Assembly (NCBI GenBank): GCA_963666285.1
Contig: OY762711.1
Source of the DNA: Sedimentisphaerales bacterium
GTDB lineage: Bacteria > Planctomycetota > Phycisphaerae > Sedimentisphaerales > SM23-30
Length of the DNA: 64,000 bases
Strand: one strand, 5' to 3'
Shown one piece after another: positions 1-64,000 of this stretch (position 1 is the first letter of the stretch; the number at the start of each line of letters is the position of its first letter). The position numbers and the translations under genes were made by a program. The notes beneath the pieces are model-generated. The model ran no database searches, was not told the DNA's origin, and saw only the letters and a list, made by a program, of their open reading frames with translations.

Positions 1-6
1 CAGACA

Positions 7-606
7 TTGACAGGAGAACAATTTGAAGCGTATTCATGGAAAATACCTCTTTCTGAAATTAATAAATCAGAAAGTTGGAGTGGTATGGCATATATTCAAT
101 TTAAGTCGGAAAATGGAATAATATTTGAAGAACTTTCTACATCAGTGTTTGGGTTACCTGAATATTCAAAAGATGAGTTAGATATAATTTCAAGCCTTGA
201 ATTTAGTAAAAATGCAGTGGTAATCAATAAAACTATTAAACAGGATGGTTTAGAAGTTACTTTAAAACAAATAGGGTTTTTCATTAAAAATGAGTATGAT
301 ACAAAAACGACTTATTATAGAGCTGATTTTATTGTTTATAATTACGGAAGAGAAGCAAGTAGAATATCTTCTTATAACGGCTACTTAATTCATAATAAAA
401 GTCAATACGACAGAAGTTACAACAGTAACCTTGATGTATATGACTTAAAAACTGGCATACAAAGAGAAGGATATTTACTTTTTGACAATGTTCCAAGTAA
501 TCTGGCAGGAGAAATAATCATTAGTGCAGGATCTGCATATGATCGCAACTATAATAATATCGACTACACATTTAGAATTAATCTTGATGACTACACTACT
601 AAGTAA
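7..606 (+). CDS. C-terminal part of a hypothetical surface protein, DUF4352/Ig-like fold (5'-truncated at window edge)
   Basis: ORF runs in from the edge; 'GLEVTL...YRADFIVYN...REGYLLF' resembles DUF4352 domains. Confidence 0.4.
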   Translation: MTGEQFEAYSWKIPLSEINKSESWSGMAYIQFKSENGIIFEELSTSVFGLPEYSKDELDIISSLEFSKNAVVINKTIKQDGLEVTLKQIGFFIKNEYDTKTTYYRADFIVYNYGREASRISSYNGYLIHNKSQYDRSYNSNLDVYDLKTGIQREGYLLFDNVPSNLAGEIIISAGSAYDRNYNNIDYTFRINLDDYTTK

Positions 607-783
607 AATGTGCAAAACCGTTTTAACAATAAACTGGTTTTTTAAGATGTAGGCATAATGAAATTAATGAATGAATGTGGCGTAGTATTTTACGAATGCA
701 AATGTATTATTATTTTCTTTATTTTACATTTATTTATTTATTTATTTGTATGCAAATACTCAAATAATACATGTTATTTGATT

Positions 784-3700
784 CTATGCCTTTGAATCCA
801 AATATATTTTAAGGTGCTTATCCTTTGCCTTCAACTTAACATTCTTTAATGCAAGCCGCACATCTTCTTCATCCCATTTATTTTTGATGCAAAAATTAAC
901 CAGATATGTCAAATCCACATTATTCTCATAATGAGTCTGCAACCAATGAGTAAGTTTATTTATATTCGTCAAATTTGAATGTCTAGGATGCTTTTTTAGA
1001 GTCATGCTACTTAAGTTCTTTTTATTCTGCTGTAACTCAATGATCGCAGTATCAATGTCGCCCCATTCCCAATCATGTTCTCTTAAATGCTCTACAATTA
1101 AAAACAGTTCATGACCAGCCATTAGCTGTTTTTCTATATGATGTTTAAGGACTTCAATTTTATTACCGTGAAGATGATCATCATGCTGATGTAAATAATG
1201 GATATGATGATGACCTTGAGCCTTAATAATATGTTTTGGTAATAGTTTAACTAGAATATTTTTCCATTTTACAGGCATATACATATAAATCAATATCATC
1301 GCTGAATAGAAGTATATACTGCACAATGCAATTGCCATAAAAAATAGTACAATGACATTATTGATCCCTTGCAGAATTCCTATTAACGAAGAAGATGTAA
1401 ATAAGTAATATAGAGATTTCCCAAGAAAGATAACATACATAAACAGACTTTGAATATATAATACATCATAAAATACAACTGCTACTACTGAAAATATAAC
1501 TATAAGACTTGTTATTTCTTTCTTAGCCTTGAAATCAATAAATACTAATGGTAATGTTGATATTATACATATTATTCCTATTATAATCTTATCGTGAGGT
1601 ATTGCTTTTGTTAATATATCAACACCTGCCAACACTCCTTGTTCAATATTAATTGCTTTGAATTCAAATGCAGGATTCAGTAAAAAAGCTGAAAAACTCA
1701 TCGGGAATAAAAATGTTAAAATCATACCAAATTTATAATGCCAATTACTATCTTTATTTTTTAACAAGTTAAATATGGACATTTCGTTTAATGGTTTATT
1801 TTTATGCTTAAATTCATACGACCATATCCAAATCGGAATAAATAACACTAAAAATAATGAAATTATATTTAGTAGGTATGCAGTAAAAAACTGAAAAATA
1901 ATTGGTATTGAAAACCCGACGATGCTGAGTGAAAATAAACTTTCATTTCCAAATACTGAGAATATCGGCATATGACCTGCTGAAAGAATATTTATATATA
2001 CGGGGTCTAGAAATCCCAATGTATATGGGATAACATATATACCTATTTCAGTAAATATGTGCAAGACAAACATTCCTGCAAGTCCCAACGGTAAAAATTT
2101 TGGATGATGAAATAACTCAATCATCCTTTCATAAAAGGTATCTGGCGTTTCAGAGATTGACTCTATTATATGCATCGGTGTTTCTTTATAATGTCTTTTT
2201 ATTCTTTTTGACACAATAGATATAAGTGAAAGCATTAACACAGCAACCAAAATAGGAGCATCTACTGCTATTGCCAGCCACTCAAACATAAGGTTGAAAA
2301 CTAATATGAAAAAGAAAACTTCAACAAATAATATCTGGACAAATCTTATAATAAATCCTTGATGTGTTTTTGTATGATGTATAAATAATGCTCCAATCAA
2401 AGATTCTTTATGCACATGCTTATTAATAGTAAGATATATCGCAACAATAAATAGCCCTAAACAGCCCAATATAAATGTAATTGAAATCACATATGTGCTA
2501 TGATTTATAATGTATGCATACAAATCTCTAACAAAGCTGGTTTCATTCCATGTAGCTTTTGCAACACCTATTAAGTTTTTTATCGTAAGTAGAAAGTACG
2601 ATATCAATAATAGTATATCTGCACCAATTTTTCGTTTCCCAAATAAAACCTTAGTTATGCCAATATGATTAAATATTATTGCAAGCAAAATCCAGGATAT
2701 GACTTTTTTGAAAAAATCAACATCACCTGGCAGAATTTTCATGAAATCAATAATGTTAAGTACAATAAGTGATAATAATATTAAAAATTCTAGTCCGCTT
2801 GCAGTTTTTATAAAGAAAAATCTTATCGGATGTTTTACTGCATTTATTGCCTCAGTGATTGCTTCTTTATCAGCATGATGTTCATCCAGATAGTTTTTTA
2901 TTTGATCTAACGAATATCTTTTTCGTAATAAAATCTTAATTTTTTTAACTAATAGATATGCGTTTGGACTGTGTGGCTTTTCTCTTGTAAAATGCGAGAT
3001 GGACATAAAGAATGTAATTAAAATTATTACAGCAATCAAAGGAGGGTACAGGTTTTCATAGCCAGATTCTTCCTGTTTTACTAATAATATATCTCTTGCA
3101 ATAGCTAGAGTTTCCCCCTCATTCATACAATCTTCATCGGATATTTTCTTTATCTTAAGTTGAATCTCTTCACCCTTTAAGAGCTTATCAAAATGCCAAG
3201 CAACCATAGGGTCTTCATCAATTATTTCAAATTCCATGTTAGATTCTAACTCATCGCTTTGTTCTTTAATTATTTCCAGCAAACATTTTGGAATATATTC
3301 GAAGATAGATACATTATATAAGATTGTTTCATTGTCTTTGAAATCAACATTGATGTTGTATATGGTTTCATTACCTTTTTGAACATAAGTTTTGGTTAGA
3401 TTAATAACCTCTTTAGTTTTCTCAGCATCTTGATGTAACTTTTCAACTTCATCCTCTGTAATATTATTGTGTTCGACAATAACTTGAATCATATCAGGAT
3501 TTATATTTTTATTATTGAATGCGTATTGAAATGATATTTCTTTGAATTGATTAAGCTGACTTGTATTAAACTGTATTACTGGATCACGCTCTATTATGAT
3601 GAAAGGATCTATTTTTATGATATCATCTGTTGTCTCGGCTACTGATTTAGCAATTTTTATTGTTATAGTCACATTCTTTAAATCAAAAGCTTTGGCTTTA

Positions 3701-6700
3701 ATTATTTCAGTAAAACGTGTAACACTTCCAGCTTCTTCTTGTATTCTTTTATGTGAATATGTATTCGTGATTATTTTTTCTTCGACTTTTTGGTCTATTA
3801 CTCGTGGCAATAATTCTTCATTTTTAGGTTTTGAAGTTTCAGTTTCAGGTTCAATTATTAGCTCTTCTTCTTTTACTTCAGGAGTTTCAGTTACTTCTGA
3901 AACAGGTTCTTGTCTTTCTGGTGCTGGCATGACTGACGCACTGGTTTCTCTGTTACTTTGAGTCTCTGATGTACTTGATGCAACCTTTTTGCTACAAGCA
4001 GAATTCTTCCATTCATATATATATGAGCCACCACTATCACCAGTCCCAATTATAAATCCCGCCTGAGTATCATCACAATCAATAAGATCTATGCTTAAAG
4101 TATTTTTTAGAGTAGCATAAAACGGACATGCCTGATAATCATAATATCCATCGTTGTCACTATCCCATGTTTCATCAATAAGGCCATCGCAGTCATTGTC
4201 GTATCCATCACATATTTCTGCATGGTTATTTATTAGCAACGAATCAGACCATGCGCCTTTTGTATATGATCCATCTATTGCCTGTACTGAAACATTGAAA
4301 CACGAATCTGGCAGATTAAGATTAGCGGTAGTTCTTGAGAACTGATTTCCGTATTGACCTTGCGTTGGATTGCTTGACGTACCTTTTTCACTTGAATAGA
4401 ATTTATACGGGCTTATTTGATCCCCAATACGCAAATTATATGTTAAAGCCTCAGCAGGTGTAATATCGTCACTGCTTTGTGTCCAGTTCAATGTAAGCGC
4501 ACTTGTTACATTATTATAAGAACCATTTATAATCGGTGCTGTTGGCGGAGAGTTCGCCGTTGGTTGAGTGTTTTGGTATAGGATGGATATATATTCTTTG
4601 TTAATAGTTGATACTGCACCTGTCACAAATAAGTCTAGGTCATTATCATTATCTTTATCAAAAAGTAACGACGAACCTAATTTAACACCTTGTACTTGCA
4701 CAGTTGATTTTGTTTCAGTAAAGTTCGTACCGTTAAAAATGTATGAAGTAGAAAATAGTCCAGTTTCAGCTTCTCCTATAAGAATTAAAGTTTGGTTTTG
4801 ATTTATTTCACCATAAACAATAGAAGAAGATTTTAAGCCTGTTAACTGTTCTGATAATGTAGAATTTAATTGCATTACTCCTTGATTATTTGAATATATT
4901 TTTAGATTCCAATCTGACATTATAGAATCTCCCGTCTGAATCATATCTAAATCACCATCTAAATCATAATCGTAAAAAATTGATTCTCCTTCTTTCAATT
5001 CAAGATAATCATTAGTTTTATTAAAATCAGTACCGTTGAAGTAAAATTCAAAAGCCATATTTGTTGTGTCATCAAACGCACCTTGCATCACATATTCAGT
5101 TTTATTATCTAAATTGATATCACCATAGGATATTGAGCATTCTTTTAGATTTGGTAATGAATGACTTTGTTTTGTAAAACTTAGTTTTCTAAAATAATTT
5201 TCAGCAAGATTATTCTGATAGATTACAGTTTCAGGATTTCCTGACGAATTTTCACCGCATGCAATTATATCATTATCTCCGTCGTTGTCATAATCAGAAA
5301 CTACTACTGAACCTTTTTTAAGCGGAGTTAATTGTGTTTTTAAGTTGTCAACTTCATAATAAAATAATGGCATTTCATCTTCATCACTGCCAAGAGCTAC
5401 TAAATCATTTATGCCATCATTATCTAAATCAGAGATTGAAACTGAAGTAAGATACAAACTCCGGACATAGTTAGAATAAGAATAGGTTTTTCTTGGATAC
5501 TCTTGATTTGAACCAGTATAAAACAAATCATCATTCCAAAATACAGACCCCAAATACACTCCTTCATACTCCTGCTCCTTTACAAACCATGCACCTTCGT
5601 CAATAATTGTGACTGTAAAATTTTCTTCAATTGCTTCAAATGAAATGTTATCAAAACAAGATACAGTAATATTTATCTGATTCCATTTTAGATCTGAATC
5701 AGAAAAAGTAATTGTATAATTATAGCCATTGGATATATTAAAATCCATTTGAGTTTCTACAAGACCGGCAGTTGTTATGTTACAAGTAGCGGTGATTTGC
5801 TCTGAGTCATTAGAATAATTGTGATAACTGAAGAATATATTCGTTGGTGTGTCAAAGGTAATATATGAATCATTCAATAATTCTATTTTACTGTTTGGTG
5901 CTGTTGTGTAAGTACTAAATCCTGTCACATTAAAGCTAACATTATTCGAATAATAATTAATTAAGCAATCAGCACACAATTCATCATTTTTCAGAATCAC
6001 TGGCTTATTAGTATAAGATATTCCAAAAACAGTGACTGCCGCATTTCCAGCAGGGAATAGTGAATTGTTTACATAAACGCTATTTTCGGAGATAACAATC
6101 AATGAACTTAAGTTCTTTTCAGTTAAGTTAACTGGATCGTGAAATTGAATTTTAGCATAACTATTTGATATATTTACACTAGACAGGTTTGAAAATAATA
6201 TTCGATCTTCCACTTCGTTGCCAGTAAGCAATGAAGTAAAGTTTGTAGTACTTAGTGATAGAAAAGAATCCCACAATGGTTCAGGAGTTCTTTTTAGCAT
6301 AATTATAATTGTTTCATTTTCAGTCACATTCGCTGTAGTAACATTATTATAATAGTATCTTTTACTGAAATTGAAATCATAGGAGTAATTGGTTCTTGTA
6401 TTGGACGAATCTAGGGTAAAACCTGTAAGGTTAATTGGATGACTAAAAGCAATTGAATTATTCTTTACACCTGATAATGAATTATCATATTGATCTTTGA
6501 ATTCAAAATCAATTTCATATATGCTTTCAAAAACACTTGTAGAAGCAAAAGTAATATTATCAAATTTTACATCAAAAGATTTTGTATGGTTATTGATTTG
6601 GAGAATAGCATTTAAGAATTTAGATTCTGAAATATTCAATGGCCGATTAATTTCTAACCCAATATAATCTAGAATAACATAATCAATTGTAATGTTACCT

Positions 6701-9063
6701 GTATCCAATATTATATTTGAATTATTTCCTGACAAAGTTTTATGAGGAAACACAAACAATGTCCCGTTATCTATTGTAATGTTTGATTTGTATCCAATTG
6801 TAGCATCGTCTGAAATCTCAAAAGTTGCTCCATCTTTTACTGTAACATTTACATTACTGCTGATATTACCACTTAATGAACAATCATAATCTATTATCCA
6901 ATTTCCTGAATTTGGCGAAATGCAATCATTAAATTCTTTTATTGCCCAAGCGGAATGAGCAAGACCGTTATCAATTGCCTGGACTTTAATTCTGACCGCA
7001 CCAGTTGAAATATTGTTTAATGTGTAATTTGTTGCAAACTGCATATTACCTCTATATCCTTGTGCTGGATGGGTAGACAATGGGTATCTGCCTGAAAGCA
7101 GAATATCACCGTTTATCTTCTCAACTTGGAGGTTATATGATAATTGATCTTGTGGTGTTAAGTCGTCTATTGTTGCGTTCCATTCAATGAAAAGCTTACT
7201 GTTATTATATGATATATTTATTGAATCTGAATCTATCGCAATTGGTGGTTGGTTTAGTGTATATTCTGATAAAGTATTATTAAATAATTTAATAGGGTTT
7301 ATTCCACCAACTCCAGACAAAGCTAAATCTAAGTCACCATCCGAATCATAGTCTGAAGCTGACAAAGAACAATCTGAAACGTTATAATGTGAACCATCTA
7401 AGATACTTTGAAGGTAATAGTTGGATTCATTATTTTTATAATAATACAAATACTTATTTGAATCATTTTCACCACACATGATAATATCATTTAATCCATC
7501 TGAATCAAAATCTGCAACGAATACATCTGATTCTGTTAAACCAGAAAAATTTGGCAATTCAATATTTATTTTATTGAATTCACTATCATAAAAATAATAT
7601 TCATTTTCTGCACCATTATCTCCGAATACAAACAAATAAGGTTCTGTGTGATTCAGAAAATAATTGTATGTACAACTTCCAGACTGCAATTGATCTAAAG
7701 ATCTTTGAAAAGTAAAATTACCTGTTTCATTTGTTAGCCATATACTTGTGTTAATATTACTTCCATCATTTCCTGCTAAATAGATATCAGGAAATCCATC
7801 TTTATTAAAGTCTGCGGTACAGACCATCCCGTTTTTTAGATTTGGTAGTGGCTGGGATAGTTGAATGAAATTATAAAAATAGCTTTTAGGATTTGCCTCA
7901 ACATTGTTCCCAAATACAATAACATCATTAATACCATCTGACTTACTATCAATAATCACTCCTGAAGCTTTTTCTAAATCATGCAAAGAGGTATTAAGCT
8001 CTATTTGAGAAAAACTGTTAGAAGCATCAAATAAGTTTCCTTCGTTATAGTAAAAGCCTGTATAAAATAAATCGTTAAAGAATTTAGATGTTTTATGAAA
8101 TTGTGCTAAGAATCCGTCATATAATTGATAATCCGAGTTTGCAAAAATACTTTGTTGATTTGAAAAGATTGATGTTCTTGAAGATAGATTTATTATAGAC
8201 ATTATTGAATCAGGAAAAACAAATGTAGAATAAGTCAATAATCCCGTGTCCTGTGAATTAGATAAAATAACATTACTTCGTTCATCACTTCCTGTGAGCA
8301 AGCTTAATCCCGAATCTTCGAGCAACGGTTTTCTATCTGTTACATCTACAGTAAAATTAAAAGAGTCATACCAATTACTACCTTTTCTACAACTTGCGTT
8401 TAGAACATGGTTTCCTACTGAATCAAAAGTAATATTACCATAATAATAATTTGCATTTTCAGCCAACAAAATGATATTACCATCATATTTAAGTTGACAT
8501 TCATCAACCGTTGTATAAGGAGGAGTCAAGTCAACTCCTGACATATTTTGTATTCCGATCTTAAACTCTGCTGGAATGCCTTTTAATATATAACTTTTTG
8601 AAGTGTAATTAGTCTGATTTGAAATACTAATCTTTAATTGAGGATAAACAGTGATTGTGCCAGTATGTATATATGAAATATCAAATGAACTGTTTTCGCT
8701 ATGGTTACAATAATAGCCAAATGAAATATTATTTGATGCTTTTGTAAATGTATAGTCGAAGTGATATACTTCACTGGCAGAAACATACGGTAATTGGGTT
8801 AATTGAGATGAAATATTTACATAGCAGCTACCAACAGAGTCGGCAAATACTGCATTATCCGTTTTGTTTGCATACCTTACAGTAAGATTTACAGATGTTG
8901 AAGAATCTAGCTCATCATTTTGAAAAGGTAGTGTTATGTTTATGGTGGAATCATCAGAACTATCCGAATGGACATGTTCAAATGAGAAAGATATGCCTAC
9001 ACAAAAGATTATCAATGCAAAAAAGCATATACTTCTAATTACCTTACTAATTGATGCCCCCAT
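784..9063 (-). CDS. Giant 2759-aa surface protein: signal peptide, two FG-GAP/VCBS + FN3-like modules, MopE-like Cys motif, Pro/Glu linker, large polytopic membrane C-terminus
   Basis: Repeated DxDxDGxxD motifs (DFNKDGFPD, DFDSDGLND, DYDSDGDLD, DYDNDGDND, DYDLDGDLD); EICDGYDNDCDGLIDE; many hydrophobic helices at the C-terminus; TATA-like box ~25-35 nt upstream. Confidence 0.8.
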   Translation of the reverse strand: MGASISKVIRSICFFALIIFCVGISFSFEHVHSDSSDDSTINITLPFQNDELDSSTSVNLTVRYANKTDNAVFADSVGSCYVNISSQLTQLPYVSASEVYHFDYTFTKASNNISFGYYCNHSENSSFDISYIHTGTITVYPQLKISISNQTNYTSKSYILKGIPAEFKIGIQNMSGVDLTPPYTTVDECQLKYDGNIILLAENANYYYGNITFDSVGNHVLNASCRKGSNWYDSFNFTVDVTDRKPLLEDSGLSLLTGSDERSNVILSNSQDTGLLTYSTFVFPDSIMSIINLSSRTSIFSNQQSIFANSDYQLYDGFLAQFHKTSKFFNDLFYTGFYYNEGNLFDASNSFSQIELNTSLHDLEKASGVIIDSKSDGINDVIVFGNNVEANPKSYFYNFIQLSQPLPNLKNGMVCTADFNKDGFPDIYLAGNDGSNINTSIWLTNETGNFTFQRSLDQLQSGSCTYNYFLNHTEPYLFVFGDNGAENEYYFYDSEFNKINIELPNFSGLTESDVFVADFDSDGLNDIIMCGENDSNKYLYYYKNNESNYYLQSILDGSHYNVSDCSLSASDYDSDGDLDLALSGVGGINPIKLFNNTLSEYTLNQPPIAIDSDSINISYNNSKLFIEWNATIDDLTPQDQLSYNLQVEKINGDILLSGRYPLSTHPAQGYRGNMQFATNYTLNNISTGAVRIKVQAIDNGLAHSAWAIKEFNDCISPNSGNWIIDYDCSLSGNISSNVNVTVKDGATFEISDDATIGYKSNITIDNGTLFVFPHKTLSGNNSNIILDTGNITIDYVILDYIGLEINRPLNISESKFLNAILQINNHTKSFDVKFDNITFASTSVFESIYEIDFEFKDQYDNSLSGVKNNSIAFSHPINLTGFTLDSSNTRTNYSYDFNFSKRYYYNNVTTANVTENETIIIMLKRTPEPLWDSFLSLSTTNFTSLLTGNEVEDRILFSNLSSVNISNSYAKIQFHDPVNLTEKNLSSLIVISENSVYVNNSLFPAGNAAVTVFGISYTNKPVILKNDELCADCLINYYSNNVSFNVTGFSTYTTAPNSKIELLNDSYITFDTPTNIFFSYHNYSNDSEQITATCNITTAGLVETQMDFNISNGYNYTITFSDSDLKWNQINITVSCFDNISFEAIEENFTVTIIDEGAWFVKEQEYEGVYLGSVFWNDDLFYTGSNQEYPRKTYSYSNYVRSLYLTSVSISDLDNDGINDLVALGSDEDEMPLFYYEVDNLKTQLTPLKKGSVVVSDYDNDGDNDIIACGENSSGNPETVIYQNNLAENYFRKLSFTKQSHSLPNLKECSISYGDINLDNKTEYVMQGAFDDTTNMAFEFYFNGTDFNKTNDYLELKEGESIFYDYDLDGDLDMIQTGDSIMSDWNLKIYSNNQGVMQLNSTLSEQLTGLKSSSIVYGEINQNQTLILIGEAETGLFSTSYIFNGTNFTETKSTVQVQGVKLGSSLLFDKDNDNDLDLFVTGAVSTINKEYISILYQNTQPTANSPPTAPIINGSYNNVTSALTLNWTQSSDDITPAEALTYNLRIGDQISPYKFYSSEKGTSSNPTQGQYGNQFSRTTANLNLPDSCFNVSVQAIDGSYTKGAWSDSLLINNHAEICDGYDNDCDGLIDETWDSDNDGYYDYQACPFYATLKNTLSIDLIDCDDTQAGFIIGTGDSGGSYIYEWKNSACSKKVASSTSETQSNRETSASVMPAPERQEPVSEVTETPEVKEEELIIEPETETSKPKNEELLPRVIDQKVEEKIITNTYSHKRIQEEAGSVTRFTEIIKAKAFDLKNVTITIKIAKSVAETTDDIIKIDPFIIIERDPVIQFNTSQLNQFKEISFQYAFNNKNINPDMIQVIVEHNNITEDEVEKLHQDAEKTKEVINLTKTYVQKGNETIYNINVDFKDNETILYNVSIFEYIPKCLLEIIKEQSDELESNMEFEIIDEDPMVAWHFDKLLKGEEIQLKIKKISDEDCMNEGETLAIARDILLVKQEESGYENLYPPLIAVIILITFFMSISHFTREKPHSPNAYLLVKKIKILLRKRYSLDQIKNYLDEHHADKEAITEAINAVKHPIRFFFIKTASGLEFLILLSLIVLNIIDFMKILPGDVDFFKKVISWILLAIIFNHIGITKVLFGKRKIGADILLLISYFLLTIKNLIGVAKATWNETSFVRDLYAYIINHSTYVISITFILGCLGLFIVAIYLTINKHVHKESLIGALFIHHTKTHQGFIIRFVQILFVEVFFFILVFNLMFEWLAIAVDAPILVAVLMLSLISIVSKRIKRHYKETPMHIIESISETPDTFYERMIELFHHPKFLPLGLAGMFVLHIFTEIGIYVIPYTLGFLDPVYINILSAGHMPIFSVFGNESLFSLSIVGFSIPIIFQFFTAYLLNIISLFLVLFIPIWIWSYEFKHKNKPLNEMSIFNLLKNKDSNWHYKFGMILTFLFPMSFSAFLLNPAFEFKAINIEQGVLAGVDILTKAIPHDKIIIGIICIISTLPLVFIDFKAKKEITSLIVIFSVVAVVFYDVLYIQSLFMYVIFLGKSLYYLFTSSSLIGILQGINNVIVLFFMAIALCSIYFYSAMILIYMYMPVKWKNILVKLLPKHIIKAQGHHHIHYLHQHDDHLHGNKIEVLKHHIEKQLMAGHELFLIVEHLREHDWEWGDIDTAIIELQQNKKNLSSMTLKKHPRHSNLTNINKLTHWLQTHYENNVDLTYLVNFCIKNKWDEEDVRLALKNVKLKAKDKHLKIYLDSKA

Positions 9064-9178
9064 CTCTACTCTAATTTTGGGGCAGAAGTATTTATAAACC
9101 TTTTTATACTATTTAATTGGATTGGTTTAATAATAATTTGAAGTAATATTTATAAATTTAATATATTTAACAAAATGT

Positions 9179-10129
9179 ATGGATGAAGGAAATAATAAAC
9201 TTAATCATGTAATTTTATTGGATGGTGATTCTTCTGTTGACGGATTTCTTGGTGGAAAAGGTAAATCATTGCAAAAATTAAAAAGGGATGGCTTTCCATC
9301 TTTGCCAGGATTTGTTATTACTTATAGATATCTTAAAACTATTTTAGATTCCCCACAACTACAAAATGAATTAAGGAGCTTTGATGAGATCTCACACAAA
9401 GACTTAAAGTCCTTAAAAGAATTAAGCAAATCGATAACATCACAATTAGAGTCAATTTCAATTTCTGAATCTTTTAGAGAAGAAGTGTTTAAAGTATATG
9501 ATGATTTAAACTTATCTAAAGTGGCAGTTAGAAGTTCAGCTTTGATGGAAGACTCTTCTGCAAATTCATGTGCTGGATGCCTGGAAACGTTTCTTAATGT
9601 ATCAAAAAACGAACTAATAAAAAATATTGTTAATTGTTGGAAATCATTGTTTTCTTTAAGATCACTATATTATCTAAAATCAAAGAATATTCAATCTCAA
9701 GACCTTATTATGTCTGTTGTAATCCAAAAAATGGCAGAACCTCGTGTAGCTGGTGTTTGTTTTACAAGAAACCCTGTTACATCAAATCCGCATGAAATTC
9801 TTATTGAAGCCGGAATTGGTTTAGGGGAAGTAGTGGTCAATGGATCAATAACTCCGGACAGGTATATTGTTGACGAAAACTTTAATATATTATTAATAGA
9901 GGTTGGTAAGCAGGATACAATGATATCTACCAATAGTGATGGCATTGTAAACGAGAAATGTACTTTTGAAGAATCAGCTAGTCAAAAATTACCTGACAAA
10001 CATATAATTGAACTTTCTAGGATAGCAAAAGATATTGAAAAAGCAAATGGTATGCCTATGGATATCGAGTGGGCATTGACTGAAGTTGGGTTAATTATTC
10101 TTCAGGCAAGACCAATTACAACATTATGA
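9179..10129 (+). CDS. Stand-alone PEP/pyruvate-binding (ATP-grasp) domain of the PEP synthase/PPDK family
   Basis: GGKG, VAVRSSA..ED, GLGEVVVNG, DIEWA, LQARPIT motifs; no phospho-His domain. Confidence 0.9.
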   Translation: MDEGNNKLNHVILLDGDSSVDGFLGGKGKSLQKLKRDGFPSLPGFVITYRYLKTILDSPQLQNELRSFDEISHKDLKSLKELSKSITSQLESISISESFREEVFKVYDDLNLSKVAVRSSALMEDSSANSCAGCLETFLNVSKNELIKNIVNCWKSLFSLRSLYYLKSKNIQSQDLIMSVVIQKMAEPRVAGVCFTRNPVTSNPHEILIEAGIGLGEVVVNGSITPDRYIVDENFNILLIEVGKQDTMISTNSDGIVNEKCTFEESASQKLPDKHIIELSRIAKDIEKANGMPMDIEWALTEVGLIILQARPITTL

Positions 10130-10762
10130 AATTTGTTGCAATACGTCAAAAACATCTTCAATAATTTTGATTTGTGCATCTGCATTACAATGGTTTGGGT
10201 TTTCATTGAATTCTATGCAAAACATATTTGCAGATTTTGCAGAGCATACTCCATACTCCGAATCTTCAATCACAACGACTTCATTATTACTTAGATTAAG
10301 TTGTTCTAGACAATTCAAATATGGTTGAGGGTCAGGTTTTAGAAGTTTACAATCATCTTTAGTTACAATTTTCTCAAAATAATGTATTAAGCCTTTTTCT
10401 TTCAATATTTCATAAACAAATTCTTTACTTGAAGATGTAACTAGGGCTAATCTATATTTTTGCTTTAAGCTTTCAAGAGTTTTGTGAACATTTGCCATTA
10501 TTTCAATATTTTCATAAAATGAATCAGAGTTGATTATTGTTATAAAAGACTTTTCTAGTTTGTCTACAATTTGAATGTTCAGATTATTATTTTGGACAAT
10601 ACTTCTAAATATATTTATAGAAGACATCCCCTTAAACACCCCCCAATTGATATTATTGGTGTTTATGCCATATTCGATACATGTTTCTTTTTGTGCTTTG
10701 GAGTAAGCATTCTCCGAATTTATAATTACTCCATCTAGGTCAAAAAGTATTGCTTTAATCAT
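10124..10762 (-). CDS. HAD-superfamily phosphatase (beta-PGM/CbbY-like)
   Basis: FDLDGV, LVTSS, KPDP, IEDSEYG motifs. Confidence 0.9.
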   Translation of the reverse strand: MIKAILFDLDGVIINSENAYSKAQKETCIEYGINTNNINWGVFKGMSSINIFRSIVQNNNLNIQIVDKLEKSFITIINSDSFYENIEIMANVHKTLESLKQKYRLALVTSSSKEFVYEILKEKGLIHYFEKIVTKDDCKLLKPDPQPYLNCLEQLNLSNNEVVVIEDSEYGVCSAKSANMFCIEFNENPNHCNADAQIKIIEDVFDVLQQIS

Positions 10763-11693
10763 TTAATTTCTTTAAGTATATCTTATCCGCTAAACAATTT
10801 TTTAATCCAGTCCTATGACATACTTTTGTTTCTGGAAATGGTATTTGTAAGTCTTTTGATATACTGATTCTTTTGTCCTGTGCAATTTGATAAAGGCATG
10901 GGATATAATAATCGTTGTAAATGTTTTTGAATCTGCATAGTTGGTTTTCTGATTGTTTTGGCAGATTATCCGTATATAAAACACCCTTTGTAAAAATGTC
11001 TAAATTCAATCTCCCTTCGTAAGTGTCAATTAGCTTTTGAATAATAGTATAATATTCATTAAATGGAATTATGTACTCTTGATTGTCATTCCAATAATCT
11101 TCCTCATCTCTAATTAGTCCGATTGTTAATGTTTCAATATTTGGCAAATTTGTTTCAACGTATTTTATGACTTCTGTAAGTTGGTTCTTATTATATTGAG
11201 TCATTAAAAATACTAATTTGACTTTGTAAAATTTAGAGTATTCGTTTATATTTTCTGTAATGTCTTTAAGTGGTTTGAATGATTTATCTTCTGCCTCTAA
11301 AGATTGGAAACTAATTCCTAGTTTGATATTTTTATGTTTTTTATCTAAATTACGCAATAAATACCCATTAGTATATACACCTACTGTTTTATTTTGAGAT
11401 TCAAGATATGTAATAAATTTATTTATATCTTTATGGATTAACGGCTCTCCGCCTTGTAAATCGTATTTCTCAATTTGTGGGTTATTTTCGACGATTTTTT
11501 TGATATGCCCTAAATCCATAACATTTCTTCTAGCCATACTTTTGTTATTAAAACAATAAGCACAATTTAGATTACAATCACTTGTTATAAATAGCAGAGC
11601 AGTTTTTGAATAATGCTTATATTGCTCTTTCCACCTATTTGGATCAATTCTTAATTTGAACCTTTTATGATTCTTATTTGCAACTTGCTCCAT
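10755..11693 (-). CDS. Radical SAM protein
   Basis: CNLNCAYC, GGEPL and YTNG motifs; four further Cys near the C-terminus; overlaps the HAD start. Confidence 0.9.
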   Translation of the reverse strand: MEQVANKNHKRFKLRIDPNRWKEQYKHYSKTALLFITSDCNLNCAYCFNNKSMARRNVMDLGHIKKIVENNPQIEKYDLQGGEPLIHKDINKFITYLESQNKTVGVYTNGYLLRNLDKKHKNIKLGISFQSLEAEDKSFKPLKDITENINEYSKFYKVKLVFLMTQYNKNQLTEVIKYVETNLPNIETLTIGLIRDEEDYWNDNQEYIIPFNEYYTIIQKLIDTYEGRLNLDIFTKGVLYTDNLPKQSENQLCRFKNIYNDYYIPCLYQIAQDKRISISKDLQIPFPETKVCHRTGLKNCLADKIYLKKLND

Positions 11694-11797
11694 TTATAAG
11701 TGGAATATCTATTACTTTATAAACATTATTAAGGCATTTGGATAAAACAGTGCCAATTAAAAGAAAACTTTTTAATAAGTTATATTTTGATATTTAT

Positions 11798-12916
11798 ATG
11801 GTCACTGTAGATGGAACAGAATTTAAGCTGATGGGATATGAACGCTTTTTTGAGGTACAGGGAGCTTCTTATTTATTTAGCAGTTTTTATGCAAAGCTTT
11901 ATTCTGATTTAGGATTACTTATTATCAATAATGATGGTTTCGTTTCATTATTTTTGGATAAAAATAAGGTATCAAAAAACCAAAGAGATTCTTTTGCATT
12001 TTATAGTAGTTTAGATGAATTTCAAAACTATCTTACTTCTTTCAAACAATTTCTTTCTGAATCAGACTCTTTTTTTGAATCAATATTGTCTAAAGAGAAA
12101 ATTACAAGCTTAGATTTAAATACTTATTTCAAGCAGATCATCAAATTCTTTAATTTCTATAAATGGACTGAATTCTTTTATAGCGACTATTCTTACATTG
12201 CTGTTAAAGATAATTCTACGCTAAAGAATGGTACACTTGAAAATAATTTATTGCAATTAGGGGAAATCAAAACAGATGGGAGAATTCTTTTGAATAAGAT
12301 ATTTAATAAATCCGATTCTTATTTGAATCGTTTTTTAGATAAAATTGCTAAACTTAAACCTATAAATAGGGATGATTTGAAACTGCTTACTTATTCAGAA
12401 ATTGTCATTTACTTTGATAACGGAGTAGTGCCAAAGATAGATAACAGAAAAAATGACTTTACATTATTAACAAGCCCAGGTCTGAATTTATTAAAAAACG
12501 CCCTACATCAGGATTTTATTACGGAATTCAAGGAGCAGACTTCAGACGTTGTTAAAGGAATAGTAGCTTGTGAAGGAGCTATTGAAGGTACTGTTAGAGT
12601 TTTAGATTTCAACTTTGATAATTTTGATATTCTATTTGATTTAATTAATGAAATGAATGATGGTGAAATATTGGTGGCAGAAACAACATCTCCTGACATA
12701 TTTCTTGCGTGCGAAAAAGCTTCAGCGATTGTTACTAATCAAGGTGGTGTAGGATCACACGCTGCAATTGTTAGCAGAGAAATGGGTATTCCGTGTATCG
12801 TTGGAACTAAAGATGCAACTAAAGTATTGAAAACTGGTGACTTGGTAAAAGTTGATGCGTTTAAAGGAGTAGTTCAATTTATCAAAAAAGTGCCAAGGAA
12901 TGAAGATGGAAAATAA
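11798..12916 (+). CDS. PEP-utilising enzyme: helical N-terminal domain plus phospho-His swivel (mobile) domain
   Basis: TTSPD, GGVGSHAAIVSREMGIPC, LKTGDLVKVDA; ATG at 11798 preferred because a TATA-like box precedes it. Confidence 0.88.
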   Translation: MVTVDGTEFKLMGYERFFEVQGASYLFSSFYAKLYSDLGLLIINNDGFVSLFLDKNKVSKNQRDSFAFYSSLDEFQNYLTSFKQFLSESDSFFESILSKEKITSLDLNTYFKQIIKFFNFYKWTEFFYSDYSYIAVKDNSTLKNGTLENNLLQLGEIKTDGRILLNKIFNKSDSYLNRFLDKIAKLKPINRDDLKLLTYSEIVIYFDNGVVPKIDNRKNDFTLLTSPGLNLLKNALHQDFITEFKEQTSDVVKGIVACEGAIEGTVRVLDFNFDNFDILFDLINEMNDGEILVAETTSPDIFLACEKASAIVTNQGGVGSHAAIVSREMGIPCIVGTKDATKVLKTGDLVKVDAFKGVVQFIKKVPRNEDGK

Positions 12917-13364
12917 AATAATTGTTTTAGTTTCTTCTATTGCCATAAAAAATAACAAATTATTAATTGTACATAATAAATGGTCTGATGATAGATTTGG
13001 ATGGACTTTACCTTGTGGACATGTTGAACCAAATGAAAAGCTGGATGTAGCAGTTAAACGAGAATTTATGGAAGAAACTGGTTTACAACCATTAGAGCCG
13101 TTTAAGTTTGAGTTTTTATTACAAGTGAAAAAAGCTACAACAATGATTTATCATTTTTTTTATTCAATAACTAGATTTGATGGAGTTCCGCATGTAAACA
13201 ATGACCCTGATACTATCATTACTAATCTGGAATATTTTTCATTTTCAGAGGGTGTGTCTAAAATCTTATATGAAGATGTCAGATTTGCATTAAACAAATG
13301 GAACTCAAAAGAGACTGCTAGTCCATTATTTTATGACTTAACTACTCCTAGAGAACATTTATAA
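12900..13364 (+). CDS. NUDIX hydrolase
   Basis: Nudix box GHVEPNEKLDVAVKREFMEETG; overlaps the upstream gene. Confidence 0.9.
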   Translation: MKMENKIIVLVSSIAIKNNKLLIVHNKWSDDRFGWTLPCGHVEPNEKLDVAVKREFMEETGLQPLEPFKFEFLLQVKKATTMIYHFFYSITRFDGVPHVNNDPDTIITNLEYFSFSEGVSKILYEDVRFALNKWNSKETASPLFYDLTTPREHL

Positions 13365-13388
13365 AATATTTGAGACTCCATATTAGTT

Positions 13389-14906
13389 ATGAGTCCAGCA
13401 AAAAATGATTCAAGTGCAAGAGATGAATTGATGAGATACATTTCTGAGAAGGGATTGGTCTATGGCCCTAGCCCTAATATATACGAAGGTGGTGTTAGCG
13501 GATTTTATGATTTCGGCCCTTTAGGGAAATCATTAAAGAACAATATTGAAAATTCAATTAGAAAAGCATTTGATATCTTTTCTTTTTATGAAGTTGAATG
13601 TCCAATTGTTGTTCCTGAAAAGGTTTGGAAAGCCTCTGGTCATATTGATGGTATTTCTGATCCTATTGTAACTTGCTCTAAGTGTAATGCTGTTTGGAGA
13701 ATTGATAATTTAATAGAAGAGCAAAATTCTGATATTGATGCTGAAAACATGACTACTAAAGACATGTCTGATTTCTTATCAAACAATGAAGTTATTTGTC
13801 CTAGTTGTAAGGTTAGGTTGCCTTCTGAAGTAAAAGAACATAATCTTATGTTAAAGACAACAGTTGGTTTTGGGACTCCTATGTATAATAGACCTGAAAC
13901 AGCAACTACTACCTATTTACCATTCTTAGAGTATCTTAGATTTTTTAGAGATAAACTACCTTTTGGAGTCTACCAAATTGGAAATGCCTATAGGAATGAG
14001 ATTTCACCAAGACAGCATTTACTAAGAGGTAGAGAGTTTACGCAAGCAGAAGCACAGCTATTTCTTTTTAAGGATCAAAAAGAGAACTTTGCAAAGTTCG
14101 AAGAAGTTGCAGATCTGGAATTACCGTTTTTAACTGCTGATGCTCAATTTAATAATGGAAATGTAATTACAATGTCACTGGCTGATGCAATTACTAATAA
14201 GGTACTTAAAAATAAAGCTTATGCCTGGACGTTGGGGATGACTTATAAATTATTTAGAGATTTAGGAATTCCTCGTGAAAATTTAAGATTTAATCAACAC
14301 TTACCAGACAAGCTTGCTTTTTATGCTGATGATGCATGGGATTTAGAGGTGAAATTCAAAAGTTTTGGTTGGGTTGAATGTTGCGGTTGTCATGATAGAA
14401 CCGATTATGACTTAACAACTCATAGTAAATTTAGTGGTAAAGAGTTAGTTGCATTAAATTTGACTACAAACAAAAAGGAAACACCTCATATCCTTGAAAT
14501 TGCTATTGGGCCAAATAGGCTTCTTTTGGCTGTTTTAGACTTAAATTTAGATTTAGGAATTGAAGGTGTCAGTAAACCCAAGTTAAAGCTTCCATCAAGC
14601 CTTTCTCCTATTAAAGTAGCTATTTTACCATTGTCAAAAAAAGAGCATATATTGGAAAAATCCGAAGAGATTTATTTGAATTTGAACAAAAAGATGAGAG
14701 CTCAATTAGATGAATCTGGAAGCATAGGGAAAAGGTATTTAAGACAAGATTCTATAGGTACTCCTTTTTGTATCACTGTTGATTTTGATTGTTTAGAACA
14801 AGACAATGAGAATTATGGAAAAGTAACAATTAGAAATAGAGATTCAGAAAAACAAGAAAGGGTAAAATTTGACAATATTGAATCTTGGATTGCTACAAAG
14901 TTATAG
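13389..14906 (+). CDS. glyS: Glycine--tRNA ligase, alpha2 (archaeal/eukaryotic) type
   Basis: GFYDFGPLG, RPETA, YRNEISPR..REFTQAE, anticodon domain GSIGKRY..D.IGTPFCITVD; TTTATAAA ~25 nt upstream. Confidence 0.95.
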   Translation: MSPAKNDSSARDELMRYISEKGLVYGPSPNIYEGGVSGFYDFGPLGKSLKNNIENSIRKAFDIFSFYEVECPIVVPEKVWKASGHIDGISDPIVTCSKCNAVWRIDNLIEEQNSDIDAENMTTKDMSDFLSNNEVICPSCKVRLPSEVKEHNLMLKTTVGFGTPMYNRPETATTTYLPFLEYLRFFRDKLPFGVYQIGNAYRNEISPRQHLLRGREFTQAEAQLFLFKDQKENFAKFEEVADLELPFLTADAQFNNGNVITMSLADAITNKVLKNKAYAWTLGMTYKLFRDLGIPRENLRFNQHLPDKLAFYADDAWDLEVKFKSFGWVECCGCHDRTDYDLTTHSKFSGKELVALNLTTNKKETPHILEIAIGPNRLLLAVLDLNLDLGIEGVSKPKLKLPSSLSPIKVAILPLSKKEHILEKSEEIYLNLNKKMRAQLDESGSIGKRYLRQDSIGTPFCITVDFDCLEQDNENYGKVTIRNRDSEKQERVKFDNIESWIATKL

Positions 14907-15047
14907 AAATTGTATTTCTTTCTTTTTAATTATCCTTCAAGAAGGATTGATAAATAAATGAAAGCTAGCATACCACTAGCCTTCACAAATGAAATTCTTC
15001 CAAAACTTTCCATATGAATATCAAATAAAAACTAAGAAAATAAGAGA

Positions 15048-15896
15048 TTAGTCTCTTTTTCTTCTACTTAAATATGTTAGAATTCCTGTTGCAGCCAAAC
15101 CTAATGTTCCTGGCTCTGGTACAATTGGAGTATAGTCTTCTGAAACCATCACTCTTCCTGCTCTTCCGCCAAAATCATCTCCCGCTAAGTACATATTACT
15201 ACCATCTATAGCAACATCAGTAAGATTTCCATAATCCCTTCCAAGCATATATTCAGCTACAATACCTTTACCAACTCCACCTTCTAAGATAGTTTGATTG
15301 TCAGTTGTAAACAAGAAAGGCATACTTGCCAAACTTGAACCTGTACCGTTACCAAGTCCAGTGATTGAGCTTGTACTATTAAAAGCAAGATCAGTAGTTG
15401 TGATTGAACCATTTAATAGATTAAGCAAATCTAATCTATAATCATTATTACCAAGACTTTTTACTAATGGAGCATAATCGCTTCCGTTTAATGAAAAAGC
15501 ATCACCAACACCCTTATATGCACTAGCTACACCAAATGAAGCATTATCGAACTCATTACTTCTATTATAAATTTCTAAATCTCCATTCTGAAGATCAAGT
15601 GCGTAATTAATACCATTTTTATTCCAATTACCAGTATCTTGTACACTACTTGCATTACCTACAGTAGTTTCAAAAGTTAAATCTTTTCCAGAATCTACAG
15701 CAGCACCACCAGTACCGCTAGCATAGATTTTATCATCAGTTGTAGTAATACCTACTAATGGACCAGGCAACAAAACATCCTTATCAATGTTTATTGTCTT
15801 TGTAAGTGCTGCATCTGCATTTGGGGCTCCGGCAATACCAGCAGCCAATAAAGCAAGCCCTGTAAGTGGCTTTTTTAGGAAATTTGGAGTTTTCAT
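15048..15896 (-). CDS. PEP-CTERM sorting-domain protein
   Basis: Signal peptide; C-terminal VPEPGTLGLAATGILTYLSRRKRD. Confidence 0.9.
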   Translation of the reverse strand: MKTPNFLKKPLTGLALLAAGIAGAPNADAALTKTINIDKDVLLPGPLVGITTTDDKIYASGTGGAAVDSGKDLTFETTVGNASSVQDTGNWNKNGINYALDLQNGDLEIYNRSNEFDNASFGVASAYKGVGDAFSLNGSDYAPLVKSLGNNDYRLDLLNLLNGSITTTDLAFNSTSSITGLGNGTGSSLASMPFLFTTDNQTILEGGVGKGIVAEYMLGRDYGNLTDVAIDGSNMYLAGDDFGGRAGRVMVSEDYTPIVPEPGTLGLAATGILTYLSRRKRD

Positions 15897-15992
15897 TTTA
15901 TTATAACCTCTTTTGGTTTATGTTGTGGAATCAGACATAGTTTATATATCTTCTCCTTTTAACTATTCCTATGTGACTACACCCTGAATCAG

Positions 15993-16639
15993 TTAAAGCA
16001 TTAGTCGTTCTAAAGCCATATCAGCATCAGAATCCATCACATCTGCATATACTTGCGTTGTTGTAATCCTGGAATGACCAAGCTGTTTTTGGACAAGTCG
16101 AAGGTTACAATCGCTTGCCTTATATAAAAAGGTAGCGTATGTATGCCGAAGACTGTGGATCGAATACTGCGAGTCAAGTTTAGCTTTTTTGGCACAACGC
16201 TTGAAAGCTTTCTGTAAGGCTCTGGTGGTCAAATGCCCGCCTGTCCTGGTAGATATAAGTAAAGGTGCATCTGCATCTGTTGGTTCGCCAACGCTTTCTT
16301 TCCATTTCAGAAACTGAATACAGAGTCGCTTTACCTTTTTGGGCATAAATACCAAACGCTGCTTGCCGCCTTTACCATTTCTAACAAGAAGTGCCGGCTT
16401 TTTTGTATTGTTCAAATACATATCACCGCATGTTAAAGCTGCAAGCTCCATTACCCGAAGTCCGGTACTGATGGTTAGATGTGATACAAAGAAATCCTTG
16501 TATGCAACTCGTTCAGTGTAGGTCTGCGGTATCCTTGCATCCTTTTTGGTGATTTCTAGCAGCCACAAAGCCTCATTTCTGTCCAAAAACTTGTTTGGTG
16601 TCAGAATCCAATCATCCGAAATTAAGTTTTTTTATACAT
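15993..16639 (-). CDS. Small (catalytic-domain) tyrosine recombinase; 5' end appears frameshifted at an A7 tract
   Basis: TGLRVMEL, GKGGKQR, HSLRHTYAT, LGHS...TTQVY; AGGAG + ATG at 16639 joins the frame only if A7 were A8; ORF-track start is 16586. Confidence 0.9.
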
Positions 16640-16658
16640 ATTCAATTCTCCTATAATC

Positions 16659-16688
16659 GAGTTCACATTTGGCGAGAAATATGAACTG
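16659..16688. repeat. Left recombination-site-like inverted repeat (12-6-12 dyad)
   Basis: GAGTTCACATTT-GGCGAG-AAATATGAACTG; 16671-16688 is a perfect 18-bp inverted copy of 16865-16882. Confidence 0.85.
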
Positions 16689-16700
16689 AATAAAGAAGAC

Positions 16701-16728
16701 TTGACTTATTTAAATAATTGACTATAAA
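16701..16728 (+). promoter_or_regulatory. Sigma70-like promoter inside the candidate invertible segment
   Basis: TTGACT-N16-TATAAA. Confidence 0.45.
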
Positions 16729-16864
16729 GGAGATAGGGCTTTTTGAGAGTCTTAATGAATTGAAGACAGCTTAACTAAATTAACACTGGAGAAATGTTAA
16801 AAATAGCCTATTATGGGCTGTAAAGTTGAAATTCTAAATAATTTGAAAATATGAAAGAAAAAAC

Positions 16865-16894
16865 CAGTTCATATTTCTCGCCTTATATGAACTG
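16865..16894. repeat. Right recombination-site-like inverted repeat (12-6-12 dyad)
   Basis: CAGTTCATATTT-CTCGCC-TTATATGAACTG; spacer is the reverse complement of the left spacer. Confidence 0.85.
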
Positions 16895-17283
16895 GCTGGT
16901 CTCCGATTATACCAAATTTAGCCCGATTTCTAATCAATAAAAATAAGGATTTATAGAAGATTTTCACTATTTCTTATGAATTCTAACGAAAAAATAGCTT
17001 GTGTCTTAGAACTGCTTGCTGTTAAAATAACTAATGGAAATACAGTAATTTCTGTTATAGCAGTTATTTTGGGAATTATTACTGTAGATTAGGTTGAGAT
17101 TCGACTGGGATTCGGTCGGATTACTACAAGCAAAATATATATTATTCCAACGCATAAGTTAAGTTTATACGCTTTTGAAAGCATAAAACTTGATGAATAC
17201 CATACGAGAAGTATTATGTGTAGAAGTCGGGATATTGGAATATCCCGGAATTTAATATTATTTCCTTCGTAAAGGAGACCATT

Positions 17284-20200
17284 ATGAAAGTGATCCGTTT
17301 GTTAGTGTTACTACTGTGCTTAGCAACTGTAGTATCTGCTCAAAATACAGCACCCCTTACTATTCAGGCAGCACCAATGTCTGGGGGAGCTTCATCTTAC
17401 CCACCTGTTCCATTTGACACAAATAAATCTTTTCTGATATATACCACTGATAATGGTGATTTAGTTTCAGCGATGAATTATTATGGTTTGTCATACACTA
17501 CTCGTTCTGCTTCACAACCAGTTACTCTAAATGACTTAAATACCCATGATGTCCTTATTGTTGGATGGAATACTAGTGATAGTCCAACAACAATGTCAGG
17601 CTTAGACCCTGATATAATCTATTCAGGAATAACAGGAAGAGCTGTAATTACTGGTCATGATGCGGATTATCATGTTACTCATTCTCCCGAAGCTGGTAAT
17701 GAAGTTTTTGAACAAATGATTAAATTTGCTCTTGATGGTGTAGGTACTGGACTTGTTGCTTTTGGTGACGATAAACGTGATTTTGAATGGTTGCCAGAAG
17801 AATGGGAAATAGTAGCAGACCATGCAGATGAGGGCGAATATGTTGACAGCATAACTGAAGAAGGACAAAGTAGTGGAATTTATGACAATCTAAAAGCTCA
17901 TGCAGAAACTGGTGATCCCACCGGCATTATGTACCTTTCAAATTGGAGTAAATCATATCATAATATATTTGAAAGCTGGGGAAATGGTTTTGAACCTTTT
18001 GAACTACAAAGTAGCACTGGTAATGACGCTGTAACAATTGGAACGCCTTTTAATGCTAATGGCTTTATTTTTACAAAAGAAGACGATGTTGCTGATGATA
18101 GTTGCGTATCTCCTGAAGATGATTTAACATACACAATCTGCTACAACAACACTTCTGGTATTACTATTTATAACGCTAAAATTGTTGACTATCTGCCTAA
18201 AGGTGTTACTTACCCAGAGGGTTTCTGGAGTATTGATGGGGATATGAACCCTATACCACCAGATCCTGCGTATGATCCAAACTTCCATACTTACACTTGG
18301 GATATTGGTACTATTATACCAGATGAAGACCCCAATGCTCTGCATTGTGAATCATTAGATGTCGTTGTAAATGAAAATGCTATTCCAGGCATGACGCTTT
18401 ATAATGAAGCATGGCTTATTGGCGAATATGAAATCATAGACCCTAATTCAAGCGACCCGAATAATCCCAGTACTCTACTTGTCGAAAGAGTATTTGCTAT
18501 TGCAACAGAAGAAACTGATGTATGCTGTTGGACAACACCAACACCAACACCAAATATTATATACGTTGATAAATATGCAACAGGTGCAGATACAGGAATA
18601 GATTGGGAAAATGCCTATAATACAGAATTTGGTGTAAAGAAAGCACTAGTTCAAGCGTGGGAATCAACTTGTAGTGGCCCTTTCACAATCTATGTAGCTG
18701 AAGGAACATACTTACCTGGTACTGATTATGTGGATAGTTTTGATCTTCCAGAGGGAACTAAAGTCTATGGCGGTTTCTTAAGCGGTGGTTGTGAATTCAA
18801 TAGTAGAGACCCTAAAGGATATGAAACTAGATTGTCAGGCTATTTAGCTCAAGCTGACGCTTTGCATTTAGTTACAATGGGACATAATACTTTACTGGAT
18901 GGTTTCACTGTAGAGAGTGCTTCAGATACGCTTATTTCAGGTGAAGGTGCCGACTTTACTGTTGAAAACTGTGTTATTAAAGATAGTTGGCAAACAGGTG
19001 TTTATGCTGAAGGATGTAATGTCACTATCAAATATTGTTTGATTAAAAATAATGGTGAGCATGGTATCTACCATCAAGGTAGTGAAGTTCTTAATTTTGA
19101 ATTAAATATATTTAATTCATGGATAATGAGAAATGAAGAACATGGCATACAATGCCTATATTCAACACCTACTATAAAAAACAGCATAATATCTGAAAGT
19201 GATATGGCTACTGATGGTAAAGAAGGTATTAGAGTTACTAATCCATTCCAAAAACCCATTATATACAATAACACAATTTCAAATAACAAAGGAAAAGGAA
19301 TATATTTTGAGGATGATGGCAATGCTAGTGGCGACCCAAATGACGTAAGCCTTGATTATCCTGATATCCAGAATTGTATTGTATATTACAATAACAATAA
19401 CCTAGTGCAAATGGAAGGATTCGACCCAAATACTAATGTAGCCTATAGTTGTATACAAAACTGCTTTGAGGTTAATAACAACATAAACGCTGCACCATTA
19501 TTTGCTTATCCAGTTAATCCATTAGGTGCACCTGACCCAGATAATTATCATCTTGCTCATAACTCAATATGTCGCGATATGGGAAGTCCTTACCTTGATT
19601 ATTCTAGTCAAGTAGATTATGACAAAGAAATTCGTGTTGCAGGCATTAAGGTAGATATTGGAGCTGATGAGTTATATAGCTGTGACGGTGACTATACTGA
19701 AGATGATTTCTCAAACGATGCCGATTGGAATGCTGATGGTATTGTAAATATGTACGAGTTCAGCATATTTGCAGGTTCCTGGCTTACTAATGACCCCAAT
19801 AGTGTCGCAGGCCAGGCAGACCCCAACAGCACAATAGGTTGGGATTCAAGATGCAATTTTGATGACACTAGTAGTAGTGCCGACACCATTGATATCGCTG
19901 ACTTTGCATTCTTTATTGGTGAAGTTCCATGGCTCTGGAAAGCTTGCTGGTATGATAATTACCAAGCAGTAATGGGGGGCGAAGCTGCTATGATGTCTAC
20001 ACCTGAAACTATATCTTTAATGACTGTTGAACCAGTTGCTAGAGCAATGGCCATGACATCATTTAATACCGACACTGGGCCCACCAAAACAGGAGTGGTT
20101 GGAAAAGCTGATCCATACAGTTATTTGACAAATGAACAACTAGCTATATTTGTAAAAGATATCTATGAAATTGAAGGTATGGTAATAGAGCAAATTGAGG

Positions 20201-20289
20201 CTGGAAGTGAAGATAAAGAAGATTTAACGGAAATATTGGTTTTCTTTGATGAAATCTTGGTTGATATTCAAGAAACTTTAACCAAATAG
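17284..20289 (+). CDS. Secreted protein: DUF11-like domain, right-handed beta-helix, dockerin-like C-terminal motif
   Basis: Signal peptide; LTYTICYNN..IVDYLPKGVTY; beta-helix repeats; VDIGADE; ADWNADGIVNMYEF; AAGGAG ribosome site. Confidence 0.75.
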   Translation: MKVIRLLVLLLCLATVVSAQNTAPLTIQAAPMSGGASSYPPVPFDTNKSFLIYTTDNGDLVSAMNYYGLSYTTRSASQPVTLNDLNTHDVLIVGWNTSDSPTTMSGLDPDIIYSGITGRAVITGHDADYHVTHSPEAGNEVFEQMIKFALDGVGTGLVAFGDDKRDFEWLPEEWEIVADHADEGEYVDSITEEGQSSGIYDNLKAHAETGDPTGIMYLSNWSKSYHNIFESWGNGFEPFELQSSTGNDAVTIGTPFNANGFIFTKEDDVADDSCVSPEDDLTYTICYNNTSGITIYNAKIVDYLPKGVTYPEGFWSIDGDMNPIPPDPAYDPNFHTYTWDIGTIIPDEDPNALHCESLDVVVNENAIPGMTLYNEAWLIGEYEIIDPNSSDPNNPSTLLVERVFAIATEETDVCCWTTPTPTPNIIYVDKYATGADTGIDWENAYNTEFGVKKALVQAWESTCSGPFTIYVAEGTYLPGTDYVDSFDLPEGTKVYGGFLSGGCEFNSRDPKGYETRLSGYLAQADALHLVTMGHNTLLDGFTVESASDTLISGEGADFTVENCVIKDSWQTGVYAEGCNVTIKYCLIKNNGEHGIYHQGSEVLNFELNIFNSWIMRNEEHGIQCLYSTPTIKNSIISESDMATDGKEGIRVTNPFQKPIIYNNTISNNKGKGIYFEDDGNASGDPNDVSLDYPDIQNCIVYYNNNNLVQMEGFDPNTNVAYSCIQNCFEVNNNINAAPLFAYPVNPLGAPDPDNYHLAHNSICRDMGSPYLDYSSQVDYDKEIRVAGIKVDIGADELYSCDGDYTEDDFSNDADWNADGIVNMYEFSIFAGSWLTNDPNSVAGQADPNSTIGWDSRCNFDDTSSSADTIDIADFAFFIGEVPWLWKACWYDNYQAVMGGEAAMMSTPETISLMTVEPVARAMAMTSFNTDTGPTKTGVVGKADPYSYLTNEQLAIFVKDIYEIEGMVIEQIEAGSEDKEDLTEILVFFDEILVDIQETLTK

Positions 20290-20299
20290 CACTTGATTT

Positions 20300-20340
20300 T
20301 ACCTGCCGTCATTTGATAGAATGGCGGTGGGTAATTTTAT
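20300..20340 (+). terminator. Stem-loop/terminator after the 1001-aa gene
   Basis: TGCCGTCATT...AATGGCGGT stem followed by an AT-rich run. Confidence 0.5.
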
Positions 20341-20368
20341 TTATACAAACAACTTACAGGAGAGAAAT

Positions 20369-21007
20369 ATGAAAATAATGTTATTGGTGGTTATGGTATT
20401 ATCACAACTGAGTTTCGCAGGTTATTTTGATGCAAACCATGTAACAGAAGATGGTTTACTTGAAGATGGTGAATATGGCATTGCAGCAAGAGTTGACGGT
20501 TCTAGTACTTTGACTGTTACTGGTGGTGGTGCAGAAAGCATAGATATTTTGGGTAGTGCTCATTTAGATGTAATATCGACCAAAATTCCTTTATCTGATT
20601 CTTATAATGGAGGTGGAGGAATTTATGATATTAATGTCGAGAATTACGCCTCACTTACTTTTTCTGGTGGAGTTGTAGATAGCATTGAAATTTATAATAA
20701 TGCTACAGCAATACTTAATGGTGGAACAATAAACTCACTTGAAATTTATCAATATGGCTCTTTAGGCCAAACAGTAAGAATCGAATGCTGTGATGGTTGG
20801 AGCTGGATTTATGGTATAGAACAACAAATCAAAGGAATAACGGGTAATTGGCAAAATGGAACTCCATTCTCTATTGATTTTATAGATGCAATAAGACGAC
20901 CAGATCTTAACCCACCAGTACATACTCATGTTGAAGTTGTAACTCCTGAACCTGCATCTTTACTGATGCTCGGCCTTGGTGGATTAGTCCTTAGAAAACG
21001 AAAATAA
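20369..21007 (+). CDS. PEP-CTERM protein
   Basis: AGGAG + ATG at 20369; signal peptide; TPEPASLLMLGLGGLVLRKRK. Confidence 0.9.
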   Translation: MKIMLLVVMVLSQLSFAGYFDANHVTEDGLLEDGEYGIAARVDGSSTLTVTGGGAESIDILGSAHLDVISTKIPLSDSYNGGGGIYDINVENYASLTFSGGVVDSIEIYNNATAILNGGTINSLEIYQYGSLGQTVRIECCDGWSWIYGIEQQIKGITGNWQNGTPFSIDFIDAIRRPDLNPPVHTHVEVVTPEPASLLMLGLGGLVLRKRK

Positions 21008-21028
21008 ATCGAATTTGGAGTGTGCCTT

Positions 21029-21790
21029 ATGAAATACATAATTATAATGTTATGTTTATGTTCGTCAATTTTTGCAGCAAACTTTGATTACGTTGTTTCT
21101 AATGAATATCGCAATGAAACTATGATGTTGCTAAATGAGTCTTTATTAGTTGAAAATGGTGGTGTTAGTGTAATCAAAGCATATGGGAATGAAACATATG
21201 TTAAAGTTACAAGTACTACTTCCTATTCATATCAAGAAGGCGGGATTGGTGGTATAAATATATTTGATAGTAAAGTTGATATTGATAGCGGTGATGTTGG
21301 AAACATCATTACAGAACGATCTAGTACACTTATTTATAATGCTGGCAATTTAGACTGGATACATGTTAAAGACAGTAGCACTGTAAACTTCCATGATGTT
21401 AATTTTACAAACGCACATGTTTACGATAATAGTTCATTTCACATGAGTGGTGGGCATGCTGACTATATGTTTATATTAGATAATTCATCAGTAACATTAT
21501 CTGGTGGCAATATAGATACCATTCGCAATACTCAGTTTGTATCTTTAAGCGAGGATATTAGTTTTAATATTATATGTAAAGATTGGTCTTGGAACGATGA
21601 AACTAATATGCTTAGTGGACATTGGGAAGATGATTCAACTTTCAATATAAAATTAACAGATACAGAATGGGAAGATGATACGCCATATGTATTGTTTGAC
21701 CAAATAGATTTTACTATAGTACCTGAACCCACTTCTTTAACTTTTGCTGCAATTGGCGGTTTAATACTAAAGAAAAGATACAAGAAATAA
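21029..21790 (+). CDS. PEP-CTERM protein, paralogue-like to the upstream gene
   Basis: Signal peptide; VPEPTSLTFAAIGGLILKKRYKK; shared G.W.....F.I motif before the PEP. Confidence 0.9.
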   Translation: MKYIIIMLCLCSSIFAANFDYVVSNEYRNETMMLLNESLLVENGGVSVIKAYGNETYVKVTSTTSYSYQEGGIGGINIFDSKVDIDSGDVGNIITERSSTLIYNAGNLDWIHVKDSSTVNFHDVNFTNAHVYDNSSFHMSGGHADYMFILDNSSVTLSGGNIDTIRNTQFVSLSEDISFNIICKDWSWNDETNMLSGHWEDDSTFNIKLTDTEWEDDTPYVLFDQIDFTIVPEPTSLTFAAIGGLILKKRYKK

Positions 21791-22468
21791 TTTGACACTC
21801 AATTTTGGCTGGTGTGGTTCTGTTCAATTTCCCTTCTGAATCCCGACCATAACATCATAGAATGGGATCACACCGGCTTTTTATCAATAATCTTTATGGC
21901 TAATGTTTTAAATATCTTCAGGTGACACATATGTCCTTTGTGTTCGGGAAGCGACCATGAAAGTCAGTTATACCTAGTTCAAGCAAGTATTGAAAATATA
22001 ATCGATTATCTCGAATTATCCTCAGAAATCATTATTTATGTCTTTTTCTGAACTTTTTAATTCAATTTATGAAATATGACCCTAATTTCAGGTTTGGGGA
22101 GAAAATACTCAATAGCAAAATAACGGTTGACAGAAAGCCTTAATAACTGTTAAATATAGCGTTATGTCAACGGAGCCGAAACTCCAGCCTCTTATTCCAT
22201 GAAATGCATAGTTAGAGTCAAAAATGAATGAAAAAATGATAAATTACGACTATTGATGTTCTAGCAATATATTTGAAAATTGCCCAATTTATGCTATATA
22301 AGCTTGCTCAAGAAAGCAAATTCCGGTCATAAGATTGAACAACATTGGAGGTTTCACCAGAAAGCTGTTGATCACTTTGTGAAAATGGGTCATTGGCAGA
22401 CAAAAAGATTTAAAAATCTGTACAAAGCAATTTGTTATATTATTTGCAGTTACGGAGATGTTTAATAT

Positions 22469-24907
22469 ATGGCGTTGAAAAAATCACAACTTTATAGTTC
22501 TTTATGGAAAAGCTGCGATGAGCTTCGTGGCGGCATGGATGCTTCACAGTACAAAGACTATGTTCTTACATTACTTTTCATGAAATACGTGACTGACAAA
22601 TCAGGTCAACGTGATTTTTTGATCGATGTTCCAAAAGGTGGTAGCTTCAATGATATGGTTGCCCTTAAGGGCGACAAAGAAATAGGCGATAAGATTAACA
22701 AGATTATCGGTAAATTGGCAGAAGCCAACGACCTTAAAGGTGTGATCAACGTCGCAGACTTCAATGACGAAGATAAGCTCGGCAAAGGCAAGGAAATGCA
22801 GGATCGCCTTTCAAAGCTGCTGGCAATCTTCAATGACCTTGATTTTAGTTCCAATCGTGCCGAAGGTGATGATTTACTTGGTGATGCCTATGAATATCTG
22901 ATGCGGCATTTTGCTACAGAATCCGGCAAAAGTAAAGGGCAATTCTACACTCCGGCAGAAGTGTCTCGTATCATGTCCAAGGTTGTGGGCATCGGGCCTA
23001 AGACAAGTCAGGACAAAACCATCTATGACCCAACATGCGGATCAGGTTCCTTGCTGTTGAAAGCTGCCGATGAAGCACCAAGAGGTTTAAGTATATATGG
23101 TCAGGAAAATGATAATGCTACATGGGCACTTGCAAAGATGAATATGATCTTGCATGGACACCCCACAGCTGACATATGGAAGGACAATACACTCTCTAAG
23201 CCGTATTTTAAGAATTCCGCTGGAGGCTTACAGGCTTTTGACTTTGCTGTTTCCAATCCGCCATTTTCAACAAAATCATGGTCGAGCGGCTTTAATCCCT
23301 CGAATGATAAATATGGGCGTTTTGAGTACGGTACTCCACCAGCTAAAAATGGTGATTATGCGTTTTTGCTTCATGTCCTTAAGTCCCTTAAAAGTACAGG
23401 TAAAGCGGCGATTATTTTGCCGCATGGTGTATTGTTCCGTGGTAATGCCGAAGCGGACATTCGAAAGAATCTGATAAAACATGGTTTTATCAAAGGCATT
23501 ATTGGATTGCCTGCTAACCTGTTTTACGGCACTGGTATTCCAGCCTGTATTATTGTGCTGGACAAGAACAATGCACATGCTCGTAGCGGTATCTTTATGA
23601 TTGATGCCAGCAAGGGCTTTATTAAAGACGGCAATAAGAATCGCCTTCGTGATCAAGATATCCATAAGGTTGTCGATTGTTTCAATAATCAGATAGAACT
23701 GGAACGATTCTCTCGAATGGTTCCGGTCAGCGAGATCTCAAGCCCTGCCAATGATTACAATCTTAATATTCCACGCTATATTGATTCCAGTGAGCCGGAA
23801 GATTTGCATGACATAGAAGCACATCTTCGAGGCGGGATTCCTAATCGAGACATTGATGCATTGGATGATTACTGGCAGGTTTTCCCTACTCTGAGAAAAG
23901 CGGTTTTCAAACATGGAGATCGTGCTGGTTATAGCTTGCCTAGAATTGAGAGCCGTGAGGTCAAGTCTGAAATTCTAGCACATGAGGAATACGGCGTTTT
24001 TGCTGATAAGGGTATGAAGATATTTACCCAATGGTGTGCCAAGCATGAACCTGCTTTAAAAGCTCTACGGAAAGGTTCCGTCGCGAAGAAAATCATCAAT
24101 GTGCTATCCGAGGATATCCTTGAAAGGTTTGAAAGGCTGCCGTTGCTTGATGAATATGATGCTTACCAGCGGCTGATGGACTATTGGATGGAGATTATGC
24201 AGGACGATGTTTATTTAATTACTGCTGAGGGCTGGGCAGAAGCTGCCAAACCAAGGGGCATCATTGATGACAAAGAAAAGAAGATCAAGGAATCGCCTGA
24301 TCTGGTTACCAAAAAGTCCAAATACAAGATGGATTTAATTCCACCATCTTTAATAGTAGCGAAATACTTTGCTGAAGAGAAAGCTGTAATTGATGAACTT
24401 CAAAACAAGGCGGAAGCTATTTCTCAAAAACTGGAAGAGTTTACCGAAGAGCATTCTGGGGATGAGGGCCTGCTGGAGGACGCCAAAACAGATAAAGGCA
24501 ACCTGACCAAGGCTTCCGTTACTGAACGGCTGAAAGAAATCAAAGGTGATGCTGATTTTGAAGACGAATACAAAGTATTGACGCAGGCATTGAAATTAAT
24601 TGAGTCGCTGGCAAAGGCCAACAAGGCTGTAAAAGATGCTCAAGAGAAGCTTGATAACAGAACGCTTGCTCAATACGGCTTACTTTCAATTGATGATATC
24701 AAAATCCTAGTCGTCAATGATAAGTGGTTAGCAAGCATGGAAAATGCTATTTCTGAAGAACTTGAACGGCTCATCCAAAAACTGGCTTCACGAGTAAAGG
24801 AGCTTGAGGATCGTTATGATGAAACATTACCTGAATTGACAAAGTTGGTTAATGATTATAGCAGCAAGGTCGAGGCTCATCTTGTGGAAATGGGGATGAA
24901 ATGGTAG
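22469..24907 (+). CDS. hsdM: Type I R-M methyltransferase subunit
   Basis: GQFYTP, YDPTCGSGSLL, NPPF, LPHGVLFRG. Confidence 0.97.
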   Translation: MALKKSQLYSSLWKSCDELRGGMDASQYKDYVLTLLFMKYVTDKSGQRDFLIDVPKGGSFNDMVALKGDKEIGDKINKIIGKLAEANDLKGVINVADFNDEDKLGKGKEMQDRLSKLLAIFNDLDFSSNRAEGDDLLGDAYEYLMRHFATESGKSKGQFYTPAEVSRIMSKVVGIGPKTSQDKTIYDPTCGSGSLLLKAADEAPRGLSIYGQENDNATWALAKMNMILHGHPTADIWKDNTLSKPYFKNSAGGLQAFDFAVSNPPFSTKSWSSGFNPSNDKYGRFEYGTPPAKNGDYAFLLHVLKSLKSTGKAAIILPHGVLFRGNAEADIRKNLIKHGFIKGIIGLPANLFYGTGIPACIIVLDKNNAHARSGIFMIDASKGFIKDGNKNRLRDQDIHKVVDCFNNQIELERFSRMVPVSEISSPANDYNLNIPRYIDSSEPEDLHDIEAHLRGGIPNRDIDALDDYWQVFPTLRKAVFKHGDRAGYSLPRIESREVKSEILAHEEYGVFADKGMKIFTQWCAKHEPALKALRKGSVAKKIINVLSEDILERFERLPLLDEYDAYQRLMDYWMEIMQDDVYLITAEGWAEAAKPRGIIDDKEKKIKESPDLVTKKSKYKMDLIPPSLIVAKYFAEEKAVIDELQNKAEAISQKLEEFTEEHSGDEGLLEDAKTDKGNLTKASVTERLKEIKGDADFEDEYKVLTQALKLIESLAKANKAVKDAQEKLDNRTLAQYGLLSIDDIKILVVNDKWLASMENAISEELERLIQKLASRVKELEDRYDETLPELTKLVNDYSSKVEAHLVEMGMKW

Positions 24908-26736
24908 GTAACATAACAATTCCTGACGGCTTTAAAAAGACCGAGATAGGTCCCATACCTGAGGAATGGCATGTAGTACCTTTGTCTGCATTGGGACGTT
25001 TCTCAAAAGGCCGAGGTATTAAGCGAGATGATGTACGTGAGTATGGGCTGCCTTGCATTAGATATGGAGAGCTTTATACAGACTACGATAACTATGTGAC
25101 TGATCCTAAGTCGCAAATACCCTTCAATGTAGCTTTGACAGCCTTGCCAATTAAATTTGGTGATCTACTTTTTGCCGGTTCTGGTGAAACTGCTGAGGAA
25201 ATTGGTAAATGTATCGCATACCTTGGGGAAGATGCTGCATATGCTGGTGGAGATATAGTTGTATTGACTCCATATGCTCAGCACTCGTTTTTTCTTGCCC
25301 ATCTGATGAACTTCGGCCCCGTTGCAGCTCAAAAGAAACGATTGGGACAAGGAGATGCTGTTGTGCACATCAGTGCAACTAATCTTTCGAAAATTAAAGT
25401 CCCAGTACCCCTGGAATCTGAACAAAATGAAATCACCAAAGCATTGTCCGACATTGACAGTTTAATTAGCAGTCTTAAAAAACTTGTAGCAAAGAAGCAA
25501 GATATTAAACTTGCGACTATGCAGCAATTACTTACTGGAAAAAAACGATTGCCTGGTTTCTCCAAAGATTGGGATGAGAAAAAAATTGGCGACTTCACAA
25601 GTTGTACTGCTGGCGGAACCCCAAGCACAAAAAATGCGAAATATTGGGATGGAGATATTAAGTGGATGAGTTCCGGCGAACTTAATATGAAATTTGTAAA
25701 AGATGTTGAGGGTAGAATTACAAAATTAGGGCTTAATAATTCCAGCACAAAATTAATCCCTTCTAAATGTGTGCTGATAGGACTTGCTGGCCAAGGAAAG
25801 ACTAGAGGCACTGCAGCTTTGAATTATACCGAGCTTTGTACTAATCAGTCAATTGCAGCAATCTTTCCAAATGATAATTTTATTTCTGAATACTTGTATT
25901 ACAATCTTGACATGAGGTATGATGAATTAAGGGGGCTTTCCACAGGAGACGGTGGACGTGGTGGATTAAATCTTAGGATAATCCGTTCTATTGCAGTGCC
26001 TTTCCCAGAGATTGCCGAGCAGGAAGCCATTGCCAATGTACTCTTAAATATGGACACAGACATTGAATTTCTGCAGAAGAAGCTTAATAAAACTAAATCT
26101 CTTAAACAAGGTATGATGCAGGAGTTGCTAACCGGAAGAATTCGTTTTGCAAAAGCTGCTGAAAAGTCAACCAAGAAGCATAACTGGGCAATTGATGAAG
26201 CGGTTATCATTTCTACACTGGTACATAAGTTCGGCAGTGTCAATTTCCCGCTTGGCAGAAAGCGTTATACTAAAATGAGCTATCTTTTCCACCGCTATAT
26301 TGACGGAAAAGCAGAAGGATATTTAAAGAAGGCCGCAGGCCCTTATAATCCAAAGACAAAGTATGGCGGCGTGGAAACGCTCGCTTGTAAGAATGGTTAT
26401 ATCCAGAACTACAAAAATGGAAAGTTTAGTGGTTTTGTCTCAAGCGATAAAATTGAACAAGCTCTTGGTTATTTTAATCAATGGTATGGCGAGGAAGCTA
26501 TGCAATGGCTTGAGCAATTTCGTTATGAGAAAAACGATGTCCTTGAATTATGGGCAACGGTTGATATGGCAGTGCAGGATTTAGAAACTGATGGTAAAGA
26601 AGCAACAGTTGCTAGTGTCAAAGATTTGATCAAAAACGATAAAGAGTGGAAGGCAAAGCTGAAACGAGACATTTTTTCAGATGACAATATAGCCGAAGCG
26701 ATCACAAAAACAAGGGAACTACTAACGGAGGTATAA
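24901..26736 (+). CDS. hsdS: Type I R-M specificity subunit with a ~195-aa C-terminal extension
   Basis: Two TRD/conserved-region repeats ending MQQLLTGK and MQELLTGR, then an extra domain. Confidence 0.93.
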   Translation: MVGNITIPDGFKKTEIGPIPEEWHVVPLSALGRFSKGRGIKRDDVREYGLPCIRYGELYTDYDNYVTDPKSQIPFNVALTALPIKFGDLLFAGSGETAEEIGKCIAYLGEDAAYAGGDIVVLTPYAQHSFFLAHLMNFGPVAAQKKRLGQGDAVVHISATNLSKIKVPVPLESEQNEITKALSDIDSLISSLKKLVAKKQDIKLATMQQLLTGKKRLPGFSKDWDEKKIGDFTSCTAGGTPSTKNAKYWDGDIKWMSSGELNMKFVKDVEGRITKLGLNNSSTKLIPSKCVLIGLAGQGKTRGTAALNYTELCTNQSIAAIFPNDNFISEYLYYNLDMRYDELRGLSTGDGGRGGLNLRIIRSIAVPFPEIAEQEAIANVLLNMDTDIEFLQKKLNKTKSLKQGMMQELLTGRIRFAKAAEKSTKKHNWAIDEAVIISTLVHKFGSVNFPLGRKRYTKMSYLFHRYIDGKAEGYLKKAAGPYNPKTKYGGVETLACKNGYIQNYKNGKFSGFVSSDKIEQALGYFNQWYGEEAMQWLEQFRYEKNDVLELWATVDMAVQDLETDGKEATVASVKDLIKNDKEWKAKLKRDIFSDDNIAEAITKTRELLTEV

Positions 26737-26739
26737 GGT

Positions 26740-29700
26740 ATGAGCGAAGTCGGCCAGAGGGAGAGAGTTACTCAAGATCGTATCGTCAAGCTTTTCCAAG
26801 ATAAGCTTGAATATCGATATCTTGGCAACTGGATCGACCGAGACAGTAACTCCAATGTAGAAGAGGCCTTACTAAGAGATTGGCTACAAAGTCAGGGACA
26901 TAGTGAAAAGCTTATCGGCAGAGTACTGCGAGAACTCGATCAGGCAAAGTCTATTGGTGGCGGCAAACATCTCTATGATGCCAACAAAGAGGTTTACAGC
27001 AAACTTCGTTATGGTGTAAAGGTTAAGGAGGATGTAGGTGAGCAGAACCAGACCGTATGGCTAATCGACTGGAAAACCCCCGAAAACAATGTTTTTGCAA
27101 TTGCTGAAGAAGTTTCTATCAAGGGAGAAAATAAAAAACGCCCCGATATAGTATTGTATGTAAACGGTATTGCTCTGGGGGTAATTGAACTTAAGCGTTC
27201 CACTGTCTCTGTTAATGAGGGCATCCGACAGAATCTTGATAATCAAAAGAAAACCTTCATACGACCATTCTTTACAACCATGCAATTGTTTATGGCTGGA
27301 AATGACACCGAAGGATTAAGATATGGTGTCATTGAAACTCCTGAAAAATATTATCTGAGATGGAAAGAGTCTAGTGACATAGAAAACCCACTGGACAAGG
27401 AATTGTGTCAGGTTTGTAACAAAAATCGCTTCCTTGAACTAATCCATGACTTTATTGTGTTTGATGCCGGAATTAAAAAGGTTTGTCGCCATAATCAATA
27501 TTTTGGTATCCGTGCTGCACAAGGGCATGTTTCTCGACGTGAAGGCGGTATTATCTGGCACACACAAGGAAGCGGGAAGAGCCTGACGATGGTTTGGCTG
27601 GCTAAATGGATTCGCGAGAATATTAAGCATTCTCGGGTTTTGCTAATAACAGATCGTACTGAATTGGATGAGCAGATCGAAAAGGTATTCAATGGCGTTA
27701 GTGAAGATATTTATAGAACAACAAGCGGTGCCGACCTCGTTAGCGTGTTGAATACAAATACTGAGTGGCTGATGTGTTCGTTAGTTCATAAGTTTGGAAC
27801 ACAGGAAGAAGGTGATGTTGACGAGTATATCAATGATATCAAGGGTCATCTGCCAAAGAATTTTCATGCCAAAGGCGAGATATTCGTGTTTGTTGATGAA
27901 TGCCATCGTACACAGTCCGGTGAACTGCATAAGGCGATGAAGTCCATTCTGCCGAGTGCGATGTTTATTGGTTTTACCGGTACTCCACTTCTTAAAAAGG
28001 ATAAACAAAAAAGCATTGAGGTGTTTGGGCCATATATTCATACCTATAAATATAATGAGGCAGTCAAAGATGGAGTTGTGCTTGACCTGCGTTATGAAGC
28101 TAGAGATATCGACCAGAACATAACTTCTCAAGCAAAAATAGATCAGTGGTTCGAAAGCAAAACTAAGGGACTGAACGACATTGCAAAAGTTCAGTTGAAA
28201 CAGCGTTGGGGAACATTGCAGAAAGTGCTTAGTTCTCAATCAAGGCTTGAGAAAATTGCTGCTGATATTCTTATGGACATGGCAACTCGAGATCGATTGG
28301 AAAGTGGATATGGAAACGCAATTCTTGTTTCAAGCAGTATCTATCAGGCCTGTCGATTCTATGAATTATTATCTAAGACCGATCTTGCCGGTAAATGTGC
28401 CATTGTTACTTCATACAAGCCATCTCCTGCTGACATAAAAGGCGAAGAGTCCGGCGAAGGAATGACCGAAAAGCTCAGACAGTATGACATCTACCGAAAA
28501 ATGCTTGCAGATTTTTTTGATGAGCCTGAGGATGTTGCAGTTAACAAGGTCGAGGCTTTCGAGAAAGCTGTTAAAAAGAAATTTATTGATGAACCCGGCC
28601 AGATGAAGCTTTTGATCGTTGTCGATAAACTTCTTACCGGATTCGATGCCCCATCTGCTACTTATCTTTACATTGATAAGCAAATGCGAGATCATGGTCT
28701 ATTCCAGGCGATTTGTCGTGTAAACCGTCTTGATGGTGATGACAAGGAATACGGATATATTATTGACTATAAGGATTTGTTCAGATCGCTAGAAAAATCC
28801 ATTCATGATTATACTAGTGAAGCTTTTGATCAATATGATCCGGAAGATGTTGAGGGGCTGCTTACTGATAGGCTCGAAAAAGATCGGGAACGTTTGGAAG
28901 ATGCACGCGAAGCAATAAAAGCGTTATGTGAGTCTGTCGAAGCGCCTCGTGACACTCAAGCATATCTAAGATATTTCTGTACGACTAATACTGCTGACGT
29001 TGACCAGCTCAAAGATAATGAACCCAAACGAGTTGCTTTATACAAACTCGCAGTTTCATTAATAAGAGCATATGCGAATTTAGCCAATGAAATGCAAGAG
29101 GCGGGATATTCAGTCAAAGAAACTCAGATTATCAAAGCTGAAGTCGAACACTATGAGAAAGTGCGAACTGAAGTAAAGATGGCTAGCGGTGACTATATTG
29201 ACATGAAGATGTATGAGCCTGCAATGCGTCATCTACTGGATACGTATATTCGGGCAGAAGAAAGCGAAAAATTATCCGCTTTTGACGACTTATCGCTTAT
29301 TGAGCTAATAGTCGAACGTGGCGAAGATGTCGTAGAATCTCTACCGGAAGGAATCCGTAAGAATCCTGAAGCAATGGCCGAGACTATTGAAAACAATGTC
29401 CGAAAACTGATCATTGACGAAATGGCAGTCAATCCGAAGTATTATGAAAAGATGTCAGAATTGCTGGATGCTTTGATTAAAACACGTAAACAGGAAGCTT
29501 GGGACTATAAGGCTTATCTGGCTAAAATCGTGGAGTTGACGAAAAGAGTCAAAAAGCCAAAAGCAAGTTCTTACCCAAGCGATATCAGTACCCCAGCCTT
29601 AAGAGCACTATATGATAATCTTAATAATGATACAGAGCTCGCTATTCAGGTAGACGCCGCAATAAGAAACGTCAAAAAGGCAAATTGGCGTGGAAACCGT

Positions 29701-29805
29701 TTCAAGGAGAAAGAAGTTAGAAACGCAATCGAAGATGCATTAGGCACTGATGGTGAACTTTTAAATTCTATTTTTGCAATTGCTAAGAATCAAAATGAAT
29801 ACTAA
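26740..29805 (+). CDS. hsdR: Type I R-M restriction subunit
   Basis: PD..IELK nuclease motif, HTQGSGKS, DECHR, FTGTP, LTGFDAP, QAICRVNR. Confidence 0.97.
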   Translation: MSEVGQRERVTQDRIVKLFQDKLEYRYLGNWIDRDSNSNVEEALLRDWLQSQGHSEKLIGRVLRELDQAKSIGGGKHLYDANKEVYSKLRYGVKVKEDVGEQNQTVWLIDWKTPENNVFAIAEEVSIKGENKKRPDIVLYVNGIALGVIELKRSTVSVNEGIRQNLDNQKKTFIRPFFTTMQLFMAGNDTEGLRYGVIETPEKYYLRWKESSDIENPLDKELCQVCNKNRFLELIHDFIVFDAGIKKVCRHNQYFGIRAAQGHVSRREGGIIWHTQGSGKSLTMVWLAKWIRENIKHSRVLLITDRTELDEQIEKVFNGVSEDIYRTTSGADLVSVLNTNTEWLMCSLVHKFGTQEEGDVDEYINDIKGHLPKNFHAKGEIFVFVDECHRTQSGELHKAMKSILPSAMFIGFTGTPLLKKDKQKSIEVFGPYIHTYKYNEAVKDGVVLDLRYEARDIDQNITSQAKIDQWFESKTKGLNDIAKVQLKQRWGTLQKVLSSQSRLEKIAADILMDMATRDRLESGYGNAILVSSSIYQACRFYELLSKTDLAGKCAIVTSYKPSPADIKGEESGEGMTEKLRQYDIYRKMLADFFDEPEDVAVNKVEAFEKAVKKKFIDEPGQMKLLIVVDKLLTGFDAPSATYLYIDKQMRDHGLFQAICRVNRLDGDDKEYGYIIDYKDLFRSLEKSIHDYTSEAFDQYDPEDVEGLLTDRLEKDRERLEDAREAIKALCESVEAPRDTQAYLRYFCTTNTADVDQLKDNEPKRVALYKLAVSLIRAYANLANEMQEAGYSVKETQIIKAEVEHYEKVRTEVKMASGDYIDMKMYEPAMRHLLDTYIRAEESEKLSAFDDLSLIELIVERGEDVVESLPEGIRKNPEAMAETIENNVRKLIIDEMAVNPKYYEKMSELLDALIKTRKQEAWDYKAYLAKIVELTKRVKKPKASSYPSDISTPALRALYDNLNNDTELAIQVDAAIRNVKKANWRGNRFKEKEVRNAIEDALGTDGELLNSIFAIAKNQNEY

Positions 29806-30523
29806 GAAGCATCAAATTGAAGTTAAGGGAATTAGAGTGGAGGTTGTTCGTAAGGACATAAAAAACCTGCACGTCGGGGTATATCCACCTAATGGACGTG
29901 TGCGAGTTGCAACTCCCTTGAGACTTGATGATGATGCAGTACGAATGGCTGTAATAACTCGTTTAGGATGGATACGTCGGCAAATCGATAGTTTTGAAAA
30001 CCAGCAACGTCAGTCCGAGCGTGAAATGGTCACTGGAGAAAGTCACTATGTTGGCGGTCGGCGTTATCTCCTTGATGTTATTGAGCATAATAAGCCAGCT
30101 TTACTTCAAATCAAGAATAATAAGACACTGGAGCTTAAAGTTCGTCCAGGAACAAGTGCAAGCAGGAAGCAGGCTATCCTGCAAGAATGGTATAGGCAGC
30201 AACTCAAGACAAAAGTCCCGGAACTAATCGACAAATGGGAACCTATTATAGGTGTTAAGGTTTCTAGCTGGGAAATAAGAAAAATGAAGACCCATTGGGG
30301 TAGCTGTAGTATTGAAAAGAAAAAGATCAGACTCAATCTAGAATTGGCGAAAAAGTCAGAAACTTGTCTTGAGTACATCCTAGTGCATGAAATGATTCAC
30401 TTGCTGGAACGTCTCCACAATGAAGCTTTCAAAAATCATATGGATTATTTTATGCCTCAGTGGCGAATGCACAGAGATGAATTAAATAGTCTACCGTTGG
30501 CAAATGAAGACTGGAAATATTGA
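29795..30523 (+). CDS. M48/YgjP-like zinc metallohydrolase, a common type I R-M neighbour
   Basis: HWGSC and HEMIH motifs. Confidence 0.9.
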   Translation: MNTKKHQIEVKGIRVEVVRKDIKNLHVGVYPPNGRVRVATPLRLDDDAVRMAVITRLGWIRRQIDSFENQQRQSEREMVTGESHYVGGRRYLLDVIEHNKPALLQIKNNKTLELKVRPGTSASRKQAILQEWYRQQLKTKVPELIDKWEPIIGVKVSSWEIRKMKTHWGSCSIEKKKIRLNLELAKKSETCLEYILVHEMIHLLERLHNEAFKNHMDYFMPQWRMHRDELNSLPLANEDWKY

Positions 30524-30739
30524 AAATTATTTAAAAGATAAAAAGAAATTACGACATTTTCAGCTAATGTATGTGGATCTGATTTGTACAAAAATCCCGG
30601 CAGCTCAGTCCCATCTATGTCTTCGCTTCACATATAAACAAAGCTTACGTGTTGATTAATGAGATCGAAGAGCTTGTCAGGTTAGTTCCAGAGTTGAAGC
30701 ATAAATTGACCGACATGTCATCTGGCGGTTACTGCCAAA

Positions 30740-30895
30740 TCATACTTCATATTCTTCTTCAACAACAAAATCAAAACTTGCTCCTACCAATGAGCATATT
30801 TCATTTACTTTTTGATATGCCACTTTTTCAGCAGCTTTTATATCATTTGCCTCAATCCAAAAACTAAAGTTTGGTATTACGTTAAACACTTTCAT
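30740..30895 (-). CDS. Small hypothetical protein (51 aa, MKVFNVIPNFSFWIEANDIKAAEKVAY...), below the ORF-track cutoff
   Basis: Translated by hand; GAGG ribosome site; lies directly downstream of repeat copy 1. Confidence 0.55.
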   Translation of the reverse strand: MKVFNVIPNFSFWIEANDIKAAEKVAYQKVNEICSLVGASFDFVVEEEYEV

Positions 30896-30929
30896 AATCT
30901 TCCTCGTTATATTAAATCATATTGGAGCA

Positions 30930-30964
30930 TTTATATACTCTACTCGCATACGTGACCAATGACC
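30930..30964 (-). promoter_or_regulatory. Conserved 35-bp upstream repeat, copy 1 (TATA + upstream motif)
   Basis: + strand TTTATATACTCTACTCGCATACGTGACCAATGACC. Confidence 0.75.
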
Positions 30965-30970
30965 ATTGAA

Positions 30971-31375
30971 TCAAGCACTTCCATAACACATAAGCCTGAT
31001 CACATCCCTCAATAGTACCTGCAATACTACCTGCTCTCCTTCATTAAAACTTTTAGTAAGTTCTTTGACTTTAATAAAGAAATTGCCACCACTTCGATTA
31101 ACCCATATTTGTGTGCTATTGTCATTGTATCGATGAACAAAATCAACAGAGTCTTTTTTCCCTATCAATACATTTAATATTCCCCCAAGTTCTGAATCAT
31201 CCATCTTAACTTTTTTCCAGTTATATTTCCCATCTGTTTTAAGCCCAAAATGAAAAAAGCAAACTTTCTTATCATTTAACAATACTTTAAGACAGCTAGT
31301 TTTTCCAAAAAACGCTTTGTTTACAACATACCCTGTTTTCTCTGGCATACTACTTTCATATATTTTTGTTTCCAT
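30971..31375 (-). CDS. Hypothetical protein, possibly a Whirly/PC4-like ssDNA-binding protein
   Basis: GGGGT ribosome site; KVKMDDSELGGIL and KSFNEGEQVVL resemble Whirly strand-helix repeats (inference). Confidence 0.5.
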   Translation of the reverse strand: METKIYESSMPEKTGYVVNKAFFGKTSCLKVLLNDKKVCFFHFGLKTDGKYNWKKVKMDDSELGGILNVLIGKKDSVDFVHRYNDNSTQIWVNRSGGNFFIKVKELTKSFNEGEQVVLQVLLRDVIRLMCYGSA

Positions 31376-31446
31376 TGTTTTACCCCGTATATATTTTCAT
31401 GTACCACCATTCCCATCTATACAAACCCAAAAAGTAAAAAAGAAAA

Positions 31447-32928
31447 TCAAATAAGTACCTTTGGTACTTTTCCTTTGATTGCTTCCAAATTCTTTTGCTC
31501 CATAAAGCAGTTTTTCATCTCAACAAGCTTAAGTGTCGGCTCAATTTTTACACCTAACTCATCCCCAAGATTCACAAGTTGCTCTTTTGTATATAATTTC
31601 AGAAATTCCTCATTCATTGAGAAGTGTTTTTCCCAATCTAAGCCAAAAGCTTTTGAGCTTTTCTCTGTTTCAGAAAAATCTAAGTCATACATCGCAACCT
31701 TTGATATTTCAACATACATCTGATCAAGCTTCGCTTCATCTTCTCCATAAAATATCTTCATGAATTTATCTGAATAAGGTGAAAAGCAATAGCCAAATAT
31801 ATTCTTAAACTGCTTTTCAATGCTAGCACGATAATTTTTCAATAGCTGATACAAGCATAGGACTTTAACTTGCTTCATGCCGTTTTTAGCAAGACCGCTC
31901 CCGATCTTTTTCATTTCATCATATTTATAGGCATGTATTCGAGACTTTAGCCGTTGCTCTTTTGTGGCAGTCAATTCCTGTTTTGGTGGTTCATTGTTCT
32001 TGAAAATTGGTTTAATAAATTCCCTGACTCTTCCACGCTCATCAACGCTAACTAAATATGATTTTGGGTTTCTCTCTTTACGAATTGCTCTAATTTCTGC
32101 TTTAGTTAAAATTTGTTCTGCTCGCCATGAATCTGTATCAACAAATCCTTTTGGTGTTTGGTAGTATTCTCCTTCCCATAACACATTCGCATATTCTTTC
32201 CGTTTAGATTTCACAAACCCACTTACTTTATTATAAAAGCACTTTTGGTTCATACATTTACCATTCAAGACTTTACCAGTTTCAAACAGTTCTGATTGAA
32301 CAGAACCATTAAACTGACAACCTTTGCAGTCTTTAGTATCAAAACACGCATCGGCTAGTGTTTGAGAAAAACTTGAATACTGTAACGCTGTTTTTGCTCG
32401 TTCAACGCTGTGTTTATCTGTAATGATTACTTTTAGAAATTTCCTAGCTTCTACATTATTCATTTTCGCTAAAAGTAAAGCGTGTCCAATTTTGATTTTA
32501 TTTTGAATAATCGCATCCTTTACCGTTTGAGAAAGATTAACAATTAATATCCTTCTTTTAACATAATCGACAGGCTTTCCAAGTTTCTTCGCAAGATGCT
32601 CCTCTGTGTGGCTAGTTTCTACAAGATACTTCTTAAACGCCACACCTTCTTCGACAGCATTTAATTCTTTTCGTTGGATATTTTCGATTATCTTTGCTTC
32701 CTCTGTTGCTTCCTTATCTAACTCAATTATCCGTACAGGAACTTTCGTAAGCCCGGCAATCTTTGAAGCACGAAGTCTTCTTTCTCCTGCAATGAGTTCG
32801 TTTTTGTCATTAACAACCAAAGGCACAATAACACCTTGTTCTTTTATAGATAAGACGAGTTCATCAAGTCCTGAAAAATCTGTTCGAGGGTTTCCAATCA
32901 CTTTGATTTTTCCAATTTCTAAATCCAT
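31447..32928 (-). CDS. ParB/RepB/Spo0J-family protein resembling PRTRC-type ParB
   Basis: IAGERRLRA, ENIQR, HTH; Cys cluster CKGCQFN...CMNQKC; GAGGT + ATG at 32928. Confidence 0.88.
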   Translation of the reverse strand: MDLEIGKIKVIGNPRTDFSGLDELVLSIKEQGVIVPLVVNDKNELIAGERRLRASKIAGLTKVPVRIIELDKEATEEAKIIENIQRKELNAVEEGVAFKKYLVETSHTEEHLAKKLGKPVDYVKRRILIVNLSQTVKDAIIQNKIKIGHALLLAKMNNVEARKFLKVIITDKHSVERAKTALQYSSFSQTLADACFDTKDCKGCQFNGSVQSELFETGKVLNGKCMNQKCFYNKVSGFVKSKRKEYANVLWEGEYYQTPKGFVDTDSWRAEQILTKAEIRAIRKERNPKSYLVSVDERGRVREFIKPIFKNNEPPKQELTATKEQRLKSRIHAYKYDEMKKIGSGLAKNGMKQVKVLCLYQLLKNYRASIEKQFKNIFGYCFSPYSDKFMKIFYGEDEAKLDQMYVEISKVAMYDLDFSETEKSSKAFGLDWEKHFSMNEEFLKLYTKEQLVNLGDELGVKIEPTLKLVEMKNCFMEQKNLEAIKGKVPKVLI

Positions 32929-32938
32929 TTTACTAACC

Positions 32939-33121
32939 TCAAAAAGGAGAGCCGAATACCTCGGCAATCTCATCTACAAATCTATCAAGCATCATGCTAT
33001 CCTCCCTTAAACTCATCTTTTGATTATGAGTAAACATTGTGCTTTCTTGATTTTCCGAAAGCTTTTTATTTAAGGATATTATTTCCTTTCCATTGGATTT
33101 ATTTTGTATTTTGTGGTACAT
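32939..33121 (-). CDS. Small hypothetical protein
   Basis: GGAG ribosome site; lies between repeat copy 2 and parB. Confidence 0.4.
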   Translation of the reverse strand: MYHKIQNKSNGKEIISLNKKLSENQESTMFTHNQKMSLREDSMMLDRFVDEIAEVFGSPF

Positions 33122-33187
33122 TTTGAATCTCCGAGTTTATGGGTGTTACCGCACCCATTTACTCTACTTCTTAGTAAGTTTAATCTC

Positions 33188-33222
33188 TTTATATACTCTA
33201 TCCGCACACTTGACCAGTGCCG
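33188..33222 (-). promoter_or_regulatory. Conserved 35-bp upstream repeat, copy 2
   Basis: + strand TTTATATACTCTATCCGCACACTTGACCAGTGCCG. Confidence 0.8.
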
Positions 33223-33294
33223 ACGACAAAATAAAAAAGTAATGGTGATAAATTCGAGATATTGACTTATTAAAACAAAAATCAATCTCACTTT

Positions 33295-34092
33295 TTAGCT
33301 TACCCACTTGTTCAAATCGTCATTATGATACTTTCCTTTTTGTATGACGATATTATTAGTTGTGGTGCGTTCTATTGTTACCTTGCGAATATCATTATTT
33401 CTATAAGATTTATCGATATATTTGTCAGGGTTACATTGTAATTTATTGACTTGTTCAAGCATAAGAACAACCATATATCTATAGTCAGTCAAAATCATCT
33501 GAATCTTACACATTTTGACACATAATGAATCAATGTCACTCCCGACAAACTCAAAGTAATCAAGACCCGCCAAACCAGCTTCTTCAATAATTACTTTTTT
33601 ACATGCCAAAAGCATCGCACCAGAGCCGACGCACGGCTCCATGATCGAACAATTTTTATTATCCACTTTAGCTTTTACTATTCTTTCTTTTACATTACCA
33701 AGATTCATTTTTGCCATCACTTCACAAATATGAAAGGGTGTAAAAAGCTGTCCTAATGCTTTGGATTTGCTAAGTGAAGCAACTTGCATATAAATTTCAC
33801 CTAGATAATCCCATATACAATAATCATAACAAAATGCTTTTATTAACAGTCCGACAATTTCAGAAGCAATTTGAACTGCTCTTTTATCCATCTTGCTAAC
33901 TGCCTGCATGTATTTTTCTTCTTCTTGTTGAAGTGCATAAAGTGCTAGGTCAATAATCTGCTCAAAAGTATTCGCCCAACCACCAAAAAGAGCATAATTT
34001 TTCTCAATCAATTTTATGATTTGCTGAACAGTATCTTTTGCGTTACCAGTTCCTTTAATTGGCTCATCCCAAGATTCGTTTATATTATCCAT
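33295..34092 (-). CDS. N6-DNA-methylase-like protein (SAM-binding half; no NPPY/F seen)
   Basis: LGQLFTP, MEPCVGSGAML, GSDID. Confidence 0.75.
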   Translation of the reverse strand: MDNINESWDEPIKGTGNAKDTVQQIIKLIEKNYALFGGWANTFEQIIDLALYALQQEEEKYMQAVSKMDKRAVQIASEIVGLLIKAFCYDYCIWDYLGEIYMQVASLSKSKALGQLFTPFHICEVMAKMNLGNVKERIVKAKVDNKNCSIMEPCVGSGAMLLACKKVIIEEAGLAGLDYFEFVGSDIDSLCVKMCKIQMILTDYRYMVVLMLEQVNKLQCNPDKYIDKSYRNNDIRKVTIERTTTNNIVIQKGKYHNDDLNKWVS

Positions 34093-34133
34093 TTTTCACT
34101 ATATCTAAACAATGTGGCTTTATACCACAAAAA

Positions 34134-35033
34134 TTAATTTTCATGTTTTACGTTAAGGATAAAGTCTGCGGCTCTCTGTGCCTTACTAGCCGCCATCATT
34201 ACAAGCCTGTTATCGTTTGATATAGCTTTTTTCCAATTCTCAATATATGCCGCCGAATTTTCTATTGTATCGTTTTCTATTCGAGTATGTCCGCAAAGAA
34301 AACAACTTCCCATTTCTGCCACCAATTCCTCTTTTGCATATTCTCGACTTTCAAGTTTAGATTTTTTCATTACTTCAAAATTTCTATTACATCGGTTTGG
34401 GTGTGCTGTGCTGTGTATCAGTTCATGAAACAAAACACTATAATACTTTTCTTTACAAATGAATTTACTTTTTTGTGGCATATGTATTTTATCTGTTGAC
34501 GGTCTATAGTATGCCATGCCCATCCCTTCATGGTCGATTTCAGGGCAGTTTGGCATACTATTTATTACTTCTTCACATGTCTGTATTGGAGAAAATTCCA
34601 GTTTCTCGGTTTTGGCATCTTCTGGTATCTCTATTCCTTCTACTTGATCAGCATTAAATACTCTGTAATATTTAGGAACTGCAAAAGATCGTCCGACTTC
34701 CTCGCCGTTTTCGTCATCACTTTCAAACCATAACCAGAAAACAACTATTTCAGACTTTGCCCCAGCTTTAACATGTCCGCCTAACTCTTTAACCTGCTTG
34801 AATGTTAGCCAATATTGGCTTTTATATCCGTTTACAATTTGCGAAGCGTTAAGTAGCCAAGTGTTAATCCCTCGATACTTACGACGAGTTGTTAAGTTTT
34901 GTGGGAGTTCGTCATCATTCCAAGGTTGTTTCCAGGGAACGCAACCTTTATTTAATAATTCTAAAACTCTGTCTGTAATTATTTGATAAACATCTTTTTT
35001 CGGTTTTCTGGTATTATCTCTTTTCCCTTTCAT
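34134..35033 (-). CDS. ardC: ArdC-family antirestriction protein (ssDNA-binding + zincin-like domain)
   Basis: VPWKQPW, YRGIN, WLTFKQ..GG.V..G, VFNADQ, HELIHST, YAKEELVAE. Confidence 0.93.
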   Translation of the reverse strand: MKGKRDNTRKPKKDVYQIITDRVLELLNKGCVPWKQPWNDDELPQNLTTRRKYRGINTWLLNASQIVNGYKSQYWLTFKQVKELGGHVKAGAKSEIVVFWLWFESDDENGEEVGRSFAVPKYYRVFNADQVEGIEIPEDAKTEKLEFSPIQTCEEVINSMPNCPEIDHEGMGMAYYRPSTDKIHMPQKSKFICKEKYYSVLFHELIHSTAHPNRCNRNFEVMKKSKLESREYAKEELVAEMGSCFLCGHTRIENDTIENSAAYIENWKKAISNDNRLVMMAASKAQRAADFILNVKHEN

Positions 35034-35084
35034 TTTTATCACGTTAAGCCTTACTTGGCTATAACATATAAGAGATAAGTGACC

Positions 35085-35119
35085 TTTATATACCTCATCC
35101 GCACACTTGTCTAGTGACC
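35085..35119 (-). promoter_or_regulatory. Conserved 35-bp upstream repeat, copy 3 (upstream of ardC)
   Basis: + strand TTTATATACCTCATCCGCACACTTGTCTAGTGACC. Confidence 0.8.
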
Positions 35120-35426
35120 GAATACATTAACACGACTTATTAAAACTATATCCGAGAAATTTCGCATATAATCAATATCGTTCATTAAATAATTCCATCA
35201 TATAAACGAATAATGACGTGAAGACCTTTTGGTACATAACATATTTTTTCTTTCCAAGCCCCCCGATTCTTCTGGGGGTTGGAAGAGCAAAAATCTTATT
35301 AGAAATGAAGCGAGTGCAAAGCACTTTCTATAGTCAAAACATGGGTAGCGTTTCAATTACATTATTATTTTAACCTTCCATCTTATCTCATAAATATTTA
35401 TAAACATTTGTTGCAAAAGCAACTTT

Positions 35427-36215
35427 ATGATTTCCACTAGAAAACTAATAAGTCACCTTAAGTCTTTGCCTTCAGTTAAAGGGCTTGCCTATGCAGGAGG
35501 AAAATCAAAAGGATACTTTGACAAACATTCAGACATTGATTTAATTGTCCTAATCGACGGAGGCAATCCTAAAACCTTTTTTGACAAATATGTACATACT
35601 TTGGATATAGATGTTAGCCCGCATCCACATCTGTTTTCAGAATTAAAAGTAATTCCTATCAGAACCAGTTCTGATGACCTCGATTTCAAAATTATTACTG
35701 TTAAAGAATATAGTAATATTGCCAAAACTCCATCAGGCGACTTGTTTATTGCATACACCAAAGATATTAAAATAATATATGATCCAGATGGCATCCTAAA
35801 AACTGCAAAATATAAGAAAGTAGATGAAAAAAGTTCCAAGGAAGCTCTTAAATGGATCATTGCTCTTTTAAGGGCTGAACAAATGATGGAGGTTCTTATT
35901 GAAAGAGACGATCATGTCCATATAAATAATGCATTTTCACAAATAATTGTTCAAACAGTAAAGATTGTATATATTTTGAATAAAAAACCGTTCCTGTCAA
36001 CGAAATGGTCTACAAGGGACATTGCAAAAATGAAAATTAAGCCCAGCAACTTTGATGAAGAATTAAGGATTCTAACTCTTCTCGGAAATTCTCCTGATGA
36101 AGTTAAAACCAAAGTTAAAATCATCCAAAAAGTAAGCAATGAATTATACGCTTTAATTCAGAAAATTGATCCTTCAATTGACAAAGTTAAAGAATATGCT
36201 GGCTGGAGATATTAA
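35427..36215 (+). CDS. Nucleotidyltransferase-domain protein with helical C-terminal domain (DUF4037-like)
   Basis: GGKSKG.FDKHSDIDL motif; TTTATAAA ~25 nt upstream of the ATG. Confidence 0.75.
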   Translation: MISTRKLISHLKSLPSVKGLAYAGGKSKGYFDKHSDIDLIVLIDGGNPKTFFDKYVHTLDIDVSPHPHLFSELKVIPIRTSSDDLDFKIITVKEYSNIAKTPSGDLFIAYTKDIKIIYDPDGILKTAKYKKVDEKSSKEALKWIIALLRAEQMMEVLIERDDHVHINNAFSQIIVQTVKIVYILNKKPFLSTKWSTRDIAKMKIKPSNFDEELRILTLLGNSPDEVKTKVKIIQKVSNELYALIQKIDPSIDKVKEYAGWRY

Positions 36216-36243
36216 AGTAGGCTGTTAACTGCCTTTATCTTTT

Positions 36244-36570
36244 CTAATCCTTTAGGTATTCAGGATATTCAAATTGTAACTGACTTTTTGCGAAAGGGCA
36301 TAATCCACGAACTAAGCCTTCAATAGATTCAGAATTAAGTCTTTCCATTTCATAATCTAACTCCATATTATTTTGATATTTAAGAGGTATTCCATTATAT
36401 ACATTAGTTTTCAAATTCGCTGATACAGCTCCATCTATATATCCTTGTATATACATCATATGCTCTGGTTCTAAAGGAAATACCCCAATCGCTGCATTAT
36501 GATAGTATAAAAACGTATAAGTATCCTTAACCTGTGCCAGGTATATATCGCTATTGCTCACTGAAGTCAT
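36244..36570 (-). CDS. Hypothetical protein
   Basis: ORF with an archaeal-type TATA (TTTATAAA) ~25 nt upstream. Confidence 0.55.
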   Translation of the reverse strand: MTSVSNSDIYLAQVKDTYTFLYYHNAAIGVFPLEPEHMMYIQGYIDGAVSANLKTNVYNGIPLKYQNNMELDYEMERLNSESIEGLVRGLCPFAKSQLQFEYPEYLKD

Positions 36571-36609
36571 AAACAAAGGTAATTTTCCTACGTTTATAAA
36601 CCTTATACA

Positions 36610-38028
36610 TCATTCAATAGAATACATCTGTACTTTCTGCCAATATGGAAATCTGTGTGAATCATCATATATTAAACCTCGTTCCTGTTCAAGATAGGAC
36701 AAGTACCCACTATCAACCCATGTGTTAGGGAATCTAAAAGGCACTTTTCTTTCCTTGCCGACAGGCTTAAGTTCTACATTAGCATTTTTAGCTGCAGATT
36801 CTGCTTCAGGTATCGCCAAATGTGAAAACTGTAAATATGTCTTTTTACCAATTATCTTACAGCGTTCAATAATATCGACAAGTAAATCAGTTCCGGCAAC
36901 AGTGGTTTTCAGTTTTAACTCTTCAAACTTATCTAATACTGGCAGATACGGTGGATTACAAACTATTAAATCATGTTTATTAAAATTAGTATTCAGCTTA
37001 GATGTAAATATACCAAGTTCAGATTTCAAATTTACATGCTTGTACTTTGATTTATTTAGATGCCAGTTTGTTACTCCATACAGATACGGCAATAATAACC
37101 AATCTGATAGAACAACCTCTTTAATGTTGGGATTTTTACTGGCAAGCATTATCCCTAAAAACCCTGTTCCAGAACCCATATCAAGCACAGAATTATATCT
37201 TTCCTCAAAGACACCTTCTTCTTCAAGAGTGTTTAACATGTAAAATGAGTCAATTGATGGAGGCCATAGCGGGTCTTCGCATTTCCAATAGAATTTAAGC
37301 CCTTCATACTTAAACATTACATGCCCATATACAAAATTATAATGTACATCTTTACCATGAGGGCTACTGTGTATCTGGCATTCATATTTCTTTGATGATG
37401 GTGTTGGAATGCCACAATGACAATCCCACATAACCAATGGCTTTTTTACTGTTATTTGTTTGGTTTTTGAACATGAATATGTGATTCTAGCCAAAGTTTT
37501 TGGAATGGTAACTGTTAATTCCGGTGTTGGAATACTATTTAGAAAAACATCTTCAAGGCTTGCTGTGTAAAAAATATCATTAAAAGCCTTAAACGAGATG
37601 TTTCGCTGCTGTATATGTTTATCTATATAGTCATAGTATTGTTCTTCAATCACTCCTCTTGGAGCAAATTTATGGTCACGGATTAAAGGTAGCAGGTTTT
37701 CGTCTATTTCCTTAAACTGCTTGGCATAATAACTAAAACTGGCTGACACATATTCTTCAGCATTGTCATTAGAGCTTGAAAGTTCGCTAAGTGTAACACC
37801 TAATGCAGCAGTCAATTTCTTTAATGTATTTCCATCGTATCGCTTTTGGACATTACTCAGACTTTCAATCTTTTTAATTGTTTTTTCACTGACACCTGAC
37901 TCATAAGCCAAATCATCGACAGTCCAGTTTTTGCGTTCTCGTAAAGTCTTAATCCTGGCTTTTATATCAGGAGTTATATCAACTCCACGACTACCAGTAT
38001 CTTTCCCTATCTTTCCATTACTTTCCAT
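36610..38028 (-). CDS. XRE-family HTH fused to a HemK/PrmC-like class I methyltransferase
   Basis: IKTLRERKNWTVDDLAYESGVSEKTIKKIE; WPPSIDS, LDMGSGTG, CNPPY; ATG at 38028 preferred. Confidence 0.85.
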   Translation of the reverse strand: MESNGKIGKDTGSRGVDITPDIKARIKTLRERKNWTVDDLAYESGVSEKTIKKIESLSNVQKRYDGNTLKKLTAALGVTLSELSSSNDNAEEYVSASFSYYAKQFKEIDENLLPLIRDHKFAPRGVIEEQYYDYIDKHIQQRNISFKAFNDIFYTASLEDVFLNSIPTPELTVTIPKTLARITYSCSKTKQITVKKPLVMWDCHCGIPTPSSKKYECQIHSSPHGKDVHYNFVYGHVMFKYEGLKFYWKCEDPLWPPSIDSFYMLNTLEEEGVFEERYNSVLDMGSGTGFLGIMLASKNPNIKEVVLSDWLLLPYLYGVTNWHLNKSKYKHVNLKSELGIFTSKLNTNFNKHDLIVCNPPYLPVLDKFEELKLKTTVAGTDLLVDIIERCKIIGKKTYLQFSHLAIPEAESAAKNANVELKPVGKERKVPFRFPNTWVDSGYLSYLEQERGLIYDDSHRFPYWQKVQMYSIE

Positions 38029-38153
38029 TACTTGCCCTACATCTAATTTGAAGAATTTAATATGATCATATCTGTAATAATGATCAAAAAACCATGATTT
38101 ACAAACAAAAATTATAGCAGATTGGATTCTAGTTACCAATAGAAAACTAACCT

Positions 38154-38729
38154 ATGAACATACTGAAAAAACTCTTTAATACGCCCAAAGCACATACGCC
38201 TTTTGTTTTAGTGCCACCAGGAACAGCCAGCAAACAAACATTAAATGTTGCTTATAGTGAGGAAGAGGCAGATTTGCAGGTAATTGCTAATAGCGGCATC
38301 AGCTTCGGTACTACATCTAAGGTAATAATTGATGAAGACCAGAACACTCATAACATAAAACAGGCTAACTCCTATCTGGTCGGCTCTGCTAAAAAAGTAG
38401 TAAGTTCTTTAGATCAAATTGCAGGCGTTTGCGTATTCTGTGAAAAAGAAACTATCAAGAAATTAAAAAATATTTCTGATGATGAAGCAAGGCTCCTGGC
38501 ATTAGTAGATATTGAGTCTGCTATTAGATGTCAAAACTGCAATTGCTTGATTTGTATTTCACACTCCAAACTAGTCGAAATCGATGGCCAAAGACTGCAT
38601 GTCTGCCCAAAATGCCATAATAAATTCAAGCCTAAATTCGGGTGGTTGAAGGTATTATTCGCCTTTCTATTCTCAGGCTTAATTACTCTATTTTCTGAAG
38701 ATTCATCAAGGGGTGGTTCTCATGAATAA
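38154..38729 (+). CDS. Cys-rich (zinc-finger) protein with C-terminal TM helix
   Basis: CVFC, CQNC..IC.SH, CPKC; hydrophobic tail. Confidence 0.7.
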   Translation: MNILKKLFNTPKAHTPFVLVPPGTASKQTLNVAYSEEEADLQVIANSGISFGTTSKVIIDEDQNTHNIKQANSYLVGSAKKVVSSLDQIAGVCVFCEKETIKKLKNISDDEARLLALVDIESAIRCQNCNCLICISHSKLVEIDGQRLHVCPKCHNKFKPKFGWLKVLFAFLFSGLITLFSEDSSRGGSHE

Positions 38730-40746
38730 TAAAGTCAAGTTTGACAAACTGGAAGCTGAATTAAAAGCATCTGAACTCATATATGAGCCAAGTGTGGCAT
38801 GCCTATTCGGAGTTCTTGAAAACAATTACAATCAAAACAAAAATCAAGCAATCTTTAACTCACTTTATAATCGTTTATCAGCAGTATTAAATGATAATAA
38901 GTATACCGCTAAAAGAGAACCTGATTTCTTTAAGCCATACGCACCTGAAGTATTCTGTAATGATGGTGATATACATGTTAGCACACAACCCGATGGCATC
39001 GAGTACAACATTGATGTGAACGCATTACTTAGATGTTCATTAGTATTAGGTTCACAGGGCAGTGGAAAAAACAGACTGTTAATGACATTACTGATTCAGA
39101 TCAAGACACTATACCCTGCGATCAAAATATGTGTTATCGATTTTAAGAATGGATTTAGAAATTTACATCAAAAAATTAACGCCAAAGCTATCAACTTAGA
39201 AGATCTTAGCTTAACTTTAGACCCGCCTTCTGATATGTCACAAGAGGCTTTTCTATACGAGCTAACCAGTCAAATCGCCGAATCCACAGGCATCATTTAC
39301 GGCGTTGACCTTATAAATACCGCAGCTGAAAGAGCATTAGAAAAAGCAAATGAATTGAAAAATATTACCAAAGCTGATGTCAGCTTATGCCTTAAAGATA
39401 TTTTAGATGAACTCGGTCAAATCCAGACTAAAAGCTATCGTATTGGAGGATATCTGGATGCTGCAAAAACCGCATTATCTTTCTTAATCGGCAAATCAGC
39501 ACTGTTTAGTTGCAGAAAAGGCTTATCGATAAAAGACATTGTCAAGCACAACTGCATAATTAACTGCCGATCTCTAACACATGATACCCAGGCACGCTGG
39601 TTGGTTACGCTACTATTATACTTTTTATTCCAAGAAGCCAAAAATGATGAAGAGAGCAGAACTCTTAAACGTATCATTGTCGTTGACGATGCAAATCGAG
39701 TGCTTCAAAAACAAAAGATGGGAAATACTATAAGTTCTCTCGGTAATATACTTTCTCTGCTTCGTGCTACCGGAACTGCTCTGATTGCGGCCTCGCAACT
39801 GCCAAGCCTTATAAGTCAGGATATTTTAAGCTTGAGTAAATGTATGTTTACTGTCGGTAGTATCAATGGCTCAGAGCATCTTAAAGTAATACAAAACTTT
39901 ATGGGCTTAACATACGACCAAACTAACCAGCTTACACAGTTCAAAAACCGTCAATCGCTTACATATATATCCGGCTCATCTTATAGCAAACCAATACATG
40001 GATTTGTTCCATTCGTTGAAGATTTTCCAATAACACCTCAGCATTACGAGGATTATTCAAACTTAATAACTCCCTGGCAACCATTATCAAAAATGATAAA
40101 AGAAGCTTCAACCCCAACACCTGTAAAAGAAGTTGCCAAAGAGACTCCAAAACCAAATACCACATCAGATCGACTAATCTACGACTGCATAACTTATCCA
40201 TACGAAAAAGTCAGAGAAAGAGTCAAGCGACTCGGCATGTCAGTTCGCATATATGAAACCTCAATGAATGCTGCAATAAATGAAGGTTATCTTGAAAGAT
40301 CTTCCGCTGGTAAAAGTGTCTTTTTAATTGCTACACCAAAGGCGTTTACTAAATACAACATACCTTCTCCATACGCAAGAAGTACATCTATAACTCATGC
40401 TTTTTACACTAATCTTACTGCATATACACTTAAACAAATGTCAAATATTCAAAATGTGAAGACAGAACTTCCCATTGGAGCAAAAGGTCAAACCATTGAT
40501 GTTGTTTGCACTGACTCAGATGGAAAGATGATGGCAATTGAGTTTACCCAGAGCACCTCTAATTTGCTCGCAAACGCATCTAAACTCCAGGATACCGCAT
40601 ATTCCACCATCATGTGGTTATGTAAGGACGCTGCAACTGCAAATTCTGTAAAGGCATATTTTAATAAAAACACTTCATTAAGTGAATCGTTCAAAAGTAA
40701 ATTCAAATTCGTAAACATAGCTAACTTCATGAAAGGAAAGTTTTAA
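38722..40746 (+). CDS. HerA/VirB4/VirD4-like P-loop ATPase with a C-terminal PD-(D/E)XK-like domain
   Basis: Walker A GSQGSGKN; VIDFK; Walker B IIVVDDA; ASQ; C-terminal TIDVV...AIEF. Confidence 0.8.
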   Translation: MNNKVKFDKLEAELKASELIYEPSVACLFGVLENNYNQNKNQAIFNSLYNRLSAVLNDNKYTAKREPDFFKPYAPEVFCNDGDIHVSTQPDGIEYNIDVNALLRCSLVLGSQGSGKNRLLMTLLIQIKTLYPAIKICVIDFKNGFRNLHQKINAKAINLEDLSLTLDPPSDMSQEAFLYELTSQIAESTGIIYGVDLINTAAERALEKANELKNITKADVSLCLKDILDELGQIQTKSYRIGGYLDAAKTALSFLIGKSALFSCRKGLSIKDIVKHNCIINCRSLTHDTQARWLVTLLLYFLFQEAKNDEESRTLKRIIVVDDANRVLQKQKMGNTISSLGNILSLLRATGTALIAASQLPSLISQDILSLSKCMFTVGSINGSEHLKVIQNFMGLTYDQTNQLTQFKNRQSLTYISGSSYSKPIHGFVPFVEDFPITPQHYEDYSNLITPWQPLSKMIKEASTPTPVKEVAKETPKPNTTSDRLIYDCITYPYEKVRERVKRLGMSVRIYETSMNAAINEGYLERSSAGKSVFLIATPKAFTKYNIPSPYARSTSITHAFYTNLTAYTLKQMSNIQNVKTELPIGAKGQTIDVVCTDSDGKMMAIEFTQSTSNLLANASKLQDTAYSTIMWLCKDAATANSVKAYFNKNTSLSESFKSKFKFVNIANFMKGKF

Positions 40747-40958
40747 TGAGTATAAAAAAGATATTTTCAATAGTACTGATTATTCTGTTTTTCATTAATT
40801 TTAACAAAATAGTCCTTAATGCACTCGAACCAATCTATGACTGGTTATGTAATAGCCTATCCTATATCAATCGTTGGGACAAGAATTTTCAATCTATTTT
40901 AGCTCTCATAATCGTAACTGTTTTTTTTGTTCTAATTATCAAACTATTTAGTAAATGA
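40746..40958 (+). CDS. Small two-TM membrane protein
   Basis: Two hydrophobic segments; TAATG translational coupling. Confidence 0.65.
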   Translation: MSIKKIFSIVLIILFFINFNKIVLNALEPIYDWLCNSLSYINRWDKNFQSILALIIVTVFFVLIIKLFSK

Positions 40959-40968
40959 AAGGCAAATA

Positions 40969-41184
40969 ATGCAACTTCCAAAGAACGGACTTCCCAAAGT
41001 TATCACTGGCATAATCTGTTTTACAGTAATCCTTGCAGGCAGTAACCACATTGCAACATTTCTGCGAGCAATAGCAAACCCTGGACGTTCCGGGGGCAGA
41101 CCAGAAGATATCCTTATTGGTGGGATGTTGCTATCAATAGGTTTGATAGCGTTAGTCGGTATTTACAAACTATTTTCAAAATAA
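40969..41184 (+). CDS. Small two-TM membrane protein
   Basis: Two hydrophobic segments; ends KLFSK like the preceding ORF. Confidence 0.65.
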   Translation: MQLPKNGLPKVITGIICFTVILAGSNHIATFLRAIANPGRSGGRPEDILIGGMLLSIGLIALVGIYKLFSK

Positions 41185-41197
41185 AGGAAACATACAA

Positions 41198-42286
41198 ATG
41201 GACAATTACACAGCATTTTCTCACATCGGTGGTCGTAATGACCAGCAAGATAATTTTTTAACATTCTCGGACAATTACCGTACATGCATTGCCGTTATGG
41301 ACGGAGCAGGTGGCCATAGTAATGGTGCATTAGCGAGCCAAACAGTAAAAGAGGTAATTGAAGCTAGTCTAAATGAAATGCCGCATGATATTACCCCAAA
41401 TGAAATAGCAAGTAATCTGGTCAGTATTGTTGAGCTGGCAAATGATACGCTTATACAGATGAAAGAAAAAGGCACTACTATGGCAACCACTCTTGCAATG
41501 GCATACATTCAAAATGATTTAACTTTCATAGTTTGGGTTGGTGACAGCAAGGTTTATCTGAGACGAAATAATAAACTATTTTGCCTTACTGTTGACCATA
41601 GCCAGGTAAGTGAATTTGTCATAAAAAGAATGATAAGCAAAGGAGATGTTCAATCCCACCCGCAAAAGAACATTCTAACCAGAGCAATCGGTGCAAGAAA
41701 TGCCGAACCTGATGGCATTTGTTTTGCCATTCAGGAAGATGATGAACTGCTATTAACCAGCGATGGTGTAGATGATGTATTCAGTGAAAGTGATATTGAA
41801 TCAATCTTATCCAAAACTAAAGAATCGGACAAAGCCAAAGCATTAGTTGAAGAAGCAGTTAATGTAGGGCCAAAAGATAATATAACAGTTATACATTATC
41901 AGCATAAGCCTGATTCTACCCAACCGGTTAACAATTGCTATTCTGGGCAAGCTGCAAGATTGGCTGAAGTTGATGTTAAAAGTAGTGATTCAGAACACCA
42001 AATTGATGTATTTGGTAATTTCGGTTTTGAAAGCAGTCATAATCTTGTTGGTAATATAATTACAATTGGTCGTGATGCTCGTAATCAAATATCAATTCCT
42101 GGTGATCCATATATGAACCTCAAGCATATTGGATTGGAAAAGGATGGTGATGGTTATGTCGTAACCGACCTTAACAGCTTTAACGGTTGTTATGTAAAGC
42201 TGACAGAACCAACCAGGCTCATCCCTCCATTTGAACTTATCATTGGTTCTCGTCGTCTATGTATATCTTCAACGCAGGAGAAATAA
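41198..42286 (+). CDS. PP2C Ser/Thr phosphatase + FHA domain
   Basis: R.DQQD, DGAGGH, VGDS, LTSDG, KDNIT; FHA IGRD...H...DLNSFNG. Confidence 0.92.
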   Translation: MDNYTAFSHIGGRNDQQDNFLTFSDNYRTCIAVMDGAGGHSNGALASQTVKEVIEASLNEMPHDITPNEIASNLVSIVELANDTLIQMKEKGTTMATTLAMAYIQNDLTFIVWVGDSKVYLRRNNKLFCLTVDHSQVSEFVIKRMISKGDVQSHPQKNILTRAIGARNAEPDGICFAIQEDDELLLTSDGVDDVFSESDIESILSKTKESDKAKALVEEAVNVGPKDNITVIHYQHKPDSTQPVNNCYSGQAARLAEVDVKSSDSEHQIDVFGNFGFESSHNLVGNIITIGRDARNQISIPGDPYMNLKHIGLEKDGDGYVVTDLNSFNGCYVKLTEPTRLIPPFELIIGSRRLCISSTQEK

Positions 42287-42288
42287 CA

Positions 42289-43446
42289 ATGAAAAAAGGG
42301 CAAATAATATTTAATAAACATGAAGTGCTTGATTTCATTGGCGAAGGTGGACAAGGAATTACCGCTGTTGGGCTTAACCATGATACAGGTAAAAGAGTCC
42401 TTGTCAAAGCCTTAAAATATGAATCACTAAGCAACCCCATTGCTTTAGAAAGGTTTCAGCGTGAAGGTGCAGTTCGTATCAATAACCCTTACATTGTAAG
42501 CCCCATTGAAGCGGACAGTAATTATATCATTTTCCCGTACATTGATGCCTTAAACATTGTGGATTTGATGCAAACTGGAGAATGGCTACCAAAACCTAAA
42601 GATATACTCACGATACTAATAAAATCTTGTTTAGGACTTCAATGCCTTCATGACCATAATATAATTCATCGTGATATTAAGCCAGGTAACATCTTATATT
42701 CACCTGAGAATGATGTTGTTGTTCTAATTGATCTTGGTATTGCACAGTTCATAGATGATCCAAGAATAACGCAAAGTTGTCATAATATTGCAACACCACT
42801 TTATGCATCTCCTGAACAGTTAACAAACCCTTTAAGTGTTGATCCTCGGTCAGACATATTTTCACTTGGCGTTACTGCTTATGAAATTGCAACGGGCATG
42901 CCAGCGTTTGCTGCATCGACAGTTGATGAGATCGCTAGTAAGGTTTTGTATGAAAACCCTGACCCTATCAAGGTAATCACTCCTCAATTGCCAGAGTTTA
43001 TTGCAGATGCAATTGAAAAAATGATGGCAAAGAATCCTGATGATCGTTTCCAAAGCACAAGCGAAGTAATTGATTTTCTAAGTGATACGGATATATACCA
43101 CTGCCTTGCTTGTGGTAAGAAAAGCGGATTTCGTTCGTGTAGTATCTGTGGCAGAAATTACATAGCAGAAAAGCTATTGATAGTCACACCCGACAATAGA
43201 AGACGAACATATAGCATTCCTATGGGTGATTTCTTTGTAGGCAGAAAACAGTTAGCAAACTATGAATACGTATCAAGTGACCATTGCAGGTTTAGTGTTG
43301 ATAATAGTGGTATTATCAAAATCAGTGATAACCAGTCAACCAATAAAACTTATGTAAACCGAAAGTTTGCAGGTCAACCAATACATATAACTCATAACGA
43401 TATTATTGAAATTTCAAATTTAACAGCATTTATTTTAAGTGCCTAA
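42289..43446 (+). CDS. Ser/Thr protein kinase + zinc ribbon + FHA domain
   Basis: GEGGQG, VK, HRDIKPGN, DLG, YASPE, SDIFSLG; CLACG..CSICG; VGR...S..H...STN. Confidence 0.93.
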   Translation: MKKGQIIFNKHEVLDFIGEGGQGITAVGLNHDTGKRVLVKALKYESLSNPIALERFQREGAVRINNPYIVSPIEADSNYIIFPYIDALNIVDLMQTGEWLPKPKDILTILIKSCLGLQCLHDHNIIHRDIKPGNILYSPENDVVVLIDLGIAQFIDDPRITQSCHNIATPLYASPEQLTNPLSVDPRSDIFSLGVTAYEIATGMPAFAASTVDEIASKVLYENPDPIKVITPQLPEFIADAIEKMMAKNPDDRFQSTSEVIDFLSDTDIYHCLACGKKSGFRSCSICGRNYIAEKLLIVTPDNRRRTYSIPMGDFFVGRKQLANYEYVSSDHCRFSVDNSGIIKISDNQSTNKTYVNRKFAGQPIHITHNDIIEISNLTAFILSA

Positions 43447-43476
43447 ATCATTAACCACTCATATAGGAGATAAATT

Positions 43477-44178
43477 ATGAGTAATAACAAAAATTATGAC
43501 GGTATTAGTACAATTCAAGAGCAAGACCTTCTGTCTCGTCAGAAAAGCCAGGGGCATGTTGATACTTCTATCCTGGACACTATCACTGAAAAGAATGTGT
43601 CAGTGCCAATGATAGGCAGGACAATATACTGCATTGATACTTCCAGCAGCATGAAGTGGAAGTGTGGACAGCATACAAAAATAGATTCTGTAAGTTATGC
43701 TCTGATATCCAGCTTTGGTATAGCTGCAAGATCAATGCCTGGGAATGAAGTGGCTTTGATTACTTTTGATTCATATTCAAAGACAGTATGTGGTTTTGTC
43801 AATATCGAACAAGGTTATCAACAGTTAGTCAAAACTGCAAAAAGTATGACAGCACAAGGTGGCACTAGCATACCAAATGCCCTTCAGACAGCACTTGATT
43901 TATTTGGGAATAATATATCATCTAATGACACCTTAATCTTAATGAGTGATGGTCAAGGTGGTAATGGTGTTCCATTGGCTAATGAACTTAAAGGGCATGG
44001 AGTTACTATTAAAGTAGTCGGTTTTGGTGGTGATAATGCTAACCTTGATGAAGCTATGTTAAAGAAAATGGCATCTGTGCAGGACGGCAAAGTTCTTTAT
44101 GAATTTGCATCTAACCGAAACAGTCTGACAAAGACTTTTGCTGATTATACTAAAGCAGATGTTACTAAAGTATTGTGA
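43477..44178 (+). CDS. vWA-domain protein
   Basis: MIDAS DTSSSM, GGT, LMSDG. Confidence 0.9.
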   Translation: MSNNKNYDGISTIQEQDLLSRQKSQGHVDTSILDTITEKNVSVPMIGRTIYCIDTSSSMKWKCGQHTKIDSVSYALISSFGIAARSMPGNEVALITFDSYSKTVCGFVNIEQGYQQLVKTAKSMTAQGGTSIPNALQTALDLFGNNISSNDTLILMSDGQGGNGVPLANELKGHGVTIKVVGFGGDNANLDEAMLKKMASVQDGKVLYEFASNRNSLTKTFADYTKADVTKVL

Positions 44179-44184
44179 TGGAGA

Positions 44185-44412
44185 ATGGTAATGAATTCTA
44201 TTGATACACTTGATTTTATAATAAAGACTTTTTTCTGGTTGATGAATTTGTTTTTGATAACGGTAATGGTTCTTCATATATATTCATCAGTCTTTGGCGG
44301 AATTAATCTGCTAAATAGATTTAGCATAAAAAAATTCATTCCATCTAATAAATTATTCAATGCTCCAAAAGACTCTAATCAGAAGTCTGGAGAAATATAC
44401 TTTAATGATTAA
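44185..44412 (+). CDS. Small single-TM hypothetical protein
   Basis: GGAG ribosome site; hydrophobic segment. Confidence 0.5.
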   Translation: MVMNSIDTLDFIIKTFFWLMNLFLITVMVLHIYSSVFGGINLLNRFSIKKFIPSNKLFNAPKDSNQKSGEIYFND

Positions 44413-44421
44413 ATCTGATTT

Positions 44422-44460
44422 AGTCGGACACTTTCAATTGCTGGGGGGTGTCCGGCTTTT
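44422..44460 (+). terminator. Intrinsic terminator between the signalling operon and xis/int
   Basis: AGTCGGACAC...GTGTCCGGCT followed by TTT. Confidence 0.6.
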
Positions 44461-44467
44461 AAATAAA

Positions 44468-44725
44468 ATGACTATGGAAAATATACCAAATACATCCGAT
44501 AGTGATTGGCCTAAAAGACCTGTTTCATTCCCAAGTCTTATGACACCAATTGAAGCTGCTATGTATCTAAGATTAGATGAACTTGGATACACTCCAAAAG
44601 CAGCTAAGCGTACTCTAAAATATTGGCGTGATCAGTACATGTTAAAGGCAACAAAGTACGCAAGGCATGTATGGTTTTTGAAGGATGAGTTAGATAATTT
44701 CTTAAAAGAGAGGACAGAAAAATGA
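44468..44725 (+). CDS. Excisionase-like HTH protein
   Basis: LMTPIEAAMYL...TLKYWR....L.A......VWF..DELDNFL; directly upstream of the integrase. Confidence 0.8.
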   Translation: MTMENIPNTSDSDWPKRPVSFPSLMTPIEAAMYLRLDELGYTPKAAKRTLKYWRDQYMLKATKYARHVWFLKDELDNFLKERTEK

Positions 44726-44812
44726 GCAAAGATTTATCTTGCTATTTGTCTATTTTTGATCAAAGATGGACACGTCAGTCGCTACTGGTCAACCCCGGAA
44801 AGGAGTTTCCCA

Positions 44813-46021
44813 ATGGCAACAATTAAAGTAGGCGTATATCGTAAATGGCTTGAGCCAGTACCTAATGACGCTGACGGCAACCCAATGCCTAAAGAATTAT
44901 GGAATAAAAACAGACGCCATAACTGGGCAGTAAGATGGGTAGGCAATAATGGTAAGCGTTACGGTAAAATTTTCAAGACCAAACGTGAGGCAGAAAGATT
45001 TGCCCATTTGACACAGGAAAAAGTCAATAAAGGCAAAGCTGACAGGCCAAAGAATATCACAATTAAAGATTTTCGAATTGAACATGAAAAAATATTGAAA
45101 GGCCAAGTTTCACAATCCTCTTATATAGAGCATCGATATACCTTAAGGCTCTTTGAGAATTTTATAGGAGAAACTAAATTATTAGATAAGATTCATACTT
45201 GTGATGCAGAAGCATTTATTGCTGACAAGTTAGCTAGTAAAAAATTTGCTTATGCAACAATCAATAAGTATCACAGAACTCTTAAGGCAATATTCAATCG
45301 AGCAATTGATAGAGAATATATTGATGAAGGCACTAATCCTTTTGTTAAGATCAAACCACGAAAGGTTACTGCTACCCCTAATCATTATGTTACGGTAAAG
45401 GAATTTTTAGCTCTTCTTGATTCTGCAAAAAATAAATTGTGGTGGAAAACTTTTATTTCTATCGCATATAGTAGCGGTCTTAGAAGAAATGAAATTGTTC
45501 ACCTAACATGGAAACATGTCGATTTTGTTAATCAGCGTATCGAAGTATCAGCTAGAAAAGGCTCAGATAACATAATCCCGTGGGAGCCAAAAGGTAGGAC
45601 CAACCGTATTGTCCCTGTTTCTGAGGACGCTCTAAAATTATTGATTGATATGCAGGTAAATACACCAGAAGGCCATCCTTATATATTTATTTCCCCCAAA
45701 CGCCTGAAACGGGTTTTGGAACGAATTGATGAGGGTAGCTGGCACGACAGAATTGAAGTAATAAATGGTATGAGCCGAGATTTTGAGGTTATTAGGGAAA
45801 ACGCTAGAGTTACCAAGTGTACCCTCCATGATCTTCGCAGAAGTGCCATAACAAATTGGGCTGATAAACTACCTTTTCAAACAGTCCACAAGCTGGCTGG
45901 CCATAAAAGTGTAAAAACTACTATGGATTTTTATCTATCTGTCCGCCAAGAAGATTATCAAAAAGCTAATAATATTTTGAACGAGATGATCGAGGCGGAA
46001 TTCCAAGTGACACCAAATTGA
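44813..46021 (+). CDS. Tyrosine integrase
   Basis: AAGGAG + ATG at 44813; SGLRRNEI, HDLRRS, LAGH, FY. Confidence 0.95.
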   Translation: MATIKVGVYRKWLEPVPNDADGNPMPKELWNKNRRHNWAVRWVGNNGKRYGKIFKTKREAERFAHLTQEKVNKGKADRPKNITIKDFRIEHEKILKGQVSQSSYIEHRYTLRLFENFIGETKLLDKIHTCDAEAFIADKLASKKFAYATINKYHRTLKAIFNRAIDREYIDEGTNPFVKIKPRKVTATPNHYVTVKEFLALLDSAKNKLWWKTFISIAYSSGLRRNEIVHLTWKHVDFVNQRIEVSARKGSDNIIPWEPKGRTNRIVPVSEDALKLLIDMQVNTPEGHPYIFISPKRLKRVLERIDEGSWHDRIEVINGMSRDFEVIRENARVTKCTLHDLRRSAITNWADKLPFQTVHKLAGHKSVKTTMDFYLSVRQEDYQKANNILNEMIEAEFQVTPN

Positions 46022-46057
46022 CACCATCGGCCTTTTTTGAGGCTTGGCAGAAAAAGA

Positions 46058-46090
46058 AAAGCCTCGTAAGTCTTTGACTTACAAGGCTTT
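46058..46090. terminator. Hairpin between the integrase and the tRNA (att-proximal)
   Basis: AAAGCCTCGTAAGTC-TTT-GACTTACAAGGCTTT. Confidence 0.7.
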
Positions 46091-46096
46091 ATTAAG

Positions 46097-46169
46097 TACG
46101 CCATTTAGGACTTGAACCTAAAACCCACGGATTAAGAGTCCGTTGCTCTACCAATTGAGCTAATGGCGC
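46097..46169 (-). tRNA. tRNA-Lys(CTT)
   Basis: GCGCCATTAGCTCAATTGGTAGAGCAACGGACTCTTAATCCGTGGGTTTTAGGTTCAAGTCCTAAATGGCGTA; full cloverleaf; CCA not encoded. Confidence 0.97.
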
Positions 46170-46334
46170 AGGTCATTCTCTATAACGTAAGAGAGCAACG
46201 TATTTTATATAAATTATGACTTATAGCAAGTCTTTTTTTATAAAAATATTATAGCAATTATATATCGTGCATAACTTAAAATCAGTCTGTTGATAAAGCT
46301 GATACTGAATTACAATAACAGATACCAGCAAAAT

Positions 46335-46366
46335 CAGCCCGGAAGCTGTGGTTAACACCCGGGCTG
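46335..46366 (-). terminator. rpsT terminator
   Basis: CAGCCCGG...CCGGGCTG stem. Confidence 0.55.
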
Positions 46367-46400
46367 TTGTTTATCAATTAAGCTATGTAATAGCAATAAT

Positions 46401-46676
46401 TTACTTACTTTTTGCCAGAACTTCGTTGCGTTTACGAGCTAATTGAGCTTTTTTACGAGATACTGTATTTTTATGAATAGTACCTTCGGCTGCCAGTTTA
46501 TCCAGCTTCTTCTGGGTAATACGATATTCCTTCTCAATAGCCTCAACATCACCGCTTCTCAGAAGCAAATCAAAACTCTTTAACTGAGTCCTGACCGCAC
46601 TTTTTTTAGCACGGTTTCGCAAACGCCTTGTTTCGTTTTGGCGAATTCTTTTTTTAGCCGATAGTGAATGAGCCAC
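46401..46676 (-). CDS. rpsT: 30S ribosomal protein S20
   Basis: AHSLSAKKRIRQN...IHKNTVSRKK; GTG start with AAGGAG. Confidence 0.97.
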   Translation of the reverse strand: MAHSLSAKKRIRQNETRRLRNRAKKSAVRTQLKSFDLLLRSGDVEAIEKEYRITQKKLDKLAAEGTIHKNTVSRKKAQLARKRNEVLAKSK

Positions 46677-46989
46677 TATGCAACTCCTTGTGTAAAAAGA
46701 TGTTAACAATTATCATTATAAATACACTTCCCTCTGGGCAATCCAGAGAACAGCAAATTATATCAGGTATTGCATAAATTGCACGTAAAAAATATAAAAA
46801 TATTGCTGACAATTCTTTATGACTTATAACAATTGACACTTTCGTCAAGACTGATATAATTATCAAAATAGCTTGGGAATACCGTGCCCTGCTCAGGCAT
46901 AGCATCCCCGAATTATCGAACCATACCTGCTAAAATTACTATAACACAAACCGCAAAACACATACAAGGGACTGAAGTCGCGAAAGGAA

Positions 46990-49900
46990 TTGTTAATGCT
47001 CGTTAAGAAATTTTTCACTCCCCAATTATTACTTACTGCCTTTTTCACCTTTTTAGCCATCACCAGCTCTTCATATGCCGGCAGAAACCTGGTAACAATA
47101 GAAACCAGTCTTGGAGACATCACTGTCGAACTTTATCAGGATGCCGCTCCAGTTACTGTAGAAAACTTTCTAGGATATGTCGACAGCGGTTTTTATGACG
47201 GCTTGATTTTTCACCGCGTTATTGAAGATTTCATGGCACAAACCGGTGCCTACGACCCAAACTTGTACGATATTGACTTTTCGGTTTATACCGAAGATGA
47301 ACCTTTTGACCTGCAGGACCCAAATACCTACCGGGAACCCGGTGACCCTATCGAACTGGAAACTGATGCCGGCCTAAGCAATTTGCGAGGTACTATCGCC
47401 ATGGCACGCACCAGCGATGTTGATTCTGCTACCAGCCAATTCTTCATTAATTTTGTTGATAACACATATCTTGATCCCGGAAGCAGTTCTGATGGATACG
47501 CAGTTTTTGGTATTGTTGTCGATGGACTGGATATTGTTGATTCGATGAATGGAGTAGAAAACATCGCTGACCCTGACGACGATGTAAACACAACAGAATA
47601 CGATCATATTACCGGATATTTCAATGATATACCTGCCGATCCGATTACTATCACCAGGGTCTACAGGGTACAGGATTTTGAAGATGATTCCAGCTCAGAC
47701 TTTGAAGATGTTGACTTTCTTAATGTCGCAGATGGCGGAATAAGAACTTTTGTTGGTGCTGGTGACAATGAAGGCGATATCTGGAGCTACGAGTTTAATG
47801 AAGAAGAATATCTCGGCATAAACTGCCTCAAATGGCACCATAATGCTCAAGATACCAGTATCCCGGACAAAACATATTATATGGCTCGTGACACTGATGG
47901 TGAAATTTTTATCCTTAAAGAACTTAAAGACGAAGGTTCCGACTCCGAACAAACTCTTTATGAAGCTGACGACCTGCTGGATATCAGGCCCATTAGCTAC
48001 TATGCCGAACTGGATATGTATTTCAGATTAATTGCCGGTAGCTACGACGACTCAAATCTGGATTCTGATGACAATACCATTGTACTTGGTTCAGGCGGCA
48101 GTACAGAAACTGAAAAGATTATTGCATTTGACGCTTCCCTGTCTCCAAACTATACCGACGACGATGTTATTATTGTCAAATATTCACGCGGATTGGAAGG
48201 CAGCGAAACCCTGGTTGAATATTATTATTATCATAAAGATGATGGCCTGATTCTTTACCTGCAGGATGAAAACCAGGACTTGACCGGTGATGCATGGTGG
48301 CTCGATCAGAAAATATTTGATTCTGAAAGTATTGATTTCTCTGAAGTCCCCTTCCTGAAACTTGAAAACGACTTCGCCTTTACCAGGTATTTTGTCGCTA
48401 AAGGTGATAGAGACCAGAACTTCTCAACCAGTATCAGCTATCCAACCGACCAGTTCAACGGTGTTAGTTACATTACCTGGATCCAAAATGGCATAACCGA
48501 AGAAGGTATCAGAAACTTTGAAATTCATCTTGCAAAAGATACCAACGATACTGTATGGGTATTTTATTACGAAAATGATTTCCAGGTTATTTTTGAAGCC
48601 GAAACTCTCATTGAAGCGGTTAAACTGGAAACTTTTGCAAATGAAAATATTCACTTCGCCCTGATAGCCGGAGCGTACAACCCTGATGACATCGACGATT
48701 CTTCCAATACCGTAAGCAGGGTCGAAAATACTATAACTGTAAATGAAAAAATCATTGCTTTTAACGAAACTCTCGATCATATACCACACTATCAGAATGA
48801 ATTAATTAAGGTCAGACGATGGGAAGGTGATGATACTGATGAAGATGACAATAACATCTGGTACTATCACGAAGACGTTGGTCTCGTGCGTAATTACCGT
48901 GACGGCGAAAGCGATTCGGACGGCAATGGCTGGGAAGTCGCTCACTTTGGCGGACTTTTCAAAAGTGATAGCAATGATTTCAGTGATATCAACTTTATCA
49001 AAGCTACCGTCGATGATGTTAAGCACTATTATGGCAGCAAAGATCTGGAAGATCAGAATTATTCCTACGAATTTACCAGTCTGACATTTGGCGGTATTGC
49101 TGCCCTAAAACTTACATGTGCTCTGGATGACAGTAGCAGCAATGAATTTGAGATTCAGCTTGGTAGAGATAACCTTGATACTGTCTGGGTATTCAGATAC
49201 AAAATTGATGGTGATAACGTATTCTACGCTGGCAGTAGCTCTACCTCATATCTTTATGCCGAACCGCTCAGTAACTTCACCGATGATAACATGTACTTCA
49301 AGCTGATCTCCGGCGACTATGACCCTGATCTGCCTTACGACCCAAATGATGCAGCAACCGAAGTTAATAAAATTGCCTACACTCTCGATAGTGAACAAAT
49401 TACCGAGCAGATTATAAGCTTCAACGCTTCACTTCCGGATGTGCCTTACTATAATGATGATCTGATCCTGGTTGAGTACAATAATGCCACAGATCCTAAC
49501 GATAGCATTAGATGGAAATATTATCATCCCGATGATGGACTTGTCAGGGAAGTTTACGGAGAGACCAACTCCCCTTCAGACTTCGAAAATATCTCTACTT
49601 ACCGACTGGCATGGTCCAGTAAGGCAAAACCTTCATTTGTTACTGATAGTGACGATTTCTCTGAAGTCGATTACCTCTATGCTCAGCCTGGCGATATCAA
49701 ACTTATGGTTGGACAGGGCTACTATGAAGGTGAAAGCTATGTCGTTGAATTTAAACGTTCAAAAATACTTGATACTACCTGTCTGGAAGTCGCCAGCGAT
49801 CTGACTCATATTGAAGACATCAATACAAAAGAATCTTACTATTTTGCCAGGGACCCGGACCTTGAATCACTCTGGATTCTTGCTTATTATGTCAATGACG

Positions 49901-51078
49901 AACCGGTATTCGCGACAAATTATCTGGATCAGGCTGTTCCTTTTGAAAGATGGCCTGACCTTCGCTGGCAGCTATGTGCCGAAACCAAAGAAATCGGTGA
50001 CTCTGTTTCTCACAATGATTTCACCAAAACTTTCATTGCTGAAGAGGTGGAAATACCTCAAAGAGACGATCTCGATGACCAGCTTATACTGCTCAAACAG
50101 ACATACGATCTGGAATCAGACCCTAACCTGGCTGTTACCGGGTACACCTATCTTGAACCTGGTGAAGGTGTCGTCTTGACCCTCTTGGACAGTTTTACTG
50201 ATCCAAATGCTGATGACCCTAACTTTAATGATCCGGATGATATTGAAGTTGAAGATGCTGACGGTTTCTATCAGGCTGAAGAATCTGCTCTTGCCGAACT
50301 GGAAATTTCTATCAAAACATCAAAAAACAGAAACGCTGGCAAAATCTCTGATAAATTCAAATTAACCGGCGAGTTTGACCTGACCGCTTCTGAATTCCTT
50401 GGCCAGCCAATCAGTTTTGTTGTTGGTACCTGGTCAACTACCATAGATACTGAAAGCTCTTCTTTCAAGGAAGTTGCAGACCAGAGATATCGATATACCG
50501 GGACAGTCGGAGATAAAGGCAAAGTCTCTCTTTACCTGGACCTGCGAGAAGACAAAGACTCTTTCACTCTTGAAGCTAAAAATATCGACTTGAGCGGATT
50601 AGCCGAGCCGGTTGAGATTACCATGGTAGCTGGCGGCGAATTATACCAGAATGCTGCAACTGTTATTGGTAATATGCCGGTTTACCAGCTGAATAATACT
50701 TATGATAGCTTCGAAGCTTATAAATATGTCAGAAAATGGAATGAAAAACGTATAAATGATAAGTTAATTATTACCGGCGGTATCACTTCAGATCAAACCA
50801 TTGACCTCACTGATATCGGCGAGCTTACAATCAGCTGGGGAAGCAGTGCCAGTCAGACCCTGGAAGCTGACGCATTCAAACAGTCTGGCAGTAAAAACCG
50901 GTACTATTTAAGAAAATCTGACAGCCCATTAATGCAGCTGGTGATTGATTGGGATAAATCATATTTCAAGGTGAAGTTTATGAAAAATTCCCTTTCAGCT
51001 CCTTCTCAGGATTTGACAATTACGATTACTGATACTGATGACGAAACAATTTTTGATCAAACTACTACCGTGGAATAA
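46990..51078 (+). CDS. Secreted cyclophilin-type PPIase fused to four ~215-aa acidic repeats
   Basis: APVTVENF, FHRVI, AMART, SATSQFFIN, YAVFG; internal repeats. Confidence 0.88.
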   Translation: MLMLVKKFFTPQLLLTAFFTFLAITSSSYAGRNLVTIETSLGDITVELYQDAAPVTVENFLGYVDSGFYDGLIFHRVIEDFMAQTGAYDPNLYDIDFSVYTEDEPFDLQDPNTYREPGDPIELETDAGLSNLRGTIAMARTSDVDSATSQFFINFVDNTYLDPGSSSDGYAVFGIVVDGLDIVDSMNGVENIADPDDDVNTTEYDHITGYFNDIPADPITITRVYRVQDFEDDSSSDFEDVDFLNVADGGIRTFVGAGDNEGDIWSYEFNEEEYLGINCLKWHHNAQDTSIPDKTYYMARDTDGEIFILKELKDEGSDSEQTLYEADDLLDIRPISYYAELDMYFRLIAGSYDDSNLDSDDNTIVLGSGGSTETEKIIAFDASLSPNYTDDDVIIVKYSRGLEGSETLVEYYYYHKDDGLILYLQDENQDLTGDAWWLDQKIFDSESIDFSEVPFLKLENDFAFTRYFVAKGDRDQNFSTSISYPTDQFNGVSYITWIQNGITEEGIRNFEIHLAKDTNDTVWVFYYENDFQVIFEAETLIEAVKLETFANENIHFALIAGAYNPDDIDDSSNTVSRVENTITVNEKIIAFNETLDHIPHYQNELIKVRRWEGDDTDEDDNNIWYYHEDVGLVRNYRDGESDSDGNGWEVAHFGGLFKSDSNDFSDINFIKATVDDVKHYYGSKDLEDQNYSYEFTSLTFGGIAALKLTCALDDSSSNEFEIQLGRDNLDTVWVFRYKIDGDNVFYAGSSSTSYLYAEPLSNFTDDNMYFKLISGDYDPDLPYDPNDAATEVNKIAYTLDSEQITEQIISFNASLPDVPYYNDDLILVEYNNATDPNDSIRWKYYHPDDGLVREVYGETNSPSDFENISTYRLAWSSKAKPSFVTDSDDFSEVDYLYAQPGDIKLMVGQGYYEGESYVVEFKRSKILDTTCLEVASDLTHIEDINTKESYYFARDPDLESLWILAYYVNDEPVFATNYLDQAVPFERWPDLRWQLCAETKEIGDSVSHNDFTKTFIAEEVEIPQRDDLDDQLILLKQTYDLESDPNLAVTGYTYLEPGEGVVLTLLDSFTDPNADDPNFNDPDDIEVEDADGFYQAEESALAELEISIKTSKNRNAGKISDKFKLTGEFDLTASEFLGQPISFVVGTWSTTIDTESSSFKEVADQRYRYTGTVGDKGKVSLYLDLREDKDSFTLEAKNIDLSGLAEPVEITMVAGGELYQNAATVIGNMPVYQLNNTYDSFEAYKYVRKWNEKRINDKLIITGGITSDQTIDLTDIGELTISWGSSASQTLEADAFKQSGSKNRYYLRKSDSPLMQLVIDWDKSYFKVKFMKNSLSAPSQDLTITITDTDDETIFDQTTTVE

Positions 51079-51105
51079 CCTTCCTGGTTGTTTTTCTGTT
51101 AATTT

Positions 51106-51143
51106 AGGTGACCTCTGAAAATTGCTTTTGATGCGATAGTTTA
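51106..51143 (+). repeat. 38-bp dispersed repeat, copy 1 (IS/MITE-end-like)
   Basis: 36/38 identical to 63760-63797. Confidence 0.75.
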
Positions 51144-51321
51144 AGGTTTTGGTTGCTGACAAGGAACATAAAATAGTGCATATTAGGATATATTCACTGT
51201 TTTATGTGACACATATCAGCAGGCAAAAAAAACTAGTACTTCAAAATGATTTTTCTGAGTTTGCCTTTAGATTTATCTTAATTTCGCTGTCCAACATTAC
51301 AGCTTCATAAATCGAAAGGAC

Positions 51322-52977
51322 ATGTATATGCTCGGTTCATTTACTATGAACAAAAATATTAGAACAGCATTATTTTTAATTCTTTTCTCAAATGTAGTGC
51401 TGATCGCCCAGCAGAGTAATAATAAGGTGCCTACTTTAGATGAGCTTATAACATCTAAAAAACCTGTCTTGAGCATCGATAACGGTAAAGTGCTAAATCT
51501 TACTGTTGAAGATTGTATCAAAAATGCTCTGAAATATAATTATGACATACAAATTGAAGCTTATAACCCGTCAATCCAGATGGACCAGATTGTCGCCGCT
51601 GAAGCTTATTTTGATGCTACCATCTTCGGTTCGGCTCAAATAGAGAATCTTGACGAAAATAACATCGATGCCACTTATTATAACAAATACGTGAATCATA
51701 ACGGAAACCTGGACCGGGAAAAAGTTAGAACTGACGCCTATGACCGTTATCATAACATTCAATATTCTCTTGGCTTGAGAAAATATCTCAGTACCGGTGC
51801 TGTCTTACAGATTACCGAATCTTTAAGTAAAAGCGATGACCTGCTCAAAAGTCAGGATACTTATTATTATACCCCTTTTATTGAGTATGGCCTTGCTATA
51901 CAGTTACAGCAGCCTTTACTCAGAGATTTCGGCGTCGATGTCAATCGAGCTTCCATCAGAGCTGCTCACAGCAGGATGAATATCACAAAGCAGGAATTCC
52001 AGCTGCAAGTCATTGAGACAATGATAAATGTTGAATATAATTACTGGAGACTTTTCTATCATCGTCAGCATGTTAAAATTCGCCAGCAATTGATTGATCG
52101 GGCTGAAAAATCACTTGAAAGAGTTAAGGCACGTGCTCTATACGATGGAAAGAGCATTTCTGAAGCCAGGGCAATTACCGTAATTGAAGAAGCTAGAGCT
52201 GATATGCTATACGCTAAAAACTCTGCCCTTCGTCAGCAGGAAGCACTGCTGGAAAGTATCAATAATCCTGCTTGGCCTATTACAACAAAATGTGAAATTA
52301 TAACTTTAGATAATCCGCAAAAAAGAAAATATGACATTAGCTTTGAGCAAGCAGTTGAAAATGCGCTTGAGCTCAGGCCGGAACTTATCGCTCAGCGAAA
52401 TGGTATCGATATTGCCAACCTGGCAGTCGGACTTGCAAAAAATCAGGTGCTGCCTCGTGCCGATCTGTATTTATCTCATGAGATCACTGGGGCAGACTAC
52501 CGCGACAATTCCGCACTCCAAAACCAGACCACAAATGATACTTACAACTGGACTGTTGGGATAAGTATGGAATACCCTATTGCCAACCGCGCGGCTAAAG
52601 CTTCTCTCAGCCAGGCCAAAAAACAAAAAGAACAGGAAGAATTGAGACTTAAATCTCTTCAGGAACAAGTATTATATGACGTTAGTTCTGCTCTGCACGA
52701 ACTTCATCACAAATATGATGAAATTACTGCCAGAGTTGATTCTGTTGAAGCTGCCAGAAATGAGCTCCTGAATTATCTTACTATTCAGGACACCGAAAGA
52801 AAAGACAGTACTAACCCGGAATTCCTGAACTTAAAACTCAATGCTGACGACAGGCTAAGTCGCAACCAGATTGCCGCGATACTTGCTATGATTGAATATG
52901 ACATGGCTATTATGAATATTCACAGAGCTCAAGGTGTTCTGGACAGGTATAATAATGTAGATATTGAAATGGAGTAA
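51322..52977 (+). CDS. TolC-family outer membrane protein
   Basis: Signal peptide; LQQPLLRDFG; ALELRPEL; LPRADL. Confidence 0.88.
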   Translation: MYMLGSFTMNKNIRTALFLILFSNVVLIAQQSNNKVPTLDELITSKKPVLSIDNGKVLNLTVEDCIKNALKYNYDIQIEAYNPSIQMDQIVAAEAYFDATIFGSAQIENLDENNIDATYYNKYVNHNGNLDREKVRTDAYDRYHNIQYSLGLRKYLSTGAVLQITESLSKSDDLLKSQDTYYYTPFIEYGLAIQLQQPLLRDFGVDVNRASIRAAHSRMNITKQEFQLQVIETMINVEYNYWRLFYHRQHVKIRQQLIDRAEKSLERVKARALYDGKSISEARAITVIEEARADMLYAKNSALRQQEALLESINNPAWPITTKCEIITLDNPQKRKYDISFEQAVENALELRPELIAQRNGIDIANLAVGLAKNQVLPRADLYLSHEITGADYRDNSALQNQTTNDTYNWTVGISMEYPIANRAAKASLSQAKKQKEQEELRLKSLQEQVLYDVSSALHELHHKYDEITARVDSVEAARNELLNYLTIQDTERKDSTNPEFLNLKLNADDRLSRNQIAAILAMIEYDMAIMNIHRAQGVLDRYNNVDIEME

Positions 52978-52985
52978 TTTTTTTG

Positions 52986-54047
52986 ATGGAAACAGTCTGG
53001 CATAGTGACAACTTCACTCACGATGAATATATTCTATCCGGTGATATTGGTGGTACGAACTCTACTTTTGCTATTGTTGGCAAAACTGGTTCAAAATTTG
53101 AAATCATTGTTTCAAACAGGTATCCCAGCCAGGAGATATCCGGACCGCTCGAGCCGATCAGGGAAACCTGGAATATTGCTAAAGATAAAATTGGAGACTT
53201 TAAAATTAAAGCCGGATGCTTATCTGCTGCCGGTCCCAAACAAGGGAATTATTGTCAGCCGACCAATATCGAATGGGACATTAGAGGAGACGAGCTGGAA
53301 AAAGAAACTGGTATAAATATTATTCTTATCAATGACTTTGAAGCTATCAGCTATAGCCTGCCTCTACTGGATGTTAATAATCCTGAACAGTTAATTGAAA
53401 TACCGCATATCGATCAGGACCAGGTTAATCGTTCCGGCAACACTGTTGCTGTTGTTGGGGCAGGAACCGGTTTGGGTGTTGGTTTTGGTCTGATTAGCTC
53501 GCACGGGTATATTGCCGGTGCCTCTGAAGGCGGACACTGTGGATTCCAGGATTTCGATATCGAGACTACCGAACTGAGAAATTTCCTTATCGCTAAATAT
53601 GACAGCCCGCCGGATGCTGAAAATTATGTCTCTGGCCAGGGAATAAATAACCTCTTCGATTATTTTATTGAAGGTAAAAAAGTTGCTATTACTGAAACAT
53701 TACAAAACATTCTGGATACTCCGCGAGATGATCGACCTGCACTTATTTCACAGGCGGCAGACACCGATCAGACTTGTAGCGAAATCATGGCACTTTTTGT
53801 CAAGCTTTATGGAAAATTTGCCGGTGAAATCGCCGCTGCCTTTATGCCGAATATGGGTATGTTCATTGGCGGCGGTATAGTCACCAAAAATGAAAAGTTG
53901 TTTACCAGGGATAATACCTTTATTTCTTATTTCGAAGAAAACTTCTGTGATAATATCAACAGGGTTCTAAAAACTATTCCTGTATATATTATCAGAAACT
54001 ATTCTGTTTCACTTATTGGCGCTGCTCATGCAGCTTACTGTATCTAA
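52986..54047 (+). CDS. glk: Glucokinase
   Basis: GDIGGTN, INDF, GAGTGLG, SEGGH, IGGGI. Confidence 0.92.
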   Translation: METVWHSDNFTHDEYILSGDIGGTNSTFAIVGKTGSKFEIIVSNRYPSQEISGPLEPIRETWNIAKDKIGDFKIKAGCLSAAGPKQGNYCQPTNIEWDIRGDELEKETGINIILINDFEAISYSLPLLDVNNPEQLIEIPHIDQDQVNRSGNTVAVVGAGTGLGVGFGLISSHGYIAGASEGGHCGFQDFDIETTELRNFLIAKYDSPPDAENYVSGQGINNLFDYFIEGKKVAITETLQNILDTPRDDRPALISQAADTDQTCSEIMALFVKLYGKFAGEIAAAFMPNMGMFIGGGIVTKNEKLFTRDNTFISYFEENFCDNINRVLKTIPVYIIRNYSVSLIGAAHAAYCI

Positions 54048-54136
54048 CTTTTTATAAATTTTAAGCCGGTTCACGTGTAAGCTGCTCTTGTGTCCTGCTT
54101 GCCAGAACCGGATATATCTCTTTTTAAGGTGTTTTA

Positions 54137-55180
54137 ATGGCAACCGACACTCTAAGATGGAACGGTGATTATAACGGTCAGGTAGAAATGATCGACCAGA
54201 CTTTGCTGCCTACCCAATATAAAACTATATCTATTGGCGATATAGAAGCCATGTGGGAAGCTATTAAGGTATTAAGAGTGCGTGGCGCTCCCGCTATTGG
54301 CATTGCTGCTGCATACGGCGTTATACTTGGTATCCAAAAATCTGTTGATAGCTGCTCGCTTGACGATGTTAAACAAAAAGTCGTCCAATCCTGCGATTAT
54401 CTCGCTACCAGCCGACCTACCGCTGTTAACCTCTTCTGGGCCCTGGATCGCATTAAAACAAAAGCTATTACCGGCAATGCTGCTACCTCTCAGCAATTAG
54501 CTGAAGAACTGCTGAAAGAGGCCAATGCTATAAGAGATGAAGATGCTCAAATGTGCCGGGCAATCGGGCAGAATGGTAAACACCTGATTCCGGATGGTGG
54601 TGGAGTACTAACCCACTGCAATGCGGGCGGACTGGCCACTGCTGACTATGGCACTGCACTTGCCGTTATGTTTGCGGCCCATGAAGATGGGAAAAAATTC
54701 CGGGTTTTCGCTGATGAAACCAGGCCGCTCTTACAAGGTTCACGATTAACGGCATGGGAACTTCAAAAAGCCGGTATTGATGTTACGGTTAACTGCGACA
54801 ACATGGCCGGCTGGATGATGAGTCAAAAAATGATTGACCTGGTAATTGTCGGAGCTGACAGAATCGCTGCTAATGGAGATGCAGCTAACAAAATCGGTAC
54901 TTATTCCGTTGCTGTTCTTGCTAATTACCACAATATACCGTTCTATGTTGCCGCACCCTACAGCACTTTTGATATGACTCTTCCTGAAGGTTCGGGCATA
55001 CCAATTGAACAGCGAGACAAAAGTGAGATTATTGAATTCAGCCCCGGCAGGCGTACCGCTCCACACGACGTTAAAGTGTACAACCCGGCATTTGACGTTA
55101 CGCCCGCCAAACTCATAACCGGTATTATTACTGAAAAAGGATTATTTAAACCCGAACAAATTGCTCAAAATAATATCTAG
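54137..55180 (+). CDS. mtnA: S-methyl-5-thioribose-1-phosphate isomerase
   Basis: VRGAPAIG, SRPTAVNL, THCNAG, ETRP, NKIGTY, NPAFDVTP. Confidence 0.96.
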   Translation: MATDTLRWNGDYNGQVEMIDQTLLPTQYKTISIGDIEAMWEAIKVLRVRGAPAIGIAAAYGVILGIQKSVDSCSLDDVKQKVVQSCDYLATSRPTAVNLFWALDRIKTKAITGNAATSQQLAEELLKEANAIRDEDAQMCRAIGQNGKHLIPDGGGVLTHCNAGGLATADYGTALAVMFAAHEDGKKFRVFADETRPLLQGSRLTAWELQKAGIDVTVNCDNMAGWMMSQKMIDLVIVGADRIAANGDAANKIGTYSVAVLANYHNIPFYVAAPYSTFDMTLPEGSGIPIEQRDKSEIIEFSPGRRTAPHDVKVYNPAFDVTPAKLITGIITEKGLFKPEQIAQNNI

Positions 55181-55250
55181 CCACGTAAGCACTTGTTAAA
55201 TATGACCTTACAAAAGAATACGCTATAAAATCGCTTTTTTCTATTTTTTT

Positions 55251-55279
55251 TGTAACTTTATGCCCACTTAGACGTCTAA
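55251..55279 (+). promoter_or_regulatory. ECF sigma-type promoter
   Basis: TGTAAC-N16-CGTCTAA. Confidence 0.55.
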
Positions 55280-55334
55280 CAATATAGAAATACAATTTCA
55301 TTCAATGAGAATAACTGCCAATAATTCTCAATTC

Positions 55335-55366
55335 GCCGGGATTATATATTTCCCGGCATTTTTTTT
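55335..55366 (+). terminator. Intrinsic terminator
   Basis: GCCGGGA-N9-TCCCGGC followed by ATTTTTTTT. Confidence 0.75.
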
Positions 55367-55380
55367 GGCTCCTGCCAAGA

Positions 55381-56667
55381 CTATTTCTTTTCTTCTGATG
55401 ATGGTTTTGGCGAACTCCGACGTCTCCGCTTCCTTTTTTGACCGGATGGTGGCTTGTTGCCGCCTTCACCTGATTGTGAAGCTGGTTTACCTTCAGGCTT
55501 CTTCTTATGATATCCCTTTCCGCGACTATTTCGTTTTGCAGGCCTCCTTATTTCTGGTTCATCCCCAATCCAATTAGGATTAATCTTATTTAGCCTGAGT
55601 AATCTCTTATACCCGCCAAAATCCCTCACTGTTACAAAAGTCATTGCCACACCTTTGCGACCCATTCGCCCTGTTCTCCCTGTACGATGCGTATAAGACT
55701 CAATATTTCGGGGAAACTCAAAATTTACAACATGGCTTACATGGGTAAAGTCCAATCCTCTGCCGGCAACATCTGTTGCCACCATATATTTTATCTCTTT
55801 TCGCTTAAATCGATTAAATATACTGGTACGACGCGACTGCTCCATTCCTCCATGAATAAACTCGACGCTATTCAACTCTTTGTTCAAATGTTTGAACAGC
55901 TTCTCTCCGCCATGTCTGGAATTGGAAAATATTATCGCCTGAACAATATCCTGTTCGTTTAGGTAACCGATCAGCTCATGGAAATGCTCATGAGTATTCT
56001 TTAAAAACTTGAAGGTATGAACCAATGAGGATGGAGCTGCCTTTTCCTTGTTCAAATCAACCGTTACCGGATCTTTAAGGTACCGCTCTGTCAGGTGAAG
56101 AACTTCCTTGGGCATGGTTGCTGAAAAGAACAGCGTCTGATGATCCTGGATAATACAAGACATGATAAAGTCTACATCCTCGATAAAGCCCATCTTCAGC
56201 ATCTCATCAGCTTCATCAAGCACAACTGTATTTACATCCTTAAGGGATAAATCAGAATTATATAATAAATCTATCAGCCGGCCCGGTGTCGCCACCAGGA
56301 TATGCACCCCATGGGCTAGCTTTGACTTCTGAATGCTCATATCCGAGCCGCCAAAAATGGCAAATGGATTTACTGGTAAATCTGTTGATACTTTATCTAT
56401 TTCATCTACATATTGCAGCGCCAGTTCACGGGTTGGTACAAGTATTAACGCCTGAATTGTATTCTGATCTACATCTACTTTTTGAACTACTGGTACTGCA
56501 CATGCACTTGTCTTACCTGAACCCGTTTCTGCCTTTGCCAACAAATCACGACCTGCCATAACTGGCTCAAATGTCGCTTCCTGCACCGGCGTCAATGTCT
56601 CATAGTTCATCTTTACCAGCGCTGTCATTATTTCGGGTTTTAGCTCAAGCTCTTCAAATCTCGTCAT
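55381..56667 (-). CDS. DEAD-box RNA helicase
   Basis: AETGSGKT, PTRELA, TPGR, DEAD, SAT, HRTGRTGR. Confidence 0.96.
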   Translation of the reverse strand: MTRFEELELKPEIMTALVKMNYETLTPVQEATFEPVMAGRDLLAKAETGSGKTSACAVPVVQKVDVDQNTIQALILVPTRELALQYVDEIDKVSTDLPVNPFAIFGGSDMSIQKSKLAHGVHILVATPGRLIDLLYNSDLSLKDVNTVVLDEADEMLKMGFIEDVDFIMSCIIQDHQTLFFSATMPKEVLHLTERYLKDPVTVDLNKEKAAPSSLVHTFKFLKNTHEHFHELIGYLNEQDIVQAIIFSNSRHGGEKLFKHLNKELNSVEFIHGGMEQSRRTSIFNRFKRKEIKYMVATDVAGRGLDFTHVSHVVNFEFPRNIESYTHRTGRTGRMGRKGVAMTFVTVRDFGGYKRLLRLNKINPNWIGDEPEIRRPAKRNSRGKGYHKKKPEGKPASQSGEGGNKPPSGQKRKRRRRSSPKPSSEEKK

Positions 56668-56751
56668 ATATATCCTGATTTACTTCAGTTTCTTTCTAGC
56701 TGATTATATCCAGCTGAAAGCGCTTTCCTGTTTAATTTCCTTCTTACTCTA

Positions 56752-57750
56752 CTAAAACTGTTCCAGGAATCGCATATCATTTTCAAAAAACAGACGGATA
56801 TCCGGAATTCCATATTTACGCATTGTCAATCGCTCAATTCCAAATCCAAATGCCCAGCCTGTATATTTCTCCGGATCAATCCCAACCTGCTCAAATACAT
56901 TTGGATCAACCATACCGCAGCCGCCAACTTCCATCCAGAACTCATTGCCTTCCTTATCATGCAGCAGCATATCAACTTCACCGGAAGGCTCTGTAAATGG
57001 GAAGAATGATGGACGAAAACGCCATGTCGTACCTTCACCAAAAAATGCCTGGATAAACTGGTCGATCGTTGTTTTAAGGTCCACCATACTAACGCCTTCA
57101 TCTACTACCAGCGCTTCGATCTGGTGAAACATATACATGTGGGTCGCATCTACACTATCCGGACGATAAACCCTGCCTGGCGCAACTATGCGTATTGGGG
57201 GCTTCTGTGTTTCCATCACGCGAATCTGCACAGTCGAGGTCTGGCTGCGCAATAATGTTTCATTATCGATATAAAAATTATCCAGCGGATCGCGGGCCGG
57301 GTGAATCTCTGGGATGTTCAACGCTACAAAGTTATGAAAATCATCTTCAACCTCTGGACCGTATGCCACATCAAAACCCATTCTGCCGAATATCTCCAGT
57401 AGCTCATCGGTGGTCTGAGTCAACAGATGCCTGCTGCCCTGCTCTGGGGCCTGACCTGGCAGCGTTACATCAAATAATGGGCCGCTTACCTTCTTACTGG
57501 CTCCCTGCAGATTCTTCTGCTTATCGTCAAACGCGGCCTTGACTTCGTTCTTGATCTTATTAGCTAATTGACCTGCTTCAGGACGTAACTCTGCCGGAAG
57601 CTTGCCCAGCTGACCTAGCAAGCCGGTTAATTCTCCTTTACGGGATAAATAATTGATTCGAAATTCTTCCAGCTCTGCGGCACTGCTGACTTTTTCCAAA
57701 TCTGCCAATGCTCGCTGTCCTACTTCTTTGAAACTGTCAAGATTTTCCAC
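56752..57750 (-). CDS. pheS: Phenylalanine--tRNA ligase alpha subunit
   Basis: HPARD, LLRSQTS, FHQIE, FPFTEPS, AFGFGIER. Confidence 0.97.
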   Translation of the reverse strand: MENLDSFKEVGQRALADLEKVSSAAELEEFRINYLSRKGELTGLLGQLGKLPAELRPEAGQLANKIKNEVKAAFDDKQKNLQGASKKVSGPLFDVTLPGQAPEQGSRHLLTQTTDELLEIFGRMGFDVAYGPEVEDDFHNFVALNIPEIHPARDPLDNFYIDNETLLRSQTSTVQIRVMETQKPPIRIVAPGRVYRPDSVDATHMYMFHQIEALVVDEGVSMVDLKTTIDQFIQAFFGEGTTWRFRPSFFPFTEPSGEVDMLLHDKEGNEFWMEVGGCGMVDPNVFEQVGIDPEKYTGWAFGFGIERLTMRKYGIPDIRLFFENDMRFLEQF

Positions 57751-57991
57751 AACTGTTCCTTATTTTCTCTGGTTTTAACTATGCTTTAATATCGACTTCT
57801 TTTCAACATTCTTAAATTCTGAACTTCTCATACTATCACAGCTTGATCCATTCAGACTATATAGAATAAAGGATAATGTACAAAAAGGCATGTAAATTTT
57901 ATATAAATTTGGGTTTAAAGCTTATATATCCGCACCCAAAGGCTGTGTTATATAACATGAATAAATAACTCTTCTCGACGGGTTTGGATAT

Positions 57992-58031
57992 AAAAAAACC
58001 CGAAACCACTACTATGGCTCCGGGTTGTTTT
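57992..58031 (-). terminator. Terminator after rplT
   Basis: AACCCG...CGGGTT stem flanked by A and T runs. Confidence 0.6.
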
Positions 58032-58056
58032 ATCTTAATTGTACTGGAAGGCAACC

Positions 58057-58410
58057 TTAAAGAGCCTTGCGTGCAATTTCTACTACTGCATCAAAACCTT
58101 CCGGATCACTAATCGCCATTTCACTCAGTACTTTCCTGTTCAAAGAGACCTGAGCAAGTTTCATTCCGTGAATAAATTCACTGTATCTGATTTCGCGGGC
58201 TTTGCACGCGGCTGAGATACGAGTTATCCATAACTGACGGAAATCACGTTTCTTGCGGCGACGGCCTTCAAACGCATTGCATAGAGCCCTTACTCGGGTT
58301 TCTTTTGCTAGACGAAGATTCTTGCCTAACGGACCTCTATATCCTTTTACTTCCTTAAATAAACGCTTTTTGGCCTGAGTTCTAGCCGATCCTCTTGATA
58401 CACGTGGCAT
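58057..58410 (-). CDS. rplT: 50S ribosomal protein L20
   Basis: MPRV, RRRKKRDFRQLWITRI, LNRKVLSEMA. Confidence 0.97.
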   Translation of the reverse strand: MPRVSRGSARTQAKKRLFKEVKGYRGPLGKNLRLAKETRVRALCNAFEGRRRKKRDFRQLWITRISAACKAREIRYSEFIHGMKLAQVSLNRKVLSEMAISDPEGFDAVVEIARKAL

Positions 58411-58547
58411 TTCAGCTTTTCCTTTCTATCTGTCCTGTTAGGAGTTGTTAGCTCCAAGGAATGTTATTATACCGCTGTCGGCAAGCTGAATCGCCGGGAA
58501 GCGGAGTATAAATTACGTTCTTTTACTAAGCTTTTTACAACAAATCC

Positions 58548-58742
58548 TTATGCGCCCAATGCTCTCTTGGCCTTGTTGCCCATTGTCTTTGTCATTGTTG
58601 TTCCCTGACGCAAACCGCGAACATGATTGCCGGATTTATGGCTCATCAAATGACCGGAAAATGATTTCTTATATTTTACTTTTCCATTTGCTGTCACTTT
58701 TACGCGTTTCGACAGACCTTTATGTGTCTTCTGTTTTGGCAT
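58548..58742 (-). CDS. rpmI: 50S ribosomal protein L35
   Basis: MPKQKTHKGLSKRVKVTANGK. Confidence 0.97.
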   Translation of the reverse strand: MPKQKTHKGLSKRVKVTANGKVKYKKSFSGHLMSHKSGNHVRGLRQGTTMTKTMGNKAKRALGA

Positions 58743-58960
58743 TTCATTACCTTCTTTTGCTATAAGTGCTTGTTATATATACAAATACCGCATCATCGCA
58801 GAATTCGGTTGTTCGCTTTTCGCACTCTAACTAAACATTTTCCATGCTCTGAATAGTCAGAGAGTCCTTTAATATACAGAATTTACATAAAACTTCAAGG
58901 TTTTTCTTGGGGACTTTCGCAGTTTTTAAGCTGCAAATTATGAAGTGCCTGGACTAGACC

Positions 58961-61327
58961 CTAAAACTGTGGTTCACCAATAAATTCACCGGCTACGGCC
59001 TTATCCATATTCTCTACCAGCTCATCTACACTTAGCGGCTTACTCGCAAAAGCATCCATCCCGGCCTGCTCGCACTCTTTGCGGTCTGCCTCCAGGGTAC
59101 TAGCCGTCAACGCTATGATTGGGATATGACGTAAACCATTTTCAAACTCTAGCTTACGTATCCTGCTGGTTGTCTCCAAACCGCTTAGCTCGGGCATATG
59201 AACATCCATAAGAATCAAATCATAATAATCATGGCCCTCTGCGTCTAGCTTCTCTAATACTCCATGACCGTTACTCACTACATCGACTGTATGTTTCAGA
59301 TGTGTTAAGATACCGACTGCAACTTCTTGATTAAATAAATCATCCTCTGCAAGTAGTATTTTATACGAATCGAATGACTTCCGCTCCCGAACAAATTCTT
59401 CTGAATAATCATCCTTTATATCTAGCTGATCTGTCATCTCAAAACCGCATTCAAGAGTAAATACGCTCCCGTGTCCGTAATCACTTTTAGCTTTTATGGT
59501 CCCGCCCATCAATTCTGCCAGTTGCTTACTTATTGTCAACCCCAGACCGGTACCGCCAAACCTTCTTGTTGTTGAACCATCTCCCTGGGTAAACTTATCA
59601 AAGATATTTTTCAGCTTTTCTTCCGATATACCAACACCGGTATCTTCTACCTCAAACCGTACTCCTATGTCATTATCCTCGGTATGGAACTGATCAACGT
59701 TAAGTTTTACATACCCCTGCTCTGTAAACTTTATCGCATTACCTATCAGGTTTATTAATATCTGCCTTATCCTGTTATTGTCTCCGACCAGCCAGTGCTT
59801 GACACTGTTGTCATAATCCAGCTTGAATAAGATACCTTTCATCTTTGCCATTGGTTCAAACGTATACCTCATCTCACCCAGCAATGCTGACAGACGGAAC
59901 GGATGAATGTCTATCGATAATTTCCCGGCTTCGATCTTAGAAAAATCAAGTATATCGTTTATTATTGATAGTAAACCGCTGGCTGACTGACGGATTATTG
60001 ATGTATATTTCTTCTGCTGTTCGTCCAGGTCTGTTTGGCTTAATAATTCCGCCATGCCTACTACACCATTCATTGGCGTTCGTATCTCATGGCTCATGTT
60101 CGCTAAAAACTCGCTCTTGGCCAGATTGGCCCGCGTAGCTTCCTCACGGGCATCTACCATCTCGATTTCAGCCTTCTTTCGACATGCTATCATATCATTG
60201 AAATATTCTGACAAAATACCTATTTCATCATTTGATACAATATCAAGCTTTTGATCAAGATCACCTTCTCCTGCCTTCTTTGCCGCCTCCATTATTCTTT
60301 TCAGCTGTACCGCAAATCGCCTGGAAATAAACAACGAAACCGAAAATATCAATACCAGTATAACAAATGCCAGGGCAAGACTATTCCAGATACTGTCTGT
60401 TACCTCATCGTAAATCATTTCCTTGGCAACCACACCTGACAAATACCATGGTATATCTAATCCGCTAACTGACAATGTACTGCAATATTCGATATATTCT
60501 TCAGTCTCTAGATTATGGTTGTTTGTCTGTTCATCATGAATAGTATATTCAACTAATATGTTTTTCTCCCTTGCTGTATCCCCAACGCTTTCTATCCAGG
60601 GTTTGCCATCTATCGATAGTATTAGTTCGCCGCTGTTATAGAAAAAATCCTCTGTCATTTCCTGTAACTTTGCCTCTAATGTTGACAATTTTATCGAACA
60701 TCCAGCAACGCCTTTTACTTCTTCCCAGAGAATAATTGGGGTAAGCATCGACACCATATATTCTTCTGTATCTTCTGTCGTAAGAATATAAGGTGCTGTT
60801 ATTACCTGGCTTCCCGATAAAACTGAGGCTATAACATTATCCTGCTTCCCACCGTATAGCTTTTCGCCATCTGTACTTACTATTTCATTGTAACTGTTTC
60901 GGAAAATATACGGCAAAAACCTGCCTGTAGAACTGCTCCCTCTGCTATTAATAAACGCTGAATCACTGCCGTTAAATGTATCTTCAAGCCAAAAAGTAAA
61001 TACCGAATCTACTTCTTCGTTCTCACGCAACAAGTCTTTTAGCATTTCGATAACCTGGTCTCGGCTTGCCTGATTATTGGTATAGCTTTTTTTTAACTCT
61101 TCACAAGATAAGGCTATCAATCGGGATGTATTATGTGCCAATGATAGATCGGCACCAAAATGTTCGGCATAAGCAGATACTTCTACTTCAATTATTTCAC
61201 CGGCTTCTTCAAATTCATCTGCACGATATGCCAGGGTTGTCAGTACTATCAGCCCCCCCACAACCATGGCCATGGTTAATACTAAAAACAGGGATATTTT
61301 AAAACTTATAGATCTAAATCGAGCCAT
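58961..61327 (-). CDS. Hybrid sensor histidine kinase (Cache-HAMP-HisKA-HATPase-REC)
   Basis: Two TMs; [36 protein letters not shown]. Confidence 0.94.
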
Positions 61328-61705
61328 TAATGCCTTTACCTGTAATAATCGTTTTCCACCTGTTGGCATTACCAAACCTGGACAATACCATGCTTACTGT
61401 AACATTATTGGCTTTTTTTGACCTTCATCTTAGTATTACAATACCTTTTCCGCGACTTATAATCATGGAATATGGATACTATTATTGTATTTTACATAAC
61501 AATCCACTAAGCAATAAGATATGGACATCAATTTCAAATAATAAATATCAGGTATGCTAATATTTTAATATCTGTTCTATTTTACAGTAATAATTATAGG
61601 ACCTGTTTTACCTTCTCAGAACTATCAATTAAAACACCTGATATTCGCAAAACCTGATTATTCTTTTATGACAACTCTGGATGACTGTTACATGAATTGT
61701 TTCTA

Positions 61706-61981
61706 TCATTCATCACAATCTCTCTTTTCTAACGAAATTATTATTGTTGTTTCTGACAATTCCGCTGTTTTCCCATCCTCTGGCCCGCAACTGCTGCAGC
61801 TGCTGCAATCACTCGAACATCGTGACATCGCTGCCCTTACCTTGTTCTCCAATTCAAGCTGCAATATTACCGGTGTTATTTCTTCAACTGTTCTGTCAAA
61901 CTGATCTGCCAGGTTTTTCAAAGACATCATCCTGCGCGGTGTAAGATAGCTCAGCAATTCTTCTTCGATTGTTTTTTCCAA
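61706..61981 (-). CDS. FeoC-like winged-helix protein with Cys cluster
   Basis: MSLKNLADQF...LELENKV; CSSDCSSCSSC. Confidence 0.6.
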   Translation of the reverse strand: MEKTIEEELLSYLTPRRMMSLKNLADQFDRTVEEITPVILQLELENKVRAAMSRCSSDCSSCSSCGPEDGKTAELSETTIIISLEKRDCDE

Positions 61982-61984
61982 AAC

Positions 61985-62338
61985 TCATGCTCCCTGCTTG
62001 CGATTCTCGACAAATCTTATATCAAGCTGCTCGTCATCTCTAGGTTCCATTTCATAGGTACCGCTGTCTATTATTTCAAGTTTGCGAGATGCTCCCAACT
62101 CAGTTATTGTTTTCAATATTTCTCCCCGCTTGTCAAACTCACATTCCTGGTTGAAATACAGATACACCTCTTCACCTTTCTCACCCATTCGTAATAAGAA
62201 AGCATTATGAGATATGAATATCAAATCCTCATAGGCATATGTTACTTCAAGCCCCATCTCTTCTATCATCGCTGAGATCAATCCCAGCGGTCTATATGGC
62301 ACAGTCATCAAATTCACCTTTCCTGTCAGTTTTGTCAC
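61985..62338 (-). CDS. Hypothetical protein
   Basis: Operon-like spacing with neighbouring ORFs. Confidence 0.6.
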   Translation of the reverse strand: MTKLTGKVNLMTVPYRPLGLISAMIEEMGLEVTYAYEDLIFISHNAFLLRMGEKGEEVYLYFNQECEFDKRGEILKTITELGASRKLEIIDSGTYEMEPRDDEQLDIRFVENRKQGA

Positions 62339-62391
62339 TGCACTGCCGCATCATCCAAAAACAATCTGTTTTAGTTAACTTTCGCACTTAA

Positions 62392-62814
62392 TCAGCACGC
62401 CTCTGCTCGCACCATCTCATATGTACTGCCCAGGCATATCCGCCTCGCAAAGTCACCGAACTCTATCAAGACTTCGGAAAATTCGCTATTTACGTCTTTA
62501 TCTGCCTGAGATATCACAAAATCACTAAACGAACATATCCTCTGATACAATTCCAGCTTGAGTATCCTGCTCTTCAAATCCGGGTCTATACTTATATGCT
62601 TCTCTATACAGTACACCAGGTCGGAAAAGGTATGATTATCTGCCAGATCCTTGAAGTAATCCAGGATACCCATACTATAACTTTCCAACGACATTGATAA
62701 CAGGTTATACACTACCACCGGTGAGAGTTTTGAGTCTTTACCGGATTTGCCCCTGCCTGCTCGTTCGTACTTCGCTCCTTCTTCCAGCCATTGACTCCAG
62801 GTTAACTCGCTCAT
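62392..62814 (-). CDS. Hypothetical protein (HEPN-like helical pattern possible)
   Basis: GAGG ribosome site + ATG at 62814. Confidence 0.5.
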   Translation of the reverse strand: MSELTWSQWLEEGAKYERAGRGKSGKDSKLSPVVVYNLLSMSLESYSMGILDYFKDLADNHTFSDLVYCIEKHISIDPDLKSRILKLELYQRICSFSDFVISQADKDVNSEFSEVLIEFGDFARRICLGSTYEMVRAEAC

Positions 62815-63293
62815 TGTTTTGCCCTCATTTTCCATCGACCACAATGCTGTGATCTTTATGACATACCCATAACAGTTGAAATTGCCCGTTCGAGCGTAAT
62901 ATAAGTGACTACATCATCACTTACCTTGCGAGCGATCAGACAAAATCATACACTATGTGTATATTTCAAGTCAGGAAACCTGTTTTCCTGATCATTTAAT
63001 TCAACTTTCTGAATCCTTACTATTGCCCTATATCCTTTGATAGAGATAGTAAACTAAGTGTCAATTTAGCGACATTATTCATTTAGCAATTACCATGCCA
63101 ATACTGAAAAACCTGTTTTTCACTGCTTTTAGCAGACAATTATGTATAAATTGCCAGTATTTTGTGAAAAATATTTCCCAAACTGAAATTTCTCACTATT
63201 TTTTGAAACTTCTGCCCGGCATTCCGACTATATCACTGGGTTTAGATCGCGTTAATATTTTCTGTTCCGATTCCATACATTTGAGGCATAATT

Positions 63294-63785
63294 ATGACTT
63301 ACAAACTTATTCGTTCAATTTTATTTTCAATGCTGATAAGCTTTACCATCTCCAGCGTAAGTTCTGTAAACCCGCCGCACAATCTATCAGCCTCCAACCA
63401 CAATCCATCCTCAATGGATGACAGGATTTTAGGTCTGGCTATTTCTGATAACAGTCAGGTTTCCTATGAACAGGCCTATGACAACGCCAAAGAAATGGGA
63501 TCAGATTTCACTGAGTTCTCCATACACTGGGACGACATAGAAAAAAGTCAGAATCAATACTCACTCGAATGGTTTGAAATTATCAACTTATTCTACCGTG
63601 ACAAAGATATCAAAATCGGTCTTTCAATCGGTGCTGTCGACATGGTTAGCGACCGCAGACCGCAATACCTCAAAAACATATCATTTGATAACCCATTAGT
63701 CACCCGGAAATATAACGAAATGACCATAATTGATATATCAACATCACTATCAAAAATGAAGGTGACCTCTGGAAATTGCTTTTGA
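63294..63785 (+). pseudogene. Secreted glycoside-hydrolase-like protein, apparently truncated
   Basis: Signal peptide; FSIHWDDIE; ORF ends inside the 38-bp repeat, too short for a TIM barrel. Confidence 0.4.
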
Positions 63786-63797
63786 TGCGATAATTTA
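63760..63797 (+). repeat. 38-bp dispersed repeat, copy 2
   Basis: AGGTGACCTCTGGAAATTGCTTTTGATGCGATAATTTA. Confidence 0.75.
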
Positions 63798-64000
63798 TGA
63801 TAAAAATAACATTTCCCGGAGCTGGCTGCTCGTTTATAGGTATCTGGTTCCGAACTATCAGTTCTCTCTCTTTATAGCCGGGCTGCCAAACCCGGCTTAT
63901 TTTTACCGACATTAGATCGCTCCAATATACCAAATACGCCCAACTCACCTTCAACATCTAGCACGCCTCTAAAAAAATGGGATACATTTGAACACCGGCC

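What the first reader, a model, noticed from the sequence alone, without database searches (positions are those of the whole stretch)
15993..21790. Candidate invertible-promoter switch controlling a secreted/PEP-CTERM surface-protein cluster
Seen: two 30-bp sites in inverted orientation (16659-16688 and 16865-16894). Each is a 12-6-12 dyad with the same asymmetric spacer (GGCGAG/CTCGCC), and they share a perfect 18-bp inverted identity. They flank ~200 bp that contain TTGACT-N16-TATAAA pointing right. A small catalytic-only tyrosine recombinase is immediately left. A 1001-aa secreted protein and two PEP-CTERM genes are on the right. Known: lox/dif-type sites have dyad arms around a 6-8 bp spacer, and inverted sites with matching spacers give inversion, as FimB/FimE do at fimS. 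Inference: this is phase variation of an exosortase-dependent surface coat in a planctomycete-like host, and flipping would aim the promoter at the recombinase gene itself.
Basis: partly seen in the sequence, partly recalled or inferred. Interest (0 to 1): 0.85.

Follow-up and report, generated by a model that had tools for sequence, protein, structure and literature searches.

The report
Self-silencing invertible terminator switch
A 200-base stretch between two mirror-image recombination sites, found flipped in some relatives, likely works as an off/on switch for its own recombinase and the surface-protein gene behind it, and many copies also carry an archaeal-type promoter, so the switch may read oppositely in bacteria and in tiny archaea.

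Summary
The two inverted sites are real. They belong to a widespread family of ~209-aa tyrosine recombinases. In 78 of 78 loci with two strong sites the 6-bp spacers match in inverted orientation (44 spacers among 95 two-site loci), and three homologues hold the segment flipped.

A conserved sigma70 promoter lies outside the segment and faces the recombinase (60 of 85 loci). In the common orientation the distal site plus a T-run forms a terminator-like hairpin (61 vs 11 of 89 when flipped), and an anti-Shine-Dalgarno masks the recombinase RBS. The likely switched unit is the recombinase plus the gene downstream, here the left PEP-CTERM gene. The right-hand cluster has its own leader.

This works like the C. 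difficile cwpV switch, but is self-contained and likely self-silencing. The window's copy is OFF-like and lacks the usual start codon; contigs show no flip.

Bold reading: many segments carry a DPANN-type BRE-TATA facing the recombinase, and 3 of 4 loci on archaeal contigs look flipped versus 2 of 92 others. The scan noted this family before on other DNA (e1-2879392).

The parts
16659..16688 (.). Proximal recombination site, 12-6-12 dyad, spacer GGCGAG (+)
   Evidence: family position about -63 from the start
16865..16894 (.). Distal recombination site, spacer CTCGCC (+), inverted to the proximal one; its dyad is also the stem of the predicted terminator on the minus strand
16677..16876 (.). 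Invertible segment (200 bp between the spacers), in the family's common orientation A, predicted OFF in bacteria
   Evidence: orientation score +0.34
16906..16933 (-). Fixed sigma70-type promoter outside the segment: TTAGAA-16-TATAAT with extended -10 TG, facing the recombinase; -10 ends 11 nt before the distal site
   Evidence: 60 of 85 homologous loci have such a promoter here
16858..16896 (-). Predicted intrinsic terminator in state A: distal-site hairpin (-15.8 kcal/mol, z -3.7) followed by G and U6; the U-run is lost on flipping
16689..16704 (-). Anti-Shine-Dalgarno (UCUUCU at 16699-16694) predicted to pair with the recombinase RBS across the proximal-site hairpin in state A only
   Evidence: SD unpaired probability 0.02 (A) vs 0.62 (flipped)
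16711..16735 (-). Conserved internal motif TAWC-N17-KTTA at a fixed distance from the proximal site; likely an accessory-protein site, and also the segment's best but weak TATA-like hit
   Evidence: 75 of 93 segments; score 6.9
16701..16728 (+).
16622..16652 (-). RBS AGGAGA (16652-16647) and leader mini-ORF MYKKT* (16639-16622); the family's main ATG position (16625) reads TTA here
   Evidence: letters confirmed in short-read unitigs
15993..16631 (-). Catalytic-domain-only tyrosine recombinase frame (R59, K87, H159, R162, H186, Y195 intact); first usable start TTG 16586, or an ATT at 16622
15048..15896 (-). PEP-CTERM protein in tandem behind the recombinase: the likely switched cargo; TATA-like box upstream at about 15941-15948 (by eye)
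16894..17303 (+). Leader of the right-hand cluster, 77% identical to a switch-less paralogue at C1:1,256,119
17284..21790 (+). 1001-aa secreted beta-helix protein and two PEP-CTERM genes; a multi-copy host family, probably not switched
46060..46169 (-). tRNA-Lys / right end of the 66-kb island that carries the switch (left repeat at C1:3,372,170, outside the window); integrase at 44756-46021

Best explanation
The two sites bound a 200-bp segment that the adjacent recombinase family likely inverts, and the segment likely acts as an orientation-dependent stop signal in the leader of an operon made of the recombinase and the secreted or PEP-CTERM gene behind it. A fixed sigma70 promoter starts just outside the distal site. 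In the common orientation A the transcript is predicted to end at a terminator built from the distal site's own dyad plus a U-run from inside the segment; any read-through mRNA is predicted to have its RBS masked by an anti-SD from the other end of the segment. Flipping to B removes both blocks, so cargo and recombinase would be made, and the recombinase would flip the segment back. The result is a self-silencing, mostly-OFF phase-variation module carried on genomic islands. Different spacers would keep co-resident copies from recombining. Shown: site anatomy, spacer covariation, flipped homologues, and conservation and orientation-dependence of promoter, hairpin/T-run and anti-SD. Inferred: transcription start, termination, translational block, feedback, catalysis. 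The window's copy is in A and lacks the family start codon, so it is probably slow or frozen unless re-initiation, a -1 shift or the intact paralogue at C1:2,946,410 supplies enzyme.
For: 78 of 78 loci with both sites over 8 bits have a 6/6 inverted spacer match and none more than 4/6 direct; 44 spacers among 95 loci; cross-locus chance 4.2%. Three flipped segments: 82, 70 and 64% identity reversed vs 47-50% as found, with colinear flanks; they lie in different parts of the family (L028 and L143 on separate branches; L093 closest to L085). Outside promoter score of 12 or more in 60 of 85 loci vs 0 of 85 in each of three controls; -10 ends 8-11 nt before the site in 44 of 64. Terminator-like in 61 of 89 (A) vs 11 of 89 (flipped in silico), 0 of 89 at the proximal site. 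SD less accessible in A in 54 of 75; cognate duplex -9.44 vs -8.17 permuted, 0 of 5000. Downstream gene on the same strand in 61 of 69, PEP-CTERM-like within 3 kb in 17 of 69 vs 2 of 64 upstream. One flipped locus (L093) has a split recombinase, as expected of a copy locked ON. Precedent: cwpV (PMC2784873, passages).
Against: No RNA data and no raw reads; contigs of this sample show one orientation only at both copies. A dyad always folds, so the hairpin alone proves little; 23 of 89 loci have a more stable hairpin when flipped and 28 of 89 fail the terminator rule in A. The T-run could serve DNA bending. Loci are kin, so p-values overstate. Some clades differ: L022/L150/L155/L158/L160 lack the outside promoter and T-run and carry an internal sigma70 promoter instead; L037/L143 and L051-L058 score low for the outside promoter. 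The window's -35 is poor, and its -10 region is shared with a switch-less locus. Only 6 of 52 first downstream proteins scanned hit Pfam PEP-CTERM.
Confidence: 0.7

Rival explanations
1. Cross-domain switch (an addition to the best explanation, not exclusive). The segment also carries an archaeal BRE-TATA promoter facing the recombinase in state A, so A is OFF for bacterial but ON for archaeal polymerase and B the reverse. Each host would drive the switch to its own OFF state, giving a pulse of expression after transfer between Phycisphaerae and DPANN archaea.
For: A PWM from the segments marks upstream regions of 10 of 35 and 8 of 43 genes in two DPANN genomes, 4 of 9 in the host's DPANN block and 0 of 216 host core genes. 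A PWM built only from DPANN genes scores 8 or more toward the recombinase in 52 of 93 segments vs 14 away and 2 shuffled, at two fixed positions. No TBP was found in the host genome. One clade reaches the same logic with back-to-back sigma70 and TATA promoters. Three of 4 loci on archaeal contigs are called flipped vs 2 of 92 others, p 3e-4. Both host islands carry DPANN-like DNA.
Against: The window's own segment has only a weak TATA-like hit (3.1 and 6.9). A direct test of TATA direction as found was not significant (p 0.14 and 0.08). Only L028 is flipped by alignment; L267 and L268 rest on a trinucleotide classifier, and L171 is A-like. Two short contigs from archaeal MAGs (L036, L019) are in A. 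The PWM marks only 2 of 55 Aenigmarchaeota upstreams. The recombinase is rare in DPANN samples (2 of 401, 1 of 301, 4 of 401, 1 of 118). The anti-SD would also block many archaeal transcripts.
Confidence: 0.3
2. One reading: an invertible sigma70 promoter inside the segment drives the right-hand 1001-aa/PEP-CTERM cluster (fimS-like).
For: TTGACT-16-TATAAA is present (score 11.5); the distal hairpin has no U-run in that direction; internal invertible sigma70 promoters do exist in L022/L150/L155/L158/L160 and L131/L132.
Against: Not conserved (outward promoters vs shuffles p=0.63). Right-side genes are in random orientation. The right cluster's leader is shared with a switch-less paralogue. In the clades with an internal promoter it sits at the distal end, not the proximal end as here.
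Confidence: 0.1
3. The window's copy is a frozen relic: the architecture is real but this locus no longer flips.
For: The main ATG reads TTA; long branch of 0.74 vs median 0.13; no flipped branch in unitigs at depth 22-27.
Against: Catalytic residues, both sites, promoter, T-run and anti-SD are intact. A relative at 79% identity is called from the same downstream position (P0002), which suggests the odd start is old and tolerated. An intact paralogue with similar arms is in the genome, and it too shows no flip in contigs.
Confidence: 0.35
4. The two dyads are core plus accessory sites of one resolution or integration site of a mobile element and never recombine with each other.
For: The module lies in tRNA-anchored islands; the proximal site is often weaker than the distal one.
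Against: An accessory site needs no matching spacer, yet 78 of 78 match across dozens of spacer types; flipped segments switch identity exactly at the sites; no third site with the same spacer in the genome.
Confidence: 0.03

Closest known systems
cwpV switch of Clostridioides difficile (RecV); PMC2784873, passages seen
   Same: Fixed promoter upstream of a ~195-bp invertible leader; predicted intrinsic terminator at the junction of the first repeat in the OFF state only; tyrosine recombinase; surface-protein target; mostly OFF.
   Different: There the repeats are 21-bp imperfect IRs and recV is unlinked and chromosomal. Here the sites are lox-like 12-6-12 dyads with locus-specific spacers, the site's own dyad is the stem, the recombinase is the first gene of the switched operon, there is an anti-SD layer and a leader mini-ORF, and the module moves on islands with variable cargo.
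fimS / FimB / FimE of E. coli; PMC9993118, passages seen
   Same: Small tyrosine recombinase next to a short invertible element; orientation feeds back on recombinase output (Rho-dependent terminator for fimE); accessory DNA-binding sites inside.
   Different: fimS carries the promoter, has 9-bp repeats and lies downstream of the recombinase genes. The protein here scores 28 and 27 bits on the invertase models against cut-offs of 221 and 222.
Akkermansia inverton group 138 (PEP-CTERM-associated); PMC11892184, passages seen
   Same: Invertons beside PEP-CTERM genes in a PVC bacterium.
   Different: Described as invertible promoters; that paper finds neighbouring invertases generally not regulatable by their inverton, whereas here the recombinase is placed to be regulated. 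Repeat motifs were not compared.
Cre/loxP and Xer/dif sites (site anatomy recalled; folds)
   Same: Dyad arms around an asymmetric 6-bp spacer that sets the direction; same catalytic fold.
   Different: No core-binding domain; used for inversion; spacer differs from locus to locus.
Archaeal integrons as cross-domain platforms; PMC9668308, passages seen
   Same: Tyrosine-recombinase system shared by bacteria and archaea, with expression in both discussed.
   Different: Cassette capture at attC sites; no invertible, domain-specific promoter logic in the passages seen.

Membership tests
Tyrosine-recombinase DNA inversion switch | Catalytic R-K-H-R-H/W-Y residues and fold | tested here: met
   R59, K87, H159, R162, H186, Y195 invariant in 27 sequences
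Tyrosine-recombinase DNA inversion switch | Two sites with matching crossover spacer in inverted orientation | tested here: met
   78 of 78 loci; 44 spacers among 95 loci
Tyrosine-recombinase DNA inversion switch | Both orientations occur in the family | tested here: met
   L093, L028, L143 flipped
Tyrosine-recombinase DNA inversion switch | Both orientations occur at this locus | tested here: inconclusive
   Contigs only, one orientation; contigs drop rare variants
Tyrosine-recombinase DNA inversion switch | The adjacent enzyme catalyses the inversion | not testable with these tools
   needs an assay
cwpV-type invertible terminator | Promoter fixed upstream of the invertible segment | tested here: met
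   sequence level: 60 of 85 vs 0 in controls; start site not mapped
cwpV-type invertible terminator | Hairpin plus U-tract in one orientation only | tested here: met
   61 vs 11 of 89; window
cwpV-type invertible terminator | Termination measured in the OFF state | not testable with these tools
   no RNA run listed
cwpV/RecV family proper | Recombinase unlinked from the switch | tested here: not met
   recombinase lies 20-60 nt behind the proximal site; recV is unlinked
cwpV/RecV family proper | Orthology to RecV | not tested
   no RecV sequence was fetched
FimB/FimE invertases with fimS | Score over the curated invertase cut-off | tested here: not met
   NF007370 28/221, NF007371 27/222
FimB/FimE invertases with fimS | Promoter of the target operon inside the segment | tested here: not met
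   not conserved family-wide; true only for one clade and L131/L132
XerC/XerD/XerA, integron integrase | Core-binding domain and curated score | tested here: not met
   209 aa; best 117/220 XerA, 109/335 XerC, 80/265 IntI
Archaeal BRE-TATA promoter (internal motif) | Matches real DPANN gene-upstream motifs | tested here: met
   met for about 35-52 of 93 segments
Archaeal BRE-TATA promoter (internal motif) | Present in the window's own segment | tested here: inconclusive
   best hit at the family position but weak, 6.9 and 3.1
IHF site (internal dyad motif) | WATCAANNNNTTR consensus (recalled) | tested here: not met
   0 of 93 strict matches; only AA-N4-TTA is conserved; one HU/IHF-family gene in the host

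The most novel reading that the evidence does not exclude
A recombinase switch on islands that shuttle between Phycisphaerae bacteria and DPANN archaea, wired so that one orientation is readable only by archaeal polymerase and the other only by bacterial polymerase. Because the recombinase is under its own switch, the element silences itself in whichever domain it sits and fires when it crosses into the other: a DNA-encoded memory of the last host domain.
Probability: 0.25. Interest if true: 0.92.

Novelty: new variant of a known kind. Interest (0 to 1): 0.72.

Why it matters
Invertible terminators are known from C. difficile. This is a large, mobile, self-contained version in environmental planctomycetes, where my literature searches found no described inversion switch. 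It folds site, terminator, translational block and feedback into about 300 bp plus a 209-aa enzyme. The 44 natural spacers on near-identical arms suggest a compact, orthogonal invertase toolkit. If the archaeal promoter is functional, it would be a gene switch whose logic depends on the host's domain of life, and it would point to regular DNA traffic between Phycisphaerae and DPANN archaea, which bears on the open question of DPANN hosts.

Tried and rejected
Direct-repeat (excision) partner or third site in the genome: none. Assembly error at the A7 run, or a chimera at the DPANN junction: one 36,758-nt unitig covers 14500-17121 with no difference (may be the source sample). Flipped junctions in contigs: none at either copy; contigs cannot show rare forms. 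No RNA holder listed. Run X3 gave fragmented contigs with many loose ends and was not used. Strict IHF consensus: 0 of 93. The terminator scan tool missed the distal hairpin; I assume the loop is over its 8-nt limit. Rfam: no match. Plasmids: no match at 1e-25. Viral contigs: only distant relatives, and the three checked had no sites. TATA direction as found as a test of host domain: not significant. Same cargo family behind both paralogues: they share only the N-terminal leader and the PEP-CTERM tail. The cluster look-up for names of close homologues could not be made, so the DNA context of P0002 and of the Pacearchaeota-named P0016/P0037 stayed unchecked. The tree is the quick version; the careful search did not finish. 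No complex prediction was run.
Full report
OBSERVATION. The sites are as described: 12-6-12 dyads at 16659-16688 and 16865-16894 with spacers GGCGAG/CTCGCC, an exact 18-bp inverted identity and 176 bp between them. No further copy exists in the 6.35-Mb genome at up to 6 mismatches. The recombinase frame is PF00589, catalytic domain only, with all six catalytic positions. The SD-led ATG at 16639 opens only MYKKT*, and the family's start position reads TTA. A short-read unitig of 36,758 nt covers 14500-17121 with no difference, so the start and the junction to the low-GC DNA on the left are real (possibly the source sample). The host looks like Sedimentisphaerales: a same-order genome holds the segment of a named Sedimentisphaerales MAG. 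It has two exosortases.

A FAMILY. The protein has many ~209-aa relatives at 52-60% identity; 4,685 proteins passed E 0.001, a count that includes other tyrosine recombinases. A paralogue at C1:2,946,410 has the same layout with spacer GACGTG. I examined 162 loci: 80 genome loci, 80 metagenome loci, the paralogue and the window. Ninety-five had two sites with matching inverted spacers; many of the rest are cut short or distant. In all 78 loci where both sites scored over 8 bits the match was 6/6 inverted, and never more than 4/6 direct; 44 spacers occur among the 95. The PWM used arms only, taken from loci with matched spacers. Spacers from different loci match in 4.2% of pairs. Of 93 distinct segments, 86 are clearly in one orientation (A, as in the window), 3 are flipped (B) and 4 are unclear by alignment. 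The flipped ones are L093, L028 and L143, at 82, 70 and 64% identity reversed against 47-50% as found, with colinear flanks. This shows that inversion happens in the family and argues against a core-plus-accessory resolution site.

WHAT FLIPS. A sigma70-type promoter sits just outside the distal site and faces the recombinase. It scores 12 or more in 60 of 85 loci, against 0 of 85 further upstream, on the other strand or in shuffle means. The -10 ends 8-11 nt before the site in 44 of the 64 loci scoring 11 or more. The window has TTAGAA-16-TATAAT with TG, ending 11 nt before the site. In A the distal dyad is followed by a T-run: 61 of 89 loci meet a simple terminator rule, against 11 of 89 after flipping in silico and none at the proximal site. 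Against this, 23 of 89 hairpins are more stable when flipped. The window's hairpin is -15.8 kcal/mol and is followed by U6. At the other end, the last 20 nt of the segment pair with the recombinase RBS across the proximal dyad. The SD is less accessible in A in 54 of 75 loci, and cognate pairs beat permuted pairs (-9.44 vs -8.17, 0 of 5000); in the window the unpaired probability is 0.02 vs 0.62. An ATG lies exactly 14 nt before the main start in 49 of 90 loci (next commonest offset: 8), and in 40 an upstream start has an overlapping stop. This is likely a coupling leader that limits enzyme output (inference). Kin are not independent, so these p-values overstate.

WHICH GENES. Downstream of the recombinase the next gene is on the same strand in 61 of 69 loci (52 within 150 nt); 35 have a hydrophobic N-terminus, and a PEP-CTERM-like tail occurs within 3 kb in 17 of 69. 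Beyond the distal site orientation is random (33 vs 29) and PEP-CTERM-like tails occur in 2 of 64. Pfam confirmed PEP-CTERM in 6 of the 52 first downstream proteins scanned (52 of 59 available); most others are unknown or other secreted types. In the window the cargo is the PEP-CTERM gene 15896-15048. The right-hand cluster belongs to a multi-copy host family, and its 410-bp leader is 77% identical to that of a paralogue with no site or recombinase. One clade (L022, L150, L155, L158, L160) lacks the outside promoter and T-run and has an internal sigma70 promoter facing away, which would reach the recombinase on flipping.

MECHANISM (inferred). State A is OFF through termination and RBS masking. 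Rare leak, or a paralogue acting in trans, flips it to B; cargo and recombinase are made; the recombinase flips it back. This predicts the strong A bias and fits L093, a B-state locus with a split recombinase. L143 is in B with an intact gene, a weak outside promoter and no tandem cargo. The window's copy may be frozen, but a 79%-identical relative is called from the same downstream position. Neither copy shows a flip in contigs, which cannot reveal rare forms.

ARCHAEAL LAYER. Both host copies lie in tRNA-anchored islands (tRNA-Lys, 66 kb; tRNA-Asn, 40 kb) beside DPANN-like DNA. The named best hits of the window's GlyRS are nearly all DPANN (one Bacteroidota, one unspecified archaeon). About half of the segments hold GNAAGCTTTATAAAT some 85 nt before the proximal site (43 aligned). 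Its PWM marks 10 of 35 and 8 of 43 gene upstreams in two DPANN genomes, 4 of 9 in the host's DPANN block, 2 of 55 in an Aenigmarchaeota genome and 0 of 216 host core genes. A PWM learned only from 93 DPANN upstreams scores 8 or more toward the recombinase in 52 of 93 segments, 14 away and 2 shuffled. No TBP was found in the host. I predicted that loci on archaeal chromosomes would be in B, knowing that L028 was. L028's contig has proteasome beta, aCPSF1 and Trm56. Of three further loci, L268 (contig with L44e-, Hel308- and GINS-like genes) and L267 (Nanobdellota-type transglutaminase) are called B, and the distant L171 (L15e) is called A, by a trinucleotide classifier that is right in 85 of 86 leave-one-out tests. 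That gives 3 of 4 vs 2 of 92 (p 3e-4), or 3 of 6 vs 2 of 90 (p 1e-3) if two short MAG contigs in A are counted as archaeal. Against: the direct TATA-direction test was not significant; the recombinase is rare in DPANN and patchy in the host's class (8 of 401); the window's own segment has only a weak hit. I give the cross-domain reading 0.25-0.3.

COMPARISON. The closest system is cwpV/RecV: fixed upstream promoter, 195-bp inversion, terminator at the first repeat in OFF, but recV is unlinked (PMC2784873, passages). fimS has an internal promoter, 9-bp repeats and feedback on fimE (PMC9993118, passages); the protein fails the Fim-type and Xer cut-offs. Akkermansia invertons lie beside PEP-CTERM genes, and neighbouring invertases there are generally not regulatable (PMC11892184, passages). 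Searches for inversion/tyrosine recombinase/Planctomycetes/phase variation and for invertons/Planctomycetes returned 0 papers. Searches listed nothing on this family by title or abstract start. PMC11602134 and PMC11868660 were searched for terms only, and PMC9668308 was read in passages. Supplements were not seen, and the library lacks most subscription papers. Other notes describe the islands as bacteria-DPANN shuttles; I tested this only in part.

VERDICT. A real inversion-switch family (about 0.93), most likely a self-silencing invertible terminator for the recombinase and its downstream cargo (0.7). New variant of a known kind, interest 0.72, with a testable cross-domain reading that would be new in kind.

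Noticed in passing
window 784-14906 and C1:3,384,000-3,407,000: About 23 kb of 29-33% GC DPANN-like DNA (Woesearchaeota-type GlyRS, 2759-aa FG-GAP protein, archaeal-style integrase, TATA boxes) inside the tRNA-Lys island, on one unitig with the switch.
   Followed up: partly
C1:2,935,962-2,975,847 (L001): Sister island at tRNA-Asn with the paralogous switch, a PEP-CTERM gene with the same MKxPxFxKKPLTG leader, DPANN-like genes, and similar methylase, ATPase and kinase/phosphatase/vWA modules.
   Followed up: partly
window 41198-44178: PP2C-FHA phosphatase, kinase and vWA triad (TerY-P-like, name recalled); the kinase has a 31% relative in an island on a Woesearchaeal contig (L271).
   Followed up: partly
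window 22469-30523: Type I restriction-modification cluster with a YgjP/M48-like gene; HsdS has a long C-terminal extension.
   Followed up: no
window 21790-21880: Multi-copy ~90-bp intergenic repeat, often behind secreted/PEP-CTERM clusters, on C1-C4.
   Followed up: no
window 17084-17150 and 17223-17250; L003 6307-6470: Strongly conserved blocks in the leader of the 1001-aa gene family, including a hairpin at 17227-17248; possible regulator site or RNA element, no Rfam match.
   Followed up: partly
contigs C2-C4 (about 65 kb each): Three similar-sized extra replicons carry paralogues of the 1001-aa protein and the intergenic repeat.
   Followed up: no
C1:3,343,440 and 3,372,170: Two identical-scoring 82-bp copies of the tRNA-Lys 3' end: tandem islands at one tRNA.
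   Followed up: no
L237 (G290:C40) 2236-2510: In a Woesearchaeal contig a distant family member has a strong BRE-TATA just inside the distal site, facing a divergent secreted gene: possibly an invertible archaeal promoter.
   Followed up: partly
L012/L113, upstream about -277: A distal site that seems to have one extra base between the arms; possibly a dead or variant switch.
   Followed up: no
L143 6706-11011: CBASS-like operon (nucleotidyltransferase, E1/E2, JAB, patatin; by eye) next to a flipped switch.
   Followed up: no

Follow-up and report, generated by a model that had tools for sequence, protein, structure and literature searches.

The 64,000-nucleotide window analyzed here, from a Sedimentisphaerales bacterium, carries at 38154..46096 a compact gene run whose relatives combine a constant core with a slot holding one of five exchangeable cassettes. 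Sequence comparison indicates that these elements form an undescribed family, found mainly in the source bacterium's class of Planctomycetota. We propose, with about even confidence, that the core is a transfer backbone independent of any T4SS, resembling that of actinomycete ICEs in layout and gated by a replaceable post-translational switch. The cassette would then probably be a switch for the spread of the element and, less likely, an antiviral defense.

The gene run and its integrative element

The ten ORFs are all encoded on the + strand and follow one another as the earlier note describes. The eight module genes are separated by −8, −1, 10, 13, 2, 30, and 6 nt, and start positions were improved for the ATPase (38722), the kinase (42289), xis (44468), and int (44813). 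The features are as follows.

22469..38139, no strand: further cargo belonging to this 66-kb element
38154..38729, +: core zinc-finger protein, 191 aa (alignment of 22 rows, structure model)
38722..40746, +: core ATPase of HerA/VirB4/TrwB type with winged helix and restriction-endonuclease-like domain, 674 aa (model, motifs)
40746..40958, +: core TM1, two-helix membrane protein, 70 aa (hydropathy, 11 orthologues aligned)
40969..41184, +: TM2, two-helix membrane protein, 71 aa (hydropathy)
41198..42286, +: T1 fusion of a PP2C phosphatase and an atypical FHA domain (Pfam)
42289..43446, +: T1 Hanks Ser/Thr kinase with zinc ribbon and FHA domain, 385 aa (Pfam)
43477..44178, +: T1 stand-alone vWA protein (Pfam)
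44185..44412, +: small membrane protein (hydropathy)
44422..44453, +: terminator-like hairpin between module and xis (−21.2 kcal/mol, z −5.1)
44468..44725, +: excisionase-like HTH_17 protein (xis), 85 aa (weak Pfam match, E 0.035)
44813..46021, +: tyrosine integrase (int), 402 aa (Pfam 1.5e-20; PHROG integrase 6.8e-59)
46051..46141, no strand: att site overlapping the 3' half of the tRNA (92 bp, 92% identity)
46096..46169, −: tRNA-Lys(CTT), the integration target (ARAGORN)

The PP2C and FHA, kinase and FHA, and vWA domains and the integrase proposed earlier were all matched by Pfam, the integrase as a tyrosine integrase. Folding energy, Pfam/PHROG, and ARAGORN likewise recovered the hairpin, xis, int, and tRNA-Lys said to follow the module, and xis and int at a tRNA-Lys with att repeats bear out the reading as an integrative element. 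The hairpin carries a 4-U tail; terminator-like sites across the region are about as frequent as chance predicts (8 vs 6.7 expected). Partner copies of the att site lie outside the window at C1:3372160-3372251 and 3343430-3343521. By the 92-bp copy at C1:3372160-3372251 the element spans about 66 kb and is thus not the minimal element first supposed. Two same-genus genomes showed no synteny around the tRNA-Lys when searched for an empty site, so its left end is placed from the att repeat alone. Neither an att joint nor a circular form was seen in contigs of the sample's two runs, a point against transfer from a kind of data that cannot show absence. The xis gene is 60% identical to the gene preceding int in genome G044; DNA likeness had suggested that the G044 element occupies the same site, and it actually sits at a tRNA-Phe.

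The upstream cargo comprises a type I restriction-modification set, a YgjP peptidase, ParB, an N6-methylase, ArdC, a nucleotidyltransferase, and a divergent HTH-methyltransferase; both elements of the source genome hold other defense genes. The genes scanned in the 66-kb element included no relaxase, T4SS, or capsid family. This leaves HerA-type ATPases as the only pump candidates seen, a point in favor of transfer. We rejected a provirus, as the scanned genes included no capsid, portal, or terminase (a terminase profile matched only partially, on the ATPase core) and the 96 pattern matches to the ATPase in viral contigs yielded no confirmed relative. A plasmid was rejected because ATPase relatives are absent from 72,556 plasmids.

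Core proteins and phospho-cassette

The structure model of the zinc-finger protein (pLDDT 84) comprises a beta-hairpin N-terminal part, a FYVE-like cross-brace finger (residues 89-160), and a C-terminal hydrophobic or amphipathic helix. FYVE and related fingers are the top 14 VIA rows, with a middling best score (Z 6.0, rmsd 2.6 over 54 residues), and one positional counterpart has a Pfam FYVE match under the cut-off (E 1.6e-4). The transmembrane segment attributed to this protein is not a family trait, since 1 of 22 proteins, that of the window, passes the hydropathy cut-off.

The ATPase model (pLDDT 90.7) matches DndH (Z 29.9), VirB4 (Z 27.2), HerA (Z 26.1), and TrwB (Z 22.8); FtsK/SpoIIIE scores Z 17.5, against 26-30 for HerA/VirB4, and PF01580 (FtsK/SpoIIIE) is under the cut-off (E 0.097). 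The accessory domains resemble a MarR-like wHTH (Z 10.4) and AF1548 (Z 10.3 over 103 residues), the C-terminal one being a predicted PD-(D/E)xK-like nuclease. On the model, the fold suits HerA proteins of repair and defense as well as transfer ATPases, and hydropathy detected no membrane-anchor segment over the cut-off in this ATPase, unlike TraB or VirD4; the missing anchor and the ambiguous fold both count against transfer. A fused coupling protein-MOBC relaxase was also considered and found little support: PF13814 (Replic_Relax) had no Pfam match on the ATPase, the fold is wHTH plus restriction-endonuclease-like, and hhalign of the C-terminal domain with a two-sequence Replic_Relax profile gave a probability of 0.2%, the Atlas lead being only 0.83. 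The lack of a clear Replic_Relax match in these comparisons is a further point against transfer.

The catalytic motifs, reported as intact, are present in the kinase and PP2C, as is the vWA MIDAS (residues that we take to be these named motifs); the ATPase departs from this description. Its Walker A ends in Asn, as against Ser/Thr in the other 26 of 27 aligned rows (5 of 32 rows were gapped), and Walker B reads DD in all 32. Contigs from the sample's two runs agree throughout 30000-46106, which rules out an assembly error as the source of the Asn; this copy of the ATPase may be weakened.

TM1 is conserved downstream of clade-A ATPases (11 orthologues) and has no Pfam or PHROG match. A pilin of the CedA1/VirB2 type gained no support, the TM1 profile having found no pilin among PDB sequences. 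TM2 heads the phospho-cassette in both copies within the source genome, which are 45% identical in this protein. The 44185..44412 protein occupies the position of a conserved two-helix membrane gene of relatives, and we did not assign it to that family, its HMM score being 3.8 bits.

In the phospho-cassette (T1), the canonical phosphothreonine-binding residue of FHA domains is Ser, and the PP2C-fused FHA has Asn instead. The kinase zinc ribbon consists of two CxxC pairs read from the sequence, and the FHA Gly-Arg and Ser are retained in all seven T1 kinases. PP2C and zinc-ribbon-FHA are encoded separately in relatives L089, L103, L104, and L106. At E ≤ 1e-30, PP2C-FHA had a single outside homologue, a protein lacking context; the kinase search of 401 genomes at E ≤ 1e-45, too strict for T1 relatives recognized later, returned the source genome alone.

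The vWA protein had no PADLOC match at E ≤ 0.1, not even to the TerY profile, which the T2 vWA matches at 1.8e-17. As E. coli YegL itself misses this model, we compared YegL directly with the window vWA (phmmer E 0.14); the vWAs of the Hsp70 cassette (T5) score 1e-20 to 4e-11. On these alignments the window vWA belongs to one subfamily with the Hsp70-cassette vWA and is not a TerY variant. TerY-P genes are ordered vWA, PP2C, kinase, as in E. coli yegL-pphC-yegI; the window has PP2C-FHA, kinase-Zn-FHA, vWA. Its kinase ends in a zinc ribbon followed by FHA, and STK_OB is absent among 25 of 34 PADLOC matches listed. The lack of a TerY match, the YegL score, and the gene order exclude a canonical TerY-P, in agreement with the earlier note, which had remarked on the difference.

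Relatives and the exchangeable slot

Relatives share a zinc finger, a HerA/VirB4-type ATPase-wHTH-nuclease, and small membrane proteins, followed by the slot, further small membrane genes, in some cases a primase, and then xis and a recombinase. Of 33 informative loci, 31 have a single one of five cassettes in the slot and no unrelated cargo, and two types never occur together (31/31 cassette-bearing loci). These are the FHA phospho-module (T1), a separate TerY-P-like triad (T2; PADLOC TerY 1.8e-17, STK_OB 6.9e-10), a ubiquitin-like E2/JAB/E1 set (T3; an E2-family gene and a JAB-like/E1 gene, with a small Ubl-like gene apart), vWA with tubulin, and GrpE/Hsp70/vWA (T5). All are protein-modifying or protein-assembly modules, four of the five with a vWA domain. 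In the 12 loci of sister clade C, no cassette lies directly beside the ATPase.

The neighborhood survey called for earlier links T1-type modules to this ATPase family in seven loci of six genomes, and no T1 locus seen lacks the link to the core. The triad is nevertheless not the fixed partner of the ATPase that it had seemed: within the window-type ATPase clade, T1 occupies 1 of 21 cassette-bearing loci, and the others carry one of the four other cassettes. An ATPase tree of 30 rows requires at least 13 switches of cassette type, the minimum possible being 4 (both ATPase trees are quick trees with SH-aLRT support only and two long branches). Between L060 (ubiquitin) and L059/L064 (vWA-PP2C-kinase), DNA identity is 79-80% and breaks off within TM1. 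Downstream, 17 of 31 loci have an integrase or serine recombinase in the same direction, a primase is present in 6, and a tRNA gene is nearby in 14 of the 35 scanned; the cassette is upstream of the core in L083 and L106. In two genomes (L111, L112), T5 directly precedes membrane-anchored TraD/VirD4-like and Replic_Relax-like genes, called from weak Pfam matches (E 0.003 and 0.009).

Transfer, defense, or cargo

The transfer reading draws on the single cassette at 31 of 33 loci as against none in clade C, on the repeated cassette changes and the identity ending in TM1, on the accompanying recombinases, primases, and tRNA genes, and on T5 preceding a pair of genes of the kind that forms a mobilization module (coupling protein plus Replic_Relax; PMC5357655). 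It is also favored by analogy with Thermus ICETh1, in which a HerA-family ATPase and a nuclease drive DNA donation (PMC5365140). After excision, the wHTH-nuclease would recognize and cut a site in the element, and the ring ATPase, anchored to the membrane by the zinc finger, would pump the DNA through a membrane channel that the small membrane proteins form or recruit. The cassette would exert on/off control over assembly of the machine. In the version found in the window, the kinase would phosphorylate a component, the FHA domains would read the mark, the vWA protein would serve as scaffold or substrate, and PP2C would reset the mark. The window run has no primase and its hairpin parts the module from xis and int, both of which count against transfer, as do the TerY-P-like and Bub-like cassettes, tied to defense in the literature, and the 3 of 11 informative new loci from the reverse vWA search that have neither core nor transfer gene.

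The alternatives raised by the earlier note, a TerY-P-like defense variant and a phospho-switch for transfer or excision, remain the two leading readings, canonical TerY-P apart. A regulated anti-phage or conflict system, a serious contender that we rate below transfer, would have the HerA-nuclease and the two-helix membrane proteins as effectors (DNA destruction, membrane damage) and the cassettes as alternative sensors or threshold switches. Both elements of the source genome hold other defense genes, anti-phage HerA structures are among the best fold matches, and T2 matches TerY and STK_OB. PMC10542128 describes TerY-P triads as accessories of nuclease-helicase systems and TerY-P-like modules as anti-phage; tubulin with vWA, Hsp70 with GrpE, and kinase with PP2C and vWA are three non-overlapping GAP1-N2 themes in the description of PMC7159879; and the JAB-E1 fusion of T3 resembles type I Bub (bioRxiv 10.1101/2024.11.21.623953). 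However, no Bub operon had shown phage protection according to that preprint. The PADLOC matches on the window ATPase are partial and weak (mad8 4.9e-8, HerA 1.6e-6), those to HerA span the Walker A region only (E 1.6e-6 or weaker), and NCBIfam anti-phage HerA models miss. One of the cassette types is found with a coupling-protein-like gene as well, and the core holds a fixed backbone position beside primase, xis, and int. Defense genes carried as cargo usually do not.

The slot might instead be a mere recombination hot spot filled with independent stress or defense cargo, an improbable explanation in our view. Free exchange, the upstream cassettes, and vWA relatives lacking the core fit it, but the occupants are all of one general kind, never combined and close-packed or overlapping with their neighbors, and unrelated cargo is missing from 31 of 33 loci. 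Still further down the scale, and very doubtful, is a cassette that rewires host proteins or blocks host defenses so that the element establishes in a new cell: ArdC and DNA methylases on the same element could hint at this, but nothing indicates a host target and T1 stays with the core.

Five module types as alternatives behind one ATPase suggest a shared target. We hold only tentatively that these are a new class of T4SS-independent integrative elements of Planctomycetota in which a single HerA-type pump-nuclease is switched, via the FYVE-like adaptor, by any of five eukaryote-like modules of equal function (two kinase/phosphatase types, ubiquitin-like conjugation, tubulin, and Hsp70). If so, the modules would do the same job and the slot would be a natural swap experiment. 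A core that moves DNA would be a candidate route of gene transfer in Planctomycetota, controlled by phosphorylation or ubiquitin; a core that defends would be a new HerA-nuclease chassis with five regulators.

Comparison with known systems

Like the AICEs described in PMC3218068, these elements integrate at tRNA genes and have one pump-type ATPase, small membrane genes, xis, and int in a row, and no T4SS; the primase-type gene of AICEs has a counterpart in six related loci and none in the window run. In contrast, the ATPase is HerA/VirB4-like and not FtsK/SpoIIIE, lacks a transmembrane segment, and bears a nuclease-like domain, the host is no actinomycete, and a regulatory slot is not among the AICE features described there. 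ICETh1 with TdtA shares an FtsK-HerA family ATPase, nuclease, methylase, restriction enzyme, and an att-bounded DNA-donating element (PMC5365140); its nuclease is NurA, as against a PD-(D/E)xK-like domain here, and that account describes it with neither zinc finger nor cassette. IMEs with VirD4 and a MOBC/Replic_Relax relaxase also present an ATPase followed by a restriction-enzyme-like nuclease (PMC5357655, PMC6736028), whereas the window ATPase would be soluble, having no membrane-anchor segment. Anti-phage HerA systems (Sir2-HerA, HerA-DUF4297, MADS) combine a profile match with cognate partner genes; the window ATPase gave only the partial, weak matches above, and no Sir2 or MADS partner gene lies in the gene run.

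TerY-P shares vWA, PP2C, and a Ser/Thr kinase with a zinc ribbon, and is described as accessory to DNA-processing systems (PMC10542128); the window vWA, PP2C, and kinase belong to other subfamilies, with two FHA domains. Type I Bub operons resemble the relatives' T3, and not the window, in their E2-family and JAB-like/E1 genes and in their tRNA-integrated elements (bioRxiv 10.1101/2024.11.21.623953), the Ubl-like gene being separate in T3. Sulfolobus ArnA (FHA) and ArnB (vWA), likened here by description only, are a phosphorylation-dependent pair controlling a surface machine, a chromosomal motility regulator outside mobile elements (PMC6509490).

Our literature survey, which did not extend to subscription papers, found no published description of this core or chassis, and supplements on conflict systems could list such neighborhoods. 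Similar cassette themes are already published for the GAP1-N2 GTPase-centric conflict systems (Kaur et al. 2020, PMC7159879), whose described features include non-overlapping tubulin+vWA, Hsp70+GrpE(+DnaJ), and kinase-zinc ribbon+PP2C+stand-alone vWA themes and membrane association. The same mutual exclusion of tubulin, Hsp70, and kinase themes holds in all 31 cassette-bearing loci. The GAP1-N2 core, as described there, is a TRAFAC GTPase with GAP1, its themes being mostly from Actinobacteria and Firmicutes; the Pfam scan of window genes turned up neither a GTPase nor a GAP1 family. Here, the core is instead a HerA-type ATPase-wHTH-nuclease with a FYVE-like finger, set in an integrative-element backbone and served by an additional ubiquitin-like theme.

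The gene run and its host element

The module and its immediate surroundings in the window comprise:
36610-38139, transcribed away from the module, whose first gene is only 14 nt distant: a fusion of an XRE-type HTH with a protein-methyltransferase-like domain
38154-44412: eight co-directional genes, with intergenic gaps of −8 to 30 nt
Downstream of the run, in order: a hairpin, an excisionase-like gene, a tyrosine integrase gene and tRNA-Lys(CTT)

The gene run is as described in the earlier note, and Pfam confirms the PP2C, kinase and vWA together with two FHA domains. The kinase FHA keeps the usual Ser in all seven kinases of this cassette type (T1), and the PP2C-fused FHA lacks it in the three fused copies seen.

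Three parts make up the modelled ATPase (pLDDT 90.7). The motor is of the FtsK-HerA family and matches the structures of DndH (Z 29.9), VirB4 (27.2), HerA (26.1), TrwB (22.8) and FtsK (17.5); the other two are a winged helix of MarR type (Z 10.4) and a C-terminal domain resembling AF1548 (Z 10.3), a protein of restriction-endonuclease-like fold. The wider family counts 4,598 representatives at E ≤ 0.001 and 108 at 1e-30. Contrary to the claim that the catalytic motifs are intact, Walker A of the window ATPase carries an Asn, versus Ser/Thr in the 26 other of 27 aligned rows. In the nuclease-like domain, the residue preceding the conserved His is Thr in the window and Glu in 27 of 29 rows. Both residues are real, since contigs from two runs of one sample are identical over 30000-46106. 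The window copy may be partly decayed, and intact relatives are therefore better test objects. The predicted zinc finger is similar to cross-brace fingers of the FYVE type, at scores that are middling (best Z 6.0) and with no Foldseek match of its model under E 0.001; its positional counterpart at a relative's locus, L113, has a weak Pfam FYVE match. As for the TM segment attributed to it, only the window protein has a TM-like tail (1 of 22 rows). TM1 is a conserved two-helix protein of 70 residues without known family.

The 3' half of the tRNA is repeated (92 bp, 92%) on the source contig at C1:3372160, which puts the element at about 66 kb instead of the minimal one proposed, and at C1:3343430. 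The GC content of the element is 34.8% (contig, 41.2%). Judging by the nearest loci that carry a name, its host is probably a member of the Phycisphaerae. Its cargo includes a type I restriction set, ParB, ArdC, methylases, further integrase-like genes and a second HerA-type ATPase, of sister clade C; no relaxase, type IV secretion or virion family was found among its scanned genes. In tandem with it, between two identical att copies, lies a 28.7-kb segment (G000:C1:3343521-3372160) with sugar-active and IS-like transposase genes. Within the element, a block of 27-34% GC (window 784-14906) looks foreign; that it came from archaea or CPR bacteria is no more than our guess. It encodes a 2759-aa FG-GAP surface protein, two PEP-utilising enzyme halves, HAD, radical SAM and NUDIX proteins and a dimeric-type glycyl-tRNA synthetase. 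Also within the element (window 17284-21790) are a surface protein of beta-helix type and two genes of PEP-CTERM type, which have relatives both elsewhere in the genome and on contigs C2-C3. Each of the source genome's two elements carries one gene of the Janus/Ocnus family (PF05005; L079:15532-15927, E 1.7e-6; L078:18981-19418, E 1.2e-7), a mostly eukaryotic phosphohistidine phosphatase family. The second element also encodes an OLD-type TOPRIM nuclease and a UvrD helicase, a pair that we take to be Gabija-like, and Eco57I-type restriction genes (L080:2133-10560).

One exchangeable cassette behind the ATPase core

Loci were gathered through their ATPases from nine genome loci, 18 metagenome loci and searches of 401 class genomes, of which nine have a clade-A (window-type) match (<1e-30) and 11 a clade-B match (<1e-25); a phylum-wide sample gave matches in 2 of 401. 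Loci on contigs that break off at the ATPase or shortly past it were excluded (L001, L002, L004, L006, L058, L062, L066, L068, L071-L075), leaving 33, of which 22 are clade A or A-like and 11 clade B, with the nuclease-like part encoded as a separate gene. Exactly one cassette is present in 31 of them, which include close kin (L059, L064) and are not 31 independent events. The other two (L044, L090) have none and look disrupted.

Cassette types in the 31 loci
T1: PP2C/FHA/kinase-FHA/vWA, 3 loci
T2: vWA-PP2C-kinase(s), 8 loci
T3: E2 with JAB and E1, 6 loci
T4: vWA(-FHA) with tubulin-like fusion, 5 loci
T5: GrpE-Hsp70-vWA, 9 loci

Cassettes are exchanged between cores. On a quick ATPase tree of 30 rows (fragment L067 omitted), cassette type changes at least 13 times. 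From the zinc finger through the ATPase to TM1, L060 (T3) and L059/L064 (T2) are 79-80% identical at the DNA level, and beyond this stretch they no longer match. The single-contig genome G044, with one locus of clade A and one of clade B, encodes an integrase that shares 63% identity with that of the window, yet with a T3 cassette and integration at tRNA-Phe. One T2 locus (L008) comes from a genome labelled Syntrophomonadaceae (Bacillota), possibly by transfer or mis-binning.

No cassette adjoins the ATPase in the 12 clade-C loci. This ATPase (L079:7257-11209; L078:370-4385; L041, L048, L054, L056), whose top NCBIfam match is CedD, under the cut-off, belongs to a conserved gene run that also includes a winged-helix gene, a coiled-coil gene and often an N6/N4 methylase.

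Conversely, a T1/T5 vWA profile searched against 386 genomes gave 24 matches in 22 of them, at ten known and 14 new loci. Six new loci encode an ATPase of the family within the same run, with T1 (L103, L104, L106 and L114, the last with kinase and vWA only) or T5 (L105, L113); three end at a contig edge; and three (L102, L107, L115) have neither this ATPase nor TraD/VirD4-like or Replic_Relax-like genes. In the remaining two, a membrane-anchored TraD/VirD4-like gene lies directly downstream, and behind it come two winged-helix genes, of which one is Replic_Relax-like (L111:12464-17336; L112:12611-17157), a candidate mobilisation module in the class. Type I-C CRISPR-Cas-like genes (L113:12981-18528), judged by sequence appearance, lie just upstream of the T5 locus in L113.

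The coupling of triad and ATPase thus holds when followed from the triad, T1 having a family ATPase at each of the seven loci, in six genomes, where it is seen, but not from the ATPase, given the 3 of 31 loci with T1. PP2C and zinc-ribbon-FHA are separate genes in four of the seven; the window PP2C-FHA is a fusion of the two. A second T1 copy in the source genome (C1:2967437-2970703; PP2C, kinase and vWA 47%, 51% and 48% identical to those of the window) sits behind a clade-B ATPase, 21% identical to the window's, with a serine recombinase downstream. In this copy the ATPase is split into two ORFs, and the reading frame of the kinase is broken close to its start.

Transfer, defence or hot spot

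What the data show is the order of the genes, the folds of the proteins, and that cassettes exclude one another and are exchanged; function is an inference. A recombinase gene lies downstream in the same direction in 17 of the 31 cassette loci; among the others, the sequence ends first in about ten, two have an unscanned look-alike gene, and none is seen in two. Six loci have a primase between cassette and xis, and 14 of 35 loci are flanked by tRNA genes, which are of nine types. Actinomycete ICEs (AICEs) are reported to have this order (PMC3218068), and in Thermus a HerA-type ATPase with a nuclease donates DNA (PMC5365140). For these reasons we favour, with belief and doubt in balance, a core that would be a transfer backbone whose assembly switch is replaceable. 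Counting against it, the window ATPase has no TM segment and no link of the ATPase to a MOBC relaxase was found.

A strong rival, which we consider possible rather than probable, is a defence system: T2 is TerY-P-like, T3 resembles Bub, and three cassette themes recur in GAP1-N2 conflict systems. That the slot is a hot spot for unlinked genes is quite unlikely, because its occupants are all protein-modifying or assembly modules, with a vWA in four of the five types.

Relation to known systems

Our literature search, main texts only, found no account of this chassis. The window triad falls outside TerY-P (Ter and TerY-P as cited in PMC10542128), a difference already suspected, whereas the relatives' T2 is TerY-P-like. 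GAP1-N2 systems are similar in their swappable themes, but their defining core is absent here. AICEs and ICETh1 are similar in layout and differ in their defining cores. Each part has a precedent; it is the combination that appears undescribed.
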